From: an uncultured Alphaproteobacteria bacterium
Lineage (GTDB): Bacteria > Pseudomonadota > Alphaproteobacteria > Rs-D84
Length of the DNA stretch: 64,000 bases
Assembly (NCBI GenBank): GCA_944392775.1
Contig: CALXXV010000003.1
Coordinates: forward strand, 61,279-125,278
Direction of reading: 5' to 3'
Shown here: in pieces, positions 1 to 64,000 of the stretch
How positions within the stretch are numbered: the stretch's first letter is position 1
How the letters are laid out: each line of letters begins with the position of its first letter
The notes under the pieces: model-generated
Database searches by the model: none
Told to the model about the DNA's origin: nothing
What the model saw: the letters and a program-made list of their open reading frames with translations, nothing else
Program-made: the position numbers and the translations under genes

Positions 1-489
1 ACGTAACAATCGTATTTGACTTCCAAAGATAATTCTATATATGCGTTCAAACTCTGTTGCTATCCTATAATTTGTCGAATCCCTAACCATTATATCTATT
101 TTTTTATACGGCGATTCCGCTAAGTCTTTCTTTAACTTATTTTCTATTTCTAATGTATAAGCCTTCAACCCCGTATCAGGCAATTCTGGAAGATCATATT
201 CTGTCTTACGCTTTTTTAACTTCTTATCAGAAGTAGTTGCAGGAATATCAAATAATTTGTCTTGTGTGCTATTTTGAATATCTGGCTGATTTGAGTCACC
301 AAGTGAAAATTTATTGTCTTTTACTCGTAAATCTTCTCTGATCTTCTTTAACATACCAACTATATGCTTTTTCAGAGCAAAAAAGATTAGAAATACAATA
401 AAAGGCCAGCTAGTTAGCAACCCCACTATCGTTTTCACAATATAATCACCACCAATTCCTAAATATTCCAAGATGCTACATGTATTCAT
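1..489 (-). CDS. Hypothetical membrane-anchored protein (3' end truncated by window edge). ATG at 487-489, N-terminal hydrophobic segment, last gene of the R-M-like operon
   Basis: Hand translation of the reverse complement of 1-489 is stop-free (MNTCSILEYLGIGGDYIVKTIVGLLTSWPFIVFLIFFALKK...). Same strand as the upstream R-M genes and only 28 nt downstream of them. Confidence 0.45.
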   Translation of the reverse strand, partial: MNTCSILEYLGIGGDYIVKTIVGLLTSWPFIVFLIFFALKKHIVGMLKKIREDLRVKDNKFSLGDSNQPDIQNSTQDKLFDIPATTSDKKLKKRKTEYDLPELPDTGLKAYTLEIENKLKKDLAESPYKKIDIMVRDSTNYRIATEFERIYRIIFGSQIRLLR

Positions 490-516
490 TTAAACTTCCT
501 ATATTTATACTTAAAA

Positions 517-1887
517 TTAGTCTACCACCCCATAGATTTTTTTGATTTCTTCCAATGGTATATTTAACCCTATTGCTCTATATTTATGAGAAATAGCATT
601 AAACAATGTTTCTATCATGCGGGCCTTTACTTCCTTCGTACCATAATGGAAAGCCTTGTGACAGTTTGGACACAAAGAGACCAAATTTTCAACACAATCT
701 ATGTTTTTATGATACTTGTTCCATACAGCCTCCTGATTTGCTACCGGAATCAAGTGATGGGCCTCCATATATTGCTTATGAGTTCTGTTCGACATAAAGG
801 TTTCATGATCATGGTTAAATTCGCAACAATAATATGCCCTTTTGATCGCTATTTTACCCAAAATAGGATTCGTCTTCGGTCTTCTACCGTGTCCTTTTTT
901 TCCTTCTACAGCTATTGGTTGTACATCGTAAGCCTTTAATGCGATATCTTCATTGACATTATCTTCTTTAATCGCATCAACCTTTTCTAAGTACTCTCTT
1001 TCATCTGTTTCTTCATCATACACAGGCTGAACGACCTTTTCTTCCACGTCGTCTGCTGCCTCTACTACTGGTACATCAACCAAATCTATATTAAAATGTT
1101 GATTATTATACAGCATATATGAATAATCGATATCTCGTAAAAGTTGATTATGCAACTCATCCATTTCATGTTGTTTTATAAATTTTTTGAAAAAATAATT
1201 ATCAAAGTCTGGATTTATAGAGATAGCACTCGCAGTAACTGTAAAAAGAGAGATATTATTTCGTATAATGGTCAAAATACGACTGTTTCCTTCATATGCA
1301 TCCACATATTGTGAGACAGGCCCATTATTAGCTATAAATTCCGCAGCCTTATCTACATCAGAATATGAGTTACATGTAGCAATATAGGTCCAGAAATGAC
1401 CTTTTGATACTTCATTTATTTTGTATTTAGTCTGCAGCTTTTTTAATACCAAATAAATAAAAACAACGGGGAGTACACTATAGTCCTCATTGTTGTGTGC
1501 CGTATCAATGATGGAATGTATTTTTAATTTTAAAATTTGTTCTGTTTTTATTTTATTATACAGTTCAGAACCAACTTGTTCGTCTTTTATCAAATCAAAG
1601 ATTTCTGTTGGACGCTCTTTATTATAATGGTTGCCTCTGGTGTAGAAAGGTGTTTTTGTAATCAACCCATAAAGCTGTGCTATTACTAAAACACGATGCC
1701 TATCTGTTCTTATGCCATATTCTTGATGATGATTTGCAAAATACTGTTCAACATTTATATTCGGATCATAACAAATGTCCGCAAAAAGTTTAGCGGCCTT
1801 TACGGCCTCTTCAAAACTTGCATCTTGTTTAGTAAACACCCATGCTGATTTATTTGTTAGCGTCTTCAGATATTCTTGTGCTGTCAT
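517..1887 (-). CDS. HNH-family endonuclease, putative restriction endonuclease of the adjacent MTase pair (HphI/KpnI-like HNH REase class)
   Basis: C-terminal HNH motif YYCCEFNHDH...EAHHLIP...NLVSLCPNCHKAFH. Overlaps the upstream C5-MTase gene by 38 nt (translational coupling). Confidence 0.55.
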   Translation of the reverse strand: MTAQEYLKTLTNKSAWVFTKQDASFEEAVKAAKLFADICYDPNINVEQYFANHHQEYGIRTDRHRVLVIAQLYGLITKTPFYTRGNHYNKERPTEIFDLIKDEQVGSELYNKIKTEQILKLKIHSIIDTAHNNEDYSVLPVVFIYLVLKKLQTKYKINEVSKGHFWTYIATCNSYSDVDKAAEFIANNGPVSQYVDAYEGNSRILTIIRNNISLFTVTASAISINPDFDNYFFKKFIKQHEMDELHNQLLRDIDYSYMLYNNQHFNIDLVDVPVVEAADDVEEKVVQPVYDEETDEREYLEKVDAIKEDNVNEDIALKAYDVQPIAVEGKKGHGRRPKTNPILGKIAIKRAYYCCEFNHDHETFMSNRTHKQYMEAHHLIPVANQEAVWNKYHKNIDCVENLVSLCPNCHKAFHYGTKEVKARMIETLFNAISHKYRAIGLNIPLEEIKKIYGVVD

Positions 1888-2971
1888 CTTTTAATATCCT
1901 TTTAATCATTGTAGCAAAAAAGTAAGCAAGTTTTGGGGGAACCGCATTACCAATCTGTTTACATATGCTGGTTTTTGAACCTATAAATTGAAAACCATCT
2001 GGGAAACTTTGAATACGTGCTGCTTCTCTAGGAGTTAAAGTACGATCATAAAATGGATGCGTAAAACATCCGCCAGAAGGCGTATCGAAACGGGTCGTTA
2101 TTGTTGGTGCTACTCCATCAGGTATTAAGCGCCCATAAGAACCACTATGTACAGATTTTACAGGTTCTTTAAGTACCTTAAAATTTTTACCCTGTTGAAC
2201 TTCCTTCATGCGCCGCATTGCTATTTTATTATGTTTGGTTGCAATGTGGTTATATAAATTTGGGGATTGAGAATGTAATGAAGTTGTATATTCATTATTT
2301 GGTGTAACATTCGAAATTATCCCAGTATCACTCGGGCTTGGTAAATTGGAAATCGCATCCCATACGGATACCGCATTAAAGAAACCAGGCGTTTTTTTAG
2401 CTAAATATTTTTTAGTTTGTTCTATTTCAGTCTGAAGATCAAAATCAACCAAACTACCAATAAGTATTGTTCTCTCCCTAGCTTGTGGTATTCCAAAATC
2501 TTTTGCTTTAGCAATTGTGTACTGAAGTTTATACCCCAAACTTTCAAAAGCCTTTCTTATTTCTGCAAACACGCGCCCTTTATCATAACTGATAATGCCT
2601 TTGACGTTTTCAAAGATAAATATCTTAGGTTTAACAAGTTTCACTATGTTAAAATAATGTTTAAACAAATAGTTACGCGGATCGTCTATAAACCCATGAC
2701 GAATTCTTGCCCCTGCTGTAGAAAACCCCTGACATGGAGGACCACCAACTATTATATCTGCCATATGTTTAGAAAAATTCTTTCTATTATCCACATTCTT
2801 TATATCATCTACAATCATCTTGGTTTTTGGATGATTGTGAACATAAGATGCCGCAATGTCTTTATCATACTCAACAGCCACTATTACAGGTATACCTGCT
2901 TGTGAAAAACCGCACGAAAAACCACCACACCCCGCAAACAAATCTATAGCTTTAATCATCCGCTCCTCCAC
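1850..2971 (-). CDS. DNA (cytosine-5)-methyltransferase
   Basis: Motif I DLFAGCGGFSCGF, PC motif GGPPCQGFS, ENVKG motif. Confidence 0.85.
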   Translation of the reverse strand: MEERMIKAIDLFAGCGGFSCGFSQAGIPVIVAVEYDKDIAASYVHNHPKTKMIVDDIKNVDNRKNFSKHMADIIVGGPPCQGFSTAGARIRHGFIDDPRNYLFKHYFNIVKLVKPKIFIFENVKGIISYDKGRVFAEIRKAFESLGYKLQYTIAKAKDFGIPQARERTILIGSLVDFDLQTEIEQTKKYLAKKTPGFFNAVSVWDAISNLPSPSDTGIISNVTPNNEYTTSLHSQSPNLYNHIATKHNKIAMRRMKEVQQGKNFKVLKEPVKSVHSGSYGRLIPDGVAPTITTRFDTPSGGCFTHPFYDRTLTPREAARIQSFPDGFQFIGSKTSICKQIGNAVPPKLAYFFATMIKRILKDDSTRISEDANK

Positions 2972-4610
2972 TTATACGATATTTCAGAGCAAAATTCTTT
3001 ACATAATCTAACTCTTCCGGAGACAATTGATAAATTGTCGCTAAACAATCATCAATTTCATCAATCTCTGCCTTGCACAATTTGTGCTTATACTCATATG
3101 TAGTCTGTTTTGTACCTATATATTTCTTTGTTTTTTCTAACTTGTTCTCAAGTAATTTGGCTAATTTTTTAACTGTTTTATCATGTGGAATTTTATCCGG
3201 GACAGAAAACCCTTCCAGATCCTTGTTCGTAATATGCCAACAATCCGATATAATGGTCCAATAGAGCCAGAACAAACTAGAATTAAGAACGCATAACATA
3301 AAAGGCAGGTATTCTTCTTTGTATTTAAATTGTTTATACTCGTTAGACCCAGGATCAAAGGAGAAGGCTTTTATCCAAAAACATGCTCTCATATTCAAGA
3401 AAATATCCTTGCCCGCATTGGCTTGTGTGCTCAATATGTTGCCATTGAACAAAGAGGAAATTTTTTTATATATGCTATACTCAAGCTTATTACCAATTTT
3501 CGGTATATATAATTTATCATTTCCTTTTACATCAAAGATTTCTCTTCCATTCAATAATTCTTGTCTTTCATTTTTATACCAATGCTTATACGTGGAAGAA
3601 AAGGTTTTACATACATCATTCCCCTGTTTAGCAATAAGGATTGATATCTTTTGATGTGCACCAACGAACAAACAATCTGGCCGATCCGCAAAATTCAATA
3701 CTATTTGTTTTTCGCATTTGTTGGTTACAAATTCACGAAGTTTTCCCATACGACTAGTGGACACATATGATAAAGGTAATATAAGTCCCAACGAACCATC
3801 TTTATGCAACAGATTCAAACTATTGACTAAAGTATCTGCATACAAATTTCCATAGTTAGTATGCAATTCTTTGTGTCTAGGATATTTTCCATATTCTACG
3901 TACGGGGGATTACCTACTATATAATCAAACTTATTGTGTATTTTTTTATAATCCAGAATAAAATCATAGTGGTAAAAAGTAGAATTTATCATTTCTGCTA
4001 ATTTCATGTAAGATTCAGCATTTTTCATGCATGGAATAATTGCAAAGAATATTCTCATTTTTGCAATATCAATTGATTCTGTTTCTATATCATTCCCAAA
4101 TACAGTGCCACATATTTTGATAACATCATCGTCAGATAGAGGTATCTTGGCAACATTACACAATTCTAATTTCCACTCTATTACGCTGATCAAAAACTCT
4201 CCTGATCCACAGGTAGGATCCATAAATGTACGACTAAAAACAAGATCTTGTATCTGCCCCTTATTCAAGGTGGCAATCTTTTTTATTGCATCTTTCGTTT
4301 TTAATAATTTTCCAACAGATAATAAACTGGATGCTATTGTGTTGGAAACGACATAATCAGCAACGTCTCGCTGAGTATAATAAATACCTTTCTGCTTACG
4401 ATGTGTTTTAGAAAAAATATCTTGAAATGTCCTTATGGATATGTCTATATCGGATTTCTTGCTTAAAATATTATCTAAATTATATTTTATATAATTGCCA
4501 TTCAATAATATATGTAAAGCCTTCGTTGCCATGCCGACATCGATACTACCACAATTACGACTATTGCACCAACCAGCACATATAATATCTTCTATATTTT
4601 GCACAAACAT
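2952..4610 (-). CDS. N6-adenine DNA methyltransferase, gamma-class (Eco57I/TaqI-like), with C-terminal TRD
   Basis: Motif I FMDPTCGSGEF then motif IV GNPPY. The track start at 4637 is a GTG; ATG at 4610 (MFVQNIEDII) has an AAGGAA RBS, so the start was adjusted. Confidence 0.8.
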   Translation of the reverse strand: MFVQNIEDIICAGWCNSRNCGSIDVGMATKALHILLNGNYIKYNLDNILSKKSDIDISIRTFQDIFSKTHRKQKGIYYTQRDVADYVVSNTIASSLLSVGKLLKTKDAIKKIATLNKGQIQDLVFSRTFMDPTCGSGEFLISVIEWKLELCNVAKIPLSDDDVIKICGTVFGNDIETESIDIAKMRIFFAIIPCMKNAESYMKLAEMINSTFYHYDFILDYKKIHNKFDYIVGNPPYVEYGKYPRHKELHTNYGNLYADTLVNSLNLLHKDGSLGLILPLSYVSTSRMGKLREFVTNKCEKQIVLNFADRPDCLFVGAHQKISILIAKQGNDVCKTFSSTYKHWYKNERQELLNGREIFDVKGNDKLYIPKIGNKLEYSIYKKISSLFNGNILSTQANAGKDIFLNMRACFWIKAFSFDPGSNEYKQFKYKEEYLPFMLCVLNSSLFWLYWTIISDCWHITNKDLEGFSVPDKIPHDKTVKKLAKLLENKLEKTKKYIGTKQTTYEYKHKLCKAEIDEIDDCLATIYQLSPEELDYVKNFALKYRISGGADD

Positions 4611-4699
4611 TCCTTCTTTTCGCAACAAGATTAGCACTTATATTTGTTTTTATCAAGCTCCAAAAACGCAACATATTTTGTGAAACTCTTGCATGTTAA

Positions 4700-5190
4700 T
4701 ATACAACTTGAAGAGTTGTGTAGCCAGACGAGTGTTTATATATCAAAATTATACATTCGTTATATTTGTAATTTTGCATGAATTTATACATGGCATATAT
4801 ATTTTGGGATTATACAGTTGCTATACGCGATGTTATACGGATTTGGCGAATTTTTATATGACCATGAAATTTTTATGTTGTTATACAAGTGTATAAAAAT
4901 GTATCGCACAGCATCCCAATTTTTCGGGTTTTATCCAAAATTCATACAAGGCAAAAAATCGCATAAAAATCAAACGGAAAAATTTAAAACAAAATTACGG
5001 AAAATTCGCCAAAACCCACGGAAAACATTGGATATATTTGCATTATGTTCCAACAAAATACAATCGCAAAATTATACATTTGTTATACCGCTATTTTTAC
5101 TTATACAAAAATTATACGAAAAATCGGCTGTAAGCCACGCTCACCGCGGACTTAAAAAATACACTACATTCAATTGCTTATCTCTGTTAA
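4700..5190. repeat. Repeat-dense non-coding tract. At least 10 copies of TTATAC(A) and a 22-nt near-identical direct repeat CAAAATTATACATT(C/T)GTTATA at about 4745 and 5062. ACGGAAAA recurs 3 times at about 22-nt spacing (4970-5020). A 10-nt inverted repeat GGCGAATTTT/AAAATTCGCC lies at 4843 and 5000
   Basis: Direct reading. Expected chance count of TTATAC in 400 bp of this composition is below 1. Confidence 0.6.
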
Positions 5191-5195
5191 TCCGT

Positions 5196-5228
5196 ATGTC
5201 ACTGGTTCGAGTCCAGTTGCCCGAGCCA
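5196..5228 (+). other. Orphan tRNA 3' fragment: variable region, perfect T-arm ACTGG-TTCGAGT-CCAGT, 3' acceptor strand TGCCCGA, discriminator G, and CCA. No matching 5' acceptor strand upstream. Likely an attR-type remnant of island integration
   Basis: T-loop TTCGAGT with a 5-bp perfect stem. CCA at 5226-5228. The required 5' strand TCGGGCA is absent within 110 nt upstream. Followed immediately by a terminator. Confidence 0.6.
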
Positions 5229-5235
5229 CGAATTT

Positions 5236-5262
5236 CCGCAGATTTCTGCGGATTTTTTATTG
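5236..5262 (+). terminator. Rho-independent terminator CCGCAG-ATTTC-TGCGG followed by ATTTTTTATT
   Basis: GC stem-loop plus T-tract directly after the tRNA-fragment CCA. Confidence 0.6.
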
Positions 5263-5378
5263 TCTGTCGGTCGCCCCATTTTTATGCAAAATTGGACAAG
5301 ACTTGCCCTAATGATATTTTATAAAAAATATGTCCTGAAGTCACTTACGACTTCAGGACCCAAAACAAATCAATCTTA

Positions 5379-6236
5379 TTATTTCAACTTATTGTATTCT
5401 TCATCAGAAACCGGCTCTAGCCATTCATTAGAAGTGTCTTCTCCTTCTAACTCAAACGCCAAATGTGAGAACCAAGAATCTGGTGCCGCGCCATGCCAAT
5501 GCTTTACACCAGCCGGAATATGAATAACCGTACCCTCTTTTATCTCTACCGGCTTCTTACCCCATTCTTGATAGTAGCCATGTCCGCCAACACCAATCAA
5601 CATCTGACCACCACCAGTTGTAGCATGGTGTATATGCCAATTATTTCTGCACCCTGGTTCAAAAGTAACATTAGAAAACTTTACTTGTTCCGTTGAAACT
5701 GGTGCCAGATAACTTTGTCCAACAAAGTATTGTGCATATGCATCATTCGGCTCTCCAATAGGAAACATTATTGTTTTTGCATATTCTTCTTTGCCCATTT
5801 GTTGAGCCGTATCTGCATCTGTCCAAACATTTTTAGCAAGATTAAATACTGCCCACGCCTTTGGCCAACCAGCATAAAATGCATTATGCGTAATAATACC
5901 TGCAATTTCAGATTTTGTTACACCATTATTTTTTGCGGTTTGTAAATGATATGTCAGGGAAGAATCTGTTATACCTTGGCTCATCAAAGATACAACTGTC
6001 ACTATGCTTTTGGTTTTTAAATCTATCTTGCCGTTGTTCCAATTTTCACCGAACAAAATATCATCGTTATAGTGCGCAAATTCTGGTGCGAAATCCCCCA
6101 GTTGATTACGACCTGCGGTTTGAACTATTTTTTCACCCATATTATCTTCCTTTGGTTGAGCTGTAGAATTATCTGGTGCAGAATCACATGCACCTAATGT
6201 TGTAATCAACGCCAATGCTGTTAACGTTTTTCTCAT
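5379..6236 (-). CDS. Lipoprotein with an N-terminal carboxymuconolactone decarboxylase (AhpD-like) domain and a C-terminal cupin domain
   Basis: Lipobox LGAC. CMD-like region ...GWPKAWAV..., cupin HIHH...HWHG. Confidence 0.6.
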   Translation of the reverse strand: MRKTLTALALITTLGACDSAPDNSTAQPKEDNMGEKIVQTAGRNQLGDFAPEFAHYNDDILFGENWNNGKIDLKTKSIVTVVSLMSQGITDSSLTYHLQTAKNNGVTKSEIAGIITHNAFYAGWPKAWAVFNLAKNVWTDADTAQQMGKEEYAKTIMFPIGEPNDAYAQYFVGQSYLAPVSTEQVKFSNVTFEPGCRNNWHIHHATTGGGQMLIGVGGHGYYQEWGKKPVEIKEGTVIHIPAGVKHWHGAAPDSWFSHLAFELEGEDTSNEWLEPVSDEEYNKLK

Positions 6237-6248
6237 ATTTTCTCCTTA

Positions 6249-6674
6249 TTATTTCACTGAAAATGTAACCTCTACATCGCCATAACCGCCAAAGAAATCA
6301 AGCATCTGCTGTCTTGTCATATTTGGTATTCTGCCAATTCGTGTGAAGTTCCAACTGTTGGTGTCATAATATATAGCAATCGTATTACCTAGATATAAAA
6401 TCACATCACCTGCAGAGGTGGTTATATTCTCGTCTGCCTTTGGTAAATCAAATCCTAGCGATCCCGTTTTTTCAAAATTCCCATAATCAGACATTTTAAC
6501 TGTTATATCCCCAGAAGACACTTTTTCGGCAAAAGCCTTGGCAGATGAATTGTCTGCCAGTTCTATATTTAACGATTTGTTTCCACAATATATTTTCATT
6601 GTATCTTCCTGTGCGATTGCTGGCGCACTTTGTAGTGCAACAAACAATCCAATTAGTCCAAAAAAGTTCCACAT
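6249..6674 (-). CDS. Secreted hypothetical protein (signal peptide)
   Basis: N-terminal signal FGLIGLFVALQSAPAIAQ. Co-oriented in the TetR operon. Confidence 0.5.
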   Translation of the reverse strand: MWNFFGLIGLFVALQSAPAIAQEDTMKIYCGNKSLNIELADNSSAKAFAEKVSSGDITVKMSDYGNFEKTGSLGFDLPKADENITTSAGDVILYLGNTIAIYYDTNSWNFTRIGRIPNMTRQQMLDFFGGYGDVEVTFSVK

Positions 6675-6688
6675 TTTGAAACACACAT

Positions 6689-7726
6689 TTATTTCAGATT
6701 TGTCTTAAAGAAGGCTTCTATTTTATCAAACGGAATCTTGTCATGATTCTTGCCCCCGTCATACAAATCAACATGAACAGCATCAGGAATAATCATCAGT
6801 TCCTTGTTATCACCCGTCAATTTCTTAAACGCGTCTTCGCTAAAATACCGACTGTGTGCATTTTCACCATGAATCATCAACACAGGCGTACGAATTTCAT
6901 TTATGTATGACAATATTGGCAAGTTCATAAATGGCAACGATGTCGTTAGTGTCCAATCTGTGTTAGAATTCTTGGAACGACCATGATATCCACGTGGCGT
7001 TTTGTAATAATCATAGTAATCTTGAACATATTGCGGTTCGGTACCTGTTATTTTTTTTGGCAGCCCATCGCCAACAGCATAAGTCCCAGATGCAAAATCT
7101 GCTGTGCGCTGTGCATTCAATTTTTCTTTTAAAGCATGTCTATCTTCTGCACTCATTGAATCAAAATAACCGTATGCATTTACACGGCTCATATCATACA
7201 TAGTTGATGTAACAGTTGCCTTAATACGTGTATCTATTGCCGCAGCACTTAACGCAAATCCACCAAAACCGCAAATACCAAGTACACCAATTTTATCTGC
7301 GTCTACATCTTTGTTGTTTGATAAGAAATCTACTGCAGCAGACATATCTTCGACACTGATTTCAGGTGATGCAATATTACGTATGTCACCGCCGCTTTCA
7401 CCAGTAAAAGACGGATCAAAAGCCAATGTTATAAAACCACGGCTGGCTAACTCCTGCGCATAAAGGCCTGATGCCTGCTCTTTATCAGCACCAAATGGCC
7501 CAGATATAGCAATTGCAGCAGATTTATCAGCCAATTTATCCTTTGGCATATATAAATCGCCAACCAGTTCTATACCAAAACGGTTTTTGAATTTTACTTT
7601 TTCAACTGTAACATTATCGTTTTTTGGGAACGTTTTATCCCAAGGTTGTTTTGTCATACTTCTTACTCCTATTGCTATTGCGGTGATTCCGATTAAAGTT
7701 AAAGCGATTGTTATTACTGTTTTCAT
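6689..7726 (-). CDS. Alpha/beta hydrolase, dienelactone-hydrolase-like (Cys nucleophile), secreted
   Basis: Signal peptide. Nucleophile elbow GICGFGG. Confidence 0.6.
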   Translation of the reverse strand: MKTVITIALTLIGITAIAIGVRSMTKQPWDKTFPKNDNVTVEKVKFKNRFGIELVGDLYMPKDKLADKSAAIAISGPFGADKEQASGLYAQELASRGFITLAFDPSFTGESGGDIRNIASPEISVEDMSAAVDFLSNNKDVDADKIGVLGICGFGGFALSAAAIDTRIKATVTSTMYDMSRVNAYGYFDSMSAEDRHALKEKLNAQRTADFASGTYAVGDGLPKKITGTEPQYVQDYYDYYKTPRGYHGRSKNSNTDWTLTTSLPFMNLPILSYINEIRTPVLMIHGENAHSRYFSEDAFKKLTGDNKELMIIPDAVHVDLYDGGKNHDKIPFDKIEAFFKTNLK

Positions 7727-7739
7727 TTTGCTTCCTTTG

Positions 7740-8231
7740 TTATTTTATACTTTCTGCCCATGTCTTGAGTTCATTTTCGCTGACACTTGCCGAAAAGCGT
7801 CTGCCATTTATTATTTCTGGGTTGCCTGTTGCGTCTTTCTGTAAATCTGACGCAGTATCTCCAAGACCGCTACTGCCAGATGTTGCGAACAATATTACTT
7901 TCTTCCCCGACAGGTCATAACTCTTTACAAACTGATTTACTATTTTAGGAGACGTTCCCCACCATATCGGGAAACCCAAAAATATTGTATCATAGTTTTT
8001 AACAGGTGCCTTCAAATCCGCTAATTCGGGGTACGGCAACATATTAGCCATTTCCAAAGAAGAACGACTGTTTTCATCATTCCAATTCAAATCTGCATCA
8101 GTATAAGGTTGCGCCGGTTGTATCTCATAAATAGGTGCATTCAATGCTGACGCCAATTTTTGTGCAACATTTGCCGTCGTTCCTGTCGCAGAAAAATATG
8201 CAATAAGAACAGAAGATAAAATGCTATTCAT
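7740..8231 (-). CDS. Flavodoxin-like protein
   Basis: IAYFSATGTTANVAQ flavodoxin FMN-binding N-terminus. Confidence 0.65.
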   Translation of the reverse strand: MNSILSSVLIAYFSATGTTANVAQKLASALNAPIYEIQPAQPYTDADLNWNDENSRSSLEMANMLPYPELADLKAPVKNYDTIFLGFPIWWGTSPKIVNQFVKSYDLSGKKVILFATSGSSGLGDTASDLQKDATGNPEIINGRRFSASVSENELKTWAESIK

Positions 8232-8859
8232 TTACCCCCCCTTGGTTACTTAATAGTGAAAATATTGTTTGATACGCAAAGTCATAAACTCTTTTGGTTG
8301 GAAATTTTATACCAGCAGAAGTCATCGCATCTTTTTGTTTTTGCGTAACATTTGCATAAGGATAAAGCCCAAACATAAATGGAAAGAATATATATATGAA
8401 CTTATTTATATCTGTCCTGCCCTTTTGCGGGAAGTATACCACCAATAAATGTTCTACGGTGTCCAAAGCACGCTTGTATTCTTGCTTAAACACTGTCAGT
8501 TCATCTAAAGAACAACTTTCTTCTAAATCGTATAAATTCATAGAAAGCAATTTTAATAGTACAGGACGATTTTCCAAGGTCTGAGCCAATTTACTTGAAA
8601 AATCTTTGACGCTTAGTTTTTTATATTTTTTTACAATGCGATCCATATCATCGCACCAAAAGGCATATTCTTCACGAAAGATTTCCAGAAAAATACTTTC
8701 TTTTGTCGTAAAATAATTATAAATAGAAGGTCTAGAAAAACTTGTATATTCACTGATTTCTTTAATTGTAATTTCTTTAAAAGACATAGTCTGATATAAC
8801 TCACGACAGGCATGTACTATTTCAGACTTTCTTTTATCGGTATGCGATAAAGATTCCAT
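8224..8859 (-). CDS. TetR-family transcriptional regulator
   Basis: HTH SRPSIYNYFTTKESIF. Start adjusted to MESLSH (RBS GAAAGGAAAGGGGA) so that the operators lie upstream. Confidence 0.75.
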   Translation of the reverse strand: MESLSHTDKRKSEIVHACRELYQTMSFKEITIKEISEYTSFSRPSIYNYFTTKESIFLEIFREEYAFWCDDMDRIVKKYKKLSVKDFSSKLAQTLENRPVLLKLLSMNLYDLEESCSLDELTVFKQEYKRALDTVEHLLVVYFPQKGRTDINKFIYIFFPFMFGLYPYANVTQKQKDAMTSAGIKFPTKRVYDFAYQTIFSLLSNQGGVNE

Positions 8860-8876
8860 AAAGTCCCCTTTCCTTT

Positions 8877-8918
8877 CTGACACAATGTCAGAATATCACA
8901 AAAACTGACACAGTGTCA
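8877..8918. promoter_or_regulatory. Two palindromic operator-like sites, CTGACACAATGTCAG (8877-8891) and TGACACAGTGTCA (8906-8918), upstream of the tetR operon
   Basis: Near-perfect 13-15 nt palindromes, 27 nt apart, immediately 5' of the TetR gene. Confidence 0.55.
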
Positions 8919-9059
8919 ATTTGTATTTTTACACATTGAAAATTATTTATTTCTTCAAAGGGGACAAAAAATTATCATAATCTTAATTTATAAGTCATAA
9001 AAATATGCTTTTACGGATTTTTATTATATTTCCATTAAAATAAAAAAGAGCTAGAAGTT

Positions 9060-9689
9060 TTATTTACTTCTTTCAAAAACGTGTATTCGTATTAATTTTT
9101 CATAAATATCATAATCTTGGCAAAACACATCATCAACTATTAAGTTCGCCAAACCAGGTAAATCAGATGTAGACACCTGTCCAGGAAGTATACAATGACG
9201 CGTCGATGTATAAAGCCATTTCTTTGGTACTGGTAATATTTTTCCAGTCTTTTTATCGCGACAAACTATGGTCCCAGCAAACCCGGTTTCACCCAAGAAT
9301 TTTGCATTCGGCTTAACATATCTTGGACGTCTTATAACCTGTCCAACAAAAGGGCTGTTAGAATACGGATATGGACATATACTTAATGAAACCACCGCTA
9401 CTAAATCGTAGTAAGTATTAAAACGGGCATCCTTTTGCAAAATGTTTCTAAAACTTTTATAAATTCTATCATCAGATTTTGAAATGATCCCCCCATCATT
9501 ACGACGCCAAATATCATAATCAAACCATTCTATAAACTTATAATTTTCACCGAATAAATCTTGTTCTTTATTCAATGTTAATAAAGTTTCTTTGAAATTC
9601 TCTTTCTTGATCATATTTTTTATAATTAACATAATATTTATTTTATGCAATAATTTTATAATTCTACAATTATAAAACCATGAAATCAT
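9060..9689 (-). CDS. Hypothetical protein (start uncertain; possible internal start at MIKKENF)
   Basis: ORF only. Divergent from the HExxH gene. Confidence 0.4.
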   Translation of the reverse strand: MISWFYNCRIIKLLHKINIMLIIKNMIKKENFKETLLTLNKEQDLFGENYKFIEWFDYDIWRRNDGGIISKSDDRIYKSFRNILQKDARFNTYYDLVAVVSLSICPYPYSNSPFVGQVIRRPRYVKPNAKFLGETGFAGTIVCRDKKTGKILPVPKKWLYTSTRHCILPGQVSTSDLPGLANLIVDDVFCQDYDIYEKLIRIHVFERSK

Positions 9690-9745
9690 TTATAAATACT
9701 TTTATAAAAACAAATATGCTATAATTATTTCCAAAGGAAGCCATT

Positions 9746-10723
9746 ATGAAGGAAAAGACCAAACTTTTTCAAAGCTCTGCTGAAAAATTAAAGCAAAATT
9801 TAGAAATAACTAATGCCAAAGAACAAGTTCAATTATTAAAAAAATATAAACTAGAAAAAAACAAAGAAATTAAAGAAAAAATATATAACGAACTTTCTTT
9901 TGAAGTAAAACTATTATTAAAAAATTTTAAACCAGAATATATAATAAAAAAATTGGAAAAAGCTATTCAATTAGATGATTTTCGCCCTAGGAATTTATCA
10001 ATTTACACTTTTGCGATGGATCCCGATTTAAATTATGTAAATGGAGAATTTTCTACTTTTGATGAATTTTTATCTGCCATGATAAGAAACAATGAAAACC
10101 CAAATAAAGTTAGAAAATATGCCGCAAAAGAAATTTATAATAGAATAAACGTTGCTAAACAATACGCAAATGACATAAATAAAATCTTGGACGAATATCC
10201 AGCACAAAAAAAACAAGCCTTAAATTCTTACATAATCGAAAACACAAATGCATATACAAATTTATTACAAACGATATCTGATAAACTATGTGAAGATTTA
10301 AAAATTGTAGATAGACCAATAATAAAAGTTATAGATTTTTGGGACGAGCTGCCCAAATATTTCCCAAAATTAAACAATACAGAAACATTATATGGAATAC
10401 ATTTTTCTTATAAAATCCCAGGCGAAACTAAATATCACACAGAAATATATATAGCAAGACAAATGCTATATAACTATATAGACAAAAAAACGAAAAAAGA
10501 ATTATTTAAAGAAATAATTTCAACTTTTGCCCATGAGTTCGGTCATGCAGTTGATAATTTACAGGCCAACAAAGGTGCATTAGGTAACCAAAAAGCTAAC
10601 ATTGGGAAAAAAATTTATGTTCAAGCAAGTGCAGATAAAGAGAAACAATATCATACGAATCCTACTGAAGTTAGTTCAGAAACTATATATAATGAAGTTT
10701 TGAAATCTTTAGATCGAATATAA
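9746..10723 (+). CDS. Lys-rich hypothetical protein with a zinc-metallopeptidase HExxH motif (FAHEFGHAVD); effector-like
   Basis: HEFGH motif near the C-terminus. No signal peptide. Confidence 0.5.
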   Translation: MKEKTKLFQSSAEKLKQNLEITNAKEQVQLLKKYKLEKNKEIKEKIYNELSFEVKLLLKNFKPEYIIKKLEKAIQLDDFRPRNLSIYTFAMDPDLNYVNGEFSTFDEFLSAMIRNNENPNKVRKYAAKEIYNRINVAKQYANDINKILDEYPAQKKQALNSYIIENTNAYTNLLQTISDKLCEDLKIVDRPIIKVIDFWDELPKYFPKLNNTETLYGIHFSYKIPGETKYHTEIYIARQMLYNYIDKKTKKELFKEIISTFAHEFGHAVDNLQANKGALGNQKANIGKKIYVQASADKEKQYHTNPTEVSSETIYNEVLKSLDRI

Positions 10724-10790
10724 CCAATATATCACATTTGAAAAGAACTTATGCAACATAAACAAATAGCACAAGATTAAATATTTTTTG

Positions 10791-11708
10791 CTACTTTACT
10801 CCAAAAGCTATATCCATTTTTATATTAGATAAATCTTCTTTAAATCTTACCGAACCAACAGCTTCAGTTGGAATACTTTTTTCTGGATCCTGACCATAAT
10901 ATTTTATAACCATATTCGCACCATGATTTACAATTTTTTCAAGACTGTTATCTTCTTTAAATTTTACTATATTATCTTTATTTTTATAATTACTAAATTC
11001 TATTGTACCAGCTGCATCATCTTTTACAAAAATATCATACCAATTTTCGAATGTTGCGTCCAACGTGCTAACACCCGTTACATTATCAAAATTTAACCTT
11101 ACATTACCATCCAATTTTACAAATTCAGAACCTTTGCTGGCATTACCTATTGCACGACCAGAAAAAACAACGTCCTTTTCAATGTTAATAGCATCTATTC
11201 TTTTCGTATCGTCACCATTAATAAAAACATCGTTTTCTATACCAGCAAAATTTACAAAAGCATCATTTTCTATTTTGTAAGACCCAAAATCAGAGTAAGA
11301 AAGTCCTAAATCTTTTCCTATAGATACATAATCGATCTTTTTACCTAGTTTTTTCGTTTGCAAAACGGCCTGTCTATTTTCACGCGAAGGACGACTACCC
11401 CGTTCAGAATTCACGATGTTTTCTGCATCATTTCCTCGATTACTACTGGGGGTATAATTTACATTATCCCCGCGTTCTTCTTCTGTCGGTTCAAGGTTAG
11501 AATTATTTCCCCTATCATCACTTGGTTCTGGCGTTGTTTCGCCACGATCAGTACTTGGTATATAATTAGAGCTATTTCCACGTCCAGACGTTGGAACATG
11601 CTTAGTACACCCTTCTTCAGAATTAACACATGATGGAGTATATCCACCACCACCACCACCACAAGCAGTTAAAAAAACAAATAACATAAAATAAAGTACT
11701 TTTTTCAT
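10791..11708 (-). CDS. Surface lipoprotein with a Gly6 tract after the lipobox Cys, RG-rich repeats, and a C-terminal beta-rich domain resembling TbpB/fHbp-type lipoprotein handle domains
   Basis: Lipobox LTAC followed by GGGGGG (encoded by a (CCA)6 repeat on the + strand). C-terminal alternating beta pattern. Confidence 0.5.
   Translation of the reverse strand: MKKVLYFMLFVFLTACGGGGGGYTPSCVNSEEGCTKHVPTSGRGNSSNYIPSTDRGETTPEPSDDRGNNSNLEPTEEERGDNVNYTPSSNRGNDAENIVNSERGSRPSRENRQAVLQTKKLGKKIDYVSIGKDLGLSYSDFGSYKIENDAFVNFAGIENDVFINGDDTKRIDAINIEKDVVFSGRAIGNASKGSEFVKLDGNVRLNFDNVTGVSTLDATFENWYDIFVKDDAAGTIEFSNYKNKDNIVKFKEDNSLEKIVNHGANMVIKYYGQDPEKSIPTEAVGSVRFKEDLSNIKMDIAFGVK
11641..11660. repeat. Trinucleotide repeat (CCA)6, i.e. 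(GGT)6 on the coding strand, inside the lipoprotein gene
   Basis: tatCCACCACCACCACCACCAcaagc read directly. Confidence 0.8.
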
Positions 11709-11851
11709 TATTTTGTTATCTATATATTTACATTTGTAATTATAACATATAACGTTATTATAAACAATAGTCTTATTCTTTACAATTACTTAAAAATACT
11801 GGCACGAACATATTTACTTGAAAAATTTTTTATAACTTTTATCTTTCTTAT

Positions 11852-12592
11852 ATGACCAAATATGTAGATTGCCATTGCCATTTAATAAAATCGATAAATC
11901 ACTGCGCTGATAATATAAGTAAAGCACGTAGTATGGGTATCGACACCTGCTTGTGTAATGCAACAAATGAAAATGATTGGGATGCTTTATTAGCCTTATC
12001 AAAAAAAATCCCGGAAATTCGTGTGGCGTTTGGAATACATCCTTGGTTCATATCAAATATAAAAAGCAATTGGAATAAAAGGTTAACTAAAATTCTTCTT
12101 AGTAATTCTAATTTTATGGTTGGGGAAATCGGTCTAGACAAAAACAAAGCTTTATTTGACTTACAAGAAAATATTTTTAATATCCAAATGGAAATCGCAG
12201 CAAGATTAAACAGGTGCGTAACCATTCATTGCTTAGGCGCATGGGATAAAATATTACAATATCTGAAAAGAAACGAAAAAGAACTGCCTCCTTGTATCAT
12301 ATTTCATTCTTATAACGGGAATGAAAAATTAACAACCGATTTATTAAATAAATGTAATGCTTATTTTTCGTATTCATTATTAAATTTAAATAATATAACC
12401 AACAAAACAAAAATATTAGTAAAAAGTACTCCTATTGATAAAATTTTGATTGAAAGTGACAGCGACAATATAAAAAATACAATACTAGCGTTTGATAAAA
12501 TTGCATCTATTCTTGATATAGATAAAGAAAATTTATCAAAACAAATATATGCAAACAGCCAAAAAGTTTTAAACCATGGACAAACTAAATAG
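11852..12592 (+). CDS. tatD: TatD-family deoxyribonuclease
   Basis: DCHCHL metal-binding motif; typical length. Confidence 0.7.
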   Translation: MTKYVDCHCHLIKSINHCADNISKARSMGIDTCLCNATNENDWDALLALSKKIPEIRVAFGIHPWFISNIKSNWNKRLTKILLSNSNFMVGEIGLDKNKALFDLQENIFNIQMEIAARLNRCVTIHCLGAWDKILQYLKRNEKELPPCIIFHSYNGNEKLTTDLLNKCNAYFSYSLLNLNNITNKTKILVKSTPIDKILIESDSDNIKNTILAFDKIASILDIDKENLSKQIYANSQKVLNHGQTK

Positions 12593-13274
12593 AATTCGTT
12601 TATTGCTTGGGGATGAAGCCATAGAAAAGCTAAAAAAATCAACCGTTATGATTGTCGGTTGCGGTGCAGTTGGTTCTTTCGCAATAGAAGCCCTTGCAAG
12701 AAGTGGTATAGGTAATTTACTTTTAATAGATTTTGATAATATAGAAGAAACAAATATAAACCGACAACTATTTGCACTAGAATCTACAATAGGACAACCT
12801 AAAGTAAACGTTGCGAAACAAAGAATTCAAGACATATCAAAAGACATAAAAGTCGACATAAAAAACATTTTTTTTGATGAAAATACAAATTTAAATATCA
12901 AACCAGACTTTGTAATAGACGCTATAGATACCGTAAAATCGAAGATAGCCATTTACAAATGGTGTCAAAAAAATAACATTCCTTTTATTTCTAGTATGGG
13001 TGCAGCAAGGAAAAAAGATATCTCTCAGATAAAAATTTCTAAAATTTTAAAAACCAAAGTTTGCCCTCTTGCCGCTAAAATAAGAAAAATCGTAAAATTG
13101 GAAAATTTGAATAATTTTGACGTGGTTTATTCTACAGAAACTGCAGATGATAATGTTCACGGGAAAAATTTTGGTTCAATAATAACCGTTACCGGAACTT
13201 TCGGATTATACCTAGCAGAATTCGCAATCAATCATATTATACAGAAACAAAGTTGCGGCAATGCAATCTTGTAA
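12576..13274 (+). CDS. tcdA: tRNA threonylcarbamoyladenosine dehydratase (ThiF/E1-like; TcdA/CsdL family)
   Basis: VMIVGCGAVGSFAIEALARSGIGNLLLIDFDNIEETNINRQ Rossmann/E1 motif. Confidence 0.65.
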   Translation: MDKLNRIRLLLGDEAIEKLKKSTVMIVGCGAVGSFAIEALARSGIGNLLLIDFDNIEETNINRQLFALESTIGQPKVNVAKQRIQDISKDIKVDIKNIFFDENTNLNIKPDFVIDAIDTVKSKIAIYKWCQKNNIPFISSMGAARKKDISQIKISKILKTKVCPLAAKIRKIVKLENLNNFDVVYSTETADDNVHGKNFGSIITVTGTFGLYLAEFAINHIIQKQSCGNAIL

Positions 13275-13408
13275 AACAAGACAAAAACCAACATTTCCTA
13301 AGACAAGAACCTTTTCCTAAATACAGCATTGCGATTGAAAGCTAATAAAAAACTGTATATAATTATTTTGTCTTAGGACAAAAACAAAATTTCTAAAAGG
13401 AGAAAGAG

Positions 13409-13621
13409 ATGAGAGGATTTACAGATTACGTTCTGAAACCATTGACTTTTATAGGCGCTCTAAATTGGGGGTTAATCGGTATATTCGGTTTCGATTTAGT
13501 CGCATTTATATTCGGCCCAGGAACTCTGGCCAGCAGCATTGTATACAGTCTTGTTGGTATTGCCGCACTTATATGGTTAATATGGATGTTCATAAATAAA
13601 AGCGATAATAGTGAAAAATAA
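13409..13621 (+). CDS. DUF378-family small membrane protein
   Basis: MRGFTDYVLKPLTFIGALNWGLIGIFGFDLV; strong RBS AAAGGAGAAAGAG. Confidence 0.6.
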   Translation: MRGFTDYVLKPLTFIGALNWGLIGIFGFDLVAFIFGPGTLASSIVYSLVGIAALIWLIWMFINKSDNSEK

Positions 13622-13640
13622 TATTTAATGTTCATGTCTT

Positions 13641-13668
13641 CGCGCCCTTATATCAGGGCGCTTTTTAT
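13641..13668 (+). terminator. Rho-independent terminator GCGCCC-TTATATCA-GGGCGC-TTTTT
   Basis: GC stem plus T-tract after the DUF378 gene. Confidence 0.6.
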
Positions 13669-13809
13669 ATGTAAAAACAACAACTATCTTTATGATTTTT
13701 CTAAAAAATCCTAAGATTTTTAGGAATGTATACTTCTCGAAAAACAACTCTTTTTATAGTAATACAAATTAAATGTAAATCGTTCATTTATTGGGAATGG
13801 GGGTAAATC

Positions 13810-15333
13810 ATGAAAATTATCATTCAGGCAGGCGGTCTGGGATCCAGAATGAAAGCGTTGACACACGTAAAACCCAAAAGTCTAATTTCTGCAAAATATA
13901 TGCCAATAATATTTCATCTGTTTAAGAAATATCCAAATGATGAATTCATAATAATCGGAGATTATAAATTTGACGTACTAGATAGATACTTATCTACGTT
14001 CGCCAAAAACGTAAATTATATGCTAATAAAATCAACAACAAAGGGAAATGCCGCAGGAATAAAAGAAGCGGTATCCTATATACCAGATAATGAACCGTTT
14101 ATGATAATATGGTCCGACATTATATTATCAGATACCTTTTATATAAATGAAATTACCAAGGGTTGCCAAGTAGGTTTAGTAGATTTCCATTGTTCTTGGA
14201 GCTTAAAAAATGGGACTTTAATAAACGAAAGCATCCCAGGTAAAGGTGTAGCCGGATTATATATTTTTGATAATAAAAGTTGGTTTGACGACTTTCCTAT
14301 AGAAGGTTCTTTTACAAATTGGCTGGCAGAAAAAAACATACCTTTAACCCCAATATCTTTAATGGGTAGCATAGATGTAGGAACTTTAGAAGCTTATAAC
14401 GAAATTTCAACGACCCTAAATCGCTGTAGACCTTATAATAAAATAGAATTTATCGACGGTAAAGTCGTAAAAACAGGTCTAACCAAAGAAGCGGAAAAAC
14501 TAATTGAACGAGAAATCGTGTGGTATAAAAAAATGGAAATGTGTGGTTTTGAGGCCATACCTAAAATATATAACACCAATCCACTAACTATGGAACTAAT
14601 TCGTGGAAAAAATATATTCCTTACAGAAATGGATGATGCAAATAAAAAAGAAACCATTCGTAAAATGGTTCATGCTTTACAAACTATGCATGGTTACGAA
14701 AAATCGTCCGCTTCTGCATGGGATTTATATACCGAATACTTAAAAAAAACAATTCACAGACTGCAAAGCATAATTTTCGCAATTCCTTTCGGAAACGAGC
14801 AATTTATAAAAATCAACGGAAAAAAATGTAAAAACATAATGTGCAATATAGATATTTTAAGACAGGCCGTCTTAAAAAATTTAATGACAACATATTATGG
14901 TCCAATTCATGGTGATTGCCAACTTACAAACACAATGATTGATGATTGTGGAAAAATATTCTTTATTGACGCACGTGGCTATTTCGGCAAAAGCCAAGTC
15001 TTAGGAGATGTTAGATATGATTGGGCAAAAATGTATTACGCCATACACGGTAATTTTGACCAATTTAACGTAAAAAGATTTACTCTTGATATTTCAGATC
15101 AAGAAGTTTCTTTCGATATCCATAGTGGAGGCTGGGAACATCTAACTGAATATTTCTTAAACCTTATACCCAAAGAAGAAGCAAGCGTAAAAGAAATAAA
15201 ACTTATACATGCAATAATATGGCTATCTTTAGCTTCGCATGCTTGGGAAGACTATGACTCTATGTGTATAGCGTTTTATAACGGAACCTTTTTATTTAAC
15301 GAATGGTTATCGGAGTACGAAAATGAACAGTAA
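13810..15333 (+). CDS. Bifunctional sugar-1-phosphate nucleotidyltransferase (N-terminal) fused to an APH/choline-kinase-fold sugar kinase (C-terminal). LicC-LicA-like or MurU-AmgK-like fusion
   Basis: N-terminal MKIIIQAGGLGSRM NTP-transferase motif. C-terminal Brenner motif IHGDCQLTN and FIDARGYFG. Confidence 0.65.
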   Translation: MKIIIQAGGLGSRMKALTHVKPKSLISAKYMPIIFHLFKKYPNDEFIIIGDYKFDVLDRYLSTFAKNVNYMLIKSTTKGNAAGIKEAVSYIPDNEPFMIIWSDIILSDTFYINEITKGCQVGLVDFHCSWSLKNGTLINESIPGKGVAGLYIFDNKSWFDDFPIEGSFTNWLAEKNIPLTPISLMGSIDVGTLEAYNEISTTLNRCRPYNKIEFIDGKVVKTGLTKEAEKLIEREIVWYKKMEMCGFEAIPKIYNTNPLTMELIRGKNIFLTEMDDANKKETIRKMVHALQTMHGYEKSSASAWDLYTEYLKKTIHRLQSIIFAIPFGNEQFIKINGKKCKNIMCNIDILRQAVLKNLMTTYYGPIHGDCQLTNTMIDDCGKIFFIDARGYFGKSQVLGDVRYDWAKMYYAIHGNFDQFNVKRFTLDISDQEVSFDIHSGGWEHLTEYFLNLIPKEEASVKEIKLIHAIIWLSLASHAWEDYDSMCIAFYNGTFLFNEWLSEYENEQ

Positions 15334-15718
15334 AGAAATTAGATTGTCCAAATTACAACATACTTGGATCCTAGATTTTGATGGAACTTTAGTAAAACAT
15401 AACGGATATAAAGACGGCATTAATAACATAGACGAATGGTTGCCAGGCGCATTGGAATTTCTACGTAATATACCAGAGAACGATTATATTTTAATTTTAA
15501 CCGCCAGAGAAGATAACACTAATGTAAGACAACGAACTATAAAATTTATCAAAGATGCAGGTATAAGATTTAATGATATTAAATTTGGTATCCCAATGGG
15601 TGAAAGGATTTTGTTTAACGACAATAAACCTAGTGGCTTATGTTGCGCCCATGTGTATACACCTGAAAGGAACCAAGGTCTAAAAAATCTTTCCGTAATA
15701 TTTGATAACAATTTATAA
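15323..15718 (+). CDS. HAD-superfamily phosphatase, small HAD-IIIA/GmhB-like
   Basis: Motif I DFDGTL, ILTAR, NDNKPSG. Confidence 0.6.
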   Translation: MNSKEIRLSKLQHTWILDFDGTLVKHNGYKDGINNIDEWLPGALEFLRNIPENDYILILTAREDNTNVRQRTIKFIKDAGIRFNDIKFGIPMGERILFNDNKPSGLCCAHVYTPERNQGLKNLSVIFDNNL

Positions 15719-15732
15719 AACAAGGATAAATC

Positions 15733-16629
15733 ATGCAAATACTTAAACCTATCGTACACGAAACTATATGGGGGGGGAATAAACTAACGCCCTATTCCGG
15801 ATCAGACTGCAAAAAAATAGGCCACTTATATTCAGCAATTGATACAGCAGATTTTAAAAATGAAATCATTTACGGTAAAGACAAAGGAAAAAATCTTCAT
15901 GAATGGTTCTTGGAAAATCGTGACAAATACGGTTTAAGCAACTATCAAGAACTTCCTATATTAATGGCACTGGTAGAAGCAGATGACGATCTTTCAATAC
16001 AGGTACACCCCGACGATGACAAAGCAAAAGAGCTAGAAAATAAACCATTTGGTAAAAATGAATCTTTTTATACATTACAGGCGCCTAAAAAGGGCTGGAT
16101 GTATAATGGTTGCAAAGCTAAGTCTGTAGAAGAAATGCGTACCAAAATAAAAGAAGGTAAAATATCAGAAACATTGGATACAATGCCTTGTTCTGTCGGA
16201 GATTACATTTATATCGTAGGTGGAACTTTACATGCAGCCACCGCAGGTTCCATACATTTTGAAATAGAAGAAAACTGCGAAAAAACCTATAGATTTTATG
16301 ACTATGACAGAGTTGATAAAAACGGGGAAAAACGTCCATTACAATTGGATAAAGCTTTAGCATGTTTAGATGTAAACAAAAAATCTTCTATTCGTCATTA
16401 TAAAAAAGGTGAACCCATTGAAGAAAGAATGTATTCTACGGAATTAGTAAAAGATGTAGATGTTTTTGAAAATAACGGCAATATGTTCGCCTTTGCCGTT
16501 TTACTAAACGGAGAAAAAGAAATTGATGGAATAAAAATTTTCCCGGGTACCGCAATTCTTTTAGACCCTAAAGAAAAATTAGATGTTTCAAATTGCGAAT
16601 TTATAATTGCCAAACCCAAAAGAGCATAA
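15733..16629 (+). CDS. manA: Class I mannose-6-phosphate isomerase (cupin)
   Basis: ETIWGG, LSIQVHPDD zinc-site motif, YRFYDYDR. Confidence 0.7.
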   Translation: MQILKPIVHETIWGGNKLTPYSGSDCKKIGHLYSAIDTADFKNEIIYGKDKGKNLHEWFLENRDKYGLSNYQELPILMALVEADDDLSIQVHPDDDKAKELENKPFGKNESFYTLQAPKKGWMYNGCKAKSVEEMRTKIKEGKISETLDTMPCSVGDYIYIVGGTLHAATAGSIHFEIEENCEKTYRFYDYDRVDKNGEKRPLQLDKALACLDVNKKSSIRHYKKGEPIEERMYSTELVKDVDVFENNGNMFAFAVLLNGEKEIDGIKIFPGTAILLDPKEKLDVSNCEFIIAKPKRA

Positions 16630-16630
16630 T

Positions 16631-17284
16631 ATGAAAGTAAAAGTATTGTGTCCTTCTATTATGTGTGCTGATTTTGGTAGCTTTCGTTCAGAAATTGCGC
16701 AAATGGACGCTGCAGGTATAGATCAATATCATATGGATATAATGGACGGAGAATTCGTACCTAACTTTGCGCTATCTTGGGCAGATTTTGCGGCAGTTAG
16801 AAAAATGACAGAAAAACCTTTAGATGCACACTTAATGGTAAAAGACCCAAGCATACACTTACCTTATGCATTTAAATATGGGGCAGATATAATATACGTA
16901 CATTTTGAATCTGGAAATGCAGCTAAACATTTATACGAAATAAGAAAAAACGGTAGAAAAGTCGGTCTTGCCATAAACCCAGAAACAAGTATAGAAAAAG
17001 TACAAACTCTTTTCCCGATAATTGATTCTTTATTAGTAATGCGGGTTCATCCAGGATTTTCAGGTCAAATTGCTATACCAGAAGTTGAAGAAAAGCTAGA
17101 TAAATTGGCAAAAATAAAAAATAGAAAATTTTCAATACGTTTAGATGGTTGTGTATCACCAGACGTAATTGACAAATGGGCAAAACTGGGTATAGAAGAA
17201 TTCGTATGTGGAACAGCTTCTGAAATGTTCGGGGAAAAAAGAGGCAATCGTTCTTATAAAGAAATAATAGATATTTTAAGGTAA
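16631..17284 (+). CDS. Ribulose-phosphate 3-epimerase-family protein (Rpe/AlsE-like hexulose- or pentulose-phosphate 3-epimerase)
   Basis: HMDIMDGEFVPN, DAHLMV motifs. Start set at MKVKV. Confidence 0.65.
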   Translation: MKVKVLCPSIMCADFGSFRSEIAQMDAAGIDQYHMDIMDGEFVPNFALSWADFAAVRKMTEKPLDAHLMVKDPSIHLPYAFKYGADIIYVHFESGNAAKHLYEIRKNGRKVGLAINPETSIEKVQTLFPIIDSLLVMRVHPGFSGQIAIPEVEEKLDKLAKIKNRKFSIRLDGCVSPDVIDKWAKLGIEEFVCGTASEMFGEKRGNRSYKEIIDILR

Positions 17285-17291
17285 TTTAATC

Positions 17292-18218
17292 ATGAAAAAA
17301 TTTTTTGTAAACGCAGTATGTTCTTTTATTCCATCTAAAACTCATAGAGATTATCTAAGACAAAAAATGATGTATAATCCAATAAATAATATACAAGAAC
17401 AAATAGATAATATAAAAAAAGAGCTAAATAACGCTATAACAAAAATAGATGACGCAGCAACAAAAACAGAAGTATCAAAGATTGAAAAATCTTTATGGCA
17501 ATCAATTACACCACCATTACCCCCAACGGATTATTCTTTCAATGGGCAAAACAACAAACTGCTAGTCTGGGATAAAGAAAAATCAGAATATATTGAAACA
17601 ACAAAAATTATACCGGGTTTATTTTTAAACATAGAAGGTAACAATAATACAATAAAAATCAAAGCTCCAGAAATAATTGAAAGATTAGAACTAACAATGT
17701 TAGGTGATAATCATAAATTCTCTTTAGGCGATTTTACAAACAAGATATATGATAAAAAAATAACTTATCTTATTATATTTATGACTTGCGGAGATTGCGA
17801 ATTAACAATTGGCGACAATCTTGTTGTCAATCCAATGGTTATAATCCACATGTGTGAACGTGGCGTAAAATGCTTTATAGGAGACAACGTGCGATTGGCC
17901 GCAGAATCAAAAATATACGTAAGTGATGCCCACCCAATAATAGATATAGAAAAAAACAAAATAATAAACTATGGCGATTGCAAAAGAGTTTTAAAAATAG
18001 GCAACAACTGTTGGATAGGAACCGGCTGTTTTATAGGCAAAAGCGCCAATCTACCGGACTATACAATCGTCGCAGCACAAAGCAATGTTGTTAAACCATT
18101 TGACGAATCTTACACAGTTATAGGTGGCAATCCTGCACACGTCTTAAAAAGAGGTGTAAAAAGAATTGATACGTGGGAAGAAGCTTTTGAAATAACTAAC
18201 AGTAAAATTAAAGGGTAA
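17292..18218 (+). CDS. Hexapeptide-repeat (left-handed beta-helix) acyl/acetyltransferase with an N-terminal extension
   Basis: Repeated [LIV]GxxxxI hexapeptides: IGDNLVV..., FIGDNV..., KIGNNCWIGTGCFIG. Confidence 0.6.
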   Translation: MKKFFVNAVCSFIPSKTHRDYLRQKMMYNPINNIQEQIDNIKKELNNAITKIDDAATKTEVSKIEKSLWQSITPPLPPTDYSFNGQNNKLLVWDKEKSEYIETTKIIPGLFLNIEGNNNTIKIKAPEIIERLELTMLGDNHKFSLGDFTNKIYDKKITYLIIFMTCGDCELTIGDNLVVNPMVIIHMCERGVKCFIGDNVRLAAESKIYVSDAHPIIDIEKNKIINYGDCKRVLKIGNNCWIGTGCFIGKSANLPDYTIVAAQSNVVKPFDESYTVIGGNPAHVLKRGVKRIDTWEEAFEITNSKIKG

Positions 18219-18222
18219 CACT

Positions 18223-19335
18223 ATGAAAAAGGTAAAAATAAGATTTGTAAATGGAGATAAAATAAGACGCTTTTATGTTTTTAACAAACCCCTTTTTCAA
18301 TATATGAGAAAAAACGGTAGGTTAAAAATAGAAATGTGTAAAAAAAGAAAACCTAAACCGGGTCAAAGAGTATTTTATTTAAAAGTTCATCGCGTTCATC
18401 AAACTAGTTTCGATTGCATACAACATTGGTTAGACATTATAGCGAGAATGGATGCCTTTGTTTATTTTGTTTGTGATAACAAACAAATGTGGAAAGGAAT
18501 TTTTAAAAAACCATGTTTTTTTTATAACCAAGATTTTGATTTTATAAAAAGTGACAGAAAAACGTTAAAAAAAGAAATACCTTTGATTTTACATAACGTA
18601 ATAAGACAAAAATTATGGCATAGAATTGCTTATTCAATGATGACGCCTTTTGTACACGCTGCTAAACATAATTATTCACGAACGTATAATATAGACGCAG
18701 ACGATATAATGATTCTTACAAAACCAGAATTAATTGCGGAAGGGTTAAAAAAAGCCGAATTTTATGCCGAAGAAAATGATCTTGATTGTTTTAATTTTGA
18801 TATGTTCGTTTCAAAATCTTTCGGTGTACATTGGTCTTTCGGTATAGTTTATGTACGCAAACCACAAAAATGTTTGAATATAATAAAAGAAAATATCGGA
18901 TGGCGCTATAATGAATACTTAATAAAAAAATATTCTACTTATTATGTAAACGAATTTAATTTTAACGTCGATTGGCTATTTACTTTTCTAAGAGACACCC
19001 AACAATTAAACTTAAAAACGTTTTATATAGAAGGTTCTATGGTAATTCATATGCCTGATATAGCTATTTCCAGACATTGGGCTTTCGTTCTTAAATGGAA
19101 AGATGGCACCCTTTATTTACCTGTTCTGGAAAGATTATATAACGATAAAACATGGCGTAACATCCCAATATTTAAAAATTGTATAAAAATTGATATCGGT
19201 CTTACAGATGAATGCGTCTCGGATTTCTTAAATGAATTCTATATGACAGATTATGTTTTTGAAAATAGCATATTAAATATAGCAAAAGAAAGAAGACTTA
19301 TTTCAAACACAATGTATCAAAAATATATAAGCTAG
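18223..19335 (+). CDS. Hypothetical protein in the glycan cluster (possible glycosyltransferase)
   Basis: Context only. Confidence 0.35.
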   Translation: MKKVKIRFVNGDKIRRFYVFNKPLFQYMRKNGRLKIEMCKKRKPKPGQRVFYLKVHRVHQTSFDCIQHWLDIIARMDAFVYFVCDNKQMWKGIFKKPCFFYNQDFDFIKSDRKTLKKEIPLILHNVIRQKLWHRIAYSMMTPFVHAAKHNYSRTYNIDADDIMILTKPELIAEGLKKAEFYAEENDLDCFNFDMFVSKSFGVHWSFGIVYVRKPQKCLNIIKENIGWRYNEYLIKKYSTYYVNEFNFNVDWLFTFLRDTQQLNLKTFYIEGSMVIHMPDIAISRHWAFVLKWKDGTLYLPVLERLYNDKTWRNIPIFKNCIKIDIGLTDECVSDFLNEFYMTDYVFENSILNIAKERRLISNTMYQKYIS

Positions 19336-19352
19336 AAACGTTAGAGGAAAAC

Positions 19353-20498
19353 ATGTCACTTTGTCGGATGTTTTTTTATAAAAAAATATGCCGTAATAAC
19401 CCTTGGGCCCAAGAAGATATTTTTTATATTTTGTTTGGCATATTTCGTTTAAAAAAAACATCCCTAGGTGGCAAAGATTTGCGCCTACTGGGAATAAGAA
19501 TTTTTGTACAAAAAATACAATGCCATTATAAAATAACAAAATTTTTTGGGATCACATTTTATAGACAAAATTTACAAAAAAAACTTTTAAAAAAAATATT
19601 TAAAAAATTACCAAAACAATTTAAAGATATTTATATCATACGCCACAATATAGGAGAAAGTTATATATATCTTACCCATTTAAAAGCTTGGATTTCAGCA
19701 AACAAAAGTAAAAAACCATTACTCGTAATATGGCAAAAAAAATATAAGTCCTTTTATAAAATGTTTGCAGACAAACAAATCGCTATGAAGTACATAGATA
19801 TAAAACAAAACGATATTCAATCTGCTCTGGATTCTGAAATAATACATTACAAAGGAAGAACTATATTTTGCCCTACTCCAAATATAGGGAATGCTATAAA
19901 TTCATTATTTGAAAAAGATGAAAAAACAAATTTTTATTCTTACATCTGTAAAGATTTTAATCTAACTAAAAAAGCCAATATACAAAAGCCTAAAAATTCC
20001 TATAAAACCGATAGCCTAATAAATAATAAAATTAAAAAACATATAAAACTGCCATTTGTAATAATACTGCCTTTCGCAAAATCTTTATCGGAATTGTCGG
20101 AAGATTTTTGGACAAGATTAGTATCGGAATTTAAGAAAAAAGGTTACGATGTATTCATAAACGGAAATACAACGACTTTATCAGAACGACTTAAAGAAAA
20201 TACCGTAAATTTTAAAACAGATCTTTCAGAAATATTTGCCTTAGCAAAAAAATCCTCTGGGATCATAGGTCTTGCTTCGGGTTTATCTGTATTTTTAACA
20301 GCAAGTAATCGCCCAATGGATTTAATATACACTCAATTTAAAGTTTTTGAACCGCAAATATCATCTGGACAAGTTATGAAATTATATTCCGTTCATCACT
20401 TACCTAATGTAAAAGGAAACGTTAGAGAGTACGACATACAAAAATATTCAGAATCACAATTAATAAACAAAATTATCAAAAACTATAAAAAACAATAA
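19353..20498 (+). CDS. Hypothetical Lys-rich protein in the glycan cluster (possible glycosyltransferase). N-terminal ~100 codons are low-complexity and contain A8/T8 tracts, so the true start is uncertain
   Basis: Context. Homopolymer tracts at 19373-19395, 19448-19456, 19575-19610. Confidence 0.3.
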   Translation: MSLCRMFFYKKICRNNPWAQEDIFYILFGIFRLKKTSLGGKDLRLLGIRIFVQKIQCHYKITKFFGITFYRQNLQKKLLKKIFKKLPKQFKDIYIIRHNIGESYIYLTHLKAWISANKSKKPLLVIWQKKYKSFYKMFADKQIAMKYIDIKQNDIQSALDSEIIHYKGRTIFCPTPNIGNAINSLFEKDEKTNFYSYICKDFNLTKKANIQKPKNSYKTDSLINNKIKKHIKLPFVIILPFAKSLSELSEDFWTRLVSEFKKKGYDVFINGNTTTLSERLKENTVNFKTDLSEIFALAKKSSGIIGLASGLSVFLTASNRPMDLIYTQFKVFEPQISSGQVMKLYSVHHLPNVKGNVREYDIQKYSESQLINKIIKNYKKQ

Positions 20499-20513
20499 AA
20501 GTCAGGTCTTTCT

Positions 20514-22298
20514 ATGAAAACACCTAATAAAATAAAAAATCGCATAGCAAATAATATGTTTGTAAAAAATTACAAACGTATGTGGCCGTACATAAAACCA
20601 TATTGGTTTCCTGGTTTAATGTCATTAGTAATAACTATTCCTATAGGATCTTTGGATGCAGTAATTGCTTTGTCATTAAAACCTTACATGGATTTAGTTA
20701 TGGTTGAAAAATCGGTACAAACTGCGTGGTATATACCACTTGCCATAATAGCTTTTACCTGTATTCAAGGCGGGTTAACTTATGCCGCAAATTATTTAAA
20801 TACGTGGGTCGGTGCAAAAATAACAAACTTGTTAAAACTTGACCTTTATAAAAAAATGTTAGATTTTGAAACAAACTTCTTTAATACAAGAAATTCAGGC
20901 GACATAATATTTATGTTCAATAATAACGCAGATCTAGCCTGCGCAGGTCTGCTTACAAATCTTAAAAACTTTGTACAAAAACTATTTACAGCAATATTTC
21001 TTATCGCGGTATTGTTTTATAATTCTTGGCAACTTGCTTTTTTATGCGTTGCTATTCTAATAGGTGCGTTTTTACCAATGAGTTCTCTTAGAAAAAAAAT
21101 AGACTCGGTAATGAGTCAATCTATTGCGGCAGACGCAGCATTATTAACGGCATATAACGAATCTTATTCTGGAAACAAAACTGTAATATCTTATAACCTG
21201 TCCGAACACCAAAAAGGAAAATTTAATAACGTTCTTGATGGCGTTTTTCGCCTAAAAATAAAAATGTTACAAAAAACCAGATGGCTTACCCCTGTAATGC
21301 ATGTAATTCTTTCCGTTGGTATCGGTTTATCAATTTGGTTCGGGTCTTTCTTGATATTAAATGGAGAAATCTCAGCCGGTAATTTTGTATCTTTTTTAAC
21401 CGCACTTGTCATGCTTTATACCCCTATGAAAAGTATAGGATCAAATTATAATTCTGTTTTAATGTCTTTTATGGCAATAGATAGGGTATTTGACATATTA
21501 AATACTACCCCTGCAATAACGGATAAACCAAACGCTAAAGAAATGCCAAAACACCATAAAACAATAGAATTTAAAAACATAGGCTTTGAATACACACATA
21601 ATGTTCCCGTTCTTAAATCAATAAACCTTACGGTAAGACAGGGCGAAACTATTGCATTAGTTGGAAATTCTGGTGGCGGGAAAACAACACTTGTAAATTT
21701 ATTACCACGCTTCTATGACGTTACAAATGGTCAAATTTGCATTGACGGTACAGATATAAGAGATTTTACCTTGCAATCATTACGACAAAATATAGGGGTC
21801 GTATTTCAAGACAATTTCTTATTTGCAGGAACAATCCGAGAAAACATTATGCTGGGGAACAAAAACGCAACAGAAGAAGAATTAAACAACGCAGTAAAGA
21901 TGGCATATCTTGATAACTTCGTTTCTAGTTTAAAAGACGGTCTAGACACAGAAATTGGTGAACGTGGTATATTGCTATCAGGCGGCCAAAAACAAAGAGT
22001 TGCAATTGCTAGGGCTTTTTTAAAAAACGCCCCTATATTAGTATTAGATGAAGCAACATCCGCACTTGATAATCGCGCAGAGTCGGTTGTTCAAAAAGCA
22101 ATAGAAAACCTGATGCACGACAAAACAGTGTTTGTAATTGCTCACAGATTATCAACGATCAGAAACGCATCAAAAATAGTTGTTATAAATAACGGAGAAA
22201 TAGTAGAAACAGGAACCCATGAAGAACTTATAAACCTAAAATGTGGCGCATATAAAACTTTATACGACATGCAATTCAAAGACAATGATAGAAAATAG
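20514..22298 (+). CDS. ABC transporter, fused permease-ATPase (MsbA-like lipid/glycolipid exporter)
   Basis: Six-TM N-terminus. Walker A GNSGGGKTT, signature LSGGQKQRVAIARA, Walker B ILVLDEATSALD. Confidence 0.8.
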   Translation: MKTPNKIKNRIANNMFVKNYKRMWPYIKPYWFPGLMSLVITIPIGSLDAVIALSLKPYMDLVMVEKSVQTAWYIPLAIIAFTCIQGGLTYAANYLNTWVGAKITNLLKLDLYKKMLDFETNFFNTRNSGDIIFMFNNNADLACAGLLTNLKNFVQKLFTAIFLIAVLFYNSWQLAFLCVAILIGAFLPMSSLRKKIDSVMSQSIAADAALLTAYNESYSGNKTVISYNLSEHQKGKFNNVLDGVFRLKIKMLQKTRWLTPVMHVILSVGIGLSIWFGSFLILNGEISAGNFVSFLTALVMLYTPMKSIGSNYNSVLMSFMAIDRVFDILNTTPAITDKPNAKEMPKHHKTIEFKNIGFEYTHNVPVLKSINLTVRQGETIALVGNSGGGKTTLVNLLPRFYDVTNGQICIDGTDIRDFTLQSLRQNIGVVFQDNFLFAGTIRENIMLGNKNATEEELNNAVKMAYLDNFVSSLKDGLDTEIGERGILLSGGQKQRVAIARAFLKNAPILVLDEATSALDNRAESVVQKAIENLMHDKTVFVIAHRLSTIRNASKIVVINNGEIVETGTHEELINLKCGAYKTLYDMQFKDNDRK

Positions 22299-22304
22299 TA
22301 TGTT

Positions 22305-23327
22305 TTATTTTTGATATAAATTCCACAGGTAATCAAACTGCTTGGTAAAGGCTTTATCTTCTTGCTCAAAAAACATACAATTTTCTGCGTTTGATTCCGT
22401 CGCACTTTCTGTCCAGTTATAGCTACCGCTTTCTATTCTTTTTCCGTCAAATACAGCAAACTTATTATGCATTATCTTATGACCAGTATTTGTTATAACA
22501 GGAATTCCAGCTGATTCAATTTCATCAACCAACGAATACTTGCCTTTTGATTGCAACCTATCTGTAATTACTCTTATTTTTGCGCCACGTTCTTTGGCAT
22601 CTATTATCGCATCAACTATATTCTGGTTGGTGATAGAATATACTGCAATGTCTATCTTCTTTGCCTGATTGATTTCGGCAATTATATTATTTTCACATTC
22701 GGAACCTGGGGTAAAGTAAATTTCTATCCACTTTTTATCAGAAACAGCAGCGACAGGATCTTGTATATAATCGGTTTCAATCTCTTTATTATCCTTACCG
22801 AACAATTTTTTCCAGAAAGAAACTTTATCATCGTTTTTTATTTTCAACCCCAGCGTATCATATACCTGACGTTCAAAATCACTTCCTTTTTGTGCAATTA
22901 ACAATAAAATTTCTTCGTCGTCCTTTCTGGCGATTACCAAAGTATCACCGGCATACGCTGCCCGCATAACATCGTTTTTACGATAGTATAATTTATACTT
23001 ACGATTTCCATTTAATGATTTCGGTGTATAATAATACCAAGTTGTTTCACCCTCATGTTCAATTTCTTTATCACCTTTATACACAAACTGGGTATCATAA
23101 TAAACTTTATCAGCTCCAAGTACATTTATAAGTGCTTTAGTCCCTTGAATTTCTACGCTGGTACTATTATTGCCTTTATACAAAGAATCATTCTTTGCAA
23201 GCGTTTTTACCGCAATGGTTGAATATTTCGCTAAATCTGAAACATTAAAAGCCAAAACTTGTACGGGAATTAAAAACAAAAAAATTCCCATAGACAATTT
23301 CACGAAAAATCGTCCGACTATTTTCAT
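22305..23327 (-). CDS. Secreted phospholipase-D-superfamily protein with a single HKD motif (Nuc-like nuclease or PLD)
   Basis: HNKFAVFDG...GSYNWT HKD motif. N-terminal hydrophobic signal. Confidence 0.6.
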   Translation of the reverse strand: MKIVGRFFVKLSMGIFLFLIPVQVLAFNVSDLAKYSTIAVKTLAKNDSLYKGNNSTSVEIQGTKALINVLGADKVYYDTQFVYKGDKEIEHEGETTWYYYTPKSLNGNRKYKLYYRKNDVMRAAYAGDTLVIARKDDEEILLLIAQKGSDFERQVYDTLGLKIKNDDKVSFWKKLFGKDNKEIETDYIQDPVAAVSDKKWIEIYFTPGSECENNIIAEINQAKKIDIAVYSITNQNIVDAIIDAKERGAKIRVITDRLQSKGKYSLVDEIESAGIPVITNTGHKIMHNKFAVFDGKRIESGSYNWTESATESNAENCMFFEQEDKAFTKQFDYLWNLYQK

Positions 23328-23349
23328 ATACTGTATTATTTTACACAAA

Positions 23350-24228
23350 TCACATATTTTGCAAGTGCAAAAGAACTTGTTCGGACACCAAACGGACGCA
23401 ATCAGGTATTATGCCATTACCAAGTTGTTTTCTTATTCGTGACGACGATAAATCTTCGGGGAATACAAACGTATCCGGCAACCCCATTACTTTTTTCGTT
23501 TCCGATAGTGTTATTTCATGTTCAATGCCATCAACCAAATAAGACATCCAATTATAAGGTTCTTTATATCTTTTATGGTTATGCGCCGTTAATATCGTAT
23601 ATCCAACATCTCTATTACAAGTTTTGCAATTAAAAACATCATGCATAGTAAATTTTAATGGTACGGGGTCTGGAAACCTAAACGTACTGGTTTCCTGATT
23701 TTCACCCAGAAACCCAACCATAAAGACCCGTTGTCTTATTTGCGGTATGCCACAATCACAACCTTTGATTACTTTATAATGAAACGAATAACCGGCGTTT
23801 CTAAACAAGTCGTGAATTATGCGAAAACTTCTGCCTCCTTCTGCCGTCAGCAATCCTTTTACATTTTCTAAAATAAACGCTTTTGGCATGCATTGTTTTA
23901 TTATATTCAAGACATAAAAGAACATATTACCTTTATCGTCTTTGTCGTCTTTCAGACCTTTACGAAGTCCAGCCATAGAAAACGACTGGCACGGCGGACT
24001 GCCGACCAAGATATCAAATTCGGGAATATCACTTGGATTAAGCTCACGAATATCCGTTGGATAATTATTATTTCTAACGCAAGGCAGGTCTGGAAAGTTT
24101 GCAAGAAAGGTCTGACGGGCATATTTATCAATTTCGCACGATAAAACATTTTCCATTGGCAAGTCTTGCAGTCCCAGTTCCCAGCCACCGATACCAGAAA
24201 ACAAGTTTATATATTTATATTTTTGCAT
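23350..24228 (-). CDS. DNA (cytosine-5)-methyltransferase (orphan; no cognate REase evident)
   Basis: INLFSGIGGWELG, GSPPCQSFSMAG, ENVKGL. Start adjusted to MQKYKY with RBS AAGGAG. Confidence 0.8.
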   Translation of the reverse strand: MQKYKYINLFSGIGGWELGLQDLPMENVLSCEIDKYARQTFLANFPDLPCVRNNNYPTDIRELNPSDIPEFDILVGSPPCQSFSMAGLRKGLKDDKDDKGNMFFYVLNIIKQCMPKAFILENVKGLLTAEGGRSFRIIHDLFRNAGYSFHYKVIKGCDCGIPQIRQRVFMVGFLGENQETSTFRFPDPVPLKFTMHDVFNCKTCNRDVGYTILTAHNHKRYKEPYNWMSYLVDGIEHEITLSETKKVMGLPDTFVFPEDLSSSRIRKQLGNGIIPDCVRLVSEQVLLHLQNM

Positions 24229-24369
24229 GAAGGCTCCTTGAGAATAAAAAAGCCCGCTATAAAACGCAGGCAAAGAAAAAACGGGCGACAATGCCGTCCG
24301 TTTTATGCAAATCAGTATATCATATTTTTTATAAAAAATCAAACAAAAAACAAAAAACCGCAGAAGTCT

Positions 24370-24445
24370 GCGGCTTTATTCTGGTGGGGACACAGGGACT
24401 CGAACCCTGGACCCAATGATTAAAAGTCATTTGCTCTACCAACTG
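24370..24445 (-). tRNA. tRNA-Lys (anticodon TTT)
   Basis: Reverse complement folds as a cloverleaf: acceptor GGGGACA/TGTCCCC, anticodon stem AATGA/TCATT with loop CTTTTAA, T-arm CAGGG-TTCGAGT-CCCTG, CCA encoded. Confidence 0.8.
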
Positions 24446-24494
24446 AGCTATGTCCCCAAAACTGAACCGGAAACAAAATACTTTAAAAGTATCT
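24446..24494. terminator. Long near-perfect hairpin CTGAACCGGAAA...TTTCCG(T)GGTTCAG with an internal palindrome ATACTTTAAAAGTAT. Probable bidirectional terminator between the membrane-protein gene and tRNA-Lys
   Basis: Direct reading. Flanked by A/T runs. Confidence 0.45.
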
Positions 24495-24572
24495 TATTTC
24501 CGTGGTTCAGGGGCAATTTTGACACAAAAAAATATAAATTGCAAGAAAAAATAATACTTTTTTACATTTTTA

Positions 24573-25238
24573 TTATAAATCGTCAGGACTATCTTCTGAA
24601 ACATTGTTTTCAACACCAATAGGCTCAGAAGCAGTTACATCTTGCCACTCCACTATTTTAGATATTATGTTCTTGACATGTTTGGCCACAATTGTTTTAT
24701 CCCTGCGAAAATTATGTTCGGTCATCAAATGCGATATTTCCCGACTTAACGAAGACAATATTTGTTCTTGTTCACCGGTTAAAACATTGCCTTTGCTTGC
24801 ATGATATATTATCTCGTCTATCTCATACCGATATGCACGCAAGTTATTTATCTCGGATCTGGTTATTTTTAAACGAGACGATATCTTTTTTAAAGACCAA
24901 TCTTGAAGTTTATTAAACGCTTCTAAGCGAACATTTACCTTTAAACCCAATGAGTGACGCAAGAAAAACACCATATTTAATATTACAGAATTTAATTTAT
25001 CAGAAATATTACTTGCAAGGCTTCGATTTACCTGACGCGAAATTCTATAATTCGTATAATCATACAACAAGAAAACCAGCGGGATTGATAGCAAAGACGC
25101 AGCAATATTATCTATTAAACCGCTGACATTAGGATCCCTTACTTTATCCAACGATATTAAAAATAAAGTAATGCCACCTATTACAGATAATAAATATGGA
25201 ATTGTTTTTAACAAAAGATTTTTCAGCATAGTATTCAT
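24573..25238 (-). CDS. Hypothetical membrane protein
   Basis: N-terminal TM helices. ORF. Confidence 0.45.
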   Translation of the reverse strand: MNTMLKNLLLKTIPYLLSVIGGITLFLISLDKVRDPNVSGLIDNIAASLLSIPLVFLLYDYTNYRISRQVNRSLASNISDKLNSVILNMVFFLRHSLGLKVNVRLEAFNKLQDWSLKKISSRLKITRSEINNLRAYRYEIDEIIYHASKGNVLTGEQEQILSSLSREISHLMTEHNFRRDKTIVAKHVKNIISKIVEWQDVTASEPIGVENNVSEDSPDDL

Positions 25239-25302
25239 GCTGATATTTTAATAAAAAACATTGCTTTTTTATATAAGAACCCTTACCTATTTTTATATCA
25301 TA

Positions 25303-26547
25303 TTATTTACTTGCGGGTCGTAAAGCTTTAAAGCTTTCATCTTCTATATCAACTTCATTTGGAATACGAGAACATTTATCTTTAACAAACATCATTGCCC
25401 ATATTCCTGTTAAGAATAATAATGTCCCAGCAAAAAAGGTACCGTATGACCAACTGCCTAAAGATCCGCCTAAACCTATTAATAAACTCATAAATATATA
25501 AGTTAAATTATCGCCCATGCTATATAAAGATAATATCACAGGTCTGTATAACGTTGGTGTAAAATTTTGTAACCTTGCATATAATAATACAAATAACATA
25601 TTACGCAAAACATATACAAAACCAAGGAAAAACAAAGCAGGAATAGAATAAAACAATGAAAACATTATTAAGCTAATACCTAAAACACATATGGCCGTAT
25701 ATAAAACCCAATCTTTAACCTTAATAAAAAGATACGCAAATTTTTGCCCCAAGAAAGAACACCCTAAACAAAAAAATACTATTCCTCCGACATACTCTAC
25801 AGGTATACCAATTTCTAATCCGATAAGGCTTAAATAATCATCTAGATAAGCAAAATTTACCGTTGCCCATAATACAATAGCTAACATAAATATACATGGA
25901 GTCTTTTTGCAAACTTTATAGACCGTTTTAAAAAAAGATAAAGAATGTATTTTTTGTACATTTACTTTTCTTTTGTTATTTTTACGTTTTGTTTTAATGG
26001 CTGTTATAAATAAAGTTGATATAAATAATGCAATAACAGAAAATAATGTAACCCAGCCATAACCCAAAAACATCAGCAAAGATCCAGAAGCAGCAAAGGC
26101 AACAGCAACTGATTGTATACTATATACATTACCCAATATTTTTGCATAAATATCTTGACGTCCCCTAGCCTTCAGCTCATCATAAACCAATGTTTGAAAT
26201 GACACATTATATATTGCCGTTTGAGTTCCCCACAAAAACATACCTATTGCAAAACCTATATAATTTGGGAAAAAGACCCATAAAATGAAAGCAACTGCCT
26301 TTAAAAACTGTCCAAAAATTATTGAATATTTATGACCTATTTTATTAGCTAACCACGTTACAGGTATTTGCACACCAACTATACCTATAGAAAAAATAAT
26401 GAACAAAGACGAAATCTGCATATCTGTCATGCCATTATTTTGCATGAACACAGAATAAACCGGTGCCAATAATAACATTTTATTAAAAAAAGCGAAGCCA
26501 TATATACAAGATAGGAAATATTTTATAGACCCTTTCACTTTTTTCAT
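25303..26547 (-). CDS. MFS-type transporter
   Basis: About 12 predicted TM segments, MFS-like layout. Confidence 0.6.
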   Translation of the reverse strand: MKKVKGSIKYFLSCIYGFAFFNKMLLLAPVYSVFMQNNGMTDMQISSLFIIFSIGIVGVQIPVTWLANKIGHKYSIIFGQFLKAVAFILWVFFPNYIGFAIGMFLWGTQTAIYNVSFQTLVYDELKARGRQDIYAKILGNVYSIQSVAVAFAASGSLLMFLGYGWVTLFSVIALFISTLFITAIKTKRKNNKRKVNVQKIHSLSFFKTVYKVCKKTPCIFMLAIVLWATVNFAYLDDYLSLIGLEIGIPVEYVGGIVFFCLGCSFLGQKFAYLFIKVKDWVLYTAICVLGISLIMFSLFYSIPALFFLGFVYVLRNMLFVLLYARLQNFTPTLYRPVILSLYSMGDNLTYIFMSLLIGLGGSLGSWSYGTFFAGTLLFLTGIWAMMFVKDKCSRIPNEVDIEDESFKALRPASK

Positions 26548-26619
26548 AACCCGTCCTTACACAAACAAAAATTGTTTATAGATTATAAACTAAGCATATC
26601 ATTATTTGTACTAAAAATA

Positions 26620-26648
26620 TTGAATTTTTTGTCAAAAAGTGTTATAAT
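26620..26648 (+). promoter_or_regulatory. Sigma70-like promoter TTGAAT-N17-TGnTATAAT
   Basis: TTGAAT 26620-26625, extended -10 gtgtTATAAT 26643-26648. Lies 4 nt upstream of the 812-aa ORF. Confidence 0.5.
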
Positions 26649-26651
26649 TAT

Positions 26652-29090
26652 TTGGGTATAAAGCAACAGAGGTTTCTGATGGCAGATGTAAATATGAACG
26701 ATTTTCTTTTGCAATATTATATGCAGTTGCATTTCAATGCAATGCCACCTGAAATCTTTGCTAAATATCAAGATTATGTAAAAGCAGATGACTTCCGTGG
26801 TAATATGAAAGACTGGAAGTCAAAATTAATGCATCAAGACAATAGTGGTAAATGGGTAAAAAATGGCCTACCTGATCCAAATGATGCAAACGGGAATTTC
26901 CATCTGACTGATGATGAATGGAAAAAATTATTTAATGCCTTCCAAGGCGCTATGCGCAGTATGTCTGCCAATACAAAAAGTTTCGCAGAAAACGCCAAGG
27001 CAAATGCTTTCCTTGAAGAATATTTTGGTGACCCTGCAACCCACCTTTTCTCGAACGGAACCGCAAATCAGACTGCAGAAGCACAAATTCAAGTCCTGAA
27101 AAATTTGCTGTCTGATAACAATTTTCGATCAACTTTAAATTTCTATATAAAAGATCTTTTAAAAGAAGCAGAAATTTCTTACTCTGATTTATTGAGTGGT
27201 ATTAATTCTAAAAAATATAATACTGACCCTAAATTCCAAACAACTTTAAAACAAGTTGCAAGTTATATGAACTATTATGTTCATAACGACCAAAATTTAG
27301 CCACCTCACCTTATGGTTCACAAGATTTTTCAGCAATTGAATCTGGTTTTGACGATACAACCGTTCCACAAAACAAACTTGATTACTTTAAAAGAAATTA
27401 TAAAACGCTTTTAAATACTCTGCATAACGATTCCAAAGTTTATGAAGTATTTAAAAGTTTTGACAAAGGTAAAATCTCTAAATCTTTAGATGCAGCATTA
27501 AGCAAAGTAGATTATGCAAATAAAGATAGCAAAGATTATGTCCCTCCAAAACGCAGTGACGAATTAACCCCATGGCAACACTTACAAGGTGAAATAAGCG
27601 ACACCCTAGAAGATTACATGGGAAAATATATTCATCTGCGTGGTGATAGATTATATTTTTCTGATTCAGCAAAACTAATTATAAAAGCAATTGACGGAAC
27701 AAAATTTAAACCAACTGACGGTATTGCCAAAGTATTAGAAAACACGGGAAAAATAAAAGAAAACTTACTTTATAAATCCCCACGTGCCACAGACCATTTT
27801 GATTGGTTTTCTAAAACGTTGGGCGAATTAAAATCCACTATGCCCAAGGCTTTTGAAGGTGCTTTAAAAAATGCACGCCAAATGAAAGCGCTGATAGAAG
27901 AAATGATTATCAAAGCAGTCCGCGAAAATAAAATAGATGAAGCAAAAACTGCTATGGAAGTTCTATCCGTAATTAAGTACGGCTATACAACCAGTAAAAT
28001 TATGGACGCCTTTAGCAAAGAACAATTAACAATTTTCTCTGACGGTGGATTGTCTTGGAATAAAAATGAAGGGGTAAAATTTGTTACAACGGCTATGGAC
28101 AAAAGCATAAAATCCGCATTTATGGGTGTTGGTTATGCTATTACTATGGCAGGAAATGCATACAAACTATCTGGCAGTAAATTTAACGGAAAAACAAACC
28201 GCATAAAAAGCCAAAGGGATGCATGGCTTAATGACAATGCCACAAGATTGCAAGTTGCAACACAAAAACGAGATACAGAAAATCAAATTGATATAGCAGA
28301 CCGAAGCAATCAAGAAGCTATACTACAAGGTACCGGCATAACCGACCAAACAATAGCCCAAGAAAAACAAAACCTTGAAACTTTAAAACAAGATGCAGAA
28401 CAAAAACACTCTGCTTTAGAAAATGCTTCGACAACTTATAATAATGCAAAAAATCTTATCGATGAAGATGCATCTTATACTGCACAAATAAATCAATTAA
28501 ATGCTGATATGCAAAAAATTGCTGCAGATATAGCACAAATAGATAATGATTTACGAAATCCTAATACTTTTGCAGGAATACCGCCTGCTGTTGCAAATGC
28601 GCTTGCAAATGACCTAATAAAGCAAAAGCGCGACAAACAAAACCTTGGTCAAAAGAAATTAAAACAAGCACAAGATTTAAGAAATCAACAAATGCAAATT
28701 AATCCGCAAGCCTTAGCAAATGCACATGCTAATATCGGACAATATCAACAAAATTTTGTAAACGCAGAAAGAGATTATAATACTGTACAAGCAAGCTCAG
28801 ATGATTTAAGTACAAAAATAAATGATTTTACACTTGCGTCAAGCCGTATAAAAGAACTTAACGACAGAATAAACAAAAGAAATGAAGAGGTTTCAAACTG
28901 GGATAATAACAATAAAGATAAATATAAAGAACTTATGGCATACTGGGACTTCTTAGAATCTGGTCGGGATTCTCATACAGGCAAAATGTATTCTTGGATG
29001 CTGGGCAGCGCAAAGAAAAAGCAAGCAAAATTTGACGCGAATAAAATTGCTCAACTTCAGGCGTATATGTCTAATTATAATGTTGCTTGA
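26652..29090 (+). CDS. Large hypothetical protein (812 aa) with a coiled-coil-rich, Q/N-rich C-terminal half; effector-like
   Basis: Long ORF with own promoter and terminator. No recognisable enzymatic motif. Confidence 0.5.
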   Translation: MGIKQQRFLMADVNMNDFLLQYYMQLHFNAMPPEIFAKYQDYVKADDFRGNMKDWKSKLMHQDNSGKWVKNGLPDPNDANGNFHLTDDEWKKLFNAFQGAMRSMSANTKSFAENAKANAFLEEYFGDPATHLFSNGTANQTAEAQIQVLKNLLSDNNFRSTLNFYIKDLLKEAEISYSDLLSGINSKKYNTDPKFQTTLKQVASYMNYYVHNDQNLATSPYGSQDFSAIESGFDDTTVPQNKLDYFKRNYKTLLNTLHNDSKVYEVFKSFDKGKISKSLDAALSKVDYANKDSKDYVPPKRSDELTPWQHLQGEISDTLEDYMGKYIHLRGDRLYFSDSAKLIIKAIDGTKFKPTDGIAKVLENTGKIKENLLYKSPRATDHFDWFSKTLGELKSTMPKAFEGALKNARQMKALIEEMIIKAVRENKIDEAKTAMEVLSVIKYGYTTSKIMDAFSKEQLTIFSDGGLSWNKNEGVKFVTTAMDKSIKSAFMGVGYAITMAGNAYKLSGSKFNGKTNRIKSQRDAWLNDNATRLQVATQKRDTENQIDIADRSNQEAILQGTGITDQTIAQEKQNLETLKQDAEQKHSALENASTTYNNAKNLIDEDASYTAQINQLNADMQKIAADIAQIDNDLRNPNTFAGIPPAVANALANDLIKQKRDKQNLGQKKLKQAQDLRNQQMQINPQALANAHANIGQYQQNFVNAERDYNTVQASSDDLSTKINDFTLASSRIKELNDRINKRNEEVSNWDNNNKDKYKELMAYWDFLESGRDSHTGKMYSWMLGSAKKKQAKFDANKIAQLQAYMSNYNVA

Positions 29091-29130
29091 TTTTTTGGTG
29101 CTTTTATGTTATAATCACATGCATGATTTA

Positions 29131-29160
29131 ACCGCCATTCTGGCGGTTTTCTTTTTTCTT
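29131..29160 (+). terminator. Rho-independent terminator ACCGCCA-TTC-TGGCGGT followed by TTTCTTTTTTCTT
   Basis: 7-bp GC stem plus U-rich tail, 40 nt after the stop of the 812-aa ORF. Confidence 0.65.
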
Positions 29161-29190
29161 AAAATCAACTATCAACTAAAGGATTTTATT

Positions 29191-29763
29191 ATGGCTCGCA
29201 TTTTACAAATTCGTCGTGGCACAACTGCTCAAAACAATAATTTTACAGGGCTTTCCGGTGAAATTACCTTCGATACAGATGCAAAAACAATTCGCGTTCA
29301 TGACGGTCAAACACTTGGTGGGTTTCCGCTTGCCCGCGCAGACGACACATCTTCTGCCAATGATACAAACTTTGATATAAATTCTGTTCCAGATGAATTC
29401 TGGACGGAATTATTCGCCAATTTTAATCTTGTGCCATTTAACGTATTAGAAAGCAGCCTTTTACCAGTTGTAAATAGCACTTTCTTGGATTACACTTTTA
29501 ACTGTGATCAAATCGCTAAAATCGTCCAGACATTTTTAGTATGTCAAACACCAGAAGCAGGTTATAGCATCAATGAAAAAGTCTCTTCCTTTGGAATAGC
29601 AGATAGGACAAACCCCATTCCAAACACATATTTAGAAGAAGATGGTTTACACGTAAGGCTACCAATAGATCAAAAATCTTTCTGGGTTAGCCACAAAGAA
29701 ACAGGCGCAACAACAAATATAACTAACGATAACTGGAAAATTTTATTCAGAGTTTACTGTTGA
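29191..29763 (+). CDS. Phage tail-fibre-like protein with an Mtd_N-type N-terminal domain. Paralog of 51814-52275
   Basis: MARILQIRRGTTAQNNNFTGLSGEITFDTDAKTIRVHDGQTLGG matches the conserved phage tail-fibre/Mtd N-terminal motif (QIRRGT..GE...DT.....DG.T.GG). Confidence 0.55.
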   Translation: MARILQIRRGTTAQNNNFTGLSGEITFDTDAKTIRVHDGQTLGGFPLARADDTSSANDTNFDINSVPDEFWTELFANFNLVPFNVLESSLLPVVNSTFLDYTFNCDQIAKIVQTFLVCQTPEAGYSINEKVSSFGIADRTNPIPNTYLEEDGLHVRLPIDQKSFWVSHKETGATTNITNDNWKILFRVYC

Positions 29764-29813
29764 AACATATAAATTCATCTGCTATGCTTGCCCCATAGAA
29801 AAAGAGGATAAAA

Positions 29814-31055
29814 ATGTACATACTTGCTTTGAATTGCGGTTCTTCTTCATTAAAGTACCAAGTCTTTGACGCAGACTCTAAAAAAGTCGTTGTTGGGGGG
29901 AATGTTGAAAAAATAGGTCTGCCAGACTCTTTCATTACCCAGAAATATCCAGATGGTACAAAACAACGCAAAGAAACAGAAATGAAAAACCATAACGAAG
30001 CATTAAATGTTGTTTTGTTTATGCTACGCGAAGCTTCAATTGATATGAATGAAATAAAAGGCGTTGGTCATCGTGTTGTTATGGGTGGGGATAAATTCGC
30101 TTCTTCTGTAGAAATTAACGAAGACGTGATAAAAACCATTGAAGAGCTTTCTTCTATTGCACCGTTACATAATCCATCTGCTTTGATGGGAATTGTTACG
30201 GCAAAACAATTATTACCAAATGCAACCCAAGTTGCTGTTTTTGATACAGCATTTCACCAAACAATGCCAGACTATGCATATAGATATGCAGTTCCAAGTG
30301 CGTGGTATACAGAATTGGGGGTTCGCAGATACGGATTTCACGGCACATCACACCTTTATGTTTCTAAACGAGCTGCAAAATTATTAGGAAAACCAGCTTC
30401 TGAATGTAACTTAATCACATTACATATTGGTTCTGGGGCTTCAGCAACCGCCATAAAAAATGGTATATCTATTGATACCTCTTTAGGAATGACACCACTT
30501 CCTGGGTTAACTATGGGTACAAGACCCGGTGATTTAGATCCTGGAATCGTCTTGTATGTAATGCAACGGCTCGGTTTAACAGCAGACCAAATGCAAAAGC
30601 ACTTAAACAAAGATTCTGGATTGCTTGGTTTAACAGAATGTTTTGTAGATCGTCGCGACGTTGAACAAAATAGGGAAACGAATGATAAATGCAGGCTAGC
30701 TATTGAAATGGAAGCCCATAACGTAAAAAAATATATCGGTGCTTTTATGGCAGAACTAGGTCATACAGATGCCCTAGTATTTACTGCAGGGGTCGGTGAA
30801 AATGACGATTATTTACGTGAAAAATTCTGCAGCGGTCTAGAAGAGCTGGGTATAAAATTAGATAAAGAAAAAAATTCGAATGCCTTAGCACGTAAAGGCG
30901 TAGAAGAAGCAGAAATTAGTGCACAGGATAGCAAAGTAAAAATATTTATGATCGCCACAAATGAAGAGTTGGTTATCGTAGAAGATACTTTGGCTATTAT
31001 GAATGGCACATATAACCCAAGTCATCTAGAAATGGATTATTCTTTTGCAAAATAA
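29814..31055 (+). CDS. ackA: Acetate kinase
   Basis: ILALNCGSSSLKYQVF N-terminus. Typical length. Confidence 0.85.
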   Translation: MYILALNCGSSSLKYQVFDADSKKVVVGGNVEKIGLPDSFITQKYPDGTKQRKETEMKNHNEALNVVLFMLREASIDMNEIKGVGHRVVMGGDKFASSVEINEDVIKTIEELSSIAPLHNPSALMGIVTAKQLLPNATQVAVFDTAFHQTMPDYAYRYAVPSAWYTELGVRRYGFHGTSHLYVSKRAAKLLGKPASECNLITLHIGSGASATAIKNGISIDTSLGMTPLPGLTMGTRPGDLDPGIVLYVMQRLGLTADQMQKHLNKDSGLLGLTECFVDRRDVEQNRETNDKCRLAIEMEAHNVKKYIGAFMAELGHTDALVFTAGVGENDDYLREKFCSGLEELGIKLDKEKNSNALARKGVEEAEISAQDSKVKIFMIATNEELVIVEDTLAIMNGTYNPSHLEMDYSFAK

Positions 31056-31080
31056 AAACGCCCTTTTGGGCGTTTTTATT
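31056..31080. terminator. Bidirectional terminator AAAAACGCCC-TTTT-GGGCGTTTTT
   Basis: Between convergent ackA and the M48 peptidase gene. Confidence 0.65.
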
Positions 31081-32389
31081 TAACTAATTCTTTCGCTTTT
31101 ATATACTCTGGTGTATTTTTATCTAATTTTTTCATCGCGTTTTTTGCATATTTTATAGCTTTTTTTTCGTCTCCTAACATATGATAATATTCTGCACGCG
31201 CCCAATCAGATCTGCCATCTTCATAAGTTTTTGCCAAAACCCAATAAGTAAGTGGGGCTGGTTCTACCAATAAAGAACGTTTGCATAATTCAACAGCCCT
31301 CTCTTTATCGCCATTTTTATTTCTTTCTGTTAAAACTAATGCCAGTGCAGTTTCTATTTGTGGGGCATTGTCCTGCAAAGATAAACTTTTTTCATACGCA
31401 TCTACACTATCATCATAATACCCTAATTGATAATCTATATCACCCAATAACTCGTAAAAGTATGGATTGTCTGGATTTCTTGAAATTAATGCTTGCGTTC
31501 CAACACGTGCATCTTCTAATTTTCCCGCCTGCATAAGTGCTATGGCACGCGCATATATCGCCGCATCTGATTTATCTGAATTCGGATATAATGAAGCCAC
31601 CCTATCTGGACTATCAAGATAACCTATCAATTTTGCCTGTATTAATTTAAATTCTTCTTCTTGCTTTTTAGTTGGCGCATTAGATGCAACATAATCAGAA
31701 TCTATGTTCTTTATCTGCGTCTTTACATTATTCAGTCGTTCGGATGTCAGCGGGTGGTTTATCCTATTTGGATTCACCTTAGATTCCAAAACAGAAGTCA
31801 TTTCACCCATTTGTTCTAAAACTTGAACAAAACCATCTGGATCAAGTTTTGCTTTTACCAACAACTTTAACCCCATATCATCCGCAATTCTTTCTTCGTC
31901 ACGAGTAAACGCAAGCATAGATTGTTGCGCCACCCCACTGGACCCTGCTAAGACCCCCGCACCAAGTGACGGATTTCCACCGGCAACCATTAAACCAATA
32001 CCCAGCGCCTGTATCAACATGGCACGTTTTAACTCTGCTTCCATACGCGATGACATCTGTGCCATATGCCCACCAATAGTATGTCCCATTTCATGTGCTA
32101 TTACTGCCTGAAGCGCAGATGGCGACTTTATCTGTGTAAGTAAGCCTGTATAAATATAGATATATTCACCACCCATTACAAACGCATTAAAATCGTCACT
32201 ATTTATAATATGAACTTTCAATCTGCCGTCTGGGACATCTGCAGCACGACCAATGGGCGCCATCAATTCCATTAAAACTTTTTCTGTTTCTGTATCATTT
32301 ATTAATGATGCCGCATGTGCAGAAATAGAAAATAAAACTCCTATAAAAATCGTTAGGATCTTACGCACTGATTCCCAGCCCCCTATCAA
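31076..32389 (-). CDS. M48-family zinc metallopeptidase with C-terminal TPR repeats (BepA-like), signal peptide
   Basis: HEMGHTIGGH; TPR-like C-terminus. Confidence 0.7.
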   Translation of the reverse strand: MIGGWESVRKILTIFIGVLFSISAHAASLINDTETEKVLMELMAPIGRAADVPDGRLKVHIINSDDFNAFVMGGEYIYIYTGLLTQIKSPSALQAVIAHEMGHTIGGHMAQMSSRMEAELKRAMLIQALGIGLMVAGGNPSLGAGVLAGSSGVAQQSMLAFTRDEERIADDMGLKLLVKAKLDPDGFVQVLEQMGEMTSVLESKVNPNRINHPLTSERLNNVKTQIKNIDSDYVASNAPTKKQEEEFKLIQAKLIGYLDSPDRVASLYPNSDKSDAAIYARAIALMQAGKLEDARVGTQALISRNPDNPYFYELLGDIDYQLGYYDDSVDAYEKSLSLQDNAPQIETALALVLTERNKNGDKERAVELCKRSLLVEPAPLTYWVLAKTYEDGRSDWARAEYYHMLGDEKKAIKYAKNAMKKLDKNTPEYIKAKELVK

Positions 32390-34412
32390 AAATATACATC
32401 AAATCCCGAGTCCATGCATCAGGAACATCTACATCCCTTGCAGCATTTGCCGCCAACTTAAACAAATCATGGTGCATTCTATAATCTACAAAGTGATAGT
32501 TTATCCAACCACTTTGACGCGTCCCAAGCAATTCACCAGTACCACGCATTATTAAATCTTGTTCTGCTATCTTAAATCCGTCTTCGGTTTCTGTTAAAAC
32601 CTCTAATCTCTTTAAACCTTCTTCGCTGATATTACGACTATATACTAATATACAATAAGACTGTAAATTACCGCGCCCCACACGACCACGCAACTGATGT
32701 AATGCGGCAAGCCCGAACCTTTCAGCATTTTCTATAACTATTATAGAAGCAGACGGTACATCTATTCCAACCTCTATCACGGTTGTCGCAATCAATATAC
32801 GCATATCAGACTTATTGTCTGCAAATTTAGCCATAACTGCGTCACGTTGCTTCTTGTCCATCTGCCCATGAACAAGCCCGGCATCAGGAAAATATTTCTT
32901 TAAATCATCATATCTTGATTCAACAGCAGTCATATCCGATTGCTCAGACTCTTCAACCAAAGGGCATACCCAAAATACTTTGGCACCACCGGCAATCTGC
33001 GTGCGCAGACGCGCGACAAGTTCTTCTAATCTTGCAATCGATAACTTAGCAGTTTTAATAGGTAATCTTCCAGCCGGTTTTTCATTTATAATAGATACGT
33101 CCATATCGCCATAAATTGTCATAGATAAAGTTCGCGGTATAGGGGTCGCAGATAAAGCAAGCAAATCCGGATTTTCCCCTTTTGCACGCAAAGCCTCGCG
33201 CTGAGATACTCCAAACCTATGCTGTTCGTCCACAATAACCAAGCCTAAATCTTTATATTCTACGTCTTCTGAAAAAAGTGCATGCGTACCAACAATTATC
33301 TTTGTCCTGCCCGAACGCAACGACACTAACTTTTCGCGTCTGGACACACCTTTGTCACGCCCCGTTAAAACATCGCACACTATACCAATTTTATCGCACA
33401 TCGGTTTTATCTTTGCGTAATGTTGCTGTGCCAAAGTATCTGTCGGTGCAAGTAATGCTGTCTGCGCACCGCTTTCCGCCATCTTTACCGCTGCAGCAAG
33501 CGCAACTATTGTTTTACCGCTACCTACGTCCCCCTGCACTAAGCGCATCATAGGAATATCACGCGCCATATCATCAAATATTTCTTTAACTGTTCGCGAC
33601 TGCGCACCAGTCATGGAAAAAGGAAGAACAGAATAAAACTTTTCTAACAAATCGTATTTCTTTGCCCTGACCTTTCGCTTGTTCCGTGCGTCTTTTCTGT
33701 TTTTGCGACTAATCACAATAGCAGATTGATGCGCCAATAGTTCCCAATACGCAAGTTTTGCCATATATACAGAATTTGGGTTTAAGTCATCCGCACTTTC
33801 CGGAAAATGTACGTGACGAAGCGCATCAAAGAACTCTATAACCTGTACGTCCGTTTCATAGGCAATTTTTTCTGGCAGAATTGCGAATATCTGGTCACGA
33901 ACATTTGCGAATGTCTTTTGCGTTAAACCTTCGCCAGATGGGTATACCGCCTGAATAGATGGTATCTTTTCTGCGTTCTGCATTTCTTCTATGAAATCGG
34001 GATGATTTATAACCGCACGATTGCCTTTTTCTAGTTTTCCACTTATCATGCGCCACTGACCAATAGGAAGTTTCTTTAACCAATAATCTAAAAAGTTAAC
34101 ATTAAAAAACTGAATTAAAACTGTATTACCCATTTTATCCGCGCATGTAATCTGCGTAGGTGTGCGCCTGCCACGAAAAAAGCCACCCTTTTTATGCGAT
34201 TTAATCAATAAAGGAACCGTCACAATGTCCCCCGCAAGTGCAGTTGAAATATCTTCGTTAATTCCACGTGCGCGAATATAAACAGGCGCATGCAACATAA
34301 AGTCAAGCACCCTGCGTCCACCAAGAACATCTTCAAAGCGCGCCGCCAAAACCGGACCGACCCCTTTTATAAATTGTAAATCTGTATTTAAAAAATCAAA
34401 CAGTTCTTTTTT
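32361..34412 (-). CDS. recG: ATP-dependent DNA helicase RecG
   Basis: GDVGSGKT, DEQHRFG helicase motifs, wedge domain. Start adjusted to MKKELFDF. Confidence 0.85.
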   Translation of the reverse strand, partial: KKELFDFLNTDLQFIKGVGPVLAARFEDVLGGRRVLDFMLHAPVYIRARGINEDISTALAGDIVTVPLLIKSHKKGGFFRGRRTPTQITCADKMGNTVLIQFFNVNFLDYWLKKLPIGQWRMISGKLEKGNRAVINHPDFIEEMQNAEKIPSIQAVYPSGEGLTQKTFANVRDQIFAILPEKIAYETDVQVIEFFDALRHVHFPESADDLNPNSVYMAKLAYWELLAHQSAIVISRKNRKDARNKRKVRAKKYDLLEKFYSVLPFSMTGAQSRTVKEIFDDMARDIPMMRLVQGDVGSGKTIVALAAAVKMAESGAQTALLAPTDTLAQQHYAKIKPMCDKIGIVCDVLTGRDKGVSRREKLVSLRSGRTKIIVGTHALFSEDVEYKDLGLVIVDEQHRFGVSQREALRAKGENPDLLALSATPIPRTLSMTIYGDMDVSIINEKPAGRLPIKTAKLSIARLEELVARLRTQIAGGAKVFWVCPLVEESEQSDMTAVESRYDDLKKYFPDAGLVHGQMDKKQRDAVMAKFADNKSDMRILIATTVIEVGIDVPSASIIVIENAERFGLAALHQLRGRVGRGNLQSYCILVYSRNISEEGLKRLEVLTETEDGFKIAEQDLIMRGTGELLGTRQSGWINYHFVDYRMHHDLFKLAANAARDVDVPDAWTRDLMYIFDRGLGISA

Positions 34413-34515
34413 CATATAATATAAAATTAGCCAAAAACCTAAACTTTCGCAATAAAATAAAAAACATAAAAAGCGCCCCCAAATGGACACTTTTTATTCC
34501 TTTCACAGTAACTGT

Positions 34516-34902
34516 TTATCTTTGCCAATTTATGGAATCGGTTAATATATGAGCCAAAACCTTATCTATGTGCTTTTCATCAAAGTCTTTATCTTTAATG
34601 GGTTGTATACGAGAAAAATCTACTTTTGCCGGATATTTTGCAGCTCCGAACACATATTCCACATATGCACAAGAGGCAGGCAACAATTCATTATTCAGAA
34701 CAATATCTAAATTAGCTTTCCGACAGTTACCCTTTTCTGCTTCTATTCTCTTTTTATAGATTTTGCATGCCTTGGTTGAACAATTTAAATGCTCGCAACA
34801 AAAATCTGTATATAAAGTAACGTTTTTAAATCCTGATGATAATTTTATCAAACAGCATAAGCCACATTTTTTACAAAGCGCATCCCATTCTTTCGGTGTC
34901 AT
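34516..34902 (-). CDS. YkgJ-family Cys-cluster (zinc/iron-chelating) protein
   Basis: CKKCGLCC...C clusters. Confidence 0.5.
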   Translation of the reverse strand: MTPKEWDALCKKCGLCCLIKLSSGFKNVTLYTDFCCEHLNCSTKACKIYKKRIEAEKGNCRKANLDIVLNNELLPASCAYVEYVFGAAKYPAKVDFSRIQPIKDKDFDEKHIDKVLAHILTDSINWQR

Positions 34903-34963
34903 ACGACGACTCTCTTTAATTGTTCAGGGGGCAGCTTTATTGCCTTGTTATCTGATAATATAT

Positions 34964-35680
34964 TTATTCTAAAACTTGTTTCTGTAATTCTATTAAACGT
35001 GTGCAGCCTTTTGATGCCATATCCATCAATTTTACAAGCTGTTCTTGAGTAAAAGGATGTTGTTCCCCTGTCGCCTGAACTTCTATAAACTTTCCAGACC
35101 CAGATATAACAAAGTTAGAATCTAGTTCTGCGACACAATCTTCCTCATAATCTAGATCTAAAATCAAATCTCCATTCCAAAGCCCCGCCGAAATCGCGGC
35201 AACATGTTCTTGTATTGGATTTTCACGAATGCGTCCTTTCTCCAGCAACCAGCGCACCGCCAGTGCCATAGCGACAAAACCACCCGTTATTGATGCACAT
35301 CTGGTACCACCGTCTGCTTGAATAACGTCACAGTCAATTGTTATCGTATGACGTCCTAATTTTTCCATATCAACGACACTGCGCATTGCACGCCCTATCA
35401 ATCTTGATATTTCCGCACTACGATGATCTTTCATTAACGTTTCACGCGTTTTCCGTGTACCAACTGCACGTGGCAACATAGAATATTCCGCTGTTACCCA
35501 ACCACCTGTTTTATTCTGTAAACGCTTCCACAAAGGTTGATTTAAGTCAACAGATGCGGTACACAAAACCTGAGTGCCCCCCATTTTTATAAGGCACGAA
35601 CCTTCTGCCCACTTGTTTACCCCGGTCTCCATTGATACCGGTCGAACCTGATCTGATTTTCTCAAAGATGGTCTCTGCAT
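34964..35680 (-). CDS. rph: Ribonuclease PH
   Basis: Full-length RNase PH fold; conserved TRKTRE-type phosphate-binding region. Confidence 0.85.
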   Translation of the reverse strand: MQRPSLRKSDQVRPVSMETGVNKWAEGSCLIKMGGTQVLCTASVDLNQPLWKRLQNKTGGWVTAEYSMLPRAVGTRKTRETLMKDHRSAEISRLIGRAMRSVVDMEKLGRHTITIDCDVIQADGGTRCASITGGFVAMALAVRWLLEKGRIRENPIQEHVAAISAGLWNGDLILDLDYEEDCVAELDSNFVISGSGKFIEVQATGEQHPFTQEQLVKLMDMASKGCTRLIELQKQVLE

Positions 35681-35802
35681 AAAATAACCTTTAATTTATA
35701 AAACATTTTGTTAGTATATTATAAGAATAATAAATTGCAATTTTTTTTAGGTTTGCTTTTTGTCTTATATATTGCTATCCTGCCAAGCTGAAAAGGATTT
35801 TT

Positions 35803-36834
35803 ATGTCGGCACAGACAAAACGCCTATTTAAAAAAATTATAAGTTATTCGGGAATTTTCTTCTTTGCCCTTGCGGCTTTTATGCTGTGGTGGCAGTTGCG
35901 GGAATATAGTATATACGACATAATTCATGCAATTCTTAGTATACCAATAGTAAATTTAATTGCCGCATGTATTGCCTGTTTTGCCGGATACTTATCATTA
36001 TCTTTGTACGATTTTTTAGCTCTACGATACGTTGGCGGACACGTTTCTTGGTGGAAATGGATGCTTGCAGGGATGCTTGGATTTGCGATAAGCAATAACG
36101 CAGGTCATGCCGTCGTTAGCGGTGGCGCAATTCGATACAGGCTTTATACAAGATGGCGAATAAGTGGCGGTGACATCGTAAAAATGCTTACTTTTTCTGG
36201 TTTTACATTTTTCTTGGGCTGTTCCGCAATTTTAATTATCGGTTATTTTCTTGTACCTTCTGCACTACTATCCAGATCCGTTGGGGCAAGTTTGGGCATA
36301 AACACTTTATTTATAATATGCGCATCGGCTGTAATCGTATATTTTGTAGCAACATTGTTTTTTCAGAAAAAAAGCATAAAAATAGGCAACCTAAAATTTC
36401 AAATTCCAACAACCAAGACCGCTTTTTTTCAAATGCTATTAGGTGCAACAGACAGCCTTCTTGCAGGCTTGGTTCTATATTTTTGCCTATTACCGTTTGT
36501 TCAAATTCCTTTTGGTACATATATAGGGCTTTTTGTAATAGCGCAAACGACCGGCGTTTTTAGTCAGGTTCCTGGGGGCATAGGGGTTTTTGAAACAATA
36601 TTTTTGTTGGCTTTACCAGAACACGTCGATAAAGCAGATATTTTTGGGGCATTATTAGCATACAGAATAATTTACTATTTGTTGCCACTAATTGGTGCGG
36701 GCGGATTATTTTTAATATATGAAAACTGGTTACGGGCGCGCATGAAAAAGTGGCTGGCAGAGGCGAAAGAAAAAATTCCACAAATACCAGCAAAAATCAA
36801 AAGCATAAAAAATCTTAAAAATAAGAAAAAATAA
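35803..36834 (+). CDS. Integral membrane protein, lysylphosphatidylglycerol-synthase TM-domain / UPF0104 flippase-like family
   Basis: About 8 TM helices; family-like layout. Confidence 0.5.
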   Translation: MSAQTKRLFKKIISYSGIFFFALAAFMLWWQLREYSIYDIIHAILSIPIVNLIAACIACFAGYLSLSLYDFLALRYVGGHVSWWKWMLAGMLGFAISNNAGHAVVSGGAIRYRLYTRWRISGGDIVKMLTFSGFTFFLGCSAILIIGYFLVPSALLSRSVGASLGINTLFIICASAVIVYFVATLFFQKKSIKIGNLKFQIPTTKTAFFQMLLGATDSLLAGLVLYFCLLPFVQIPFGTYIGLFVIAQTTGVFSQVPGGIGVFETIFLLALPEHVDKADIFGALLAYRIIYYLLPLIGAGGLFLIYENWLRARMKKWLAEAKEKIPQIPAKIKSIKNLKNKKK

Positions 36835-37040
36835 ATACCTTGCCATACCATATATTTGCATGGTATGCTGTAATTTATCGTATGACATGGGGTTAATATA
36901 AGTGTTTGTATTGTCACTATTTTCTTTAATCCGATCTGCGCTGTTTGTAATCATTGCGCATTCCCTTGGCATGGGCTTGGACGCCCCACGGGGACGGATT
37001 ATTTCCATCGCATACGCATATAAAACAAAAGGATTATTAA

Positions 37041-38837
37041 ATGTCAAAGAAGATTTATGTGGACGCAGTCCACCCGGAGGAAACAAGGGTAGTAGTAGTA
37101 GATACTGCTACTAATCGCGTTTCTGATTTTGACGTTGAAACAACAACAAAACCGCAGATAAAAGGGAACATTTATCTGGCAAAAGTCATCCGCGTTGAAC
37201 CTTCCTTGCAGGCAGCGTTTGTTGATTATGGTTCTGGAAAAAACGGTTTTTTACCATTTTCAGAAATACATCCAGATTATTATCAAGTAACTCCTGAACA
37301 GAAAAAGAAATTATTAGAACTGGCTCATGCTAATATCGTTGACGACGATGAAGACCCAGATGATGAAAACGACGAAGTTGCAGAATATGACGATCAAAGT
37401 GCTGGTGAAGATAATAAAGAATTTACCAAACGCGCACATGAATTTAAAATTCAAGACGTTATAAAACCAAAACAAATTTTGCTGGTTCAGGGGGTAAAGG
37501 AAGAACGTGGTCAAAAAGGCGCATCAATGACAACTTATTTGTCATTAGCGGGGCGCTTTGCCGTTTTAATGCCAAATTCCAGAAAACGCAACAGTTATGG
37601 TATTTCTAAAAAGATTTCTGATAAAGCAGAACGCGCACGCTTGCGAGAAATACTACACGAACTTAAAATACCAAAAGGTATGACTGTCGTTTTGCGTACT
37701 GCTGCTTTTGAAGCAAATGCGGCAGAAATTGCAAAAGACTATGATTACTTGGTTAACTTATGGAATGAAATCCGTAAAACTACCTTGGAATCTGTTGCAC
37801 CTGTTACAATTCATACAGAAGACTCTTTATTACGTCGCGTAGTTCGTGATTTTCTGTCTGACAAAGAAGACGTTTTAGTTGTTCAAGGAGAAGAAGCTTT
37901 TGATGCAGCAAAACAATATTTTCAACAGATGTATGGACGCGCACCACGCAAACAGTTGATTCAATATAAAGACGCTGCAGTTCCTTTAATGGTAAAGGCA
38001 GGTGTTGAAAAACAATTAGAAGGTTTGCATGGTCCATATGTTCAATTACCTTCTGGGGGGTCTTTAGTTATAAACCAGACAGAAGCAATGGTGACAATCG
38101 ATGTAAACTCGTCCCGTGCTATCAAGGAAAAAGATATTGAACAAACTGCACTGAACACTAACTTAGAAGCAGCAGAAGAAATTGCACTGCAACTACGTCT
38201 TCGTGACTTGGCGGGTATTGTTGCTATCGACTTTATCGATATGGAAGAAGAAAAGAACAACCGCAAGTTAGAAATGAAAATGCGCGAAGTTATGAAACGT
38301 GACCGCGCACGTACACAAGTTGCAAAAATAAATAACTTTGGCGTTTTAATGCTATCACGTCAACGCTTGCGCAGTAGTTTTATGGAATCTTCATACGTTC
38401 AATGCCCACACTGCATGGGTGCAGGCGTAGTTCCAAGCATACAGACAGCGGCAATAATCTTATTCCGTCACTTGCAAGAAAAGTTACTGGCAAAAAGTGC
38501 ACAAAAAATCATCATGACAGTACCAACAGACGTTGCGATTTATCTTTTAAATCATAAGCGCGCTGAATTGGCAGCAATGGAAGCCGAATTTGAAACAGAA
38601 ATTGTTATAGTCGGTGATGACAGTTTGATGAATATAGACCAATATTCAATTCAACGCGTTGCACCAGAACAGAACAAGACAGAAGAATTATTGAGCGCAT
38701 ATGAACCATCTACAGATGTGAAAAAGAAAAATGCACAGCATGTAGAAGCAAAGAAAACGACAATGAACGCACCACGTCGTCGTCGTAAAAATAGTAACAA
38801 AAAGAAATCAAGCCTGTGGCATAAGCTGGTTGGTTAA
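37041..38837 (+). CDS. rne: Ribonuclease E/G catalytic protein (short form) with an acidic insertion in the S1 domain
   Basis: S1, DNase-I-like and Zn-link (CPHC) regions. DDDEDPDDENDE insertion. Confidence 0.85.
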   Translation: MSKKIYVDAVHPEETRVVVVDTATNRVSDFDVETTTKPQIKGNIYLAKVIRVEPSLQAAFVDYGSGKNGFLPFSEIHPDYYQVTPEQKKKLLELAHANIVDDDEDPDDENDEVAEYDDQSAGEDNKEFTKRAHEFKIQDVIKPKQILLVQGVKEERGQKGASMTTYLSLAGRFAVLMPNSRKRNSYGISKKISDKAERARLREILHELKIPKGMTVVLRTAAFEANAAEIAKDYDYLVNLWNEIRKTTLESVAPVTIHTEDSLLRRVVRDFLSDKEDVLVVQGEEAFDAAKQYFQQMYGRAPRKQLIQYKDAAVPLMVKAGVEKQLEGLHGPYVQLPSGGSLVINQTEAMVTIDVNSSRAIKEKDIEQTALNTNLEAAEEIALQLRLRDLAGIVAIDFIDMEEEKNNRKLEMKMREVMKRDRARTQVAKINNFGVLMLSRQRLRSSFMESSYVQCPHCMGAGVVPSIQTAAIILFRHLQEKLLAKSAQKIIMTVPTDVAIYLLNHKRAELAAMEAEFETEIVIVGDDSLMNIDQYSIQRVAPEQNKTEELLSAYEPSTDVKKKNAQHVEAKKTTMNAPRRRRKNSNKKKSSLWHKLVG

Positions 38838-38839
38838 TA

Positions 38840-38870
38840 AAAATCCCGTAGTTGCGGGATTTTTATTATT
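38840..38870 (+). terminator. Rho-independent terminator AAAAATCCCG-TAGTT-GCGGGATTTTTATT
   Basis: After the rne stop. Confidence 0.7.
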
Positions 38871-38887
38871 CTGGGGCGGATGACCGG
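38871..38887 (-). repeat. Exact 17-nt copy of the tRNA-His 3' end (CTGGGGCGGATGACCGG). attR-type direct repeat bounding the 2.4-kb islet
   Basis: Identical to 41262-41278; chance expectation for a 17-mer in 64 kb is about 1e-5. Confidence 0.75.
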
Positions 38888-39022
38888 GACACCTGCGCCA
38901 GGCAATTTTATTGTCTGGCTTCGTATTGTTCGCTTATCGCACCTAATGGTGCTGCTCACCACTCGTTCTCGTTCGACTTCCCTTCGTTCGGAAAGGAGTG
39001 CAAATATCGAGAAGAAAAATTT

Positions 39023-39649
39023 TTATGATTTTTTTAGTTTTTTCCATTTTATTTGCTGGTCTTTATATATGGGTTCTAAATTTTGTTTTATTTCTTCTCC
39101 GATATCAAAAATCCTTTTAGATATTGGATTGTTGATATCATTTGCAAAGGCTATTGCTTCGAATTCTAGATTGTTTGGATTTTCATACAGCATTTCAGAA
39201 GCTTGCCTGATTTTGCCCAAAAATGAGTACATTTCTACAAGTAATTTGTAAATATCTTCACCAAAATATATAAGGCATTTGTTAAGTATTTCAGAGAATT
39301 TTTCTATAGTTTCAGAACTTTTGTTTAATCTGTGTATTGGAAGTAAGCACGCCAATCTATCTTCATATATAGGCCATAACATAGAATTCGGAATATTTTG
39401 TTTTCTTGTGTTAACTTCGCATAACCAATTTCTTATTTCTGATAATTCCATGGGCGAAGTTACGTGGTTTCTGGCCGATATTATAATGTCTTGAAAATCC
39501 ATAACTATAATCATTATTTCCGATGCCAGCTCAATTTGCTTTTTGCCAAGATATTCTTTTCTCCACGCACGAATGGCACTTCCTGCCATAAAAGCCATTG
39601 CAAGTGTCCCAAGTGCAGTAAAAATGTCGGCAATACTACCTGTTGTCAT
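39023..39649 (-). CDS. Hypothetical protein with a single N-terminal TM helix. Partner of the HNH protein (putative immunity/regulatory component)
   Basis: ORF lies 15 nt downstream of the HNH gene on the same strand. Confidence 0.45.
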   Translation of the reverse strand: MTTGSIADIFTALGTLAMAFMAGSAIRAWRKEYLGKKQIELASEIMIIVMDFQDIIISARNHVTSPMELSEIRNWLCEVNTRKQNIPNSMLWPIYEDRLACLLPIHRLNKSSETIEKFSEILNKCLIYFGEDIYKLLVEMYSFLGKIRQASEMLYENPNNLEFEAIAFANDINNPISKRIFDIGEEIKQNLEPIYKDQQIKWKKLKKS

Positions 39650-39664
39650 ATCTAATTCTCTTTG

Positions 39665-40963
39665 TTAGTCCCACCACCATGATTTAGACGGTTTGTTAAC
39701 TAATTTTTTTAATCCGTCTAAGTCATTCGGAGAATCTAGTTTGTGTATCAATTTGTGACAGTTGGGACATAAAATAAGAAAATCATCGGCTTTAACTTCT
39801 CTGGTTTCACCTTCGGTTATTTCTGAATACGGGCTTTTATGGTGTGCTTCCAGTATGCTTTTCATGTGGGCTCCGTATTCTTCTGCAGGGTTTAATCCGC
39901 AAGCCATACATACATAACCAAAATGCTCTTTTATTGTCTGTATATCTTTGTTGCTAAGACGCCCTTCATATTTAGTGTGTTTGTCTATTCTTTTTTTCTT
40001 TTCTTTAAAAGTTACAATTTCATGAACAATTCCATCAAAATCGTTTTTTGAAATTTTATCATCAAATGATTTTACTTTATCTAACAGTTTTGTTTTTATT
40101 GAATCGTCTTCAAATTCACTTTCTGTGATTAGTTTATTTAAGTGCGCCTCTCTTGCAGGATAAATGTCTGTGCGATTAAATCTGTCACTTGCAAGTTTGC
40201 CTTTTTCTTCATCTCCAAAGTGTTCAATAAACAGTTTTTCTCTCTCTTCATCTGTCTTATCATTTGCCAAAACTTTCCAGCCCAATCCTTTGTCGTTTAG
40301 CGCTTTTAAGGCGTTGTCCATGTCTGCTGACGAAATATATGTGCTTGATACCGAATAGGCGCGCGAACCAGAGCCGCCGCCTCCTGAATAACTGCCAGAG
40401 TATCCGCCACCGCTGTCGCCGCTATCTCTACTACCGCCGCCAGAATGTCCACTTCCACCTGAATAACCGCCAGAACGATATCCGCTTGATGTATAACTGT
40501 TTGATGCTTTATGTGGTTTTGAACTGCTTTGTTCAATAAGTTTTTGTATTTTGGAATTAGATAAAGTTGTAAAATAGGGAGGTATATCTTTCAAAAAGTG
40601 AGTTATAAGTTTACCTGTTGCAATACATGACAAATAAAACAGCAAGTAAAATAACGCTGGGTGCAAGAAAATCATAGCTAAGCCAATCCAATCGCCTAGA
40701 AGTTGCTCGCCAAAAGCAGCAAAGATTACAATGAATATAATATAAAAAATAAATCCTGATATAACTGCGACCCAACTTACATTGTCATTCCACCATTCTA
40801 ATATAGATATTTGTTTTTCTAACTGTACTAGGTTCTCCCAATCGTCGGACGATTTTTCTCTTACAAAAAAGGTACTTTTATCTTTTTTAAACAGGTCTGA
40901 TTTCAGATTGTCTACAAAAAATGTTTTGGTAGCAGTAGTTATTTTATATCGTTCGTTTGACAT
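39665..40963 (-). CDS. Membrane-anchored HNH endonuclease-domain protein: two TM helices, a Gly/Ser/Tyr-rich low-complexity linker, a middle domain and a C-terminal HNH domain
   Basis: HNH motif CMACG...EAHHKSP...LILCPNCHKLIHK. TM segments VSWVAVISGFIFYIIFIVIFAAF and WIGLAMIFLHPALFYLLFYL. Linker GYRSGGYSGGSGHSGGGSRDSGDSGGGYSGSYSGGGGSGS. Confidence 0.6.
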   Translation of the reverse strand: MSNERYKITTATKTFFVDNLKSDLFKKDKSTFFVREKSSDDWENLVQLEKQISILEWWNDNVSWVAVISGFIFYIIFIVIFAAFGEQLLGDWIGLAMIFLHPALFYLLFYLSCIATGKLITHFLKDIPPYFTTLSNSKIQKLIEQSSSKPHKASNSYTSSGYRSGGYSGGSGHSGGGSRDSGDSGGGYSGSYSGGGGSGSRAYSVSSTYISSADMDNALKALNDKGLGWKVLANDKTDEEREKLFIEHFGDEEKGKLASDRFNRTDIYPAREAHLNKLITESEFEDDSIKTKLLDKVKSFDDKISKNDFDGIVHEIVTFKEKKKRIDKHTKYEGRLSNKDIQTIKEHFGYVCMACGLNPAEEYGAHMKSILEAHHKSPYSEITEGETREVKADDFLILCPNCHKLIHKLDSPNDLDGLKKLVNKPSKSWWWD

Positions 40964-41262
40964 CTGTTTGCCTTTTAACTGTTGAGATTATAGTCTTGCT
41001 TGTACGTAAAAACAACGATAAATATCATTATTTGTATTCGGTTTGAAAAAAGATAAAAAAGTCAATTTGTTCGATATCTTATAAAAATATATGGTTATAA
41101 AAATTAAGATTATTGGACTCGTATTATGCCGGGAAAAACCGCTCCATCGAAGTAGGTTGTAAATTGTGGCTCGTCTTACTGACTCGTATGCGAACCTCGG
41201 TTCGAACCCGACCCGTCCAAAGTTATAAAAAATACCGGCATAACGCCAGCATTTTTTATAAC

Positions 41263-41340
41263 TGGGGCGGATGACCGGATTCGAACCGGCGACATTTGGT
41301 ACCACAAACCAACGCTCTAACCAGCTGAGCTACATCCGCC
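41263..41340 (-). tRNA. tRNA-His (anticodon GTG) with encoded G-1 and CCA
   Basis: Cloverleaf: G-1 + GCGGATG acceptor, D-arm TAGCTCAGCTGGTTAGAGC, anticodon stem TTGGT/ACCAA with loop TTGTGGT, T-arm with TTCGAAT. Confidence 0.8.
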
Positions 41341-41356
41341 ATACTGAATTCTTAAT

Positions 41357-41432
41357 TGGTGGAGCTGATCAGACTCGAACTGACGACCCCTTGCATGCCA
41401 TGCAAGTGCTCTACCAACTGAGCTACAACCCC
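41357..41432 (-). tRNA. tRNA-Ala (anticodon GGC) with G3:U70
   Basis: Acceptor GGGGTTG/CAGCTCC (G3:U70), anticodon stem CTTGC/GCAAG with loop ATGGCAT, T-loop TTCGAGT, CCA encoded. Confidence 0.8.
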
Positions 41433-41513
41433 ATGCGAAGCATTATTCTATATTTCTTCTTGCAAAAAGTCAAATCAATTTGCTAACCTTTTTACACATA
41501 AGGAGACTAAAAT

Positions 41514-42074
41514 ATGGATTATCAATCTTTGAAAGCAGAAGTAGAACAAAAAACTCTACAAACATTAGAAGTTTTAAAAAATGAATACGCTGGTTTGCGT
41601 ACTGGTCGTGCTTCCATTCACCTTTTAGACGGTGTACGTGTACCTGTTTATGGATCTGATATGCCTTTAAATCAACTTGCAACAGTCGCGACACCAGATA
41701 ATCAAACTTTAACCGTTACTGTATGGGATATAAACAATGCCGGGGCAGTTGAAAAAGCAATTCGTGATTCTGGGTTGGGTTTAAACCCTATGACTGCAGG
41801 TGGTGTTATTCGCTTAAACATGCCGCCTCTTACAGAAGAACGTCGTAAAGAACTGACAAAAGTTGCGGGCAAATATGCAGAAGAAGCAAAAATTTCTATG
41901 CGCAACATCCGTCAAGATGCTATGGGTAAAATTAAACGCGCAGTCACAGATAAAGAAATTTCCGAAGACGATCAACGCAAATTTGAAGATGATTTACAGA
42001 AAGTTTTTGATGCAAAAAGTGCGGATGTTGATACACTTGCAAAACAAAAAGAAGCTGACATTATGTCTGTTTAA
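41514..42074 (+). CDS. frr: Ribosome recycling factor
   Basis: Full-length RRF; RBS AAGGAG. Confidence 0.85.
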   Translation: MDYQSLKAEVEQKTLQTLEVLKNEYAGLRTGRASIHLLDGVRVPVYGSDMPLNQLATVATPDNQTLTVTVWDINNAGAVEKAIRDSGLGLNPMTAGGVIRLNMPPLTEERRKELTKVAGKYAEEAKISMRNIRQDAMGKIKRAVTDKEISEDDQRKFEDDLQKVFDAKSADVDTLAKQKEADIMSV

Positions 42075-42097
42075 TTCAAAAACATATCGGATAAAAA

Positions 42098-42859
42098 ATG
42101 TTAAATTTATTCAAAAAGAAAATATCATCTAAAAATACAGAACCCGCAAAATTACCGCAACACATTGCTTTTATATGCGATGGTAATCGTCGTTGGGCAG
42201 AAGCTCGTGGATTACCACCACTTATGGGACATAAAGCAGGTATTTCTAACTTTGAAAATTTGGTTGATTGGTTCATCGCTCGCGGTGTGTCAACCATTAC
42301 CTTTTTTATCTTTTCAACAGAAAACTGGAATAGGTCAAAAGAAGAAATCGATTTTCTAATGGATTTATTCTATACGGAACTGAAAAAAAATATGCAACAT
42401 GCAATTGAAAAAAATCTACGTTACAGAGTGATCGGTTCACGAGATAGACTTCCTAAAAAATTGGCGACTCTTTGCGACGAGCTGGAACAAAAATCTGCAG
42501 AGAACACTTCTGGTACAGTTGTTTTTGCGCTTAATTACGGCGGTCAAGATGAAATCGTCAATGCTGTAAATGACGCAATTGCTGCAGGTAAACCAGTAGA
42601 TAAAGAAACGTTTGAAACATTCTTAGATACAGGCGAACTTCTACCAATTGACTTAATGGTTAGAACAAGTAATGAATATAGAATTTCTAACTTTTTATTA
42701 TGGAAACTGGCATATGCCGAATTGCTGTTTTTACCGCAACATTGGCCAGATTTAGTAAAAAATGAAAAATTATGGCAATATACGTTAGATAAATTCGCAA
42801 AAAGAAACAGACGTTTCGGTGGTGGTAAGAAAGCTAACTATGCAGGGGATAAAAAATAA
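42098..42859 (+). CDS. uppS: Undecaprenyl-diphosphate synthase
   Basis: FICDGNRRWA motif. Confidence 0.85.
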   Translation: MLNLFKKKISSKNTEPAKLPQHIAFICDGNRRWAEARGLPPLMGHKAGISNFENLVDWFIARGVSTITFFIFSTENWNRSKEEIDFLMDLFYTELKKNMQHAIEKNLRYRVIGSRDRLPKKLATLCDELEQKSAENTSGTVVFALNYGGQDEIVNAVNDAIAAGKPVDKETFETFLDTGELLPIDLMVRTSNEYRISNFLLWKLAYAELLFLPQHWPDLVKNEKLWQYTLDKFAKRNRRFGGGKKANYAGDKK

Positions 42860-42868
42860 GGGTTATAC

Positions 42869-43513
42869 ATGTCTAATACATCACAAAGAATAATAGTAGG
42901 TATTATAATGGCAGCAATCGCGATTCTTGCGGGTGTAGCTGAGTATTTTGGTTATCCGGCAGTTAAATACCTTGGGATTTTTATAGGAATTGTGATGATT
43001 TTAGAAATGATCATCGGAATCACGCATATATCAAAAGAAAACCTTAAACAAAATTGGTTAGCTTACTTTATTTTCTTAGCTTTGTTAGTTATCTTTTTGT
43101 TCGCTGCAAATAACGTAGGTGAACATCCTTGGATTATGTTATTACTTTTGATGATTATATGTTGCGCTGATATCGGGGCATGGTTTTTCGGTAGATTGGT
43201 TGGAGGGGATAAAATGTGGGAAAGACTATCTGCCGGGAAAACTTGGTCTGGGCAAATCGCAGGAATTTTATGTGGCACACTTGCATCAATTATGTACGGT
43301 CTATTAGGAACAGATACTTTTTTACCGCAATTAATGTGGATTGGAATTAGTATTTCTCTACTTAGCCAATATGGCGATTTAACTGCTAGCTGGATAAAAC
43401 GAAAAATGGGCATAAAAGATTTTAGTCGAATCTTACCAGGTCATGGTGGCATGCTAGATAGATTTGACGGTTGGATTTATGCACTACCTTTAATATGGCT
43501 TGTTATGTTATAA
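42869..43513 (+). CDS. cdsA: Phosphatidate cytidylyltransferase
   Basis: SWIKRKMGIKDFSRILPGHGGMLDRFD signature. Confidence 0.8.
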   Translation: MSNTSQRIIVGIIMAAIAILAGVAEYFGYPAVKYLGIFIGIVMILEMIIGITHISKENLKQNWLAYFIFLALLVIFLFAANNVGEHPWIMLLLLMIICCADIGAWFFGRLVGGDKMWERLSAGKTWSGQIAGILCGTLASIMYGLLGTDTFLPQLMWIGISISLLSQYGDLTASWIKRKMGIKDFSRILPGHGGMLDRFDGWIYALPLIWLVML

Positions 43514-43538
43514 ATCTTTTTAATAAAGGAAAGGCATT

Positions 43539-44597
43539 ATGCAAATTATTTTAACCATAATCGCATTACTTATTGTTCTGGGTGTGGTGGTTTTCGTTCA
43601 TGAATTAGGTCACTTCTTAGCAGCACGTTGGGCAGGGGTTCAAGTAAATACTTTTTCTATTGGATTTGGACCTGCGATAATAAAATGGCATGACAAAAAG
43701 GGAACCGTTTGGAAAATTGCCTGTATTCCATTAGGTGGATATGTGTCTATATATGGTCAAGAAGATATGTTTGACCGCAAAAAATATAAAAATTTACCCG
43801 ATGACAAAAAAAAGGGTCATTATTTATCTGCACCTGCATGGAAACAATTTATAATTATTGCGGCCGGCGTTTTTATGAATTTTATTCTAGCGTGGGGCAT
43901 TTATTCCGCAATATTTATGTTGAAACCAAAAAATGTTCAGTTGCCTGTAGTTGGGCAAGTAATACAAGAAAGCGTCGCTTTTAATGCCGGGGTTAAACCG
44001 GGTGATGTTATCGTTCAAATAGACAACGAAAAAATAACAAATTGGGGTGAACTTATAATTGCAAAAGAATTAGCCGCTAATCGTAATGCAAATGTCCTTA
44101 TCATAAGGAAAGACAAACTTGTTAAAGTCCAATTATCTCCATCTGAAAAATGGGGATTAGTTGCAGACGGTAGTAAAACGGAATTGCGTAAAAAAGGTTT
44201 TTTTGGTGCCTTATATTCTGGTGCCAGGGAAACATATTATCAATCTAAGACACTGCTTGTCGTGCTAAAACAGATTATAACAGGAGAAAGGTCGTCAAAA
44301 CAATTAGGCTCTTTCATAACTATTGCCGAAGTTTCAGGAAAAGCAATGGCAATGGGTTTCTTTGCCTTATTGTCAATTATTGCATTGCTGTCTGTAAATT
44401 TAGCTGTTATAAATTTATTACCCTTACCTGTTCTTGATGGTGGGTATCTTTTGATTTTGATCATAGAAGCAATTACCAGAAAAAAACTTGAAGGTAAAGG
44501 TATGGAAATAGCAATAATGATAGGCTGGTTATTAATTTTTGGTTTATTTGCGCTTACTATGTGGAATGATCTGGCTAGAGTATTTGGATTAAATTAA
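43539..44597 (+). CDS. rseP: RIP zinc metalloprotease RseP (site-2 protease)
   Basis: HELGH in TM1, PDZ domain, LDGG. Confidence 0.85.
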   Translation: MQIILTIIALLIVLGVVVFVHELGHFLAARWAGVQVNTFSIGFGPAIIKWHDKKGTVWKIACIPLGGYVSIYGQEDMFDRKKYKNLPDDKKKGHYLSAPAWKQFIIIAAGVFMNFILAWGIYSAIFMLKPKNVQLPVVGQVIQESVAFNAGVKPGDVIVQIDNEKITNWGELIIAKELAANRNANVLIIRKDKLVKVQLSPSEKWGLVADGSKTELRKKGFFGALYSGARETYYQSKTLLVVLKQIITGERSSKQLGSFITIAEVSGKAMAMGFFALLSIIALLSVNLAVINLLPLPVLDGGYLLILIIEAITRKKLEGKGMEIAIMIGWLLIFGLFALTMWNDLARVFGLN

Positions 44598-44598
44598 C

Positions 44599-46872
44599 AT
44601 GAAAAAAAATAAATATTTAATTTTTACACTTTATTATTTTGGAACCGTTGCTGTAGCGAATGCCGCAACTGTATCGAAAATTGATATAAACGGCAATCAA
44701 AGAATGGATGCGGAATCTATTAGAATTTTATCCGATGTTAAACTTGGAGAAAATGTATCAACAGAGCGTGCTAATCAAATAGCAAAAAAACTACAAGAAA
44801 CTGGATATTTTTCCAAAATAAGTGTTCAAATGTCAGGTAATACTTTAAAAATTGACATTCAAGAAGCGCCTACTGTAAACATGGTAACAGTAGAAGGGAA
44901 CGATGAAGTTTCCACAGAAGACCTAAAAAAAGAACTTCGTATGAAAGAACGCGCTTCTTATGATGAATCTGTAATAGGTGCAGACGTTCAAAGAATGCTT
45001 ACCATATATCAAAGAAAAGGGTTTTTCGGAACTAAAATTGAACCAAAAAAAATCGAACTTGAAGACAATAGAGTGAATATCGTATACGAAATAAAGGAAG
45101 GACATCCTACTTATATTTCTGAAATAAAATTTGAAGGTAATAAAAAATTTCGGGACAGTACTCTACGCGGTGAAATTTTATCAAAAGAACATACTTGGTG
45201 GCGTTTTATGACCCAATTTGATGTTTTTGATGAAGATAGAATAAAATATGATCAACAAATGTTGCGACAATTTTATATGAGGAATGGTTATGTTGATGTG
45301 CAAATAACTGATGCAAACGGAACTTTCACACCAGATAGACAGTATTATTCTGTGATATTTACAATTGATGAAGGTGAAAAATATAAATTCGGTGATCTTA
45401 AAATAACAAACCCTTTCCCAGATGTACCAGATGAAGTTCTATATGATGCAATAGTAATGAAAAAAGGCAACGTCTATAATATAGATGAAGTTGATGAAAC
45501 CATGTCAGCGCTAAGAGGTGCAGTCGCAGACTATGGTTATGCTTTCATAAACGTAGAACCAATTCCAACAAAAAATGATGAAACAAAAACTATAGATATA
45601 GAATTTAAAATACAGAAAACCAATAGAATTTACCTAAATTCTATAAATATATTAGGGAACGTTCGAACTTTTGATACAGTTATAGAACAACTAATTCCTA
45701 TGCGTTCGGGAGATCCGTTCTCGTTACAAACAATTGAAGAAGGTCGTCAAAATTTAATGCGGACACGCTATTTCAAAGATGTTCAAATGGTGCCAAGCCG
45801 TATAGCAGACGCGAACATGATGAACCTTGACATAAAAGTAGAAGAACAACCAACCGGAGAATTATCTGGTGGATTTGGTTGGTCAAACATAAATGGTTTT
45901 ATGGTTGACGCAGGTATAACCGAAAGTAATTTTATGGGACGAGGTCAAATAGTACAACTACGCGGATCCATTGCACAATATCAAAAACAAGCATTATTTA
46001 GTTTTACAGAACCTTATCTATTTGGGCGGCAATTATCCGGTGGCTTTGACATATCTTATACAATGTATGACTATTCATCTTTAGGTGGATTCGGATATGA
46101 TAGAGATTCTTTTAACATATCCGGAAGAATGGGATGGAAGCTTACAGATCATTGGTCACAAACTGTCAGATTATCAGCCTCTTTTGACCAAAATTATGAC
46201 TTACAATCTACAACTGGATGGCGTGACGCAAAATTGTATACATTGGGCACAAATTTAAGATACTATAACTTGGATACAAATTTTGAACAAAATACCCATA
46301 CCGGAGTTGTCGGAAATTTAGGAGTTGCATATACCGGTTTCGGTGGGACAGAAACTTATATGCGATACAGCGGTGATATTATAGGTATGGTAAAATTCTT
46401 TGATGATAGATGGCAGTTACGTTCATCATTAGAATTCGGAATATTACAATCCATCGGTGGCGACTATATATCACGTGTGTATAGATACTTCTTAGGTGGT
46501 GAATCACTACGCGGTTTTGATATTGCAGGGGTAGGCTCTAGAAACTGGGCGTACACAACTTATTCACTTGGGGGGTTATGGAAAGTTAATGGTTCTACGC
46601 AGTTGAATTTCCCGATTTTCATACCTGATGAATATCAAATAAAAGGTTTCATTTTCGCTGACTATGGAATACTTGGCAAACCACCAAAAGAAGAATATTA
46701 CTTCGCGGGCAGACCTAATTATATAGACGATAATTTAAGAACCTCTGTCGGTGTCGGTATATATTGGAATACTCCTATGGGTCCAATGAACTTCAGTTGG
46801 GGTTGGCCTTTGAAAATGGATAAATATGATGAAGAACAACGTTTCTTATTATCTTTTGAAACACAATTCTAA
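44599..46872 (+). CDS. bamA: Outer membrane protein assembly factor BamA
   Basis: Signal peptide, POTRA repeats, C-terminal beta-barrel ending in F. Confidence 0.85.
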   Translation: MKKNKYLIFTLYYFGTVAVANAATVSKIDINGNQRMDAESIRILSDVKLGENVSTERANQIAKKLQETGYFSKISVQMSGNTLKIDIQEAPTVNMVTVEGNDEVSTEDLKKELRMKERASYDESVIGADVQRMLTIYQRKGFFGTKIEPKKIELEDNRVNIVYEIKEGHPTYISEIKFEGNKKFRDSTLRGEILSKEHTWWRFMTQFDVFDEDRIKYDQQMLRQFYMRNGYVDVQITDANGTFTPDRQYYSVIFTIDEGEKYKFGDLKITNPFPDVPDEVLYDAIVMKKGNVYNIDEVDETMSALRGAVADYGYAFINVEPIPTKNDETKTIDIEFKIQKTNRIYLNSINILGNVRTFDTVIEQLIPMRSGDPFSLQTIEEGRQNLMRTRYFKDVQMVPSRIADANMMNLDIKVEEQPTGELSGGFGWSNINGFMVDAGITESNFMGRGQIVQLRGSIAQYQKQALFSFTEPYLFGRQLSGGFDISYTMYDYSSLGGFGYDRDSFNISGRMGWKLTDHWSQTVRLSASFDQNYDLQSTTGWRDAKLYTLGTNLRYYNLDTNFEQNTHTGVVGNLGVAYTGFGGTETYMRYSGDIIGMVKFFDDRWQLRSSLEFGILQSIGGDYISRVYRYFLGGESLRGFDIAGVGSRNWAYTTYSLGGLWKVNGSTQLNFPIFIPDEYQIKGFIFADYGILGKPPKEEYYFAGRPNYIDDNLRTSVGVGIYWNTPMGPMNFSWGWPLKMDKYDEEQRFLLSFETQF

Positions 46873-46874
46873 AA

Positions 46875-46905
46875 AATACGGGCATATTGCCCGTATTTTT
46901 GTCTT
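46875..46905 (+). terminator. Rho-independent terminator AAAATACGGGCA-TAT-TGCCCGTATTTTT
   Basis: After the bamA stop. Confidence 0.7.
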
Positions 46906-46965
46906 TTAGACTTGACCTAATAAAAGAAAATTTCTTATAATTCTACTATATAAGGGAGAAAATAC

Positions 46966-47112
46966 ATGAAGAAAGTTATTATTAGCTTTTTCGTAGCATT
47001 AGTGTTAGCTGGTTGCGGACAAATTTATGATCGTGAACCCGTAGGTGTAGGATACGACAATAATGAATTAAAACTAAGTCCCTGTGCATGCATAATGGTA
47101 TATCAAGCCTAA
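46966..47112 (+). CDS. Small lipoprotein (48 aa), absent from the ORF track
   Basis: RBS AAGGGAGAAAATAC-ATG. MKKVIISFFVALVLAGCGQIY... lipobox LAGC. Confidence 0.45.
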   Translation: MKKVIISFFVALVLAGCGQIYDREPVGVGYDNNELKLSPCACIMVYQA

Positions 47113-47142
47113 TCAAAATAAAATGCTGAGGGAGAAATATAA

Positions 47143-47844
47143 TTGGAATATCCAGATAATTTTGAAATACCGACGTTTCCTGCAGGTAAACGTATTGCCG
47201 TTTCTCGTTTTATGGCAATAGGGGTATCTATATTATTCTTGATAACAATTTTCTTATGTTTTTTAATTTTATGGTCTTCAAAATCTCAAAGAATAGATCC
47301 TTTTCTGATATCTATTGACAATGTAACTGGGCAATGGATTGATGTAGGTCATTCACATACAAACGGTCCTATTAAATATACTGCCGCAAGATTACTTCAA
47401 GAATCTGTACTGGGGAAATTTACTGAAAAATGGTTCTTAATAACCCAAGATGAACAAGTAAATGATTCTATCTGGCAAACATGTCAAAGAGACCTTTCTT
47501 GCATAAACAATAATTCAATAGCATACGGAGAAAACGAATGTTCTCTGTTCTGTTTGTCGGGCGAAGAACTGTTTTCAAAATTCATATATGATGTTGTTCC
47601 AGATTATCAAAATAGATTTTTTATGGGCGAAGTATGGTTTATAGATAAGGCATCCATCCAAATGGAACCGGTAAGCCAAATTTCTAATATCGGTGGGACA
47701 TGGCGTATATTCGCAAAAATAAAATCTAATTTAACAGAAGAAATAAATATCTTGGCCTTTGCAAAAATTGCACGAAACCAGAATAACTATCCGCAAACAT
47801 TAGGATATTATGTCGCGGATTTTAATGCATATAAGATAAATTGA
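47143..47844 (+). CDS. Bitopic membrane protein with a periplasmic domain (VirB8-like topology; identity uncertain)
   Basis: About 20-aa cytoplasmic N-terminus, one TM helix, about 190-aa C-terminal domain. Confidence 0.4.
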   Translation: MEYPDNFEIPTFPAGKRIAVSRFMAIGVSILFLITIFLCFLILWSSKSQRIDPFLISIDNVTGQWIDVGHSHTNGPIKYTAARLLQESVLGKFTEKWFLITQDEQVNDSIWQTCQRDLSCINNNSIAYGENECSLFCLSGEELFSKFIYDVVPDYQNRFFMGEVWFIDKASIQMEPVSQISNIGGTWRIFAKIKSNLTEEINILAFAKIARNQNNYPQTLGYYVADFNAYKIN

Positions 47845-48485
47845 TGAAAAAAATTATTTTATTCTTTATCGCTTTATTTTTATTAGTACTTACTTTTGGT
47901 ACACTATATTTTACGGGTGCCATATACGATGCAGGTCGAAACATGGTCATACGTCCATACTTCTTTCAACCAAACTTTTTATCTGAATACAGACCGGGAA
48001 CCCCAAAAACCCAAGCAGATATAGGTGATAGTAAATTTATGGATTTATTAGTAAAAAAATATATAAATGAATATTTTTATGCATCTCCTGACCCAGAAAA
48101 CATAGCAAAAAGACTTCGTAACAATAGTATAATAGCTAAACTATCTTCCCAAAAAGTATTTAATGAATGGGAAAAAACAGAAGGTGAAATTATAAAAGAC
48201 TTAGCAGAAAAAAAAGCCCTAAGAATCGCACGTGTTCTGGATGAAATATATAAACCATCAAACAGTGATTATTGGGTAATAAATTATGAACTAAAAACAT
48301 GGACCAAACCAAATGATTTTAGTATTGTTCCAGAGACAGAACGTGGTACACTATACATGAAAATACTATACGAGCCGGGTATGCGTGATGATGTTAATTT
48401 AGAACTAATTCATGAATACCTAGAAAACGGTAATGACCCAGCTGCAGTATTTAAATTCCGAGTCATAGAATTATTAAAAGGCTGA
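47841..48485 (+). CDS. Bitopic membrane/periplasmic protein, same architecture as the preceding gene (start overlaps by 4 nt)
   Basis: N-terminal TM; translationally coupled. Confidence 0.4.
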   Translation: MMKKIILFFIALFLLVLTFGTLYFTGAIYDAGRNMVIRPYFFQPNFLSEYRPGTPKTQADIGDSKFMDLLVKKYINEYFYASPDPENIAKRLRNNSIIAKLSSQKVFNEWEKTEGEIIKDLAEKKALRIARVLDEIYKPSNSDYWVINYELKTWTKPNDFSIVPETERGTLYMKILYEPGMRDDVNLELIHEYLENGNDPAAVFKFRVIELLKG

Positions 48486-48491
48486 TATTAA

Positions 48492-49280
48492 ATGAAAAAA
48501 TTGGTACACAAAAACATAAATATAATTGCATTATTCTTGCTGTTACCAATACCCGTACTGGGGGCAACAGATTCTTTTGACTTTAACAATTTTATAATAA
48601 CAGACAGTGCAGATGCAGATCTTACGACCAGTGCAATTACAATGAATGCAGACGCAGAACCTGTTGACGTAAGTAATTTTGATATTGCGGGAATTATTTT
48701 AGGAACACCTTTTGAAAATGTAGAAAGTTTATTTTTTAAGAACAACGGTTTATATGCCCCGCGTTCAAAAAACGCAATAATATATACAATAAATAAAGAT
48801 TGGAAATATAATCTTGACTACGAATGCCGCTTACAAGGTATTGTTGCACCGGCAGAACTAGAACAATGTATAAATACCTTAGCCAAAAACAGAGGGTTAT
48901 TGTATGCATCAGAAGTCCATCTGCTGCGTGAAAATACAGGCGAGACAATTACAGTATATTTTACAAGCAACGCAACAGATAACCTTGTATGGAAAATTGT
49001 ATATAATAATGATGTTAACGAAATAGAAGGCGATCACGAAAAATTCGAAAATCAACGCGAGAAAAAAATTCTTGTATTTTGGCAAAACGTCTTGGATAAA
49101 TATGGCGCTCCAAATTCTGGAACCGATAAATGGATAACCACGACGAATCCATATGATCCAATTATGACGGCATATTATGGGGCACTAGAATTAGTTGACT
49201 TGGGACGCTATAGTTCTGATGAAGCTAAGAATATTCAACAAGCACGAGAAAATTTTAAGGCAAAATCTTACGCTTTCTAA
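48492..49280 (+). CDS. Secreted hypothetical protein (signal peptide)
   Basis: N-terminal signal LLLPIPVLGA. Confidence 0.45.
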   Translation: MKKLVHKNINIIALFLLLPIPVLGATDSFDFNNFIITDSADADLTTSAITMNADAEPVDVSNFDIAGIILGTPFENVESLFFKNNGLYAPRSKNAIIYTINKDWKYNLDYECRLQGIVAPAELEQCINTLAKNRGLLYASEVHLLRENTGETITVYFTSNATDNLVWKIVYNNDVNEIEGDHEKFENQREKKILVFWQNVLDKYGAPNSGTDKWITTTNPYDPIMTAYYGALELVDLGRYSSDEAKNIQQARENFKAKSYAF

Positions 49281-49339
49281 AGTTTTTATAAAAACCCTTT
49301 ACAAATATCCATAATAAAATTACAATTAGTACGGATTTC

Positions 49340-49545
49340 AATAGGGATTGAAGTTCGGGACTTAGAAACTCCCATCATTTATGCCCGATGCGAAAGCATC
49401 GTTTATACAAAAGATGCATTCGCATCGTTATCCCGGCAAACTGGTCGGGAAGCCGTTGGTTATACAACAGGGCTTGCCCAAAGACCAAACGGGGTCATCT
49501 GGCACAAGTGACGTTTCTAACTTCCCGACCGCCAATTTTTATTGG
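49340..49545 (+). ncRNA. Candidate structured non-coding RNA (about 200 nt), locally GC-rich, ending in an intrinsic terminator. Family not recognised
   Basis: Nested helices: GNRA hairpin CGATGC-GAAA-GCATCG; GATGC-ATTC-GCATC; 10-bp long-range pairing GGTCGGGAAG (49433-49442) with CTTCCCGACC (49511-49520). Terminator ACCGCCAA-TTTTTA-TTGGTGGT-TTTTC. Confidence 0.4.
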
Positions 49546-49559
49546 TGGTTTTTCTTTAC

Positions 49560-49660
49560 CTAGTGTTTCCGACTTTATTCCCAAACGGGTGGATGCGCAT
49601 GTCATATATTGAAAGCATGCGGGATTAGAAAAAGCTTTTCTGATTGTTTGAACATCCACC
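49560..49660 (+). promoter_or_regulatory. Structured leader upstream of the RgpF-like gene: 9-bp stem GGGTGGATG...CATCCACCC enclosing CGCATG...CATGCG
   Basis: Direct reading. Lies between the candidate RNA terminator and the start codon at 49689. Confidence 0.35.
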
Positions 49661-49688
49661 CCCAAAAGTAAAAAAGGCTAGGAAAAAA

Positions 49689-50588
49689 ATGTCAAAAAGA
49701 TTGTTTATATTTGCTGCATATGATAAAGATAGTATTATAGATGAAACATTATTTTATTATTTAAAAAAACTATCTGAACTTGGCGACATTATATTTACAA
49801 TGGATAATGATAATGTCAGCAAAAATGAATTAAATAAAATTGCAAAAATCCCAAACGTGTTAAGCGTAATGGCGAAAAGACATGGTGAATATGATTTTGG
49901 GTCTTATAAGCGCGGATATAGCTATGCAAAAAATCATAAAATTTTAAAGAACTATGATTTTATATATTTTGTAAATGACTCTGTATACGGTCCATTATTT
50001 GATTTAAAACCAGTGTTGGAAAAAATGGAATCTGAAAACGCGGGTAACGCATGGGGAATGATGGGGCTTCATAACACCGAAAAAGAACAATACGGTTATC
50101 CTGACCATGTACAATCTTGGTTTGTCGGAATTGCAGGAAAAATTTGCCAAGAATCTTGGTTCGATGAATTTATGAGTAATATAAAACATCAAGATTCAAA
50201 AGAACAAGTTGTTTGGAAATATGAAATAGGTTTAAGTCAATTACTAATGGAACATAACATACAAATAGGAAGACTTGAAGAAAAAATATGCGGTTTAAAA
50301 ATTTATAATGGTCCTATTAAAGGTATACCCTTCTTAAAAAAATTATCAATTCACAATATTCCGAAAACAAAAAATTTATTAAAAATAATCCCACAAGATT
50401 TACAAAATGCTTTTATGGGAAGTATTACTCGATTAGAACTACATAAATCGCCCTATACGACTATTTGGAAAATAAAATTATTTAATAAGATTACAATATT
50501 AATGTTTGAATGTAAAAGAGATAAAAGCGAATATATATTATGGTTATTTAAATTGTTCCCCATAAAATATTTGTGTTACAAAAAATAA
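49689..50588 (+). CDS. RgpF-like (rhamnan synthesis protein F family) polysaccharide biosynthesis protein
   Basis: Family-like sequence. Start adjusted to MSKRLFIF with RBS. Confidence 0.5.
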   Translation: MSKRLFIFAAYDKDSIIDETLFYYLKKLSELGDIIFTMDNDNVSKNELNKIAKIPNVLSVMAKRHGEYDFGSYKRGYSYAKNHKILKNYDFIYFVNDSVYGPLFDLKPVLEKMESENAGNAWGMMGLHNTEKEQYGYPDHVQSWFVGIAGKICQESWFDEFMSNIKHQDSKEQVVWKYEIGLSQLLMEHNIQIGRLEEKICGLKIYNGPIKGIPFLKKLSIHNIPKTKNLLKIIPQDLQNAFMGSITRLELHKSPYTTIWKIKLFNKITILMFECKRDKSEYILWLFKLFPIKYLCYKK

Positions 50589-50631
50589 TATTTACACTAT
50601 TACAAACTATATATAATAAGCCGAATAAAAC

Positions 50632-51804
50632 ATGATAAAAATTATTGAAAACTTAAATTTCCTAAAAAAACTTTCTAAATGGGTTGACGATTTAAAACAA
50701 AACAAATCTTTATTTATACCTATTACAGATAAGCCCTATATATTTACGAAACATAGTCCTAAAATATTCGCATATTATTTACCTCAATTTCATAGCATAA
50801 AAGAAAACGATGAGGCTTATGGAAAAGGTTTTACAGAATGGACAAATGTAGCGAATTGTATACCCCAATTTTATGGACATTATCAACCTAAAATTCCCTA
50901 TGATGTAGGTTTTTATGATTTAAGCCATGTAGACGTAATGTACAGACAAGCAGAACTAGCAAAAATGTATGGAATTTATGGTTTTTGTTTTTATTATTAT
51001 TGGTTTTCCGGGAAACGTTTATTGTATAAGCCTTTAGAAAACTTTCTGAAATCTAACATTGATCTTCATTTTCATTTTTGTTGGGCAAATGAAAACTGGT
51101 CAAAATTATGGGACGGCGGAGATAAAGAAGTATTCTTAAAACAAGAAATAAAAGAAGAAGATGCCAAACATTTTTTTCAAGATATATTACCCTTTATTAA
51201 AGATAAACGTTATGAAAAAATAGATAACAAACCAATTCTTATGATATATAACCCGACCATTTTTAATAAAGATATATTAAAATCTTTTTTATCTGAATTA
51301 ACATACCTATCAAAAAAAGCGGGGTTCAATGGCTTTTATTTTACCGCTAGCGATTTTAAAAAATTTAATCAACCAACCGAATGGGGATTTGATGCCATTA
51401 CAGAATTTCCGCCTCATACAATATCAGAGCTACATAAAGTTCATAAAAAATTTTTATCAAAAAACGCAAATTTCAATGTTATAAACATTGATAACTATAT
51501 AAAAAATAAAAAATTTTTATACTCGACGGATCATACCGTTTTTAAAGCATGTTTCCCCTCATGGGATAATACCCCAAGAAAAACCTATACACAAGGTTGG
51601 TCAATAGAATTTTCTGATATTCTATTTGAAAAATGGTTAGATGAAATAATAAAATGGACAAAAGAAAATAATGATTCTAATAAACAATATATCTATATAA
51701 ATGCATGGAACGAATGGGGCGAAGGTGCCATGCTAGAACCAGATATAAGATATGGTTATAAAAATTTAAATATTGTAAAAAAATGTTTAGAAAAAACCGG
51801 GTAA
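50632..51804 (+). CDS. WbsX-like glycosyltransferase/glycoside-hydrolase-fold protein (LPS/O-antigen associated)
   Basis: KIFAYYLPQFH...GFTEW...YGFCFYYYWF motif pattern. Confidence 0.5.
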   Translation: MIKIIENLNFLKKLSKWVDDLKQNKSLFIPITDKPYIFTKHSPKIFAYYLPQFHSIKENDEAYGKGFTEWTNVANCIPQFYGHYQPKIPYDVGFYDLSHVDVMYRQAELAKMYGIYGFCFYYYWFSGKRLLYKPLENFLKSNIDLHFHFCWANENWSKLWDGGDKEVFLKQEIKEEDAKHFFQDILPFIKDKRYEKIDNKPILMIYNPTIFNKDILKSFLSELTYLSKKAGFNGFYFTASDFKKFNQPTEWGFDAITEFPPHTISELHKVHKKFLSKNANFNVINIDNYIKNKKFLYSTDHTVFKACFPSWDNTPRKTYTQGWSIEFSDILFEKWLDEIIKWTKENNDSNKQYIYINAWNEWGEGAMLEPDIRYGYKNLNIVKKCLEKTG

Positions 51805-51830
51805 CCCCGGTTTTTATGCACCGAAACATT
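51805..51830. terminator. Bidirectional terminator AAAAACCGGG-TAAC-CCCGGTTTTT
   Basis: Between convergent genes. Confidence 0.65.
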
Positions 51831-52275
51831 TATCTATGTACACGTTTGATACACCACTTCCTTTAATAACACTTCCCTTTTTTACCATAACATAAGTACT
51901 TTTATTTATATATGAAGAACCACTTTGTTCTGAAAAAACCAGAACATCATCAACATACAAAAAAAGATTTGAATTATTTTGTATAAATGTTGCAAAACAA
52001 TAACCATTATAGGGCATTGTATAAGGCAACGTTACTTGTTTTCTGCTAGAGGTATCAGGCATCAATAATTCCATTATGCAATCTTTTTGAACAGCTGATA
52101 GATTCGATAAATCTAAAATTTCGCTTTTCTTCGCTAATACTGTTCCCCCAACCGTTTCTCCGTCATGAACACGAAGGGTTTTGTTCGTAGTATCCATAGT
52201 AACTTCACCTATAACCCCAGTAAAATTTTCGTGTTCTACAGAAGTTCCCCTACGTATTTGTATTTGTCTGGACAT
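51814..52275 (-). CDS. Phage tail-fibre-like protein, Mtd_N-type N-terminal domain. Paralog of 29191-29763
   Basis: MSRQIQIRRGTSVEHENFTGVIGEVTMDTTNKTLRVHDGETVGG. Confidence 0.55.
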   Translation of the reverse strand: MSRQIQIRRGTSVEHENFTGVIGEVTMDTTNKTLRVHDGETVGGTVLAKKSEILDLSNLSAVQKDCIMELLMPDTSSRKQVTLPYTMPYNGYCFATFIQNNSNLFLYVDDVLVFSEQSGSSYINKSTYVMVKKGSVIKGSGVSNVYIDKCFGA

Positions 52276-52345
52276 TTTTTCTCCTTTTTTTTAGTCCAGC
52301 TTTCTGATCGTTTGAATTCTTTCATTTCTGTGCTATGATACTGCC

Positions 52346-52687
52346 ATGAATTCTTATAAAACTGGTTTATTTGCCGAATTCGTTACGTGCATCTATCTGC
52401 GCCTGCACGGGTTTAAAATACTAAAAAGACGATACATAACAGGAAAATTTACAGGGCGCGCAGAAATTGATATTATCGCAAAAAAAAATAACCTTATCAT
52501 TTTCGTAGAAGTAAAAAAAAGACCCGATATTATTACGGGGCTTGATGCAATATCACAAAAACAAATTTATCGCTTACGAAATGCCGCCGAAACATACATA
52601 ATCCAAAATAAATGGACGGGAAACGCCAGATTTGACGTAATCGTCGTTACCCCTTTTAAAATCAAGTGGTTTAAGGGGGTTATATAA
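52346..52687 (+). CDS. YraN/UPF0102-family endonuclease-like protein
   Basis: RGE.DII..K.NLIIFVEVKKR pattern. Confidence 0.55.
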   Translation: MNSYKTGLFAEFVTCIYLRLHGFKILKRRYITGKFTGRAEIDIIAKKNNLIIFVEVKKRPDIITGLDAISQKQIYRLRNAAETYIIQNKWTGNARFDVIVVTPFKIKWFKGVI

Positions 52688-52751
52688 ACTTGAAAAAAGG
52701 CTTTAATTCCTTTATAATAAACTTACGCGTTCTATAGAAAAGGAGTAAATC

Positions 52752-52901
52752 ATGAAAAAAGTTATGTTGGCGCTATTTGCTGTTTTAACATTGGCCGCTT
52801 GCACAGGATCTTATAAACAAGGCAACTGCGAATATGATTTCTTATTACACAAAGATATTTCTATTTCTAAACTTATAGGTAATGCAACAGGTGGTTGCTA
52901 G
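52752..52901 (+). CDS. Small lipoprotein (49 aa), absent from the ORF track
   Basis: Strong RBS AAAGGAGTAAATC-ATG. MKKVMLALFAVLTLAACTGSYKQGNCEY... Confidence 0.5.
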   Translation: MKKVMLALFAVLTLAACTGSYKQGNCEYDFLLHKDISISKLIGNATGGC

Positions 52902-52911
52902 GTAAAAGATT

Positions 52912-52940
52912 TTAAATCCCGCATAAACGCGGGATTTTCT
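52912..52940. terminator. Terminator AAATCCCGC-ATAAAC-GCGGGATTTT (bidirectional)
   Basis: GC hairpin flanked by A/T runs. Confidence 0.6.
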
Positions 52941-53198
52941 TTATTTTATAACGGCGGTTTTTATTAAAGCGACATCATCTTTTATTCCGTCTAGTTTTAT
53001 TTGCAATTGTCCTATACCAGTTTCTAATATAGTTACTCGATTCTCTAATGTTGTTATTCTGTGATCTGCCCGTTCTAAATCTGCCAGTGAAGAATCTTGA
53101 CGAGCAACCCAATATATCATTCCAGCAACGAAAGCTATCAAAAACCAACTATCCCTTAAAAAATCTATGATGCTCGTCGCTCCTGGTTGCATGGACAT
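52941..53198 (-). CDS. Small single-TM protein with a coiled-coil tail (holin/spanin-like?), at the end of the phage module
   Basis: TM WFLIAFVAGMIYWV followed by heptad-like sequence. Confidence 0.35.
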   Translation of the reverse strand: MSMQPGATSIIDFLRDSWFLIAFVAGMIYWVARQDSSLADLERADHRITTLENRVTILETGIGQLQIKLDGIKDDVALIKTAVIK

Positions 53199-53389
53199 TA
53201 TTTTCCACGCTCTATCAGATTTTCAATCTGATGAACTAAGGCGCGTTGCGCCTCTAGGCCACGTAATTCTGAATCACTGGCATTTGGCCCAAGAACTCTT
53301 TCTATCGTTATTTTTCGCAGATGCGCCAATACCGCCATACCGGCAGCGGTAGAAAACGCTCTGACATAATTTTGTTCTATTTCTTTCAT
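53198..53389 (-). CDS. Small hypothetical phage-module protein
   Basis: ORF only. Confidence 0.3.
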   Translation of the reverse strand: MKEIEQNYVRAFSTAAGMAVLAHLRKITIERVLGPNASDSELRGLEAQRALVHQIENLIERGK

Positions 53390-53402
53390 TTTTTATTCCT
53401 TT

Positions 53403-54626
53403 TTATAATAATGTTTCTTCTAATGCCATTTTGGCAATCGGGGCAATATATTTTAATTCTGCATCACTATGCAAAGATATTTTATCTATCACACCTCGAC
53501 GTGACAAAATTTGTAAACCGCGTTCACATAACGGTCTTATAAATTCGTGCAATAATCTACCATATGTTGCCCCAAGAATTCTCATCATATCGGCATTACG
53601 CGCCATTATTTCGGTTGCGGTCATTTCTTTTTCTGACAGTAACCCTAATCTATCTGCTAATAACGCATGTCTTATTCTTTCACGCAAATCTTTTAAAACT
53701 ATCTGAGATACATCAAAATCCGCCCCAGAAGATAACGGCGTCAAACCCGAGCTTCCAACTGCTTTTGGAATTATTGCCCCCGGTGTTAAATTTATATTAG
53801 ATAAATTTATAACCCCATCATCATCAGCTTGCCAAATACCAGATACCGCTATTGTTGCATTCTTTAAAACTAGTTCTACTACTTTATTCGCTGTTTTTAT
53901 GTCAGGTAATGCACGCAATACGGGACCTCTTCCATAAAGTTCACCACTGGCAACAGACCAACGGAAAATTAAATACGGGTTAGTTTCGAAAGTCCCCTTG
54001 GATACAATGTTATTTTCTATTTCCCCACCAACGTCTAGCCATGCTGTAAATTCTGTACCAACTAGACTTTGAACCAATCTTAAAGGATAGTCTGGATCTT
54101 TTTTTATAACATCTCTTATATCTAATGGTGGGGTCCAAGACGGGTATTTTTCTATAACTTCTTTGGCCGGCATAGAGGTTGTATGAAATATAGCGTTGGG
54201 TAATATCGCAATATCTCTCATTGGAATCGCAGTAAATGAAAACGCAGAATCTGCACCGATTGGATTTTCAGCCATAAACAAACAGGCAGTTCCCAGAATT
54301 ACTAAATCAAGATAACATTGATGTATTGTCGTATAAAAGTTAGAATCATTTAAATTGGCACGTAATGCGTTTGTTGCATTTATTGCATTTGGAGACTCTT
54401 CACTTTCTGGAATCAAAGAAATCCATAAAGATTCAGGTGGCGTCAATAAAGAATACATCGATGCAGCTAGATTATCAACCGCATCGGCGGCAGTCGCGTC
54501 AAATAACATAGCAACTTCATCGTCTGCCGTAGGCATTGTATAACGTAGCGCGCTGTCCCATCTATTTAACCATGGAGCACGTAAATCGAGTGCTCTACGA
54601 TACATTTGTTGTAAATTATTTTGCAT
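53403..54626 (-). CDS. Putative phage portal (head-to-tail connector) protein
   Basis: About 400 aa, immediately downstream of the terminase nuclease half. Start adjusted to MQNNLQQMYRR. Confidence 0.45.
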   Translation of the reverse strand: MQNNLQQMYRRALDLRAPWLNRWDSALRYTMPTADDEVAMLFDATAADAVDNLAASMYSLLTPPESLWISLIPESEESPNAINATNALRANLNDSNFYTTIHQCYLDLVILGTACLFMAENPIGADSAFSFTAIPMRDIAILPNAIFHTTSMPAKEVIEKYPSWTPPLDIRDVIKKDPDYPLRLVQSLVGTEFTAWLDVGGEIENNIVSKGTFETNPYLIFRWSVASGELYGRGPVLRALPDIKTANKVVELVLKNATIAVSGIWQADDDGVINLSNINLTPGAIIPKAVGSSGLTPLSSGADFDVSQIVLKDLRERIRHALLADRLGLLSEKEMTATEIMARNADMMRILGATYGRLLHEFIRPLCERGLQILSRRGVIDKISLHSDAELKYIAPIAKMALEETLL

Positions 54627-54643
54627 TTTTGCTCCTTTTTTTA

Positions 54644-55507
54644 TTACAACGTAAAATCCGTATTTGCGGTAAAAGGTTTTATTATGTGTCCCTGCGGACG
54701 AACTGGCATTGGTAACGCACATATAGCACCTGCAACTGCATCTAAACCATCATCATGACCGGTATTGCCTATAGGTGACCACCCAAGCATTTCTGACAAT
54801 AAAGGAGTACTTTGAACGCGTCTATGTGCATGAAGACGCCCTGTGGTCAAGACAGGTTCAATAGAATCTAAGATTCTTGTTTCCTTTTTTTCATGATTTA
54901 GTATTTTTTGAACTTGTAAGCTTATACCACGACGTTGTGTTATATTTCTCATTATTTCTGGTAATGCATTACCCATACCATTTGTTTCTATATAAATTTT
55001 ATGCAATGAATATTTTGATAAGAAATCAAGAACCATTTCGCACTGACTTGCTAATGGATACATATCTTCATCTGATACCAATAAATATTTAACATCATGT
55101 ATAAAAAAATGTTTATTTTTATCATCCCTGTAAATCAAAACGCATACACTACCATCTGATTTTTTTCGTCCGGACGAAGGGTCCCAGTATGCAGTTACAC
55201 CAGTAATTAAAACATCACCTATCTTTGCCGTTCTGGAATCAAATTCACTTTCATATAAATGTAAAGAATCGGGATCTAATCTTGCCCTATCTGGAGCTAC
55301 AAATTGTAACATCATTTGAGCAGAAAAATATCGTGCCCCGACAACATTTCGTAATTCGTCTATTTTCTGCATAGAAAATACTTCGGGCCACGCAGGGTTT
55401 CCCATTTCATCAACTATAGGTATTTTTAATTCACGATAACCACGTAAAAAAGGCGTTGAAAAAACAAAATTTTTATATACTATATCTGACATGGACTTTA
55501 CTCCCAA
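54644..55507 (-). pseudogene. Large terminase subunit, C-terminal nuclease-domain fragment (second half of the split gene)
   Basis: RNase-H-like nuclease region with acidic residues. In-order continuation of the ATPase fragment at 58822-59472. Confidence 0.55.
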
Positions 55508-57044
55508 AACTTTGCCGACAAATCTAGAGGCCGAACAAGCGGTTTTGGCTGCAGTTCTTATGAATAACCGAGCATTAGAACGTGTTTCTGAATTTCTAAG
55601 GCCCGAACACTTTTCTCATCCAGCGCACCAAGAAATTTATAAGCTTGCAGAAAGACAATTCTCTGCGGGCGTACCTTTTGATATAATCACAGCAAAAAAT
55701 TATTTAGACCAACAAGGTGTTCTTGAATCTGTCGGGGGAATAGATTATCTAACCCAATTATCAAGCGCAGGTGCAACTGTTGTAAACGTTGAACAATATG
55801 GTCGAATAGTTTACGAAAACGCACTAAGACGTGATCTTATAAATCTTGGGCAATCAATTACAGATGCCGCTTTTGTCGAGGATCTTGATAATCCTGTATC
55901 TGCACAAATAGAAACTGCTGAACAAAAACTTTTTGAAATGGCGTCTGCCGGTGTTTCTGAACGTGAAGTTACTTCGATTGCAACAGCTTTGCAAGGGGCT
56001 TTACAAGAAGCAGAAATTGCATATAAAGCAGATGGCAAACTATCGGGTTTAACAACAGGGTTAACAGCTTTGGATAAATCAATAAGCGGGTTACACCATT
56101 CCGATTTAATAATCATTGCAGGACGTCCTGCAATGGGTAAAACAACATTAGCAATGAATATTGCTTTTAACGCTGCAAACGCAATTTTATATGGCAGGGC
56201 TAATGAAAAATATAAAGGTGCTGTCGCATTTTTTAGCTTAGAAATGTCTTCTTCTCAACTTGCTGCACGAGTACTATCTTCTCAATCAAAAATACCCGCA
56301 TCTGCCATGCGTGAAGGAAATCTAACAGATGAAGATTTTCTTAAAATGTCACAGTATTCCGCAGCGATCGGTCGTGTACCTTTATATATAGATGATACAC
56401 CGGGTATGTCCGTACCAATGATGAGAACACGCGCAAGACGTCTGGCTAGAAAATGCGGAGGAATCGCATTAATAGTAATTGACTATCTACAGCTTATGAC
56501 GTCACCCGGGGGTAAACGTAGCGATAACCGTGTACAAGAAATCTCTGAAATAACACGCGGTTTAAAAATGTTAGCAAAAGAACTAGACGTTCCTGTAATT
56601 GCCCTGTCACAATTGTCGCGTAGCGTAGAATCTCGCGATGATAAAAGGCCACAATTAGCGGATCTTCGTGAATCCGGATCTATTGAACAAGATGCTGACA
56701 TTGTCATGTTCGCTTACCGAGAAGAATATTATCTAGAAAACAGAGATCCTTCACAAAGAATTTCTGGTAATACAAACGATAAAATAATTGAAAGTTATCA
56801 AAAGCGTTTAGAACGTGCACGTGGCAAAGCAGATGTCATTATTGGCAAAAATCGACATGGACGTCCAGAAACAGTTCATTTAGCTTTCTTTGGTGATTAT
56901 AGTTTATTTGATAATCTAGACGAAATGGCAAATCGTATGAACGAAGAATTTATAAACACAAATACATCATTACAAACAGAGCTATCAACGTCAGATAATC
57001 AGATTATTAATGCAGACGAAATTCCAGACGATATGCCACTGTAA
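55491..57044 (+). CDS. dnaB: Replicative DNA helicase DnaB-family protein
   Basis: N-terminal domain LEAEQAVLAAVLMNN, Walker A GRPAMGKTTLAMN, SLEMS, QLSRSVE motifs. Confidence 0.8.
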   Translation: MDFTPKTLPTNLEAEQAVLAAVLMNNRALERVSEFLRPEHFSHPAHQEIYKLAERQFSAGVPFDIITAKNYLDQQGVLESVGGIDYLTQLSSAGATVVNVEQYGRIVYENALRRDLINLGQSITDAAFVEDLDNPVSAQIETAEQKLFEMASAGVSEREVTSIATALQGALQEAEIAYKADGKLSGLTTGLTALDKSISGLHHSDLIIIAGRPAMGKTTLAMNIAFNAANAILYGRANEKYKGAVAFFSLEMSSSQLAARVLSSQSKIPASAMREGNLTDEDFLKMSQYSAAIGRVPLYIDDTPGMSVPMMRTRARRLARKCGGIALIVIDYLQLMTSPGGKRSDNRVQEISEITRGLKMLAKELDVPVIALSQLSRSVESRDDKRPQLADLRESGSIEQDADIVMFAYREEYYLENRDPSQRISGNTNDKIIESYQKRLERARGKADVIIGKNRHGRPETVHLAFFGDYSLFDNLDEMANRMNEEFINTNTSLQTELSTSDNQIINADEIPDDMPL

Positions 57045-57114
57045 AATAATTTTATGCTTGCCAACCATATAAAAATTGACTAATATTTTGTCAAGAATCC
57101 AAGGAGTTTTTACT

Positions 57115-58122
57115 ATGGCGCAAGAAGAAATAATTTTCCCTAATAATATAAGAAACATCCGTCTAGCAAATGGGATGAAAATGACCGATCTGGCGCGTCA
57201 GGCAAACTTATCTTTATCAGCAGTTTCAAAAATTGAAAAGGGTGTACGCCGGTTAAATCAAAAACAGCTTTTAAACATTTGTAATATCCTTGGTTGTAAA
57301 TTATCTGACATATTCATCAAAGAATCTGATGAAGTCGCAAATAAATGGCAGGAAGAAATAAAACGCCGTATGAACGACAACGAAGACAGCGGATTAAAGA
57401 TATTCGGCAGTGGCCTTCGTAAAATTAGACAACAAGCCGGAAAAACAATTGCTCAGGCAGCAAAAGATGCCGGTATGACACTATCTGTTTATCATAAAAT
57501 AGAAGTAGGACAACGAGAAATATATCAAAATGAAATCGAACCATTAGCAAAATCTTTTGCGCTTAGCGTTGAAACTTTATTTGATAAAATTGCCAATCTG
57601 TATAAATCTGGCGAATTAAACAAACAAATAAATAAAGTTAAAGAACGCGTAAAATCTGTGTTGATTCCAGGTAACCCTTTGTCTGGTATTGATGTACACA
57701 GTAGCTTATATGGTGCAAAATTATACGATAGTGCCAGGAAAAAATTAGTTCCTGTGTTTGGTATGCCTTCTGGTAAATCAATTTCTTTCAAAAAGTCAGA
57801 CGAAACCATGATTGTAGCACCAATGCCTTTAGAAGGTAGAAAAGGCATATATGCAATTGTCCCTAATTCTAAACGTACAAATGGTTTTATTCCCGAAAAA
57901 TCTTATGTTTTTGCAGATGCGGACACGCCAGCAACAGTAGGCGATTTGGCTATATCAATTGATGCAGATTTTGAGTCAATGGATGCCGGTGATACAGCAA
58001 TTGCTAATATAGTTACCGTACGCCAAGATTCCAAAGGTAAAATTTACGGTCAAATATCTTCCCCAGAAGAAAAAATTATCGGCAAAACATTACATAAAGT
58101 AGTAATGATTGTAACGGAATAA
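57115..58122 (+). CDS. Tandem XRE-type HTH transcriptional regulator with a C-terminal CI/LexA-like (possible degenerate S24) domain
   Basis: Two HTH_XRE-like segments, then ...DFESMDAGDTAI...KGK. Start at MAQEE with RBS AAGGAG. Confidence 0.5.
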   Translation: MAQEEIIFPNNIRNIRLANGMKMTDLARQANLSLSAVSKIEKGVRRLNQKQLLNICNILGCKLSDIFIKESDEVANKWQEEIKRRMNDNEDSGLKIFGSGLRKIRQQAGKTIAQAAKDAGMTLSVYHKIEVGQREIYQNEIEPLAKSFALSVETLFDKIANLYKSGELNKQINKVKERVKSVLIPGNPLSGIDVHSSLYGAKLYDSARKKLVPVFGMPSGKSISFKKSDETMIVAPMPLEGRKGIYAIVPNSKRTNGFIPEKSYVFADADTPATVGDLAISIDADFESMDAGDTAIANIVTVRQDSKGKIYGQISSPEEKIIGKTLHKVVMIVTE

Positions 58123-58144
58123 ACCCATTAAATCGGAGGGAAAA

Positions 58145-58825
58145 ATGAAAACAAAAATCAATACAACAGCGCAAAAGTTATTAAACTTATACCGTCAAGA
58201 ACATGTTATATTCGGCGGTTGGGCTGCTGTGAACGAAGTTTTCATAAACGAAGCCACACCAGAAGTATTAAAAGCCTTAAAAGAACTTCCCACAGGTAAA
58301 AATTTAGTTCATCACATAGAAAACCTACGTAGCGGGAAAACCCCTATGAATACCATTGAACGTGAGTTATTGCCTTATGGTGGTATGATGGCAGAAACGA
58401 TCGCAACCATACCTTTAACACAATCAGAATGGGAAGAATTGCAAAATGGTATAAACAATTTCACTCCGGATGAAGACGGGTTGAACAGGTTACAACAATT
58501 ATCCGTAATAAAAAAATTCGGTGACCAATGGTTAGTTGCTATACGTTCTGCAATATCAGAAAAACCAGATCTTATGGAAAAGTGGTCTATTATTACAAAA
58601 ACATATCGAGCATATTATTTGTGGAAAGTTGCTAGTGATATGTTAAATCAACCGCTGTCAGAACGTGCACGTGCTCAATTACAAGCAGATATGCCAGAAT
58701 ATGAAACATACCTGCCCATGTTCGGGGAAGCAGGCGTTGCATTATTAGAAAAATTACGTTCTTTCATTACTACGATGAAACCCTTAGATACAGATAACGC
58801 ACCAGATACTCCAACATCTATTTAA
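58145..58825 (+). CDS. Hypothetical protein
   Basis: ORF with RBS GGAGGG. Confidence 0.4.
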   Translation: MKTKINTTAQKLLNLYRQEHVIFGGWAAVNEVFINEATPEVLKALKELPTGKNLVHHIENLRSGKTPMNTIERELLPYGGMMAETIATIPLTQSEWEELQNGINNFTPDEDGLNRLQQLSVIKKFGDQWLVAIRSAISEKPDLMEKWSIITKTYRAYYLWKVASDMLNQPLSERARAQLQADMPEYETYLPMFGEAGVALLEKLRSFITTMKPLDTDNAPDTPTSI

Positions 58826-59472
58826 TCATCTTCTTGCGTTCTATAAATTGTATCCATTGTATGTGGCGTACCAATATAGATCATGGCCCCTGAAGGAGAA
58901 AGAATAAAATCTAATTCTCTCAGTTTTTCTCGTAAACTATCTCTCTTTTGGGCTGTATTACAAGTATTCGGGACCTCTACATCATCACAAATTATTAAAT
59001 CCGCCCGCATGCCTGTTATATTTCCATGAACACCTTGGCATATAACCGAAGGTTCCCTAATACCTATAGGCCGATTTACTGTAATCCTACCTTGCGCCCA
59101 TTCTTTTTTTGTTTGTGGAATCAAGTTGGAACATTTCGGATGATTTTCCAACACATGTCTTATATGAGAAACCATTCTTGAAGCCAAACCACTTTCAGCA
59201 GAAAGTATCAATATTCTAGTTTCTGGTCTAAGATATAATACGCATGCAGCAAATATACCAACAACAGTTGACTTTCCAGAATGTCTGAAAGACATCAAAA
59301 GCCCACGTTTTGGTTCAGTTGTCCAAACAGATACAAGAAAATCCATTATTGTTTTATGATGCAAAGGTGTAGAAAAGCCTAATAATTCATTCCATTCATC
59401 TAAAAAATTATAAAATTCCGTAATCATCACGAGTTTCATTCGGTGCAAGCTCGGTAATACTGCCATAATCAT
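58822..59472 (-). pseudogene. Large terminase subunit, N-terminal ATPase-domain fragment (first half of the split gene)
   Basis: Walker A FRHSGKST, Walker B LIICDDVE, motif III-like IGTPHT. Confidence 0.55.
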
Positions 59473-59956
59473 TTATAAGCTTCGGTAATGCATTTTCTAG
59501 AACAGAGACTAGATTGTTATATAATCCTAAAACACTTCCCCCAGAAAGTTTATCTTCTATTACCTGCAAATTATACTGCAAAAAAGCCATTACATTATCA
59601 TGGGTATTTTGCCATTCCGAAATATTTATATCTATTGAATGTAAATCACGAAAAGCTTCTAATAAAAAATTAAAATCAGCATTTAAACTTTCAGGATCTA
59701 TCTTAGATGTTGGTTGATAATCAACAACTCTATTTAAAGAGATCTGACGAAAGATATCTATTTTTACTCCTTGACTTGGAGCCTCTATGAAAACGACATT
59801 TCCTCCATCAAAATTTTCATTTGCAACAACAGAATAGTTTGAATTTTGTAAAATTTCTTCGTCCAAAGCCACTTTAATATCTTCATCCTGAAAGAACGGA
59901 AAAGCAAATAGGAATTCAGTAGTTACACCATCTCCTATATAAGATATTTTATACAT
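59408..59956 (-). CDS. Tail-fibre N-terminal (tail-attachment) domain protein, T7 gp17 N-terminus-like, lacking a distal receptor-binding region
   Basis: YKISYIGDGVTTEFLFAFPFFQDEDIKV resembles the T7 gp17 N-terminus (YQLDGSNRDFNIPFEYLARKFVVV). Confidence 0.4.
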   Translation of the reverse strand: MYKISYIGDGVTTEFLFAFPFFQDEDIKVALDEEILQNSNYSVVANENFDGGNVVFIEAPSQGVKIDIFRQISLNRVVDYQPTSKIDPESLNADFNFLLEAFRDLHSIDINISEWQNTHDNVMAFLQYNLQVIEDKLSGGSVLGLYNNLVSVLENALPKLINDYGSITELAPNETRDDYGIL

Positions 59957-59973
59957 AAGTCCCCCCTATTAAT

Positions 59974-60321
59974 TTAATCAATCAAATCTTCGAATTTGTC
60001 TAAGACAGATTGCAATAAATTTGGTTTGCTGACTTTTATTTTTTTTAATTTCTCTGAATTAACCTTACGTTTCGTTTCATATGGTTCTTCTACCTCTGAT
60101 TTAAGTCTTTTTAATACAGCACCTTCTGTCATTCCGCGTCCCGACATACCTGATGCACCATATTTAGCACGTTGGGTTGCTAAAGTTTTTTTTACAAGAT
60201 TAGTTTTTTCTTTTTCGTCTGCTGCCATATCTGCGATAATTTTTTGTCGCTCTGTTTCTGCTTCTTTTTTTGCATTTTTATAATTTAAAACATCTGTTAC
60301 ATCTGACACTAACTGTCCCAT
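59974..60321 (-). CDS. Hypothetical phage-module protein (basic, coiled-coil)
   Basis: ORF only. Confidence 0.3.
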   Translation of the reverse strand: MGQLVSDVTDVLNYKNAKKEAETERQKIIADMAADEKEKTNLVKKTLATQRAKYGASGMSGRGMTEGAVLKRLKSEVEEPYETKRKVNSEKLKKIKVSKPNLLQSVLDKFEDLID

Positions 60322-60338
60322 TTTTAGCTCCTTTTAGT

Positions 60339-62054
60339 TTATACTAAATAATAACCATACATACTTACTGATAAAACAGTAGCTGGCAATTGTTCGCTGC
60401 TTTTTATAGACCATGGCGCATCAATACAATTACGTTGGCACCCTAATAAATTCACACAAACATCACCGCTATAACCATTTGATGTTTCATCATATATATC
60501 ATTTGGTAAATCTGTTCTTGCCCCATTTATAAATAAAGTTTTTGTATCCAAAACGCGTGCACATATTTTCCGCAATCTTATCTTATTAGCATTATGCCCA
60601 GATGCCCTAACAGGTAACGCAGATGCAGTAAAGGAAAAACCGTATTTACCGGCATCCTGTAAAGCGTCATTTGAAAATTTTTCAATAGAATATTCATCTT
60701 GTCTTAAAACTACTACAAACGTTTCTCCGTCTATTACTGCGACAGATATAAACTTACCCTGCGTTTTATAAGTACCCCACGCAGAAATACCCAGTGCAGA
60801 ATTTTGATTTAATACGGCCATATCTCCCGATTCCATAATAACGAACAACTGTCTTGTTAAATCGTTATAGGCTAAATCAACAGGATCTTTCATAAGGTGT
60901 TTGGATAAAGCACACAAATCTGTTGCATTATAATTTTCGCCTAACTGATCTAAACTTAATTCTCGAATATCTTTTTTACTGCCGGAAATAAAAACAGTTG
61001 CCCCTTCTATTTTTTGTGGTGGCAAATAACGTCCTACTACACTTCCGACAGAAGTATGTTGTTTTATATCTACTGCTGCAGGTGTTAAAGGTTTACTAGA
61101 AATTGCCCATTCCCCAGCAGAAGTCAGGATTTGTAAATTATCACTGCTGACGACAGTACATATCTGCTGTCGTTGCTCTGAAAGTAGTGTTATAAAAATT
61201 GCTTCATCATCTAAACCTGTACCGACATCAAAATTATTATGCTTTCCTACTTTTGACATCCATACACCACTTGGCCAAGATCTAGAGCCACCAAAAACCA
61301 GTCTATCTTGATGAAACGTTATACTACACGGCCATCCGCGACGAGTACTAAAAGCTGCTTCAAACCAATCAGAAACAGGTTCATCAGGAACTGTATATGA
61401 AGAATTTACATGTGCGGTAACAGTTTTTGAATCTATATATTCAGTAATAGTCCATTGCTTATTTAATAATAAAAATCGACCATCTACATCTTCTGGAACC
61501 CAATAATTTTTATCTGTTTTAAATGTTGCAAAGTTATTTCCAGAACTATTCGTTGTTACAGTAATTTTTATACCTTCTGAGTCATCAAACCTCATGAATG
61601 GTATATTCACACTCATATCATCATCGTTTCTAGAAAAATCGAACTGAGATAGATCAAATGAATCATCAACTTTTTTTAATATATAAGGTCTATAATCAGG
61701 GTGTACAAAAATCATCGTTCCGAACCGTTGGGCATATTGTAACTTTGATAGATCACTACTTTCCCACGGAGCAATCATACTTTTTATAATTTCCCCATTA
61801 GAAAATATTGACAACTGCTCGTCAGTTAATGCGATAAGATAACTTTCATTTTCACTTACAGAAAACGATATCAATCTTGCAGAAGTATCAATATCTGCAA
61901 TTTTAACCAATCCAGGTCGTCTCGATAATCCGCCACCAGCCAATACATACATATTTTCTAACTTTGAAAGACCATTTAAATTATCCCGCGCAAAAAATTC
62001 TTGTGAGACTTCCCCGTCTGCAAAAGAATTTTGCGTTTTTATAAAATCTCCCAT
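60339..62054 (-). CDS. Large phage structural protein (tail tubular protein B-like by size and position)
   Basis: 571 aa; lies between the putative gp11-like protein and the fibre gene in T7-like order. Confidence 0.35.
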   Translation of the reverse strand: MGDFIKTQNSFADGEVSQEFFARDNLNGLSKLENMYVLAGGGLSRRPGLVKIADIDTSARLISFSVSENESYLIALTDEQLSIFSNGEIIKSMIAPWESSDLSKLQYAQRFGTMIFVHPDYRPYILKKVDDSFDLSQFDFSRNDDDMSVNIPFMRFDDSEGIKITVTTNSSGNNFATFKTDKNYWVPEDVDGRFLLLNKQWTITEYIDSKTVTAHVNSSYTVPDEPVSDWFEAAFSTRRGWPCSITFHQDRLVFGGSRSWPSGVWMSKVGKHNNFDVGTGLDDEAIFITLLSEQRQQICTVVSSDNLQILTSAGEWAISSKPLTPAAVDIKQHTSVGSVVGRYLPPQKIEGATVFISGSKKDIRELSLDQLGENYNATDLCALSKHLMKDPVDLAYNDLTRQLFVIMESGDMAVLNQNSALGISAWGTYKTQGKFISVAVIDGETFVVVLRQDEYSIEKFSNDALQDAGKYGFSFTASALPVRASGHNANKIRLRKICARVLDTKTLFINGARTDLPNDIYDETSNGYSGDVCVNLLGCQRNCIDAPWSIKSSEQLPATVLSVSMYGYYLV

Positions 62055-62069
62055 ATTTATTCTCCTGAA

Positions 62070-62588
62070 TTAAAAACGTGCATTGATTAAAGAGAAATTT
62101 TCAATATCCTGACTTACAGAAGTCGTACTATCTATAAATTTTGCAGATTGCATTTCAGTTTCATATAAAGCCGCCAACATACGAAAAACATTCTGTTCAC
62201 CGATTAAAGGTATACAAAATTCCATAGCCAATTTAGTAGCTGCTAAAGAAACAAAATAACTTGGAAATTTTTCTACAGGCACACGAACAATCGCTAATAC
62301 AGACGTTGTTTCTGCAGAAGAAATAATTTTATCTCCGACGATGTTACCGTCACATTTTAAAATTCGCAAACAATCGGCAGGAATCAAGAATTCACCGTCA
62401 GCGTTTTTGGTTAAATCAAAAGACTTACAAGCAAAACGCCAAGGATGTGAAGATAGCAAAGTATCTACCACCGGATCAAATAAAGTTCTACTAAGTTGCG
62501 CGGCCGGTGTATCATCTAATAAAGACTGAATGGATTTTTCACCAAGTTTTAACAACGCCATAGAACATAAATCTATTTTTGTAAGCAT
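62070..62588 (-). CDS. Phage structural protein (tail tubular protein A / adaptor-like by position)
   Basis: Position and size only. Confidence 0.3.
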   Translation of the reverse strand: MLTKIDLCSMALLKLGEKSIQSLLDDTPAAQLSRTLFDPVVDTLLSSHPWRFACKSFDLTKNADGEFLIPADCLRILKCDGNIVGDKIISSAETTSVLAIVRVPVEKFPSYFVSLAATKLAMEFCIPLIGEQNVFRMLAALYETEMQSAKFIDSTTSVSQDIENFSLINARF

Positions 62589-62663
62589 ATTATGTCCTTT
62601 ATAATTTAAATGAAAAAATTTGAGGCGACCTTTAAAAAGTCGCCTCTTTATATATCTATTCTA

Positions 62664-62891
62664 CTAAGCTACACTACCAATCGTCACATTTGTAGATACT
62701 GTAATTTTCTTTATCGATGTATTATCAGATGCATTGATTATGACAAGATCTCCTGTATTCATCAATGTTTTAACGCCGTCAAAATAACCTGATGCAGTTA
62801 TTGTTGATAGTGTTTCATTTGCTGCATAATGCCATAATGTAAAACCGTTTGCATATGCAATTACGGATAAATTTTTATTCTGAAAAGCCAT
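62664..62891 (-). CDS. Small hypothetical phage-module protein
   Basis: ORF only. Confidence 0.25.
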   Translation of the reverse strand: MAFQNKNLSVIAYANGFTLWHYAANETLSTITASGYFDGVKTLMNTGDLVIINASDNTSIKKITVSTNVTIGSVA

Positions 62892-62917
62892 TTCTTAATT
62901 CCTTTCATTATCAAATG

Positions 62918-63748
62918 TTAAACAGTTTCATCACTATCAGAACACTTCAAGCGAACAATACCGTCATTATCAATAAGTACTGCACCTTGAGACATACTGT
63001 TGCTTATAAAATGCGCTGCCCTTTCACCGTGCCAAGAAATATCTGTTTTTACTTCCTGACCGCATGCATGCCCCAGACTGGTCGAGTGATATATAAAACA
63101 ATCGCGTTTTTCTTCTGTAACAGGTAGGTTATTATGCAAAATCCATGTAATACCCAACCATTTTTTTGATGCGCCACCTGATACTAAAGGTAAATCGTTA
63201 CCGACATAATCTGCAGATATAAATTCATCGATTGATAATAATTCATTCCATTGATGCACCCCAACAACAGCAAATCTTCGTCCATCATCTGGAACATCTT
63301 TATTATTTAGTTCTTCTACTGCAGCTAATATTAAATCTTTAGTTAATCCTGTGCTATAATCGCCAACATAATTATTAGCGCTATTCATCGCGGCAATTAT
63401 TAATTCGTCCGTTTTACGACCTAATGCATATGCACCAGCAGATGCAACGACGCGACGTTCATCAACATTAGTCTTTAATTCATCCAAGGCATCAACCCAA
63501 TCACCTGCATAATAATCTTGCAACAAACACTCTACAGGTTCATGATTTAAATTCATTACCGGTACAATACCATGACGAGATTTTGTACTTGCTGTACCGC
63601 GGCCTACTTTTTGAAAAGTCGTAGAAGCACCAACGACACCAGACTTACTACGAACGGTCGCCCTTAATTTTGTGCCCATTTGCTGATAAGCTAAATGAAC
63701 ATCTGCTTCGAATTGTTTCACGAAGACTTGATCTATGGAAACAGACAT
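62918..63748 (-). CDS. Putative phage major capsid/structural protein
   Basis: First gene of the co-oriented structural module. Preceded by terminator-rich intergenic DNA. Confidence 0.35.
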   Translation of the reverse strand: MSVSIDQVFVKQFEADVHLAYQQMGTKLRATVRSKSGVVGASTTFQKVGRGTASTKSRHGIVPVMNLNHEPVECLLQDYYAGDWVDALDELKTNVDERRVVASAGAYALGRKTDELIIAAMNSANNYVGDYSTGLTKDLILAAVEELNNKDVPDDGRRFAVVGVHQWNELLSIDEFISADYVGNDLPLVSGGASKKWLGITWILHNNLPVTEEKRDCFIYHSTSLGHACGQEVKTDISWHGERAAHFISNSMSQGAVLIDNDGIVRLKCSDSDETV

Positions 63749-63964
63749 GTATTTTTCCTTTATATTATTAAATAAAAAAACGCATTAAAATGCGCCGATT
63801 TAAATTTTGTTTTATGGTTATGCAAAAAATTGCGCCGTATAACAAAACGATCAAGGTCCGACAATATTTGGATTATCTTGAAAATTCTTAGTTAGACATT
63901 TATATCTAACTAAAAATTTTATTAAAAAAACCGCATAACGCGGAAACATTATTATATTAATAAA

Positions 63965-63995
63965 AATCCCCGCTAAGCAGGGATTTTTATTATTT
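63965..63995. terminator. Hairpin AATCCCCGC-TAAGCA-GGGATTTTTATT (terminator)
   Basis: GC stem plus T-tract. Confidence 0.5.
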
Positions 63996-64000
63996 TCTTT

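What the first reader, a model, noticed from the sequence alone, without database searches (positions are those of the whole stretch)
52941..63748. Degenerate T7-like structural module with a truncated tail fibre and no obvious scaffold, core or small-terminase genes
Co-oriented minus-strand genes run capsid-like, small, gp11-like, gp12-like (571 aa), small, fibre-N-terminal-domain (182 aa), TerL (split), portal, two small proteins (one holin-like). The fibre gene has only the T7 gp17-like tail-attachment N-terminus. Two stand-alone tail-fibre-tip-like (Mtd_N-type) genes are elsewhere in the window. The module is flanked by strong terminators and multiple hairpins (63750-64000). This fits a cryptic prophage or a domesticated particle-producing module.
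Basis: inference. Interest (0 to 1): 0.55.

Follow-up and report, generated by a model that had tools for sequence, protein, structure and literature searches.

The report
Domesticated phage particle module enclosing dnaB
This is not a decaying prophage: it is a compact short-tailed-phage particle gene set that small-genome gut Alphaproteobacteria (Candidatus Enterousia) have inherited vertically under strong selection, with the cell's replicative helicase gene nested inside a cleanly split DNA-packaging motor gene, which is the genomic signature of a gene-transfer-agent-like element of a kind not yet described.

Summary
The gene run is real: capsid, 75-aa protein, tail adaptor, tail nozzle, 115-aa protein, fibre-anchor, TerL in two pieces, portal, Bbp19-like and an 85-aa membrane protein. 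"No scaffold" is a window-edge artefact. In contigs from the same strain, endolysin, holin-like, scaffold and histone-H1-like genes lie just beyond base 64000, followed by host genes and no integrase. TerL is split by a 3.3-kb opposite-strand operon: dnaB (passes the NCBIfam replicative-helicase equivalogs and fails the phage-DnaB model), a double-HTH regulator and an unknown 226-aa protein. The host is Candidatus Enterousia (order Rs-D84, genomes under 1 Mb). All 80 species-level genomes examined share the same gene order, the same split and the same chromosomal site. Capsid is more conserved than DnaB, and dN/dS is 0.06-0.19. The two TerL halves are colinear with an intact TerL of a related 13-kb module in Acetobacteraceae, and all ATPase and nuclease motifs are kept. 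I read it as a domesticated podovirus-derived, GTA-like particle system. Domestication is well supported. DNA transfer is inferred. Small terminase and ejection proteins are absent, and the fibre anchor is lost in a quarter of species. A covarying two-hairpin leader precedes the capsid gene.

The parts
63749..63896 (-). Structured leader upstream of the capsid gene. It holds two conserved hairpins: P1 (xGG-AYAA-UCC...GGA-CCx) and P2 (YGG-C-GCR...YGC-AUAA-CCR). A terminator-like hairpin plus T-run follows (63796-63779), then the RBS AAAGGA. Further upstream, at 63990-63931, are two terminator-like hairpins that close the preceding histone-H1-like gene.
   Evidence: In alignment A4 of 37 species, 96.9% of cells are paired against 85.3% in shuffles. 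There are 64 double-change cells against 15.8 expected, and slid controls give at most 45% pairing. Covariance model R1 finds exactly one copy per Enterousia locus, always before the capsid gene. No Rfam family reaches its threshold.
62918..63748 (-). Major capsid protein, 276 aa.
   Evidence: PF19821 at 1.8e-71 and phrog_3437 at 7.7e-73. Mean pairwise amino-acid distance among species is 0.12 and dN/dS is 0.065.
62664..62891 (-). Conserved 75-aa virion-module protein of unknown role (possibly head decoration or head-tail joining), followed by a strong terminator at 62646-62622.
   Evidence: phrog_18004 at 8e-13. dN/dS is 0.062. Terminator.
62070..62588 (-). Tail tubular protein A / adaptor (gp11-like), 172 aa.
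   Evidence: phrog_394 at 2.9e-33.
60339..62054 (-). Tail tubular protein B / nozzle (gp12-like), 571 aa.
   Evidence: phrog_376 at 8e-85. PDB 8ck1 'Tail Nozzle' at 3.7e-30.
59974..60321 (-). 115-aa Lys/Glu-rich protein in the position of the T7 internal proteins. It is homologous to the 146-aa protein of the Acetobacteraceae module.
   Evidence: phmmer at 1.6e-7 against L174 p146. No match in any family library.
59408..59956 (-). Fibre-anchor protein, 182 aa: a T7 gp17 N-terminal-like domain with no distal part.
   Evidence: phrog_1640 at 4.8e-17. PF03906 scores 20.4 bits, below its cut-off. The gene is cleanly absent in 19 of about 76 loci.
58822..59427 (-). TerL-N: the ATPase core of the large terminase as a separate 201-aa polypeptide (the ORF is open up to 59472).
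   Evidence: phrog_38 positions 270-459 at 6.8e-41. It aligns to T7 gp19 residues 36-215. Walker A FRHSGKST, Walker B DLIICDDVE and GTPHT are invariant in 26 diverse homologues, all about 200 aa long.
58145..58825 (+). p226: a conserved all-helical protein of unknown function, last gene of the dnaB operon. Its stop codon overlaps the TerL-N stop in the sequence TTAA.
57076..58122 (+). XRE-family regulator with two HTH domains and a C-terminal domain of about 150 aa.
   Evidence: PF01381 at 3.9e-20, two stretches. dN/dS is 0.079.
55491..57044 (+). Replicative DNA helicase DnaB. Its ATG overlaps the TerL-C ATG in the sequence CATG.
   Evidence: NF006606 scores 616 bits against a cut-off of 540, and TIGR00665 scores 509 against 385. 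The phage_DnaB model TIGR03600 scores 408 against 499, so it fails. The nearest relatives outside the clade are alphaproteobacterial replicative helicases at 45-51% identity. Junction sequence.
54644..55492 (-). TerL-C: the rest of the ATPase domain plus the RNase-H-like nuclease, 282 aa, with its own Shine-Dalgarno GGGAG.
   Evidence: phrog_38 positions 468-704 at 5e-37, PF22530 at 4.3e-9. Colinear with intact TerL. WDPS, ETNG and DDGLDA are conserved in 71 species. SD.
53403..54626 (-). Portal protein, 407 aa (the ORF is open up to 54722).
   Evidence: PF12236 at 7e-78. In other species, stop codons lie in the upstream extension.
53198..53389 (-). Bbp19-like small protein, 63 aa.
   Evidence: PF25181 at 3.7e-10.
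52941..53198 (-). 85-aa protein with an N-terminal hydrophobic segment and a coiled coil. A bidirectional terminator follows at 52914-52937.
   Evidence: Sequence read. phrog_736 at 1.2e-4. Terminator.
51814..52275 (-). Stand-alone Mtd_N-domain protein, 153 aa, a candidate distal receptor-binding protein.
   Evidence: PF18454 at 5.3e-14. In 18 other species an Mtd_N gene follows p85 directly. This happens only in genomes that also keep the fibre anchor.
29188..29763 (+). Second stand-alone Mtd_N-domain protein, about 191 aa, 23 kb from the module.
   Evidence: PF18454 at 4.8e-14.

Best explanation
The region is the larger part of a chromosomal module of about 14 kb, derived from a podovirus. 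Candidatus Enterousia (order Rs-D84, Alphaproteobacteria) has inherited it vertically and keeps it under purifying selection.

Full gene order: endolysin, holin-like, scaffold, histone-H1-like, [structured leader], capsid, p75, adaptor, nozzle, p115, fibre anchor, TerL-N, <dnaB-xre-p226 on the opposite strand>, TerL-C, portal, Bbp19-like, p85, and in some species an Mtd_N gene.

Shown here:
- The module is complete for head assembly, DNA packaging, a short tail and lysis.
- The locus has no integrase and no phage-type replication or lysogeny genes.
- The module sits at the same chromosomal site and co-diverges with the host.
- Its terminase gene underwent an ancient fission into two polypeptides with nothing lost.

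Inferred mechanism:
1. In a subpopulation, expression is released. The capsid leader with its terminators points to attenuation or anti-termination, and the XRE regulator is the candidate switch.
2. Scaffold, capsid and portal build procapsids.
3. A TerL-N/TerL-C complex packages DNA without a specificity-giving small terminase, so it packages host DNA by the headful.
4. The adaptor and nozzle close the head.
5. The fibre anchor, where present, carries separately encoded Mtd_N receptor-binding proteins.
6. Holin and endolysin release the particles.

This makes it a gene-transfer-agent-like system. Because ejection (core) proteins are absent, entry of DNA into a recipient's cytoplasm would need the recipient's own uptake functions, as it does for RcGTA.

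The head-to-head and tail-to-tail overlaps with the dnaB operon mean that transcription of the late genes through TerL-N runs antisense to dnaB. This could couple particle production to a shut-down of replication (speculative).

My probabilities: domesticated and functional, about 0.9. Particles that package DNA, about 0.7. Transfer of host DNA between cells, about 0.5. The confidence given for this explanation (0.6) is for the whole statement, including the GTA-like function.
For: Gene identities.

Completeness beyond the window and host flanks without an integrase: strain-identical contigs L001-L003 carry PF05396 scaffold, then LipB, tRNA U5 methyltransferase, LpxI and PriA.

Distribution:
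- TerL-N has 874 homologues. The best 120 are all stand-alone proteins of 199-225 aa at 72-100% identity.
- All 80 of the best loci from species-representative genomes are Enterousia or Alphaproteobacteria gut MAGs, including a circular 958,618-bp genome.
- Every locus long enough shows the identical order p155-LipB-p136-p73-scaffold-capsid-...-TerLN-(p226, XRE, DnaB reversed)-TerLC-portal-Bbp19-p85.
- The insert is 3.28-3.35 kb in all of them.

Selection:
- Mean pairwise amino-acid distance is 0.12 for capsid, 0.145 for DnaB, 0.18 for portal, 0.20 for TerL-N and 0.287 for LipB.
- dN/dS is 0.065 for capsid, 0.073 for portal, 0.098 for TerL-N, 0.16 for TerL-C and 0.18 for adaptor and nozzle, against 0.059 for DnaB and 0.117 for LipB.
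- In the closest genome pairs, the dS of module genes (0.07-0.5) matches the dS of host genes, with dN/dS of 0.00-0.14.
- Pairwise distances of module genes and host genes correlate at r = 0.4-0.8. The two host genes LipB and DnaB correlate at 0.64.

Split TerL:
- It is colinear with the intact 480-aa TerL of the Acetobacteraceae relatives. The break falls in a variable loop, about 12 residues are added and none are lost.
- ATPase motifs are invariant.
- Nuclease motifs are conserved in 71 species.
- TerL-C has its own SD.

dnaB is of the chromosomal type.

The host has a reduced genome of under 1 Mb, where useless DNA is not expected to persist (PMC12306168).

Precedents:
- Internal terminators bypassed by anti-termination in the Caulobacter GTA cluster (PMC11150451).
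- A TerS lacking an obvious DNA-binding domain, and accessory loci encoded elsewhere, in GTAs (PMC12946183).
Against: - No experimental data exist. All genomes are MAGs, and particles, packaged DNA and transfer have not been observed.
- No small terminase and no ejection or core proteins were found. The particles might therefore not deliver DNA.
- The fibre anchor is absent in about a quarter of species. Adsorption by fibres is thus not universally needed, or it is supplied in some other way.
- Reduced genomes keep their gene order generally, so synteny alone is weak evidence. The case rests on the selection measures.
- dS is saturated for most species pairs, so most dN/dS values are rough.
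- The AF2 model of the intact relative has low confidence at residues 154-262. The structural setting of the split is therefore unresolved.
- I could not test whether this dnaB is the only copy in the genome.
Confidence: 0.6

Rival explanations
1. A cryptic, decaying prophage remnant without function. The split TerL, the short fibre and the missing genes would then be lesions.
For: TerL lies in two pieces with foreign genes between them. There is no TerS, no core proteins and no integrase. The fibre gene holds only the N-terminal domain.
Against: - ORFs are intact and the architecture is identical in all 80 species-level genomes examined.
- dN/dS is 0.06-0.19, and the capsid is more conserved than DnaB.
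- The TerL split loses no residues and all catalytic motifs are kept.
- The host genomes are under 1 Mb and lack pseudogene accumulation (PMC12306168).
Confidence: 0.03
2. An active mobile element: an inducible prophage, or a satellite that uses a helper phage, which spreads among Enterousia species and so looks conserved.
For: Several fragments are classed as viral in IMG/VR. The capsid and scaffold genes show somewhat lower synonymous divergence than the host genes (median pS 0.56-0.63 against 0.70-0.71).
Against: - The locus has no integrase, excisionase, phage replication gene or att context, and the host flanks on the upstream side are the same in all species.
- In the closest genome pairs, module dS equals host dS, and distances co-vary with host genes.
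- An essential-type dnaB sits inside it.
- The lower pS of capsid and scaffold can be explained by codon selection in highly expressed genes, as reported for GTA genes (title and abstract of PMC9765227).
Confidence: 0.05
3. A domesticated particle with a function other than gene transfer. Candidates are a lysis or public-goods release programme, a killing particle, or a device for interacting with the partner cells on which these reduced-genome bacteria are thought to depend.
For: There are no ejection proteins and no TerS, and the fibre anchor is dispensable in a quarter of species. The hosts are predicted to be obligate symbionts or parasites of other cells (PMC12306168). The receptor-binding Mtd_N proteins are variable.
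Against: Both halves of the packaging ATPase-nuclease and the portal are among the most constrained genes. This argues that DNA packaging itself is selected. No toxin or effector gene is present in the locus.
Confidence: 0.22
4. Only individual genes are co-opted for cellular roles. For example, the TerL halves would act with DnaB in chromosome metabolism, and the rest would be carried along.
For: The TerL halves and dnaB are tightly interleaved, with overlapping start and stop codons that are conserved across species.
Against: Capsid, portal, scaffold, adaptor, nozzle, endolysin and the holin-like gene are all under purifying selection too, and the capsid is the most conserved of all. Related modules in Acetobacteraceae keep the same gene set without dnaB nearby.
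Confidence: 0.04

Closest known systems
Alphaproteobacterial gene transfer agents (RcGTA, CcGTA; viriforms)
   Same: A chromosomal cluster of about 14 kb holding head, packaging, tail and lysis genes. No replication or integration genes. Vertical inheritance under purifying selection. Receptor-binding genes encoded elsewhere. Internal terminators (anti-termination control in CcGTA, PMC11150451). No sequence-specific small terminase.
   Different: RcGTA-type particles are HK97-like siphovirus derivatives. This module has podovirus/T7-type architecture: PF12236 portal, PF05396 scaffold, gp11/gp12-like tail and a T7-type TerL ATPase. TerL is split, and dnaB lies inside the cluster. Function has not been demonstrated.
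FpGTA of Faecalibacterium prausnitzii (PMC12946183, 2026)
   Same: A gut bacterium. A compact operon with TerL, portal, scaffold, capsid and short-tail genes. A second locus for receptor-binding and lysis genes. No replication genes.
   Different: The host phylum differs (Bacillota). FpGTA has experimental evidence (packaged host DNA, proteomics), a candidate TerS and an undivided TerL. That paper calls FpGTA the first podovirus-like GTA-like element, so the present lineage is not described there. I did not test sequence homology to FpGTA.
BaGTA plus run-off replication region of Bartonella (PMC2697382)
   Same: An alphaproteobacterium with a host-associated lifestyle. A conserved phage-derived cluster physically associated with a helicase gene.
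   Different: The Bartonella helicase is phage-type (Twinkle-like) and marks a phage-derived origin. Here the helicase passes the chromosomal DnaB equivalogs and fails the phage model. BaGTA is not T7-like, and no amplification evidence exists here.
T7-like and HTVC010P-type podophages (closest isolated phages: Pelagibacter phage EXVC031P Hodr, HTVC010P)
   Same: The order portal-(Bbp19-like)-scaffold-capsid-small protein-adaptor-nozzle. Capsid 45% and portal 34% identical to Hodr. TerL ATPase 34% identical to T7-type maturases.
   Different: The phages have 34-42 kb genomes with replication genes, internal and ejection proteins, full fibres and an undivided TerL. Here the portal block lies after TerL, TerL is split, and the element is fixed in the chromosome.
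13-kb module of Acetobacteraceae found here (Roseomonas, Roseicella, Belnapia, Muricoccus, Paracraurococcus; loci L121, L174-L176)
   Same: A homologous capsid (57-64%), portal, scaffold, adaptor, nozzle, p115/p146, TerL (about 48%) and Hydrolase_2 endolysin. No integrase or replication genes. TerL is 70-88% identical across genera. Muricoccus and Paracraurococcus share the downstream host genes.
   Different: TerL is intact (about 480 aa) and preceded by a 106-114-aa ORF, a candidate TerS. It has a full tailspike of about 770 aa, the T7 gene order (portal first, TerL last) and no dnaB nearby. As far as my literature searches reach, it is undescribed.
Bordetella phage BPP-1 (Bbp19, Mtd)
   Same: A Bbp19-like protein after the portal. 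Mtd_N domains at the N-termini of the candidate receptor-binding proteins.
   Different: No reverse transcriptase and no template/variable repeat system were seen in the window. The Mtd_N proteins are short (153 and about 191 aa).

Membership tests
Gene transfer agent (viriform) | Phage-derived structural, packaging and lysis gene cluster encoded in the cellular chromosome | tested here: met
Gene transfer agent (viriform) | No genes for autonomous replication, integration or lysogeny in the cluster | tested here: met
   The locus and its flanks (window plus L001) show no integrase, excisionase or phage replication gene. The embedded dnaB is of the chromosomal type.
Gene transfer agent (viriform) | Vertical inheritance with the host lineage under purifying selection | tested here: met
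   Same site and same order in 80 species-level genomes. dN/dS is 0.06-0.19. Module dS matches host dS in close pairs.
Gene transfer agent (viriform) | Particles package host DNA more or less at random, in pieces shorter than the encoding locus | not testable with these tools
   Needs sequencing of nuclease-protected particle DNA.
Gene transfer agent (viriform) | Delivery of packaged DNA to recipient cells | not testable with these tools
   No cultured representative exists. The absence of ejection proteins leaves this open.
T7-like (Autographiviridae-type) virion module | PF12236 portal, PF05396 scaffold, tail tubular proteins A and B, gp17-type fibre N-terminus, T7-type TerL | tested here: met
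   The fibre domain is supported only by the PHROG match, because the Pfam score is below its cut-off.
T7-like (Autographiviridae-type) virion module | Internal core / ejection proteins (gp14, gp15, gp16) and small terminase (gp18) | tested here: not met
   Only a 115-aa protein lies between the nozzle and the fibre anchor. No ORF matches a TerS family.
T7-like (Autographiviridae-type) virion module | Single-subunit RNA polymerase and phage DNA-metabolism genes | tested here: not met
   Absent from the locus and from the 64-kb window. The rest of the genome was not examined.
Cryptic (decaying) prophage | Pseudogenes, relaxed selection, patchy distribution, variable insertion site | tested here: not met
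Integrated functional prophage | Integrase and att sites, lysogeny switch, own replication module | tested here: not met
   Host genes abut the module on the upstream side in all species, and no integrase is present.
Replicative DNA helicase DnaB (chromosomal) | Scores above the curated cut-offs of the NCBIfam equivalogs and below that of the phage exception model | tested here: met
   NF006606 616 against 540. TIGR00665 509 against 385. TIGR03600 408 against 499.
Replicative DNA helicase DnaB (chromosomal) | The only dnaB of the genome | not tested
There is no paralogue in the 64-kb window.
Diversity-generating retroelement (BPP-1 type) | Reverse transcriptase plus template/variable repeats next to the Mtd gene | tested here: not met
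   No RT domain was found among the window ORFs scanned. I did not search specifically for repeats.

The most novel reading that the evidence does not exclude
Alphaproteobacteria harbour an old, undescribed family of podovirus-derived gene transfer agents, with an intact form in Acetobacteraceae and a rearranged form in Rs-D84. In the reduced-genome Enterousia lineage, the packaging motor works as a two-polypeptide terminase. Its genes are transcriptionally interlocked with the essential dnaB operon through overlapping divergent starts and convergent stops. Switching on particle production then necessarily interferes with helicase supply and commits the producer cell. A dedicated leader RNA gates capsid synthesis.
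Probability: 0.2. Interest if true: 0.85.

Novelty: new variant of a known kind. Interest (0 to 1): 0.72.

Why it matters
Known GTAs are few. The well-studied ones (RcGTA, CcGTA) are siphovirus-like, and a 2026 paper calls a Faecalibacterium element the first podovirus-like one.

This module would add a large, gut-associated alphaproteobacterial lineage: more than 1,000 protein clusters for its private gene p226. It has T7-type architecture.

It would also give a natural example of a large terminase that works, or at least is maintained, as two polypeptides split inside the ATPase domain. And it would show that bacteria with genomes under 1 Mb spend about 1.5% of their DNA on a particle system. 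That bears on how asexual, reduced-genome symbionts escape mutational decay.

The nested dnaB operon and the covarying capsid leader are directly testable regulatory hypotheses. The related Acetobacteraceae module is found in cultured, named species, which makes experiments feasible.

Tried and rejected
1. Split-intein or intron explanation for the split TerL. Rejected. TerL-N ends 5 residues after the conserved DTIYRT, and TerL-C starts about 12 residues before FLRGYR. There is no intein-sized extension, and Rfam finds no group I or II intron.

2. Excisable intervening element restoring TerL (skin-like). Rejected. There is no recombinase, the insert carries dnaB, and the stop and start codons are conserved in all species.

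3. Sigma-54 promoter reading of TGGCGCA-N5-TTGCAT before the capsid gene. Set aside. The spacer varies from 5 to 13 nt among species, and both arms covary as a hairpin.

4. Rfam search of the leader. Only sub-threshold terminator-like hits.

6. Structure of the intact TerL relative, to place the split. The model has low confidence at residues 154-262, so it is uninformative for that purpose.

7. Structure prediction with alignments built from loci.

8. PDB sequence search with TerL-C. No hit.

9. Looking for the leader motif elsewhere, to define a regulon. There is one copy per locus only.

10. Homology of p85 to the Acetobacteraceae p110, and of p73 to their small pre-portal protein. Not detectable.

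11. Literature searches for a described GTA in Rs-D84/Enterousia, in Acetobacteraceae, or for a split terminase. Nothing relevant.

12. The count '488 relatives in species genomes' cannot be taken as 488 Enterousia species. One search pattern (DLIICDDV) also occurs in the Acetobacteraceae TerL. Only the 80 best loci were inspected.

Full report
**What is in the window.**
The window is a low-GC (about 34%) stretch of bacterial chromosome. It carries tRNAs, housekeeping genes, polysaccharide-synthesis genes and restriction-modification genes.

Every identification holds against profile libraries:
- capsid: PF19821 at 1.8e-71
- a 75-aa protein: phrog_18004
- tail adaptor: phrog_394
- tail nozzle: phrog_376, and PDB 8ck1 'Tail Nozzle' at 3.7e-30
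- a 115-aa protein
- a 182-aa protein that has only the T7 gp17-type N-terminal domain: phrog_1640 at 4.8e-17, with the Pfam score below its cut-off
- the large terminase in two pieces
- portal: PF12236 at 7e-78
- a Bbp19-like protein
- an 85-aa protein with a membrane segment and a coiled coil

The two stand-alone Mtd_N genes (51814-52275 and 29188-29763) and the terminators are also real.

The window ends 250 bases upstream of the capsid gene. Thirteen metagenome contigs encode the identical capsid and continue beyond that point. They carry, in order:
- a histone-H1-like Lys/Ala/Pro-repeat gene
- a PF05396 scaffold gene
- a 73-aa protein with two hydrophobic segments and a basic tail (holin-like, judged by inspection)
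- a 136-aa protein homologous to Hydrolase_2 endolysins (phmmer at 1e-13)

Then come the host genes LipB, a tRNA methyltransferase, LpxI and PriA. "No scaffold" is therefore a window-edge artefact, and there is no integrase beyond the edge. A small terminase and T7-type internal core proteins are absent from the whole locus.

**What splits TerL.**
Between the terminase pieces lies a 3.3-kb plus-strand operon with three genes.
- dnaB, 55491-57044.
- A regulator with two HTH domains.
- A 226-aa protein without relatives outside this clade.

The DnaB passes the curated NCBIfam equivalogs for the chromosomal replicative helicase (NF006606 616 bits against 540; TIGR00665 509 against 385). It fails the phage-DnaB model (408 against 499). 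Outside its own clade, its nearest relatives are alphaproteobacterial replicative helicases at 45-51% identity.

The junctions are extremely tight.
- The dnaB ATG and the TerL-C ATG overlap in the sequence CATG.
- TerL-C has its own GGGAG Shine-Dalgarno.
- The TerL-N and p226 stop codons overlap in TTAA.

**Whose genome, and how widespread.**
TerL-N has 874 homologues. The best 120 are all stand-alone proteins of about 200 aa at 72-100% identity.

A scan of species-representative genomes returned 80 loci. All come from gut MAGs named Candidatus Enterousia or Alphaproteobacteria, from chicken, deer, yak, sheep, rabbit and other animals. One is a circular 958,618-bp genome. Enterousia (order Rs-D84) has genomes of 0.75-1.0 Mb and is thought to depend on partner cells. 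The paper describing this does not mention phage genes (PMC12306168).

In every locus long enough, the order is identical: p155-LipB-endolysin-p73-scaffold-capsid-p75-adaptor-nozzle-p115-(fibre anchor)-TerLN-(p226, XRE, DnaB reversed)-TerLC-portal-Bbp19-p85. The insert measures 3.28-3.35 kb everywhere, and the 4-nt stop-stop overlap is kept in most loci.

**Selection.**
- *Conservation.* Among these species the capsid is the most conserved protein of the region. Mean pairwise distances are 0.12 for capsid, 0.145 for DnaB, 0.18 for portal, 0.20 for TerL-N, 0.287 for LipB and 0.457 for p155.
- *dN/dS.* Nei-Gojobori values are 0.065 (capsid), 0.062 (p75), 0.073 (portal), 0.098 (TerL-N), 0.16 (TerL-C) and 0.18-0.19 (adaptor, nozzle, scaffold). 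DnaB gives 0.059 and LipB 0.117. Most pairs are saturated at synonymous sites.
- *Close pairs.* In the closest pairs dS is 0.07-0.5. There the module genes have the same dS as host genes and a dN/dS of 0.00-0.14.
- *Co-divergence.* Pairwise distances of module and host genes correlate at r = 0.4-0.8, as well as the two host genes correlate with each other.

This is vertical inheritance under purifying selection. It is not decay, and it is not recent spread.

**The split terminase.**
TerL-N carries invariant Walker A (FRHSGKST), Walker B with the catalytic Glu (DLIICDDVE) and GTPHT motifs. It aligns to T7 gp19 residues 36-215.

TerL-N and TerL-C placed end to end are colinear with an intact 480-aa TerL from related elements. 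The break lies in a variable loop, after DTIYR and before FLRGYR. About 12 residues are added and none are lost. The acidic nuclease motifs (WDPS, ETNG, DDGLDA) are conserved in 71 species.

The fission is thus inside the ATPase domain, ancient and tolerated. I infer that the two chains reassemble. An AF2 model of the intact relative was too uncertain at residues 154-262 to show the structural setting. No intein, intron or recombinase accounts for the split.

**Relatives.**
- *Isolated phages.* The closest are HTVC010P-type pelagiphages (capsid 45%, portal 34%) and, for the ATPase, T7-type maturases (34%).
- *Canonical gene order.* A 5-kb human-faecal contig (capsid 62%) and the pelagiphages have the order portal-scaffold-capsid-adaptor-nozzle.
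- *IMG/VR set (capsid 57-64%, GC 66-75%).* The contigs that reach past the fibre gene carry an undivided TerL last, after a full tailspike of about 770 aa.
- *Acetobacteraceae.* This set belongs to Roseomonas, Roseicella, Belnapia, Muricoccus, Paracraurococcus and others. Its TerL is 70-88% identical across genera. The 13-kb module has no integrase or replication genes and ends with a holin-like gene and a Hydrolase_2 endolysin. In two genera it is followed by the same host genes.
- *A deeper lineage (L107, GC 51%).* It also has TerL split around dnaB, but with different companion genes.

The Enterousia form is therefore a rearranged member of a wider, apparently undescribed family of compact podovirus-derived chromosomal modules in Alphaproteobacteria.

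**Fibres.**
The fibre-anchor gene is cleanly missing in 19 of about 76 loci. An Mtd_N gene follows p85 directly in 18 of about 43 genomes that keep the anchor, and in none of the 18 that lack it. Only the first 55-60 residues of these Mtd_N proteins are conserved. This fits an anchor plus exchangeable receptor-binding proteins, as in phages with adaptor proteins (my own knowledge). It also shows that the fibre system is dispensable in part of the clade.

**Regulatory features.**
- *Hairpins and terminators.* Three terminator-like hairpins precede the capsid gene, a strong one follows p75, and a bidirectional one follows p85.
- *The leader.* Between the upstream terminators and the capsid RBS lies a leader of about 100 nt with two hairpins, which covary across 37 species. 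Pairing is 96.9% against 85.3% in shuffles, and 64 cells show double changes against 15.8 expected. Slid controls reach at most 45% pairing.
- *Copy number.* A covariance model finds one copy per locus and none elsewhere. No Rfam family matches.
- *Precedent.* Anti-termination is known to control the Caulobacter GTA cluster (PMC11150451). Whether this leader acts in attenuation or anti-termination is inference.
- *Antisense transcription.* TerL-N converges on p226 with no room for a terminator, so transcription of the late genes must run antisense into the dnaB operon. Mutual interference between particle production and helicase expression is plausible but untested.

**Interpretation.**
The well-supported conclusion is that this is a domesticated, vertically inherited particle module. 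The most likely function is GTA-like, for four reasons:
1. All parts for procapsid assembly, DNA packaging, a short tail and lysis are kept under selection.
2. The element cannot replicate or move by itself.
3. No specificity-conferring small terminase is present.
4. Receptor-binding genes are scattered.

Against a complete GTA cycle stand the lack of ejection proteins, the loss of the fibre anchor in some species and the absence of any experimental observation. A particle with another role remains a serious rival.

**Literature.**
Full-text searches found no description of such an element in Rs-D84 or Acetobacteraceae. A 2026 paper presents the Faecalibacterium element FpGTA as the first podovirus-like GTA-like element (PMC12946183). 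I therefore rate this a new variant of a known kind, of considerable interest.

Noticed in passing
window 63749-63896 (minus strand); the same place in L011-L090: A covarying two-hairpin leader (P1 xGG-AYAA-UCC...GGA-CCx; P2 YGG-C-GCR...YGC-AUAA-CCR) lies directly upstream of the capsid gene. In most species a terminator-like hairpin follows it. There is one copy per locus, and no Rfam family matches. Part of it mimics a sigma-54 promoter, but the spacer length varies.
   Followed up: yes
L001 9297-9776 (just beyond the window end; only the last ~10 nt fall at window 63990-64000): A histone-H1-like Lys/Ala/Pro-repeat protein gene (MAFTFLKPAAKKPAAKK..., 85-175 aa) lies between the scaffold and capsid genes in 60 of 61 species. 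It may be a DNA-condensing head component. Its repeats break assemblies, as the N-run in L001 shows.
   Followed up: partly
L121, L174, L175, L176 (Acetobacteraceae: Roseicella, Roseomonas, Muricoccus, Paracraurococcus): A related 13-kb module with an intact TerL, a full tailspike, a candidate TerS and a lysis cassette, and with no integrase or replication genes. TerL is 70-88% identical across genera, and two genera share the downstream host genes. It looks GTA-like, and it occurs in cultured bacteria.
   Followed up: partly
L107 (IMGVR_UViG_2820136564_000001, GC 51%): A deeper lineage in which TerL is also split around dnaB. The insert is about 4.6 kb and holds an 834-aa ORF of unknown function instead of XRE and p226. 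No portal was detected in the part of the contig that was fetched.
   Followed up: partly
window 55490-55493 and 58822-58825: Palindromic gene junctions. The divergent start codons of dnaB and TerL-C share CATG. The convergent stop codons of p226 and TerL-N share TTAA. A promoter-like TTGAAA-16-TACTAT ends 7 nt before the dnaB ATG, which suggests a leaderless dnaB mRNA.
   Followed up: partly
L011-L090, between p115 and TerL-N, and downstream of p85: The fibre-anchor gene is absent in about a quarter of species. An Mtd_N gene directly after p85 occurs only in species that keep the anchor (18 of about 43, against 0 of 18).
   Followed up: yes
L093 (MT838907.1, human faecal 'Bacteriophage sp.' scaffold, 5084 bp): A relative with 62% capsid identity and the canonical order portal-scaffold-capsid-p75-adaptor-nozzle. 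It may come from a free phage or from another host lineage.
   Followed up: partly
window 517-4637 and 22305-24342: Two restriction-modification-type clusters. The first holds an HNH protein, a Dcm methylase and an Eco57I-like methylase. The second holds a PLD-family nuclease and a second Dcm methylase next to tRNA-Lys.
   Followed up: no
L037 and L052 (both from MAG JAZTWT01, SGB_6541): One MAG carries two non-identical copies of the module on different contigs. This is more likely a bin that mixes two strains than a true duplication.
   Followed up: no
window 26652-29090: An 812-aa ORF with no Pfam match lies immediately upstream of the second Mtd_N gene. I did not test whether it belongs to the particle system.
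   Followed up: no

Follow-up and report, generated by a model that had tools for sequence, protein, structure and literature searches.

Why does the gene for a replicative helicase, DnaB, lie in the opposite orientation between two pieces of a phage-type large terminase (TerL)? The window analysed here, a stretch of 64,000 nt, comes from a Candidatus Enterousia-like bacterium of the order Rs-D84, a group of Alphaproteobacteria that live in the gut and have genomes of about 0.75-1 Mb. The genomes of this order are strongly reduced (PMC12306168). An initial annotation had offered two readings, a recent insertion that inactivated the terminase of a prophage or a domesticated phage-derived module, and all the ORFs on which it relied were recovered at the same positions. 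The gene order is capsid, p75, tail tubular protein A, tail tubular protein B, p115, a fibre N-domain protein (variably present), TerL-N, the three genes of the gap (p226, an HTH regulator and dnaB), TerL-C, portal, a Bbp19-like gene and p85.

Identity of the terminase pieces and site of the break

TerL-N (58822-59472, minus strand) is, by its family matches, the ASCE ATPase core of a T7-type large terminase. It matches positions 270-459 of 760 of the TerL family phrog_38 (E 7e-41) and positions 1-192 of 500 of the NCBIfam model termin_lrg_T7 (NF033889; 223 bits, cutoff 150), aligns with residues 32-215 of T7 gp19 (4bij/8dgc), and carries Walker A (FRHSGKST), Walker B with the catalytic Glu (LIICDDVE) and motif III (GTPH). 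Its true start is probably 59466 or 59439, and other gene calls give 214 aa and 205 aa. The second ORF (54644-55507, minus strand) matches positions 468-704 of phrog_38 (E 5e-37), positions 218-500 of termin_lrg_T7 and Pfam Terminase-T7_RNaseH-like, so that the two ORFs are, as had been proposed, one collinear TerL of the T7 gp19 family (PDB 4BIJ). The identity of this second piece as the nuclease part was upheld, but its start was not: ATG 55492, which gives TerL-C of 282 aa (54644-55492, minus strand), is likelier than TTG 55507 and is the form picked by gene callers in NCBI, ENA and Logan. To judge from its own ATG and a Shine-Dalgarno sequence (GGGAG) within dnaB codons 3-5, TerL-C is separately translated.

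The nearest unsplit relatives of TerL are single chains of 480-510 aa with 45-53% identity. The N piece (216 aa) and the C piece (282 aa) together align end-to-end with them, without loss of any conserved block, and the site of the break is a gap-rich loop at about residue 215-235 of T7 gp19. A profile of the fused sequence and its intact relatives also matches 4BIJ (E 8e-48). The break had been described as separating ATPase from nuclease; it is not at that domain boundary but just after motif III of the ATPase, and about 100 residues N-terminal of the RNase H-like domain belong to the nuclease piece. From this position, TerL-C appears to hold the nuclease together with the lid and linker. 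In T7, gp19 forms one chain of 586 aa, whereas the Enterousia enzyme is broken after motif III and its parts are translated separately. To our knowledge, a TerL divided inside the ATPase domain has no experimentally characterised precedent, and the activity of a two-piece TerL is thus uncertain.

An alternative is that TerL ends up as a single chain, through splicing of an intron or intein or through programmed rearrangement of the DNA that takes out the 3.3-kb insert. Recombinases are known to excise intervening elements, skin being one example. Group I introns and homing endonucleases are also known to split terL by kilobase-scale inserts in elements that are otherwise functional (e.g. in Jug phages), where the insert shares the strand and the transcript of terL and is spliced out of the RNA to restore one protein (PMC12880540). 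In Enterousia, on the other hand, the cargo is an opposite-strand operon that includes an essential gene, and the products are two proteins. A search of 54400-59700 against Rfam at E<=1 found no intron or other RNA family, and reading of the ends (TerL-N closes with ...TIYRTQEDD*, TerL-C opens with MSDIVYKNF) revealed no intein-like sequence. Target-site duplications, which the initial annotation had suggested looking for, were absent from the junctions, as were other repeats, and no recombinase is found among the annotated neighbour genes. With the separate translation start of TerL-C, these results leave rejoining hardly any probability.

Genes in the gap and age of the arrangement

The three genes expected between the pieces are all present on the plus strand. 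The first, dnaB (55491-57044, 517 aa), is of the cellular type by profile scores: it scores above the cutoffs of two cellular equivalogs, NF006606 (616 bits, cutoff 540) and TIGR00665 (509, cutoff 385), and below that of the phage_DnaB model (408 vs 499). The second gene (57115-58122) encodes a regulator of 335 aa with two Xre-type HTH domains (HTH_3 twice) and a beta-rich C-terminal domain; it starts at ATG 57115 in an ORF that reaches back to 57076. This regulator is clade-restricted, its 120 best matches being 80-89% identical, an exact match aside. The tandem HTH of the initial annotation is therefore real, but the label 'CI-like' has no support beyond the Xre-type HTH: the C-terminal domain gave no S24 or other Pfam match even at E<=5, and its AF2 model has pLDDT <50. 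The last gene of the dnaB operon, p226 (58145-58825), encodes a clade-restricted, all-helical protein with no family match in profile searches.

The arrangement is widespread. Relatives of TerL-N occur in at least 587 species-level genomes, and the same order and orientation were found, as far as contigs reach, in each of the 80 species-level genomes fetched from Candidatus Enterousia/order Rs-D84, one of them the circular long-read genome OZ007020.1, and in 78/80 IMG/VR contigs. A further IMG/VR contig (L167) represents a divergent lineage with DnaB 58% identical and GC 0.51; its TerL is broken at the same position and has dnaB between the pieces, but the insert is otherwise made up of different genes, with no match to the HTH regulator or p226, and TerL-C does not abut dnaB. 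The same split and order throughout imply naturally separate genes, which goes against the inactivating insertion that had been offered as one reading.

Selection on the module is also evident. All its ORFs are intact, and dN/dS (NG86) is 0.04-0.14, with 0.084 for TerL-N, 0.116 for TerL-C, 0.050 for the capsid protein, 0.058 for the portal, 0.042 for DnaB and 0.065 for the HTH regulator. Walker A, Walker B and motif III of TerL-N are invariant in 60 loci, and the nuclease motifs of TerL-C (WDP, ETNG, DDGLDA) in 70 loci. Pairwise distances of seven genes (five phage-derived ones, the HTH regulator and p226) track those of DnaB (Spearman 0.64-0.80), while a mirror-tree test gave no signal of specific co-evolution between TerL-N and TerL-C. 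Moreover, the module matches host housekeeping genes in codon usage (RSCU r 0.93) and in GC.

These data bear on the idea that a dnaB/regulator cassette recently entered terL of a decaying T7-like prophage, killed packaging and left the halves as pseudogene remnants. The anatomy of a single genome, collinear halves around opposite-strand cargo, does look like such an insertion. It is, however, common to the 80 genomes and 78 IMG/VR contigs and has the same site in the divergent lineage; both TerL ORFs are intact under purifying selection (dN/dS about 0.1) with invariant catalytic residues, the junctions lack repeats, and composition is fully ameliorated to the host. The comparative data refute this reading, and we consider it extremely improbable. 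An active temperate T7-like phage or satellite, widespread in these hosts with its own DnaB and repressor, would explain why 172 such contigs are listed as viral in IMG/VR, and DnaB-like helicases and Xre repressors are often phage-encoded. Against this, phage-type genes cover only about 10.6 kb, the cluster has no recognisable polymerase or primase, and neither an integrase nor an att-like repeat was found in the annotated parts of the window and flanks. In addition, DnaB scores as cellular, the genes co-diverge with the host and share its codon usage, and in the true phage relatives TerL is intact and the genes follow a different, canonical order. Such a phage is therefore very improbable. 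The arrangement is, by all these comparisons, old and maintained by selection, not a broken prophage.

Particle genes and the probable nature of the module

The module contains a T7-like set of parts as judged by family matches: scaffold, capsid, adaptor, nozzle, fibre-attachment protein, terminase, portal and small accessory proteins, all genes given below being on the minus strand. Candidate lysis genes lie just beyond the window edge and were counted with the module. The major capsid protein (62918-63748, 276 aa; Pfam Phage_capsid_2, E 2e-71; phrog_3437) is 80-94% identical over 70 loci. It is always followed by p75 (62664-62891), a small protein conserved in 72 loci with no family match, which adjoins the capsid gene in unsplit phage relatives too. 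Tail tubular protein A, a T7 gp11-like adaptor (62070-62588; phrog_394, E 3e-33), and tail tubular protein B, a gp12-like nozzle (60339-62054; phrog_376, E 8e-85), precede p115 (59974-60321), a small protein conserved in 77 loci that is possibly an internal virion protein, its Pfam match to T7_gp14 being faint (E 0.33). The next gene (59408-59956, 182 aa) encodes a protein with the T7 tail-fibre N-terminal (tail-attachment) domain (phrog_1640, E 5e-17; Pfam Phage_T7_tail under the cutoff at E 4e-4); its 3' end overlaps the TerL-N ORF, and it is missing in about 20 of the 80 loci.

Downstream of TerL-C, most commonly after a gap of 17-18 nt, lies the portal gene of the T7 gp8 family (53403-54626; Pfam Head-tail_con, E 7e-78), for which the gene call on record starts at ATG 54626 (407 aa) and the ORF reaches 54722. 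A Bbp19-like small phage protein (53198-53389; Pfam Phage_Bbp19, E 4e-10), whose gene adjoins the portal gene in unsplit relatives as well, and p85 (52941-53198), conserved in 66 loci, complete the minus-strand block. p85 has a hydrophobic N-terminal stretch, which by eye looks like a transmembrane segment, and then a coiled coil; its matches are weak coiled-coil ones only. A small Mtd_N-domain protein (51814-52275; Pfam Mtd_N, E 5e-14) is a possible fibre or receptor-binding protein, and its membership in the module is uncertain: the gene is adjacent in only 15/80 loci, and its conservation is confined to the N-terminus. The larger ORFs scanned in the remaining window are mostly housekeeping genes, and neither an integrase nor a gene for phage replication turned up in the annotated parts of the window and loci. 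As far as this annotation reaches, the module has none of a phage's functions for replication, integration or lysogeny.

That such strongly reduced genomes still keep about 10.6 kb of phage genes argues for a function. The second reading of the initial annotation, a domesticated phage-derived module, is supported as far as sequence can tell, except that the presence of capsid, portal, scaffold and terminase makes a tailocin unlikely; 'GTA-like' is the better label, though unproven. Selection proves a function without telling which one, and the particle may serve something other than gene transfer, such as a lytic 'killer', a device for delivery of DNA or protein to other organisms, or a capsid compartment. 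Pfam and PHROG family searches of the module ORFs recognised neither a small terminase (TerS) nor the T7-type ejection proteins gp15/gp16, which counts against a complete DNA-delivery machine; moreover, the hosts are reduced and possibly partner-dependent (PMC12306168). On the other hand, the portal and both catalytic halves of TerL are kept with invariant motifs, which points to DNA packaging, and a compartment or a tail-only weapon would need neither. We regard a function other than transfer as unlikely.

RcGTA-type GTAs (in Rhodobacter, and CcGTA in Caulobacter) resemble the Enterousia module in that a cluster of phage-derived head, tail and packaging genes has become fixed in the chromosome, is inherited vertically over a large clade under purifying selection and is devoid of phage replication and integration genes. 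They differ in that RcGTA and CcGTA are HK97/siphovirus-like with a one-polypeptide TerL and a known TerS (PMC6854486), whereas the Enterousia module is T7/podovirus-like with TerL in two chains and no TerS recognised; their packaging and transfer have been demonstrated, while the Enterousia module is known from its genes. BaGTA of Bartonella, with its Bgt capsid module and ROR run-off replication module, is likewise a domesticated particle cluster of Alphaproteobacteria that is linked to a replication function. There the link is physical and functional and the partner is a phage-derived origin module beside the capsid genes; in Enterousia the link is the physical one visible in the DNA, and the partner is the cell's own dnaB inside terL. 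FpGTA of Faecalibacterium prausnitzii is GTA-like, from a gut bacterium and of probable podovirus-like morphology, but it belongs to a different phylum, is encoded in two separate operons and has packaging shown by experiment; a search of passages of its description found no split terminase or embedded host gene (PMC12946183).

Junctions, possible control and consequences of the split

The start codons of dnaB and TerL-C share CATG (55490-55493), which is kept in 72/73 loci, and the stop codon of p226 overlaps that of TerL-N by 4 nt, an overlap found in 39/78 loci. A candidate dnaB promoter (55456-55483, plus strand; TTGAAA-16-TACTAT by consensus scan) lies inside the first TerL-C codons. The block AAAGGCGTTGAAAAA at this site is conserved across loci, and synonymous diversity of the first 15 TerL-C codons is 0.06 vs a gene mean of 0.51; the site may act as the dnaB promoter.

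Excludons, described in Listeria, are divergent operons that overlap and are controlled through long antisense RNAs. The locus resembles them in having divergent genes of opposing function with overlapping 5' ends, one mRNA being antisense to the start of the other; excludons are defined by transcripts, however, while the present overlap is seen in sequence and may be mere genome compaction. The split may be a regulatory device, compatible with the explanation favoured below, in which the head-to-head overlap of dnaB and TerL-C and the tail-to-tail overlap of the operon and TerL-N would cause mutual transcription interference and make replication and particle production mutually exclusive. The zero-length junctions, the constrained promoter site and the lack of a convincing terminator between the convergent TerL-N and p226 are consistent with this, and any TerL-C mRNA that bears the Shine-Dalgarno sequence must be antisense to the region where dnaB starts. 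Extreme compaction is nevertheless expected anyway in reduced genomes, the coding regions of dnaB, the HTH regulator and p226 show no synonymous constraint pointing to a conserved antisense promoter or RNA, and the head-to-head overlap is not ancestral, since TerL-C does not abut dnaB in L167. A regulatory meaning of the overlap is a minority possibility.

Other elements may bear on control of the particle genes themselves. A palindrome or hairpin in the capsid leader of about 250 nt (63888-63913, minus strand) is conserved in 55/70 loci, with a 12-bp helix, 96.9% of cells paired and 8 pairs with compensatory changes. Between p75 and the tail genes, a strong hairpin that resembles a terminator (62622-62646, minus strand; 11-bp stem, 6 GC pairs, T run) is a possible attenuator, and a bidirectional terminator-like hairpin (52914-52937; 9-10-bp stem, 5 GC pairs, T runs on both strands) closes the minus-strand block. 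Long leaders with terminators suggest antitermination control by analogy with CcGTA, where it has been shown (PMC11150451); in BaGTA, an antiterminator acts on a long attenuating leader (bioRxiv 10.1101/2024.11.20.624540).

The explanation that we favour, with moderate confidence, is that a T7-like particle module was domesticated long ago and has since been inherited vertically; it would probably be GTA-like and have a terminase of two chains. A dnaB-containing, leftward-transcribed chromosomal block would have come to sit inside terL, at a variable surface loop directly past ATPase motif III, in an ancestor of the clade and at least one more distant lineage. TerL would thereafter have been made as two polypeptides, the ATPase core in TerL-N and the lid/linker and nuclease in TerL-C, which would have to reassemble non-covalently for packaging of DNA through the portal. 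Since an essential gene lies in the gap, deletion cannot undo the split, which would be entrenched. Gene content and selection are the basis on which particle formation, DNA transfer and GTA activity are proposed, and the likeliest product would be a podovirus-like particle that packages cellular DNA, i.e. a GTA-like viriform of these gut bacteria.

Two pieces of one large terminase

Two minus-strand open reading frames (ORFs), 58822-59472 (TerL-N) and 54644-55507 (TerL-C; 54644-55492 from its ATG), encode parts of one T7-type large terminase (TerL), and the ORF list bears out the initial annotation in placing three plus-strand ORFs between them: 55491-57044 for a DnaB helicase (dnaB), 57076-58122 for a protein with helix-turn-helix domains (HTH protein) and 58145-58825 for a 226-aa protein (p226). 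No TerL of one polypeptide (~480-590 aa) is present here; TerL-N has 216 (or 205-214) aa, TerL-C has 282 aa, and the two ORFs lie 3.3 kb apart. TerL-N matched only an N-terminal part of phrog_38 (profile positions 270-459 of 760, E 7e-41) and positions 1-192 of 500 in NCBIfam NF033889 (termin_lrg_T7; 222.9 bits, cutoff 150). TerL-C covered positions 468-704 of phrog_38 (E 5e-37) and 218-500 of termin_lrg_T7, where it alone scored 108.5 bits, under the cutoff of 150 that is set for the whole protein, and it matched Terminase-T7_RNaseH-like (37 bits, cutoff 27) and Terminase_6C in Pfam. Walker A (FRHSGKST), Walker B with the catalytic Glu (LIICDDVE) and motif III (GTPH) of TerL-N were invariant or nearly so in 60 loci, and so were the acidic nuclease motifs WDP, ETNG and DDGLDA of TerL-C in 70 loci. 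An exact look-up of the 216-aa TerL-N gave no match, because gene callers choose later starts.

When joined end to end, TerL-N and TerL-C (from its ATG) were collinear with six intact relatives and no conserved column was lost; they meet in a short stretch that is rich in gaps and not conserved, between GTPHxxxxIY and the conserved block PFLxG(F/Y)xxLxIPxxD. A profile of the fused sequence and 19 intact relatives matched gp19 of T7 (PDB 4BIJ) with an E value of 8e-48 and put the break at about gp19 residue 215-235, directly after motif III. By Pfam, the RNase H-like nuclease domain starts only at about residue 107 of TerL-C, and in an intact relative (protein match P0124) the ATPase model is only at position 153 of 215 where the break falls, ~100 residues ahead of the nuclease; Pfam domain envelopes across the fused junction are only indirectly informative, since the models align partially in this divergent family. 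TerL proteins comprise an ASCE subdomain, a lid subdomain, a short linker and a nuclease (PMC5727402), and from the profile coordinates we infer that TerL-N corresponds to the ASCE core and TerL-C to the lid/linker plus nuclease. The earlier description of the pieces as ATPase and nuclease halves was approximately right, except that the cut falls inside the ATPase domain, judging from the profile coordinates and P0124.

Every locus of the clade has split TerL ORFs with opposite-strand genes in the gap, and relatives outside it are single ORFs: when 1.8 billion representative proteins were searched exhaustively, the nearest of these were single proteins of 450-510 aa with 45-53% identity, a length range that leaves out shorter, fragment-looking entries. 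One match of 53% identity (P0122) came from a contig of only 1.2 kb. Mirror-tree comparison of TerL-N and TerL-C gave no co-evolution signal (residual Spearman -0.22, 22 loci).

Conservation and age of the split

A search of 5.8 billion proteins with TerL-N gave 874 matches; the best 120 of them, exact match aside, are 199-225 aa long and 72-87% identical, many sit on long chromosomal contigs, and the named hosts among these 120 are Candidatus Enterousia or Alphaproteobacteria MAGs. A TerL-N relative was present in at least 587 genomes in a scan of one genome per GTDB species. Gene order and orientation were identical in all 80 fetched loci, wherever the contig reaches: on the minus strand capsid, p75, tubA and tubB (tail tubular proteins A and B), p115, in many loci the gene for a T7 tail-fibre N-terminal domain (fibre N-domain), TerL-N, the gap, TerL-C, portal, Bbp19 and p85, with p226, HTH and DnaB following TerL-N in the gap on the opposite strand (p75, p115 and p85 are small conserved proteins). 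The minus-strand surroundings are T7-like in their capsid, tubA, tubB, fibre N-domain, portal (Head-tail_con) and Bbp19-like proteins. Each gene of this module formed one full-length alignment without stops, with rare exceptions near contig ends. One of these loci is part of a circular long-read genome of 958,618 bp (L049), therefore the split is no assembly artefact. IMG/VR held 172 further contigs of the module, and the same arrangement was seen in 78 of the 80 that were fetched.

Nei-Gojobori dN/dS was calculated on the 20 closest pairs, 13-18 of which were usable for most genes, and came to 0.084 for TerL-N, 0.116 for TerL-C, 0.050 for capsid, 0.058 for portal, 0.042 for DnaB, 0.065 for HTH and 0.099 for p226; because dS was 1.0-1.8 and near saturation, these ratios are approximate but far under 1. 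Pairwise protein distances of the phage-derived genes followed those of DnaB (Spearman 0.64-0.80), and in GC content, GC3 and codon usage these genes equalled the window's housekeeping genes (RSCU r 0.93).

The initial annotation had considered that a replication and regulatory cassette inserted into terL and inactivated packaging. A recent event of this kind is contradicted by the same order at 80 of 80 loci, the intact ORFs, dN/dS of ~0.1 and the invariant motifs, as well as by the distances that track DnaB, the host-like composition, the lack of junction repeats and the lack of any Rfam family in the insert. Of the target-site duplications suspected at the junctions, only chance-level AT-rich matches turned up, and likewise for att-like repeats (seed 8). 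Related genomes did share the gene order, with no empty site among 160 loci. The same lack of an empty site, and of junction repeats beyond chance, led us to reject an excisable element of the skin or nifD type or a transposon; no recombinase or transposase was among the annotated neighbouring genes. A terminase interrupted by an intron or intein was rejected as well, since no intron or other Rfam RNA family was found in 54400-59700 at E<=1 and no intein-like termini were seen at TerL-N/TerL-C in the ORF translations.

A locus of a more distant lineage (L167; IMGVR_UViG_2820136564_000001, region 4731-13855, GC 0.51) is 58% identical to the window in DnaB, 75% in capsid and 66% in TerL-N. The cut in its TerL is at the same site: its N piece ends in GTPHASDTIYQV and a stop, and its C piece starts with MSPFLRNY. 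Its dnaB also lies in the TerL gap, convergent to the N piece; TerL-C does not adjoin dnaB there, an 834-aa Cys-rich protein with a signal-peptide-like N-terminus is in place of HTH and p226, and pilin-like and ParA-like genes lie between TerL-C and portal. The simplest reading is that one ancient event set a dnaB-containing block into terL and that neighbouring genes were gained or lost later in each lineage.

The nearest elements with intact TerL (L083, L168 and L170-L177; one TerL ORF, 45-49% identical in TerL and 59-62% in capsid) show the canonical order of portal, Bbp19, scaffold, capsid, p75, tubA, tubB, fibre and, further on, TerL and hydrolase, as pieced together from partly truncated contigs. 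Because these relatives keep the canonical order, the Enterousia module is also rearranged, with the portal block after TerL and with the hydrolase, a small membrane protein and the scaffold before the capsid. Within the GenBank phage collection, the capsid nearest to that of the module (62% identity) is on an unannotated 5-kb scaffold from human faeces (L082; MT838907.1, 'Bacteriophage sp.', 5084 bp) with the canonical order portal-scaffold-capsid-p75-tubA-tubB. This scaffold probably belongs to a genuine phage or prophage with a relationship to the module's ancestor.

Gap genes, expression signals and module edges

The dnaB gene is the most conserved one of the region and encodes full N- and C-terminal DnaB domains (NF006606, 616 bits, cutoff 540; TIGR00665, 509 bits, cutoff 385), and it scores below the phage_DnaB exception cutoff. 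The HTH protein has two Xre-type HTH_3 domains, both confident in the AF2 model, and is clade-restricted (the best 120 of 878 matches are 80-89% identical, exact match aside). It had been called a CI-like regulator, which agrees with the N-terminal HTH domains; the label is otherwise unproven, as residues 176-335, where an S24 peptidase with a Ser-Lys dyad would be expected, gave no Pfam match even at E<=5 and the beta-rich AF2 model of the C-terminal domain is poor (pLDDT 23-60). Similarly, p226 is clade-restricted (1232 matches), with an all-helical model (pLDDT 77) and no match in Pfam, PHROGs, NCBIfam or PADLOC; structural comparison with PDB and with viral models gave no informative neighbour. 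Since both are co-operonic with dnaB and flanked by particle genes, the HTH protein and p226 are candidate regulators of the module.

At the dnaB/TerL-C junction the plus strand reads CATG (55490-55493), in which the ATG of dnaB (55491) and that of TerL-C (55492, minus) share two bases, and this start/start overlap occurs in 72 of 73 loci. The 282-aa TerL-C has been recorded by independent gene callers, and it has a G-rich Shine-Dalgarno sequence, GGGAG, 6 nt before its ATG and within dnaB codons 3-5 (Thr-Pro-Lys), where the Pro codon fixes GG. From its own ATG, Shine-Dalgarno sequence, gene calls and junction anatomy, TerL-C is therefore translated on its own. Synonymous diversity in the first 15 TerL-C codons is 0.06 against a gene mean of 0.51, a drop that alignment indels in these codons may exaggerate. 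The conserved block in these codons includes a sigma-70-like motif, TTGAAA-16-TACTAT, with its end 7 nt upstream of the dnaB ATG, and would be the promoter and 5' end of dnaB embedded in TerL-C. At the other side of the gap, TerL-N and p226 converge; their stop codons share 4 nt (TTAA or CTAG) in 39 of 78 loci and are at most ~25 nt apart in most others, with no convincing terminator between the two genes. This junction anatomy means that transcripts of the two strands must overlap. A conserved antisense promoter for TerL-C was not found inside dnaB, where promoter-like matches were fewer than in shuffles, and the synonymous-diversity profile across dnaB, HTH and p226 was flat. No operator common to the dnaB promoter block and other promoters of the window was enriched.

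Strong terminator-like hairpins follow p75 (62622-62646) and, in bidirectional form, close the portal-p85 block (52914-52937). The hairpin after p75 resembles the terminator after the capsid gene in T7. The capsid leader of ~250 nt (63749-64000, minus) has several hairpins, each followed by a T run. One of them (63888-63913, minus; TTAGTTAGA-N8-TCTAACTAA in the window) has the consensus tATCAGTCAGA-N8-14-TCTGACTGATa plus a T run and is found in 55 of 70 related loci, where 140-180 nt separate it from the capsid ATG downstream. Among these loci, which were pre-selected for a perfect palindrome of >=7 bp, its 12-bp helix is paired in 96.9% of cells with compensatory changes in 8 of 12 pairs, a level reached by none of 500 shuffles. 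A second terminator-like hairpin is located just before the capsid Shine-Dalgarno sequence in most loci. By analogy with CcGTA and BaGTA, the leader hairpins suggest control by termination/antitermination or RNA processing.

To the right of the window, relatives encode four more proteins upstream of capsid (L001:3810-5506; L085, a near-identical contig, 16878-18649): one of 136-147 aa with a faint cell-wall-hydrolase match, a hydrophobic, holin-sized one of 73 aa (judged by eye), a T7-type scaffold (Phage_T7_Capsid) and an Ala/Lys/Pro-rich one of 108-133 aa that resembles histone H1-like HC2. In L085 the module reaches ~2.9 kb past 64000, measured from where capsid starts to the distal end of the hydrolase-like gene, and the hydrolase-like and holin-sized genes are candidate lysis genes. 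The Ala/Lys/Pro-rich protein looks DNA-binding and is an oddity inside a head operon.

The fibre N-domain gene (59408-59956) is absent in ~20 of 80 genomes (e.g. L009, L023, L026, L030 and L047-L049), in which TerL-N comes directly after p115. Where the gene is present, it overlaps the TerL-N ORF at its 3' end, and synonymous diversity in the first ~20 TerL-N codons is down to 0.23-0.32. At the other edge (51814-52687), host yraN (UPF0102) lies between p85 and a small Mtd_N-domain gene, and L085 has a DUF4223 gene there as well. Between species, conservation of the Mtd_N protein is confined to its N-terminus; its gene adjoins variable surface-glycan genes (RgpF, WbsX; LicD in L085) and adjoins the module in only 15 of 80 loci. 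Elsewhere in the window (47143-49280, 39665-40963 and 26652-29090), ORFs of 233, 214, 262, 432 and 812 aa had no Pfam match at E<=1e-4; the sole PADLOC match among them was a weak, JetC/MukB-like one on the 812-aa protein.

A proposed domesticated, GTA-like module

The phage-derived structural cluster shares with a gene transfer agent (GTA) that it is chromosomal, is inherited vertically across the host clade and evolves under purifying selection. At least 587 species keep about 10.6 kb of T7-like genes for structure and packaging, under a constraint as strong as on housekeeping genes. No integrase, phage polymerase or primase was recognised in the cluster or in annotated parts of the window and flanks, and the sole replication gene in the cluster and annotated flanks is the cellular-type dnaB. 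Such order-wide retention and constraint with no recognised integrase or polymerase are the signature of a domesticated phage-derived particle. The host order Rs-D84 consists of uncultured organisms with strongly reduced genomes (MAGs of ~0.75-1.0 Mb) (PMC12306168).

Taken from these genomic data, it is very probable that the module is selected and domesticated, with a naturally two-chain TerL. That it also carries out GTA-like DNA packaging is implied by the retained capsid, scaffold, portal and both catalytic TerL parts, and we regard this full statement as somewhat probable. TerS and gp15/gp16-type ejection proteins were not recognised and fibre genes are variably present across loci, both of which count against the GTA reading. 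A GTA-like viriform is the best-supported label. The two TerL chains would have to reassemble non-covalently, perhaps with the conserved RELKIPIV segment that opens TerL-C, which reads as a beta-strand, packed against the ASCE core, and a presumed essential gene in the gap would make reversal of the split by deletion impossible, so that the split may persist without any advantage of its own being invoked. A stronger view appears unlikely to us, namely that all Rs-D84 carry an undescribed podovirus-type GTA with a two-chain motor and an excludon-like switch of replication versus particles. Its motor would consist of a non-covalent ASCE core and lid-nuclease piece, expression of its particle genes would be opposed to that of the replicative helicase operon through the head-to-head and tail-to-tail arrangement, and the cell would either replicate or make particles.

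Among known systems, RcGTA and CcGTA of Alphaproteobacteria are siphovirus-like with a single-chain TerL, whereas the GTA-like module described here is T7-like and two-chain. In BaGTA, the capsid module is coupled to a phage-derived replication module under antitermination control (PMC11150451; bioRxiv 10.1101/2024.11.20.624540). FpGTA of Faecalibacterium is described as the first podovirus-like GTA-like element in a 2026 paper (PMC12946183). In the cases of split terL published to date, intron splicing restores the gene (PMC12880540). We found no description in the open-access literature of a T7-like domesticated module in Rs-D84 or of a terminase that a host operon divides permanently, and a search of the Rs-D84 genome paper (PMC12306168) for phage, terminase and gene transfer gave no mention of them. 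Many of the 80 fetched IMG/VR contigs (L089-L166 range) have a length of ~10-12.5 kb, in most cases spanning the genes from capsid to Bbp19/p85. IMG/VR thus lists chromosomal loci, cellular dnaB included, as viral genomes, which misleads virome and host-prediction analyses.

In large terminases, ATP hydrolysis is believed to be coupled to DNA movement through the covalent connection of the ATPase core with the lid ('transmission' subdomain) (PMC5727402). The split TerL would be a natural experiment on this point, in which the core-lid link has long been absent and yet both parts are under selection. It also illustrates how an essential gene of the host may nest in a phage-derived gene and entrench its split. 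If the proposed reading is true, a T7-like particle domesticated across a whole order would join the short list of GTA-type elements, in hosts that are abundant gut bacteria, uncultured and with reduced genomes, for which recombination may be important as an escape from genome decay.
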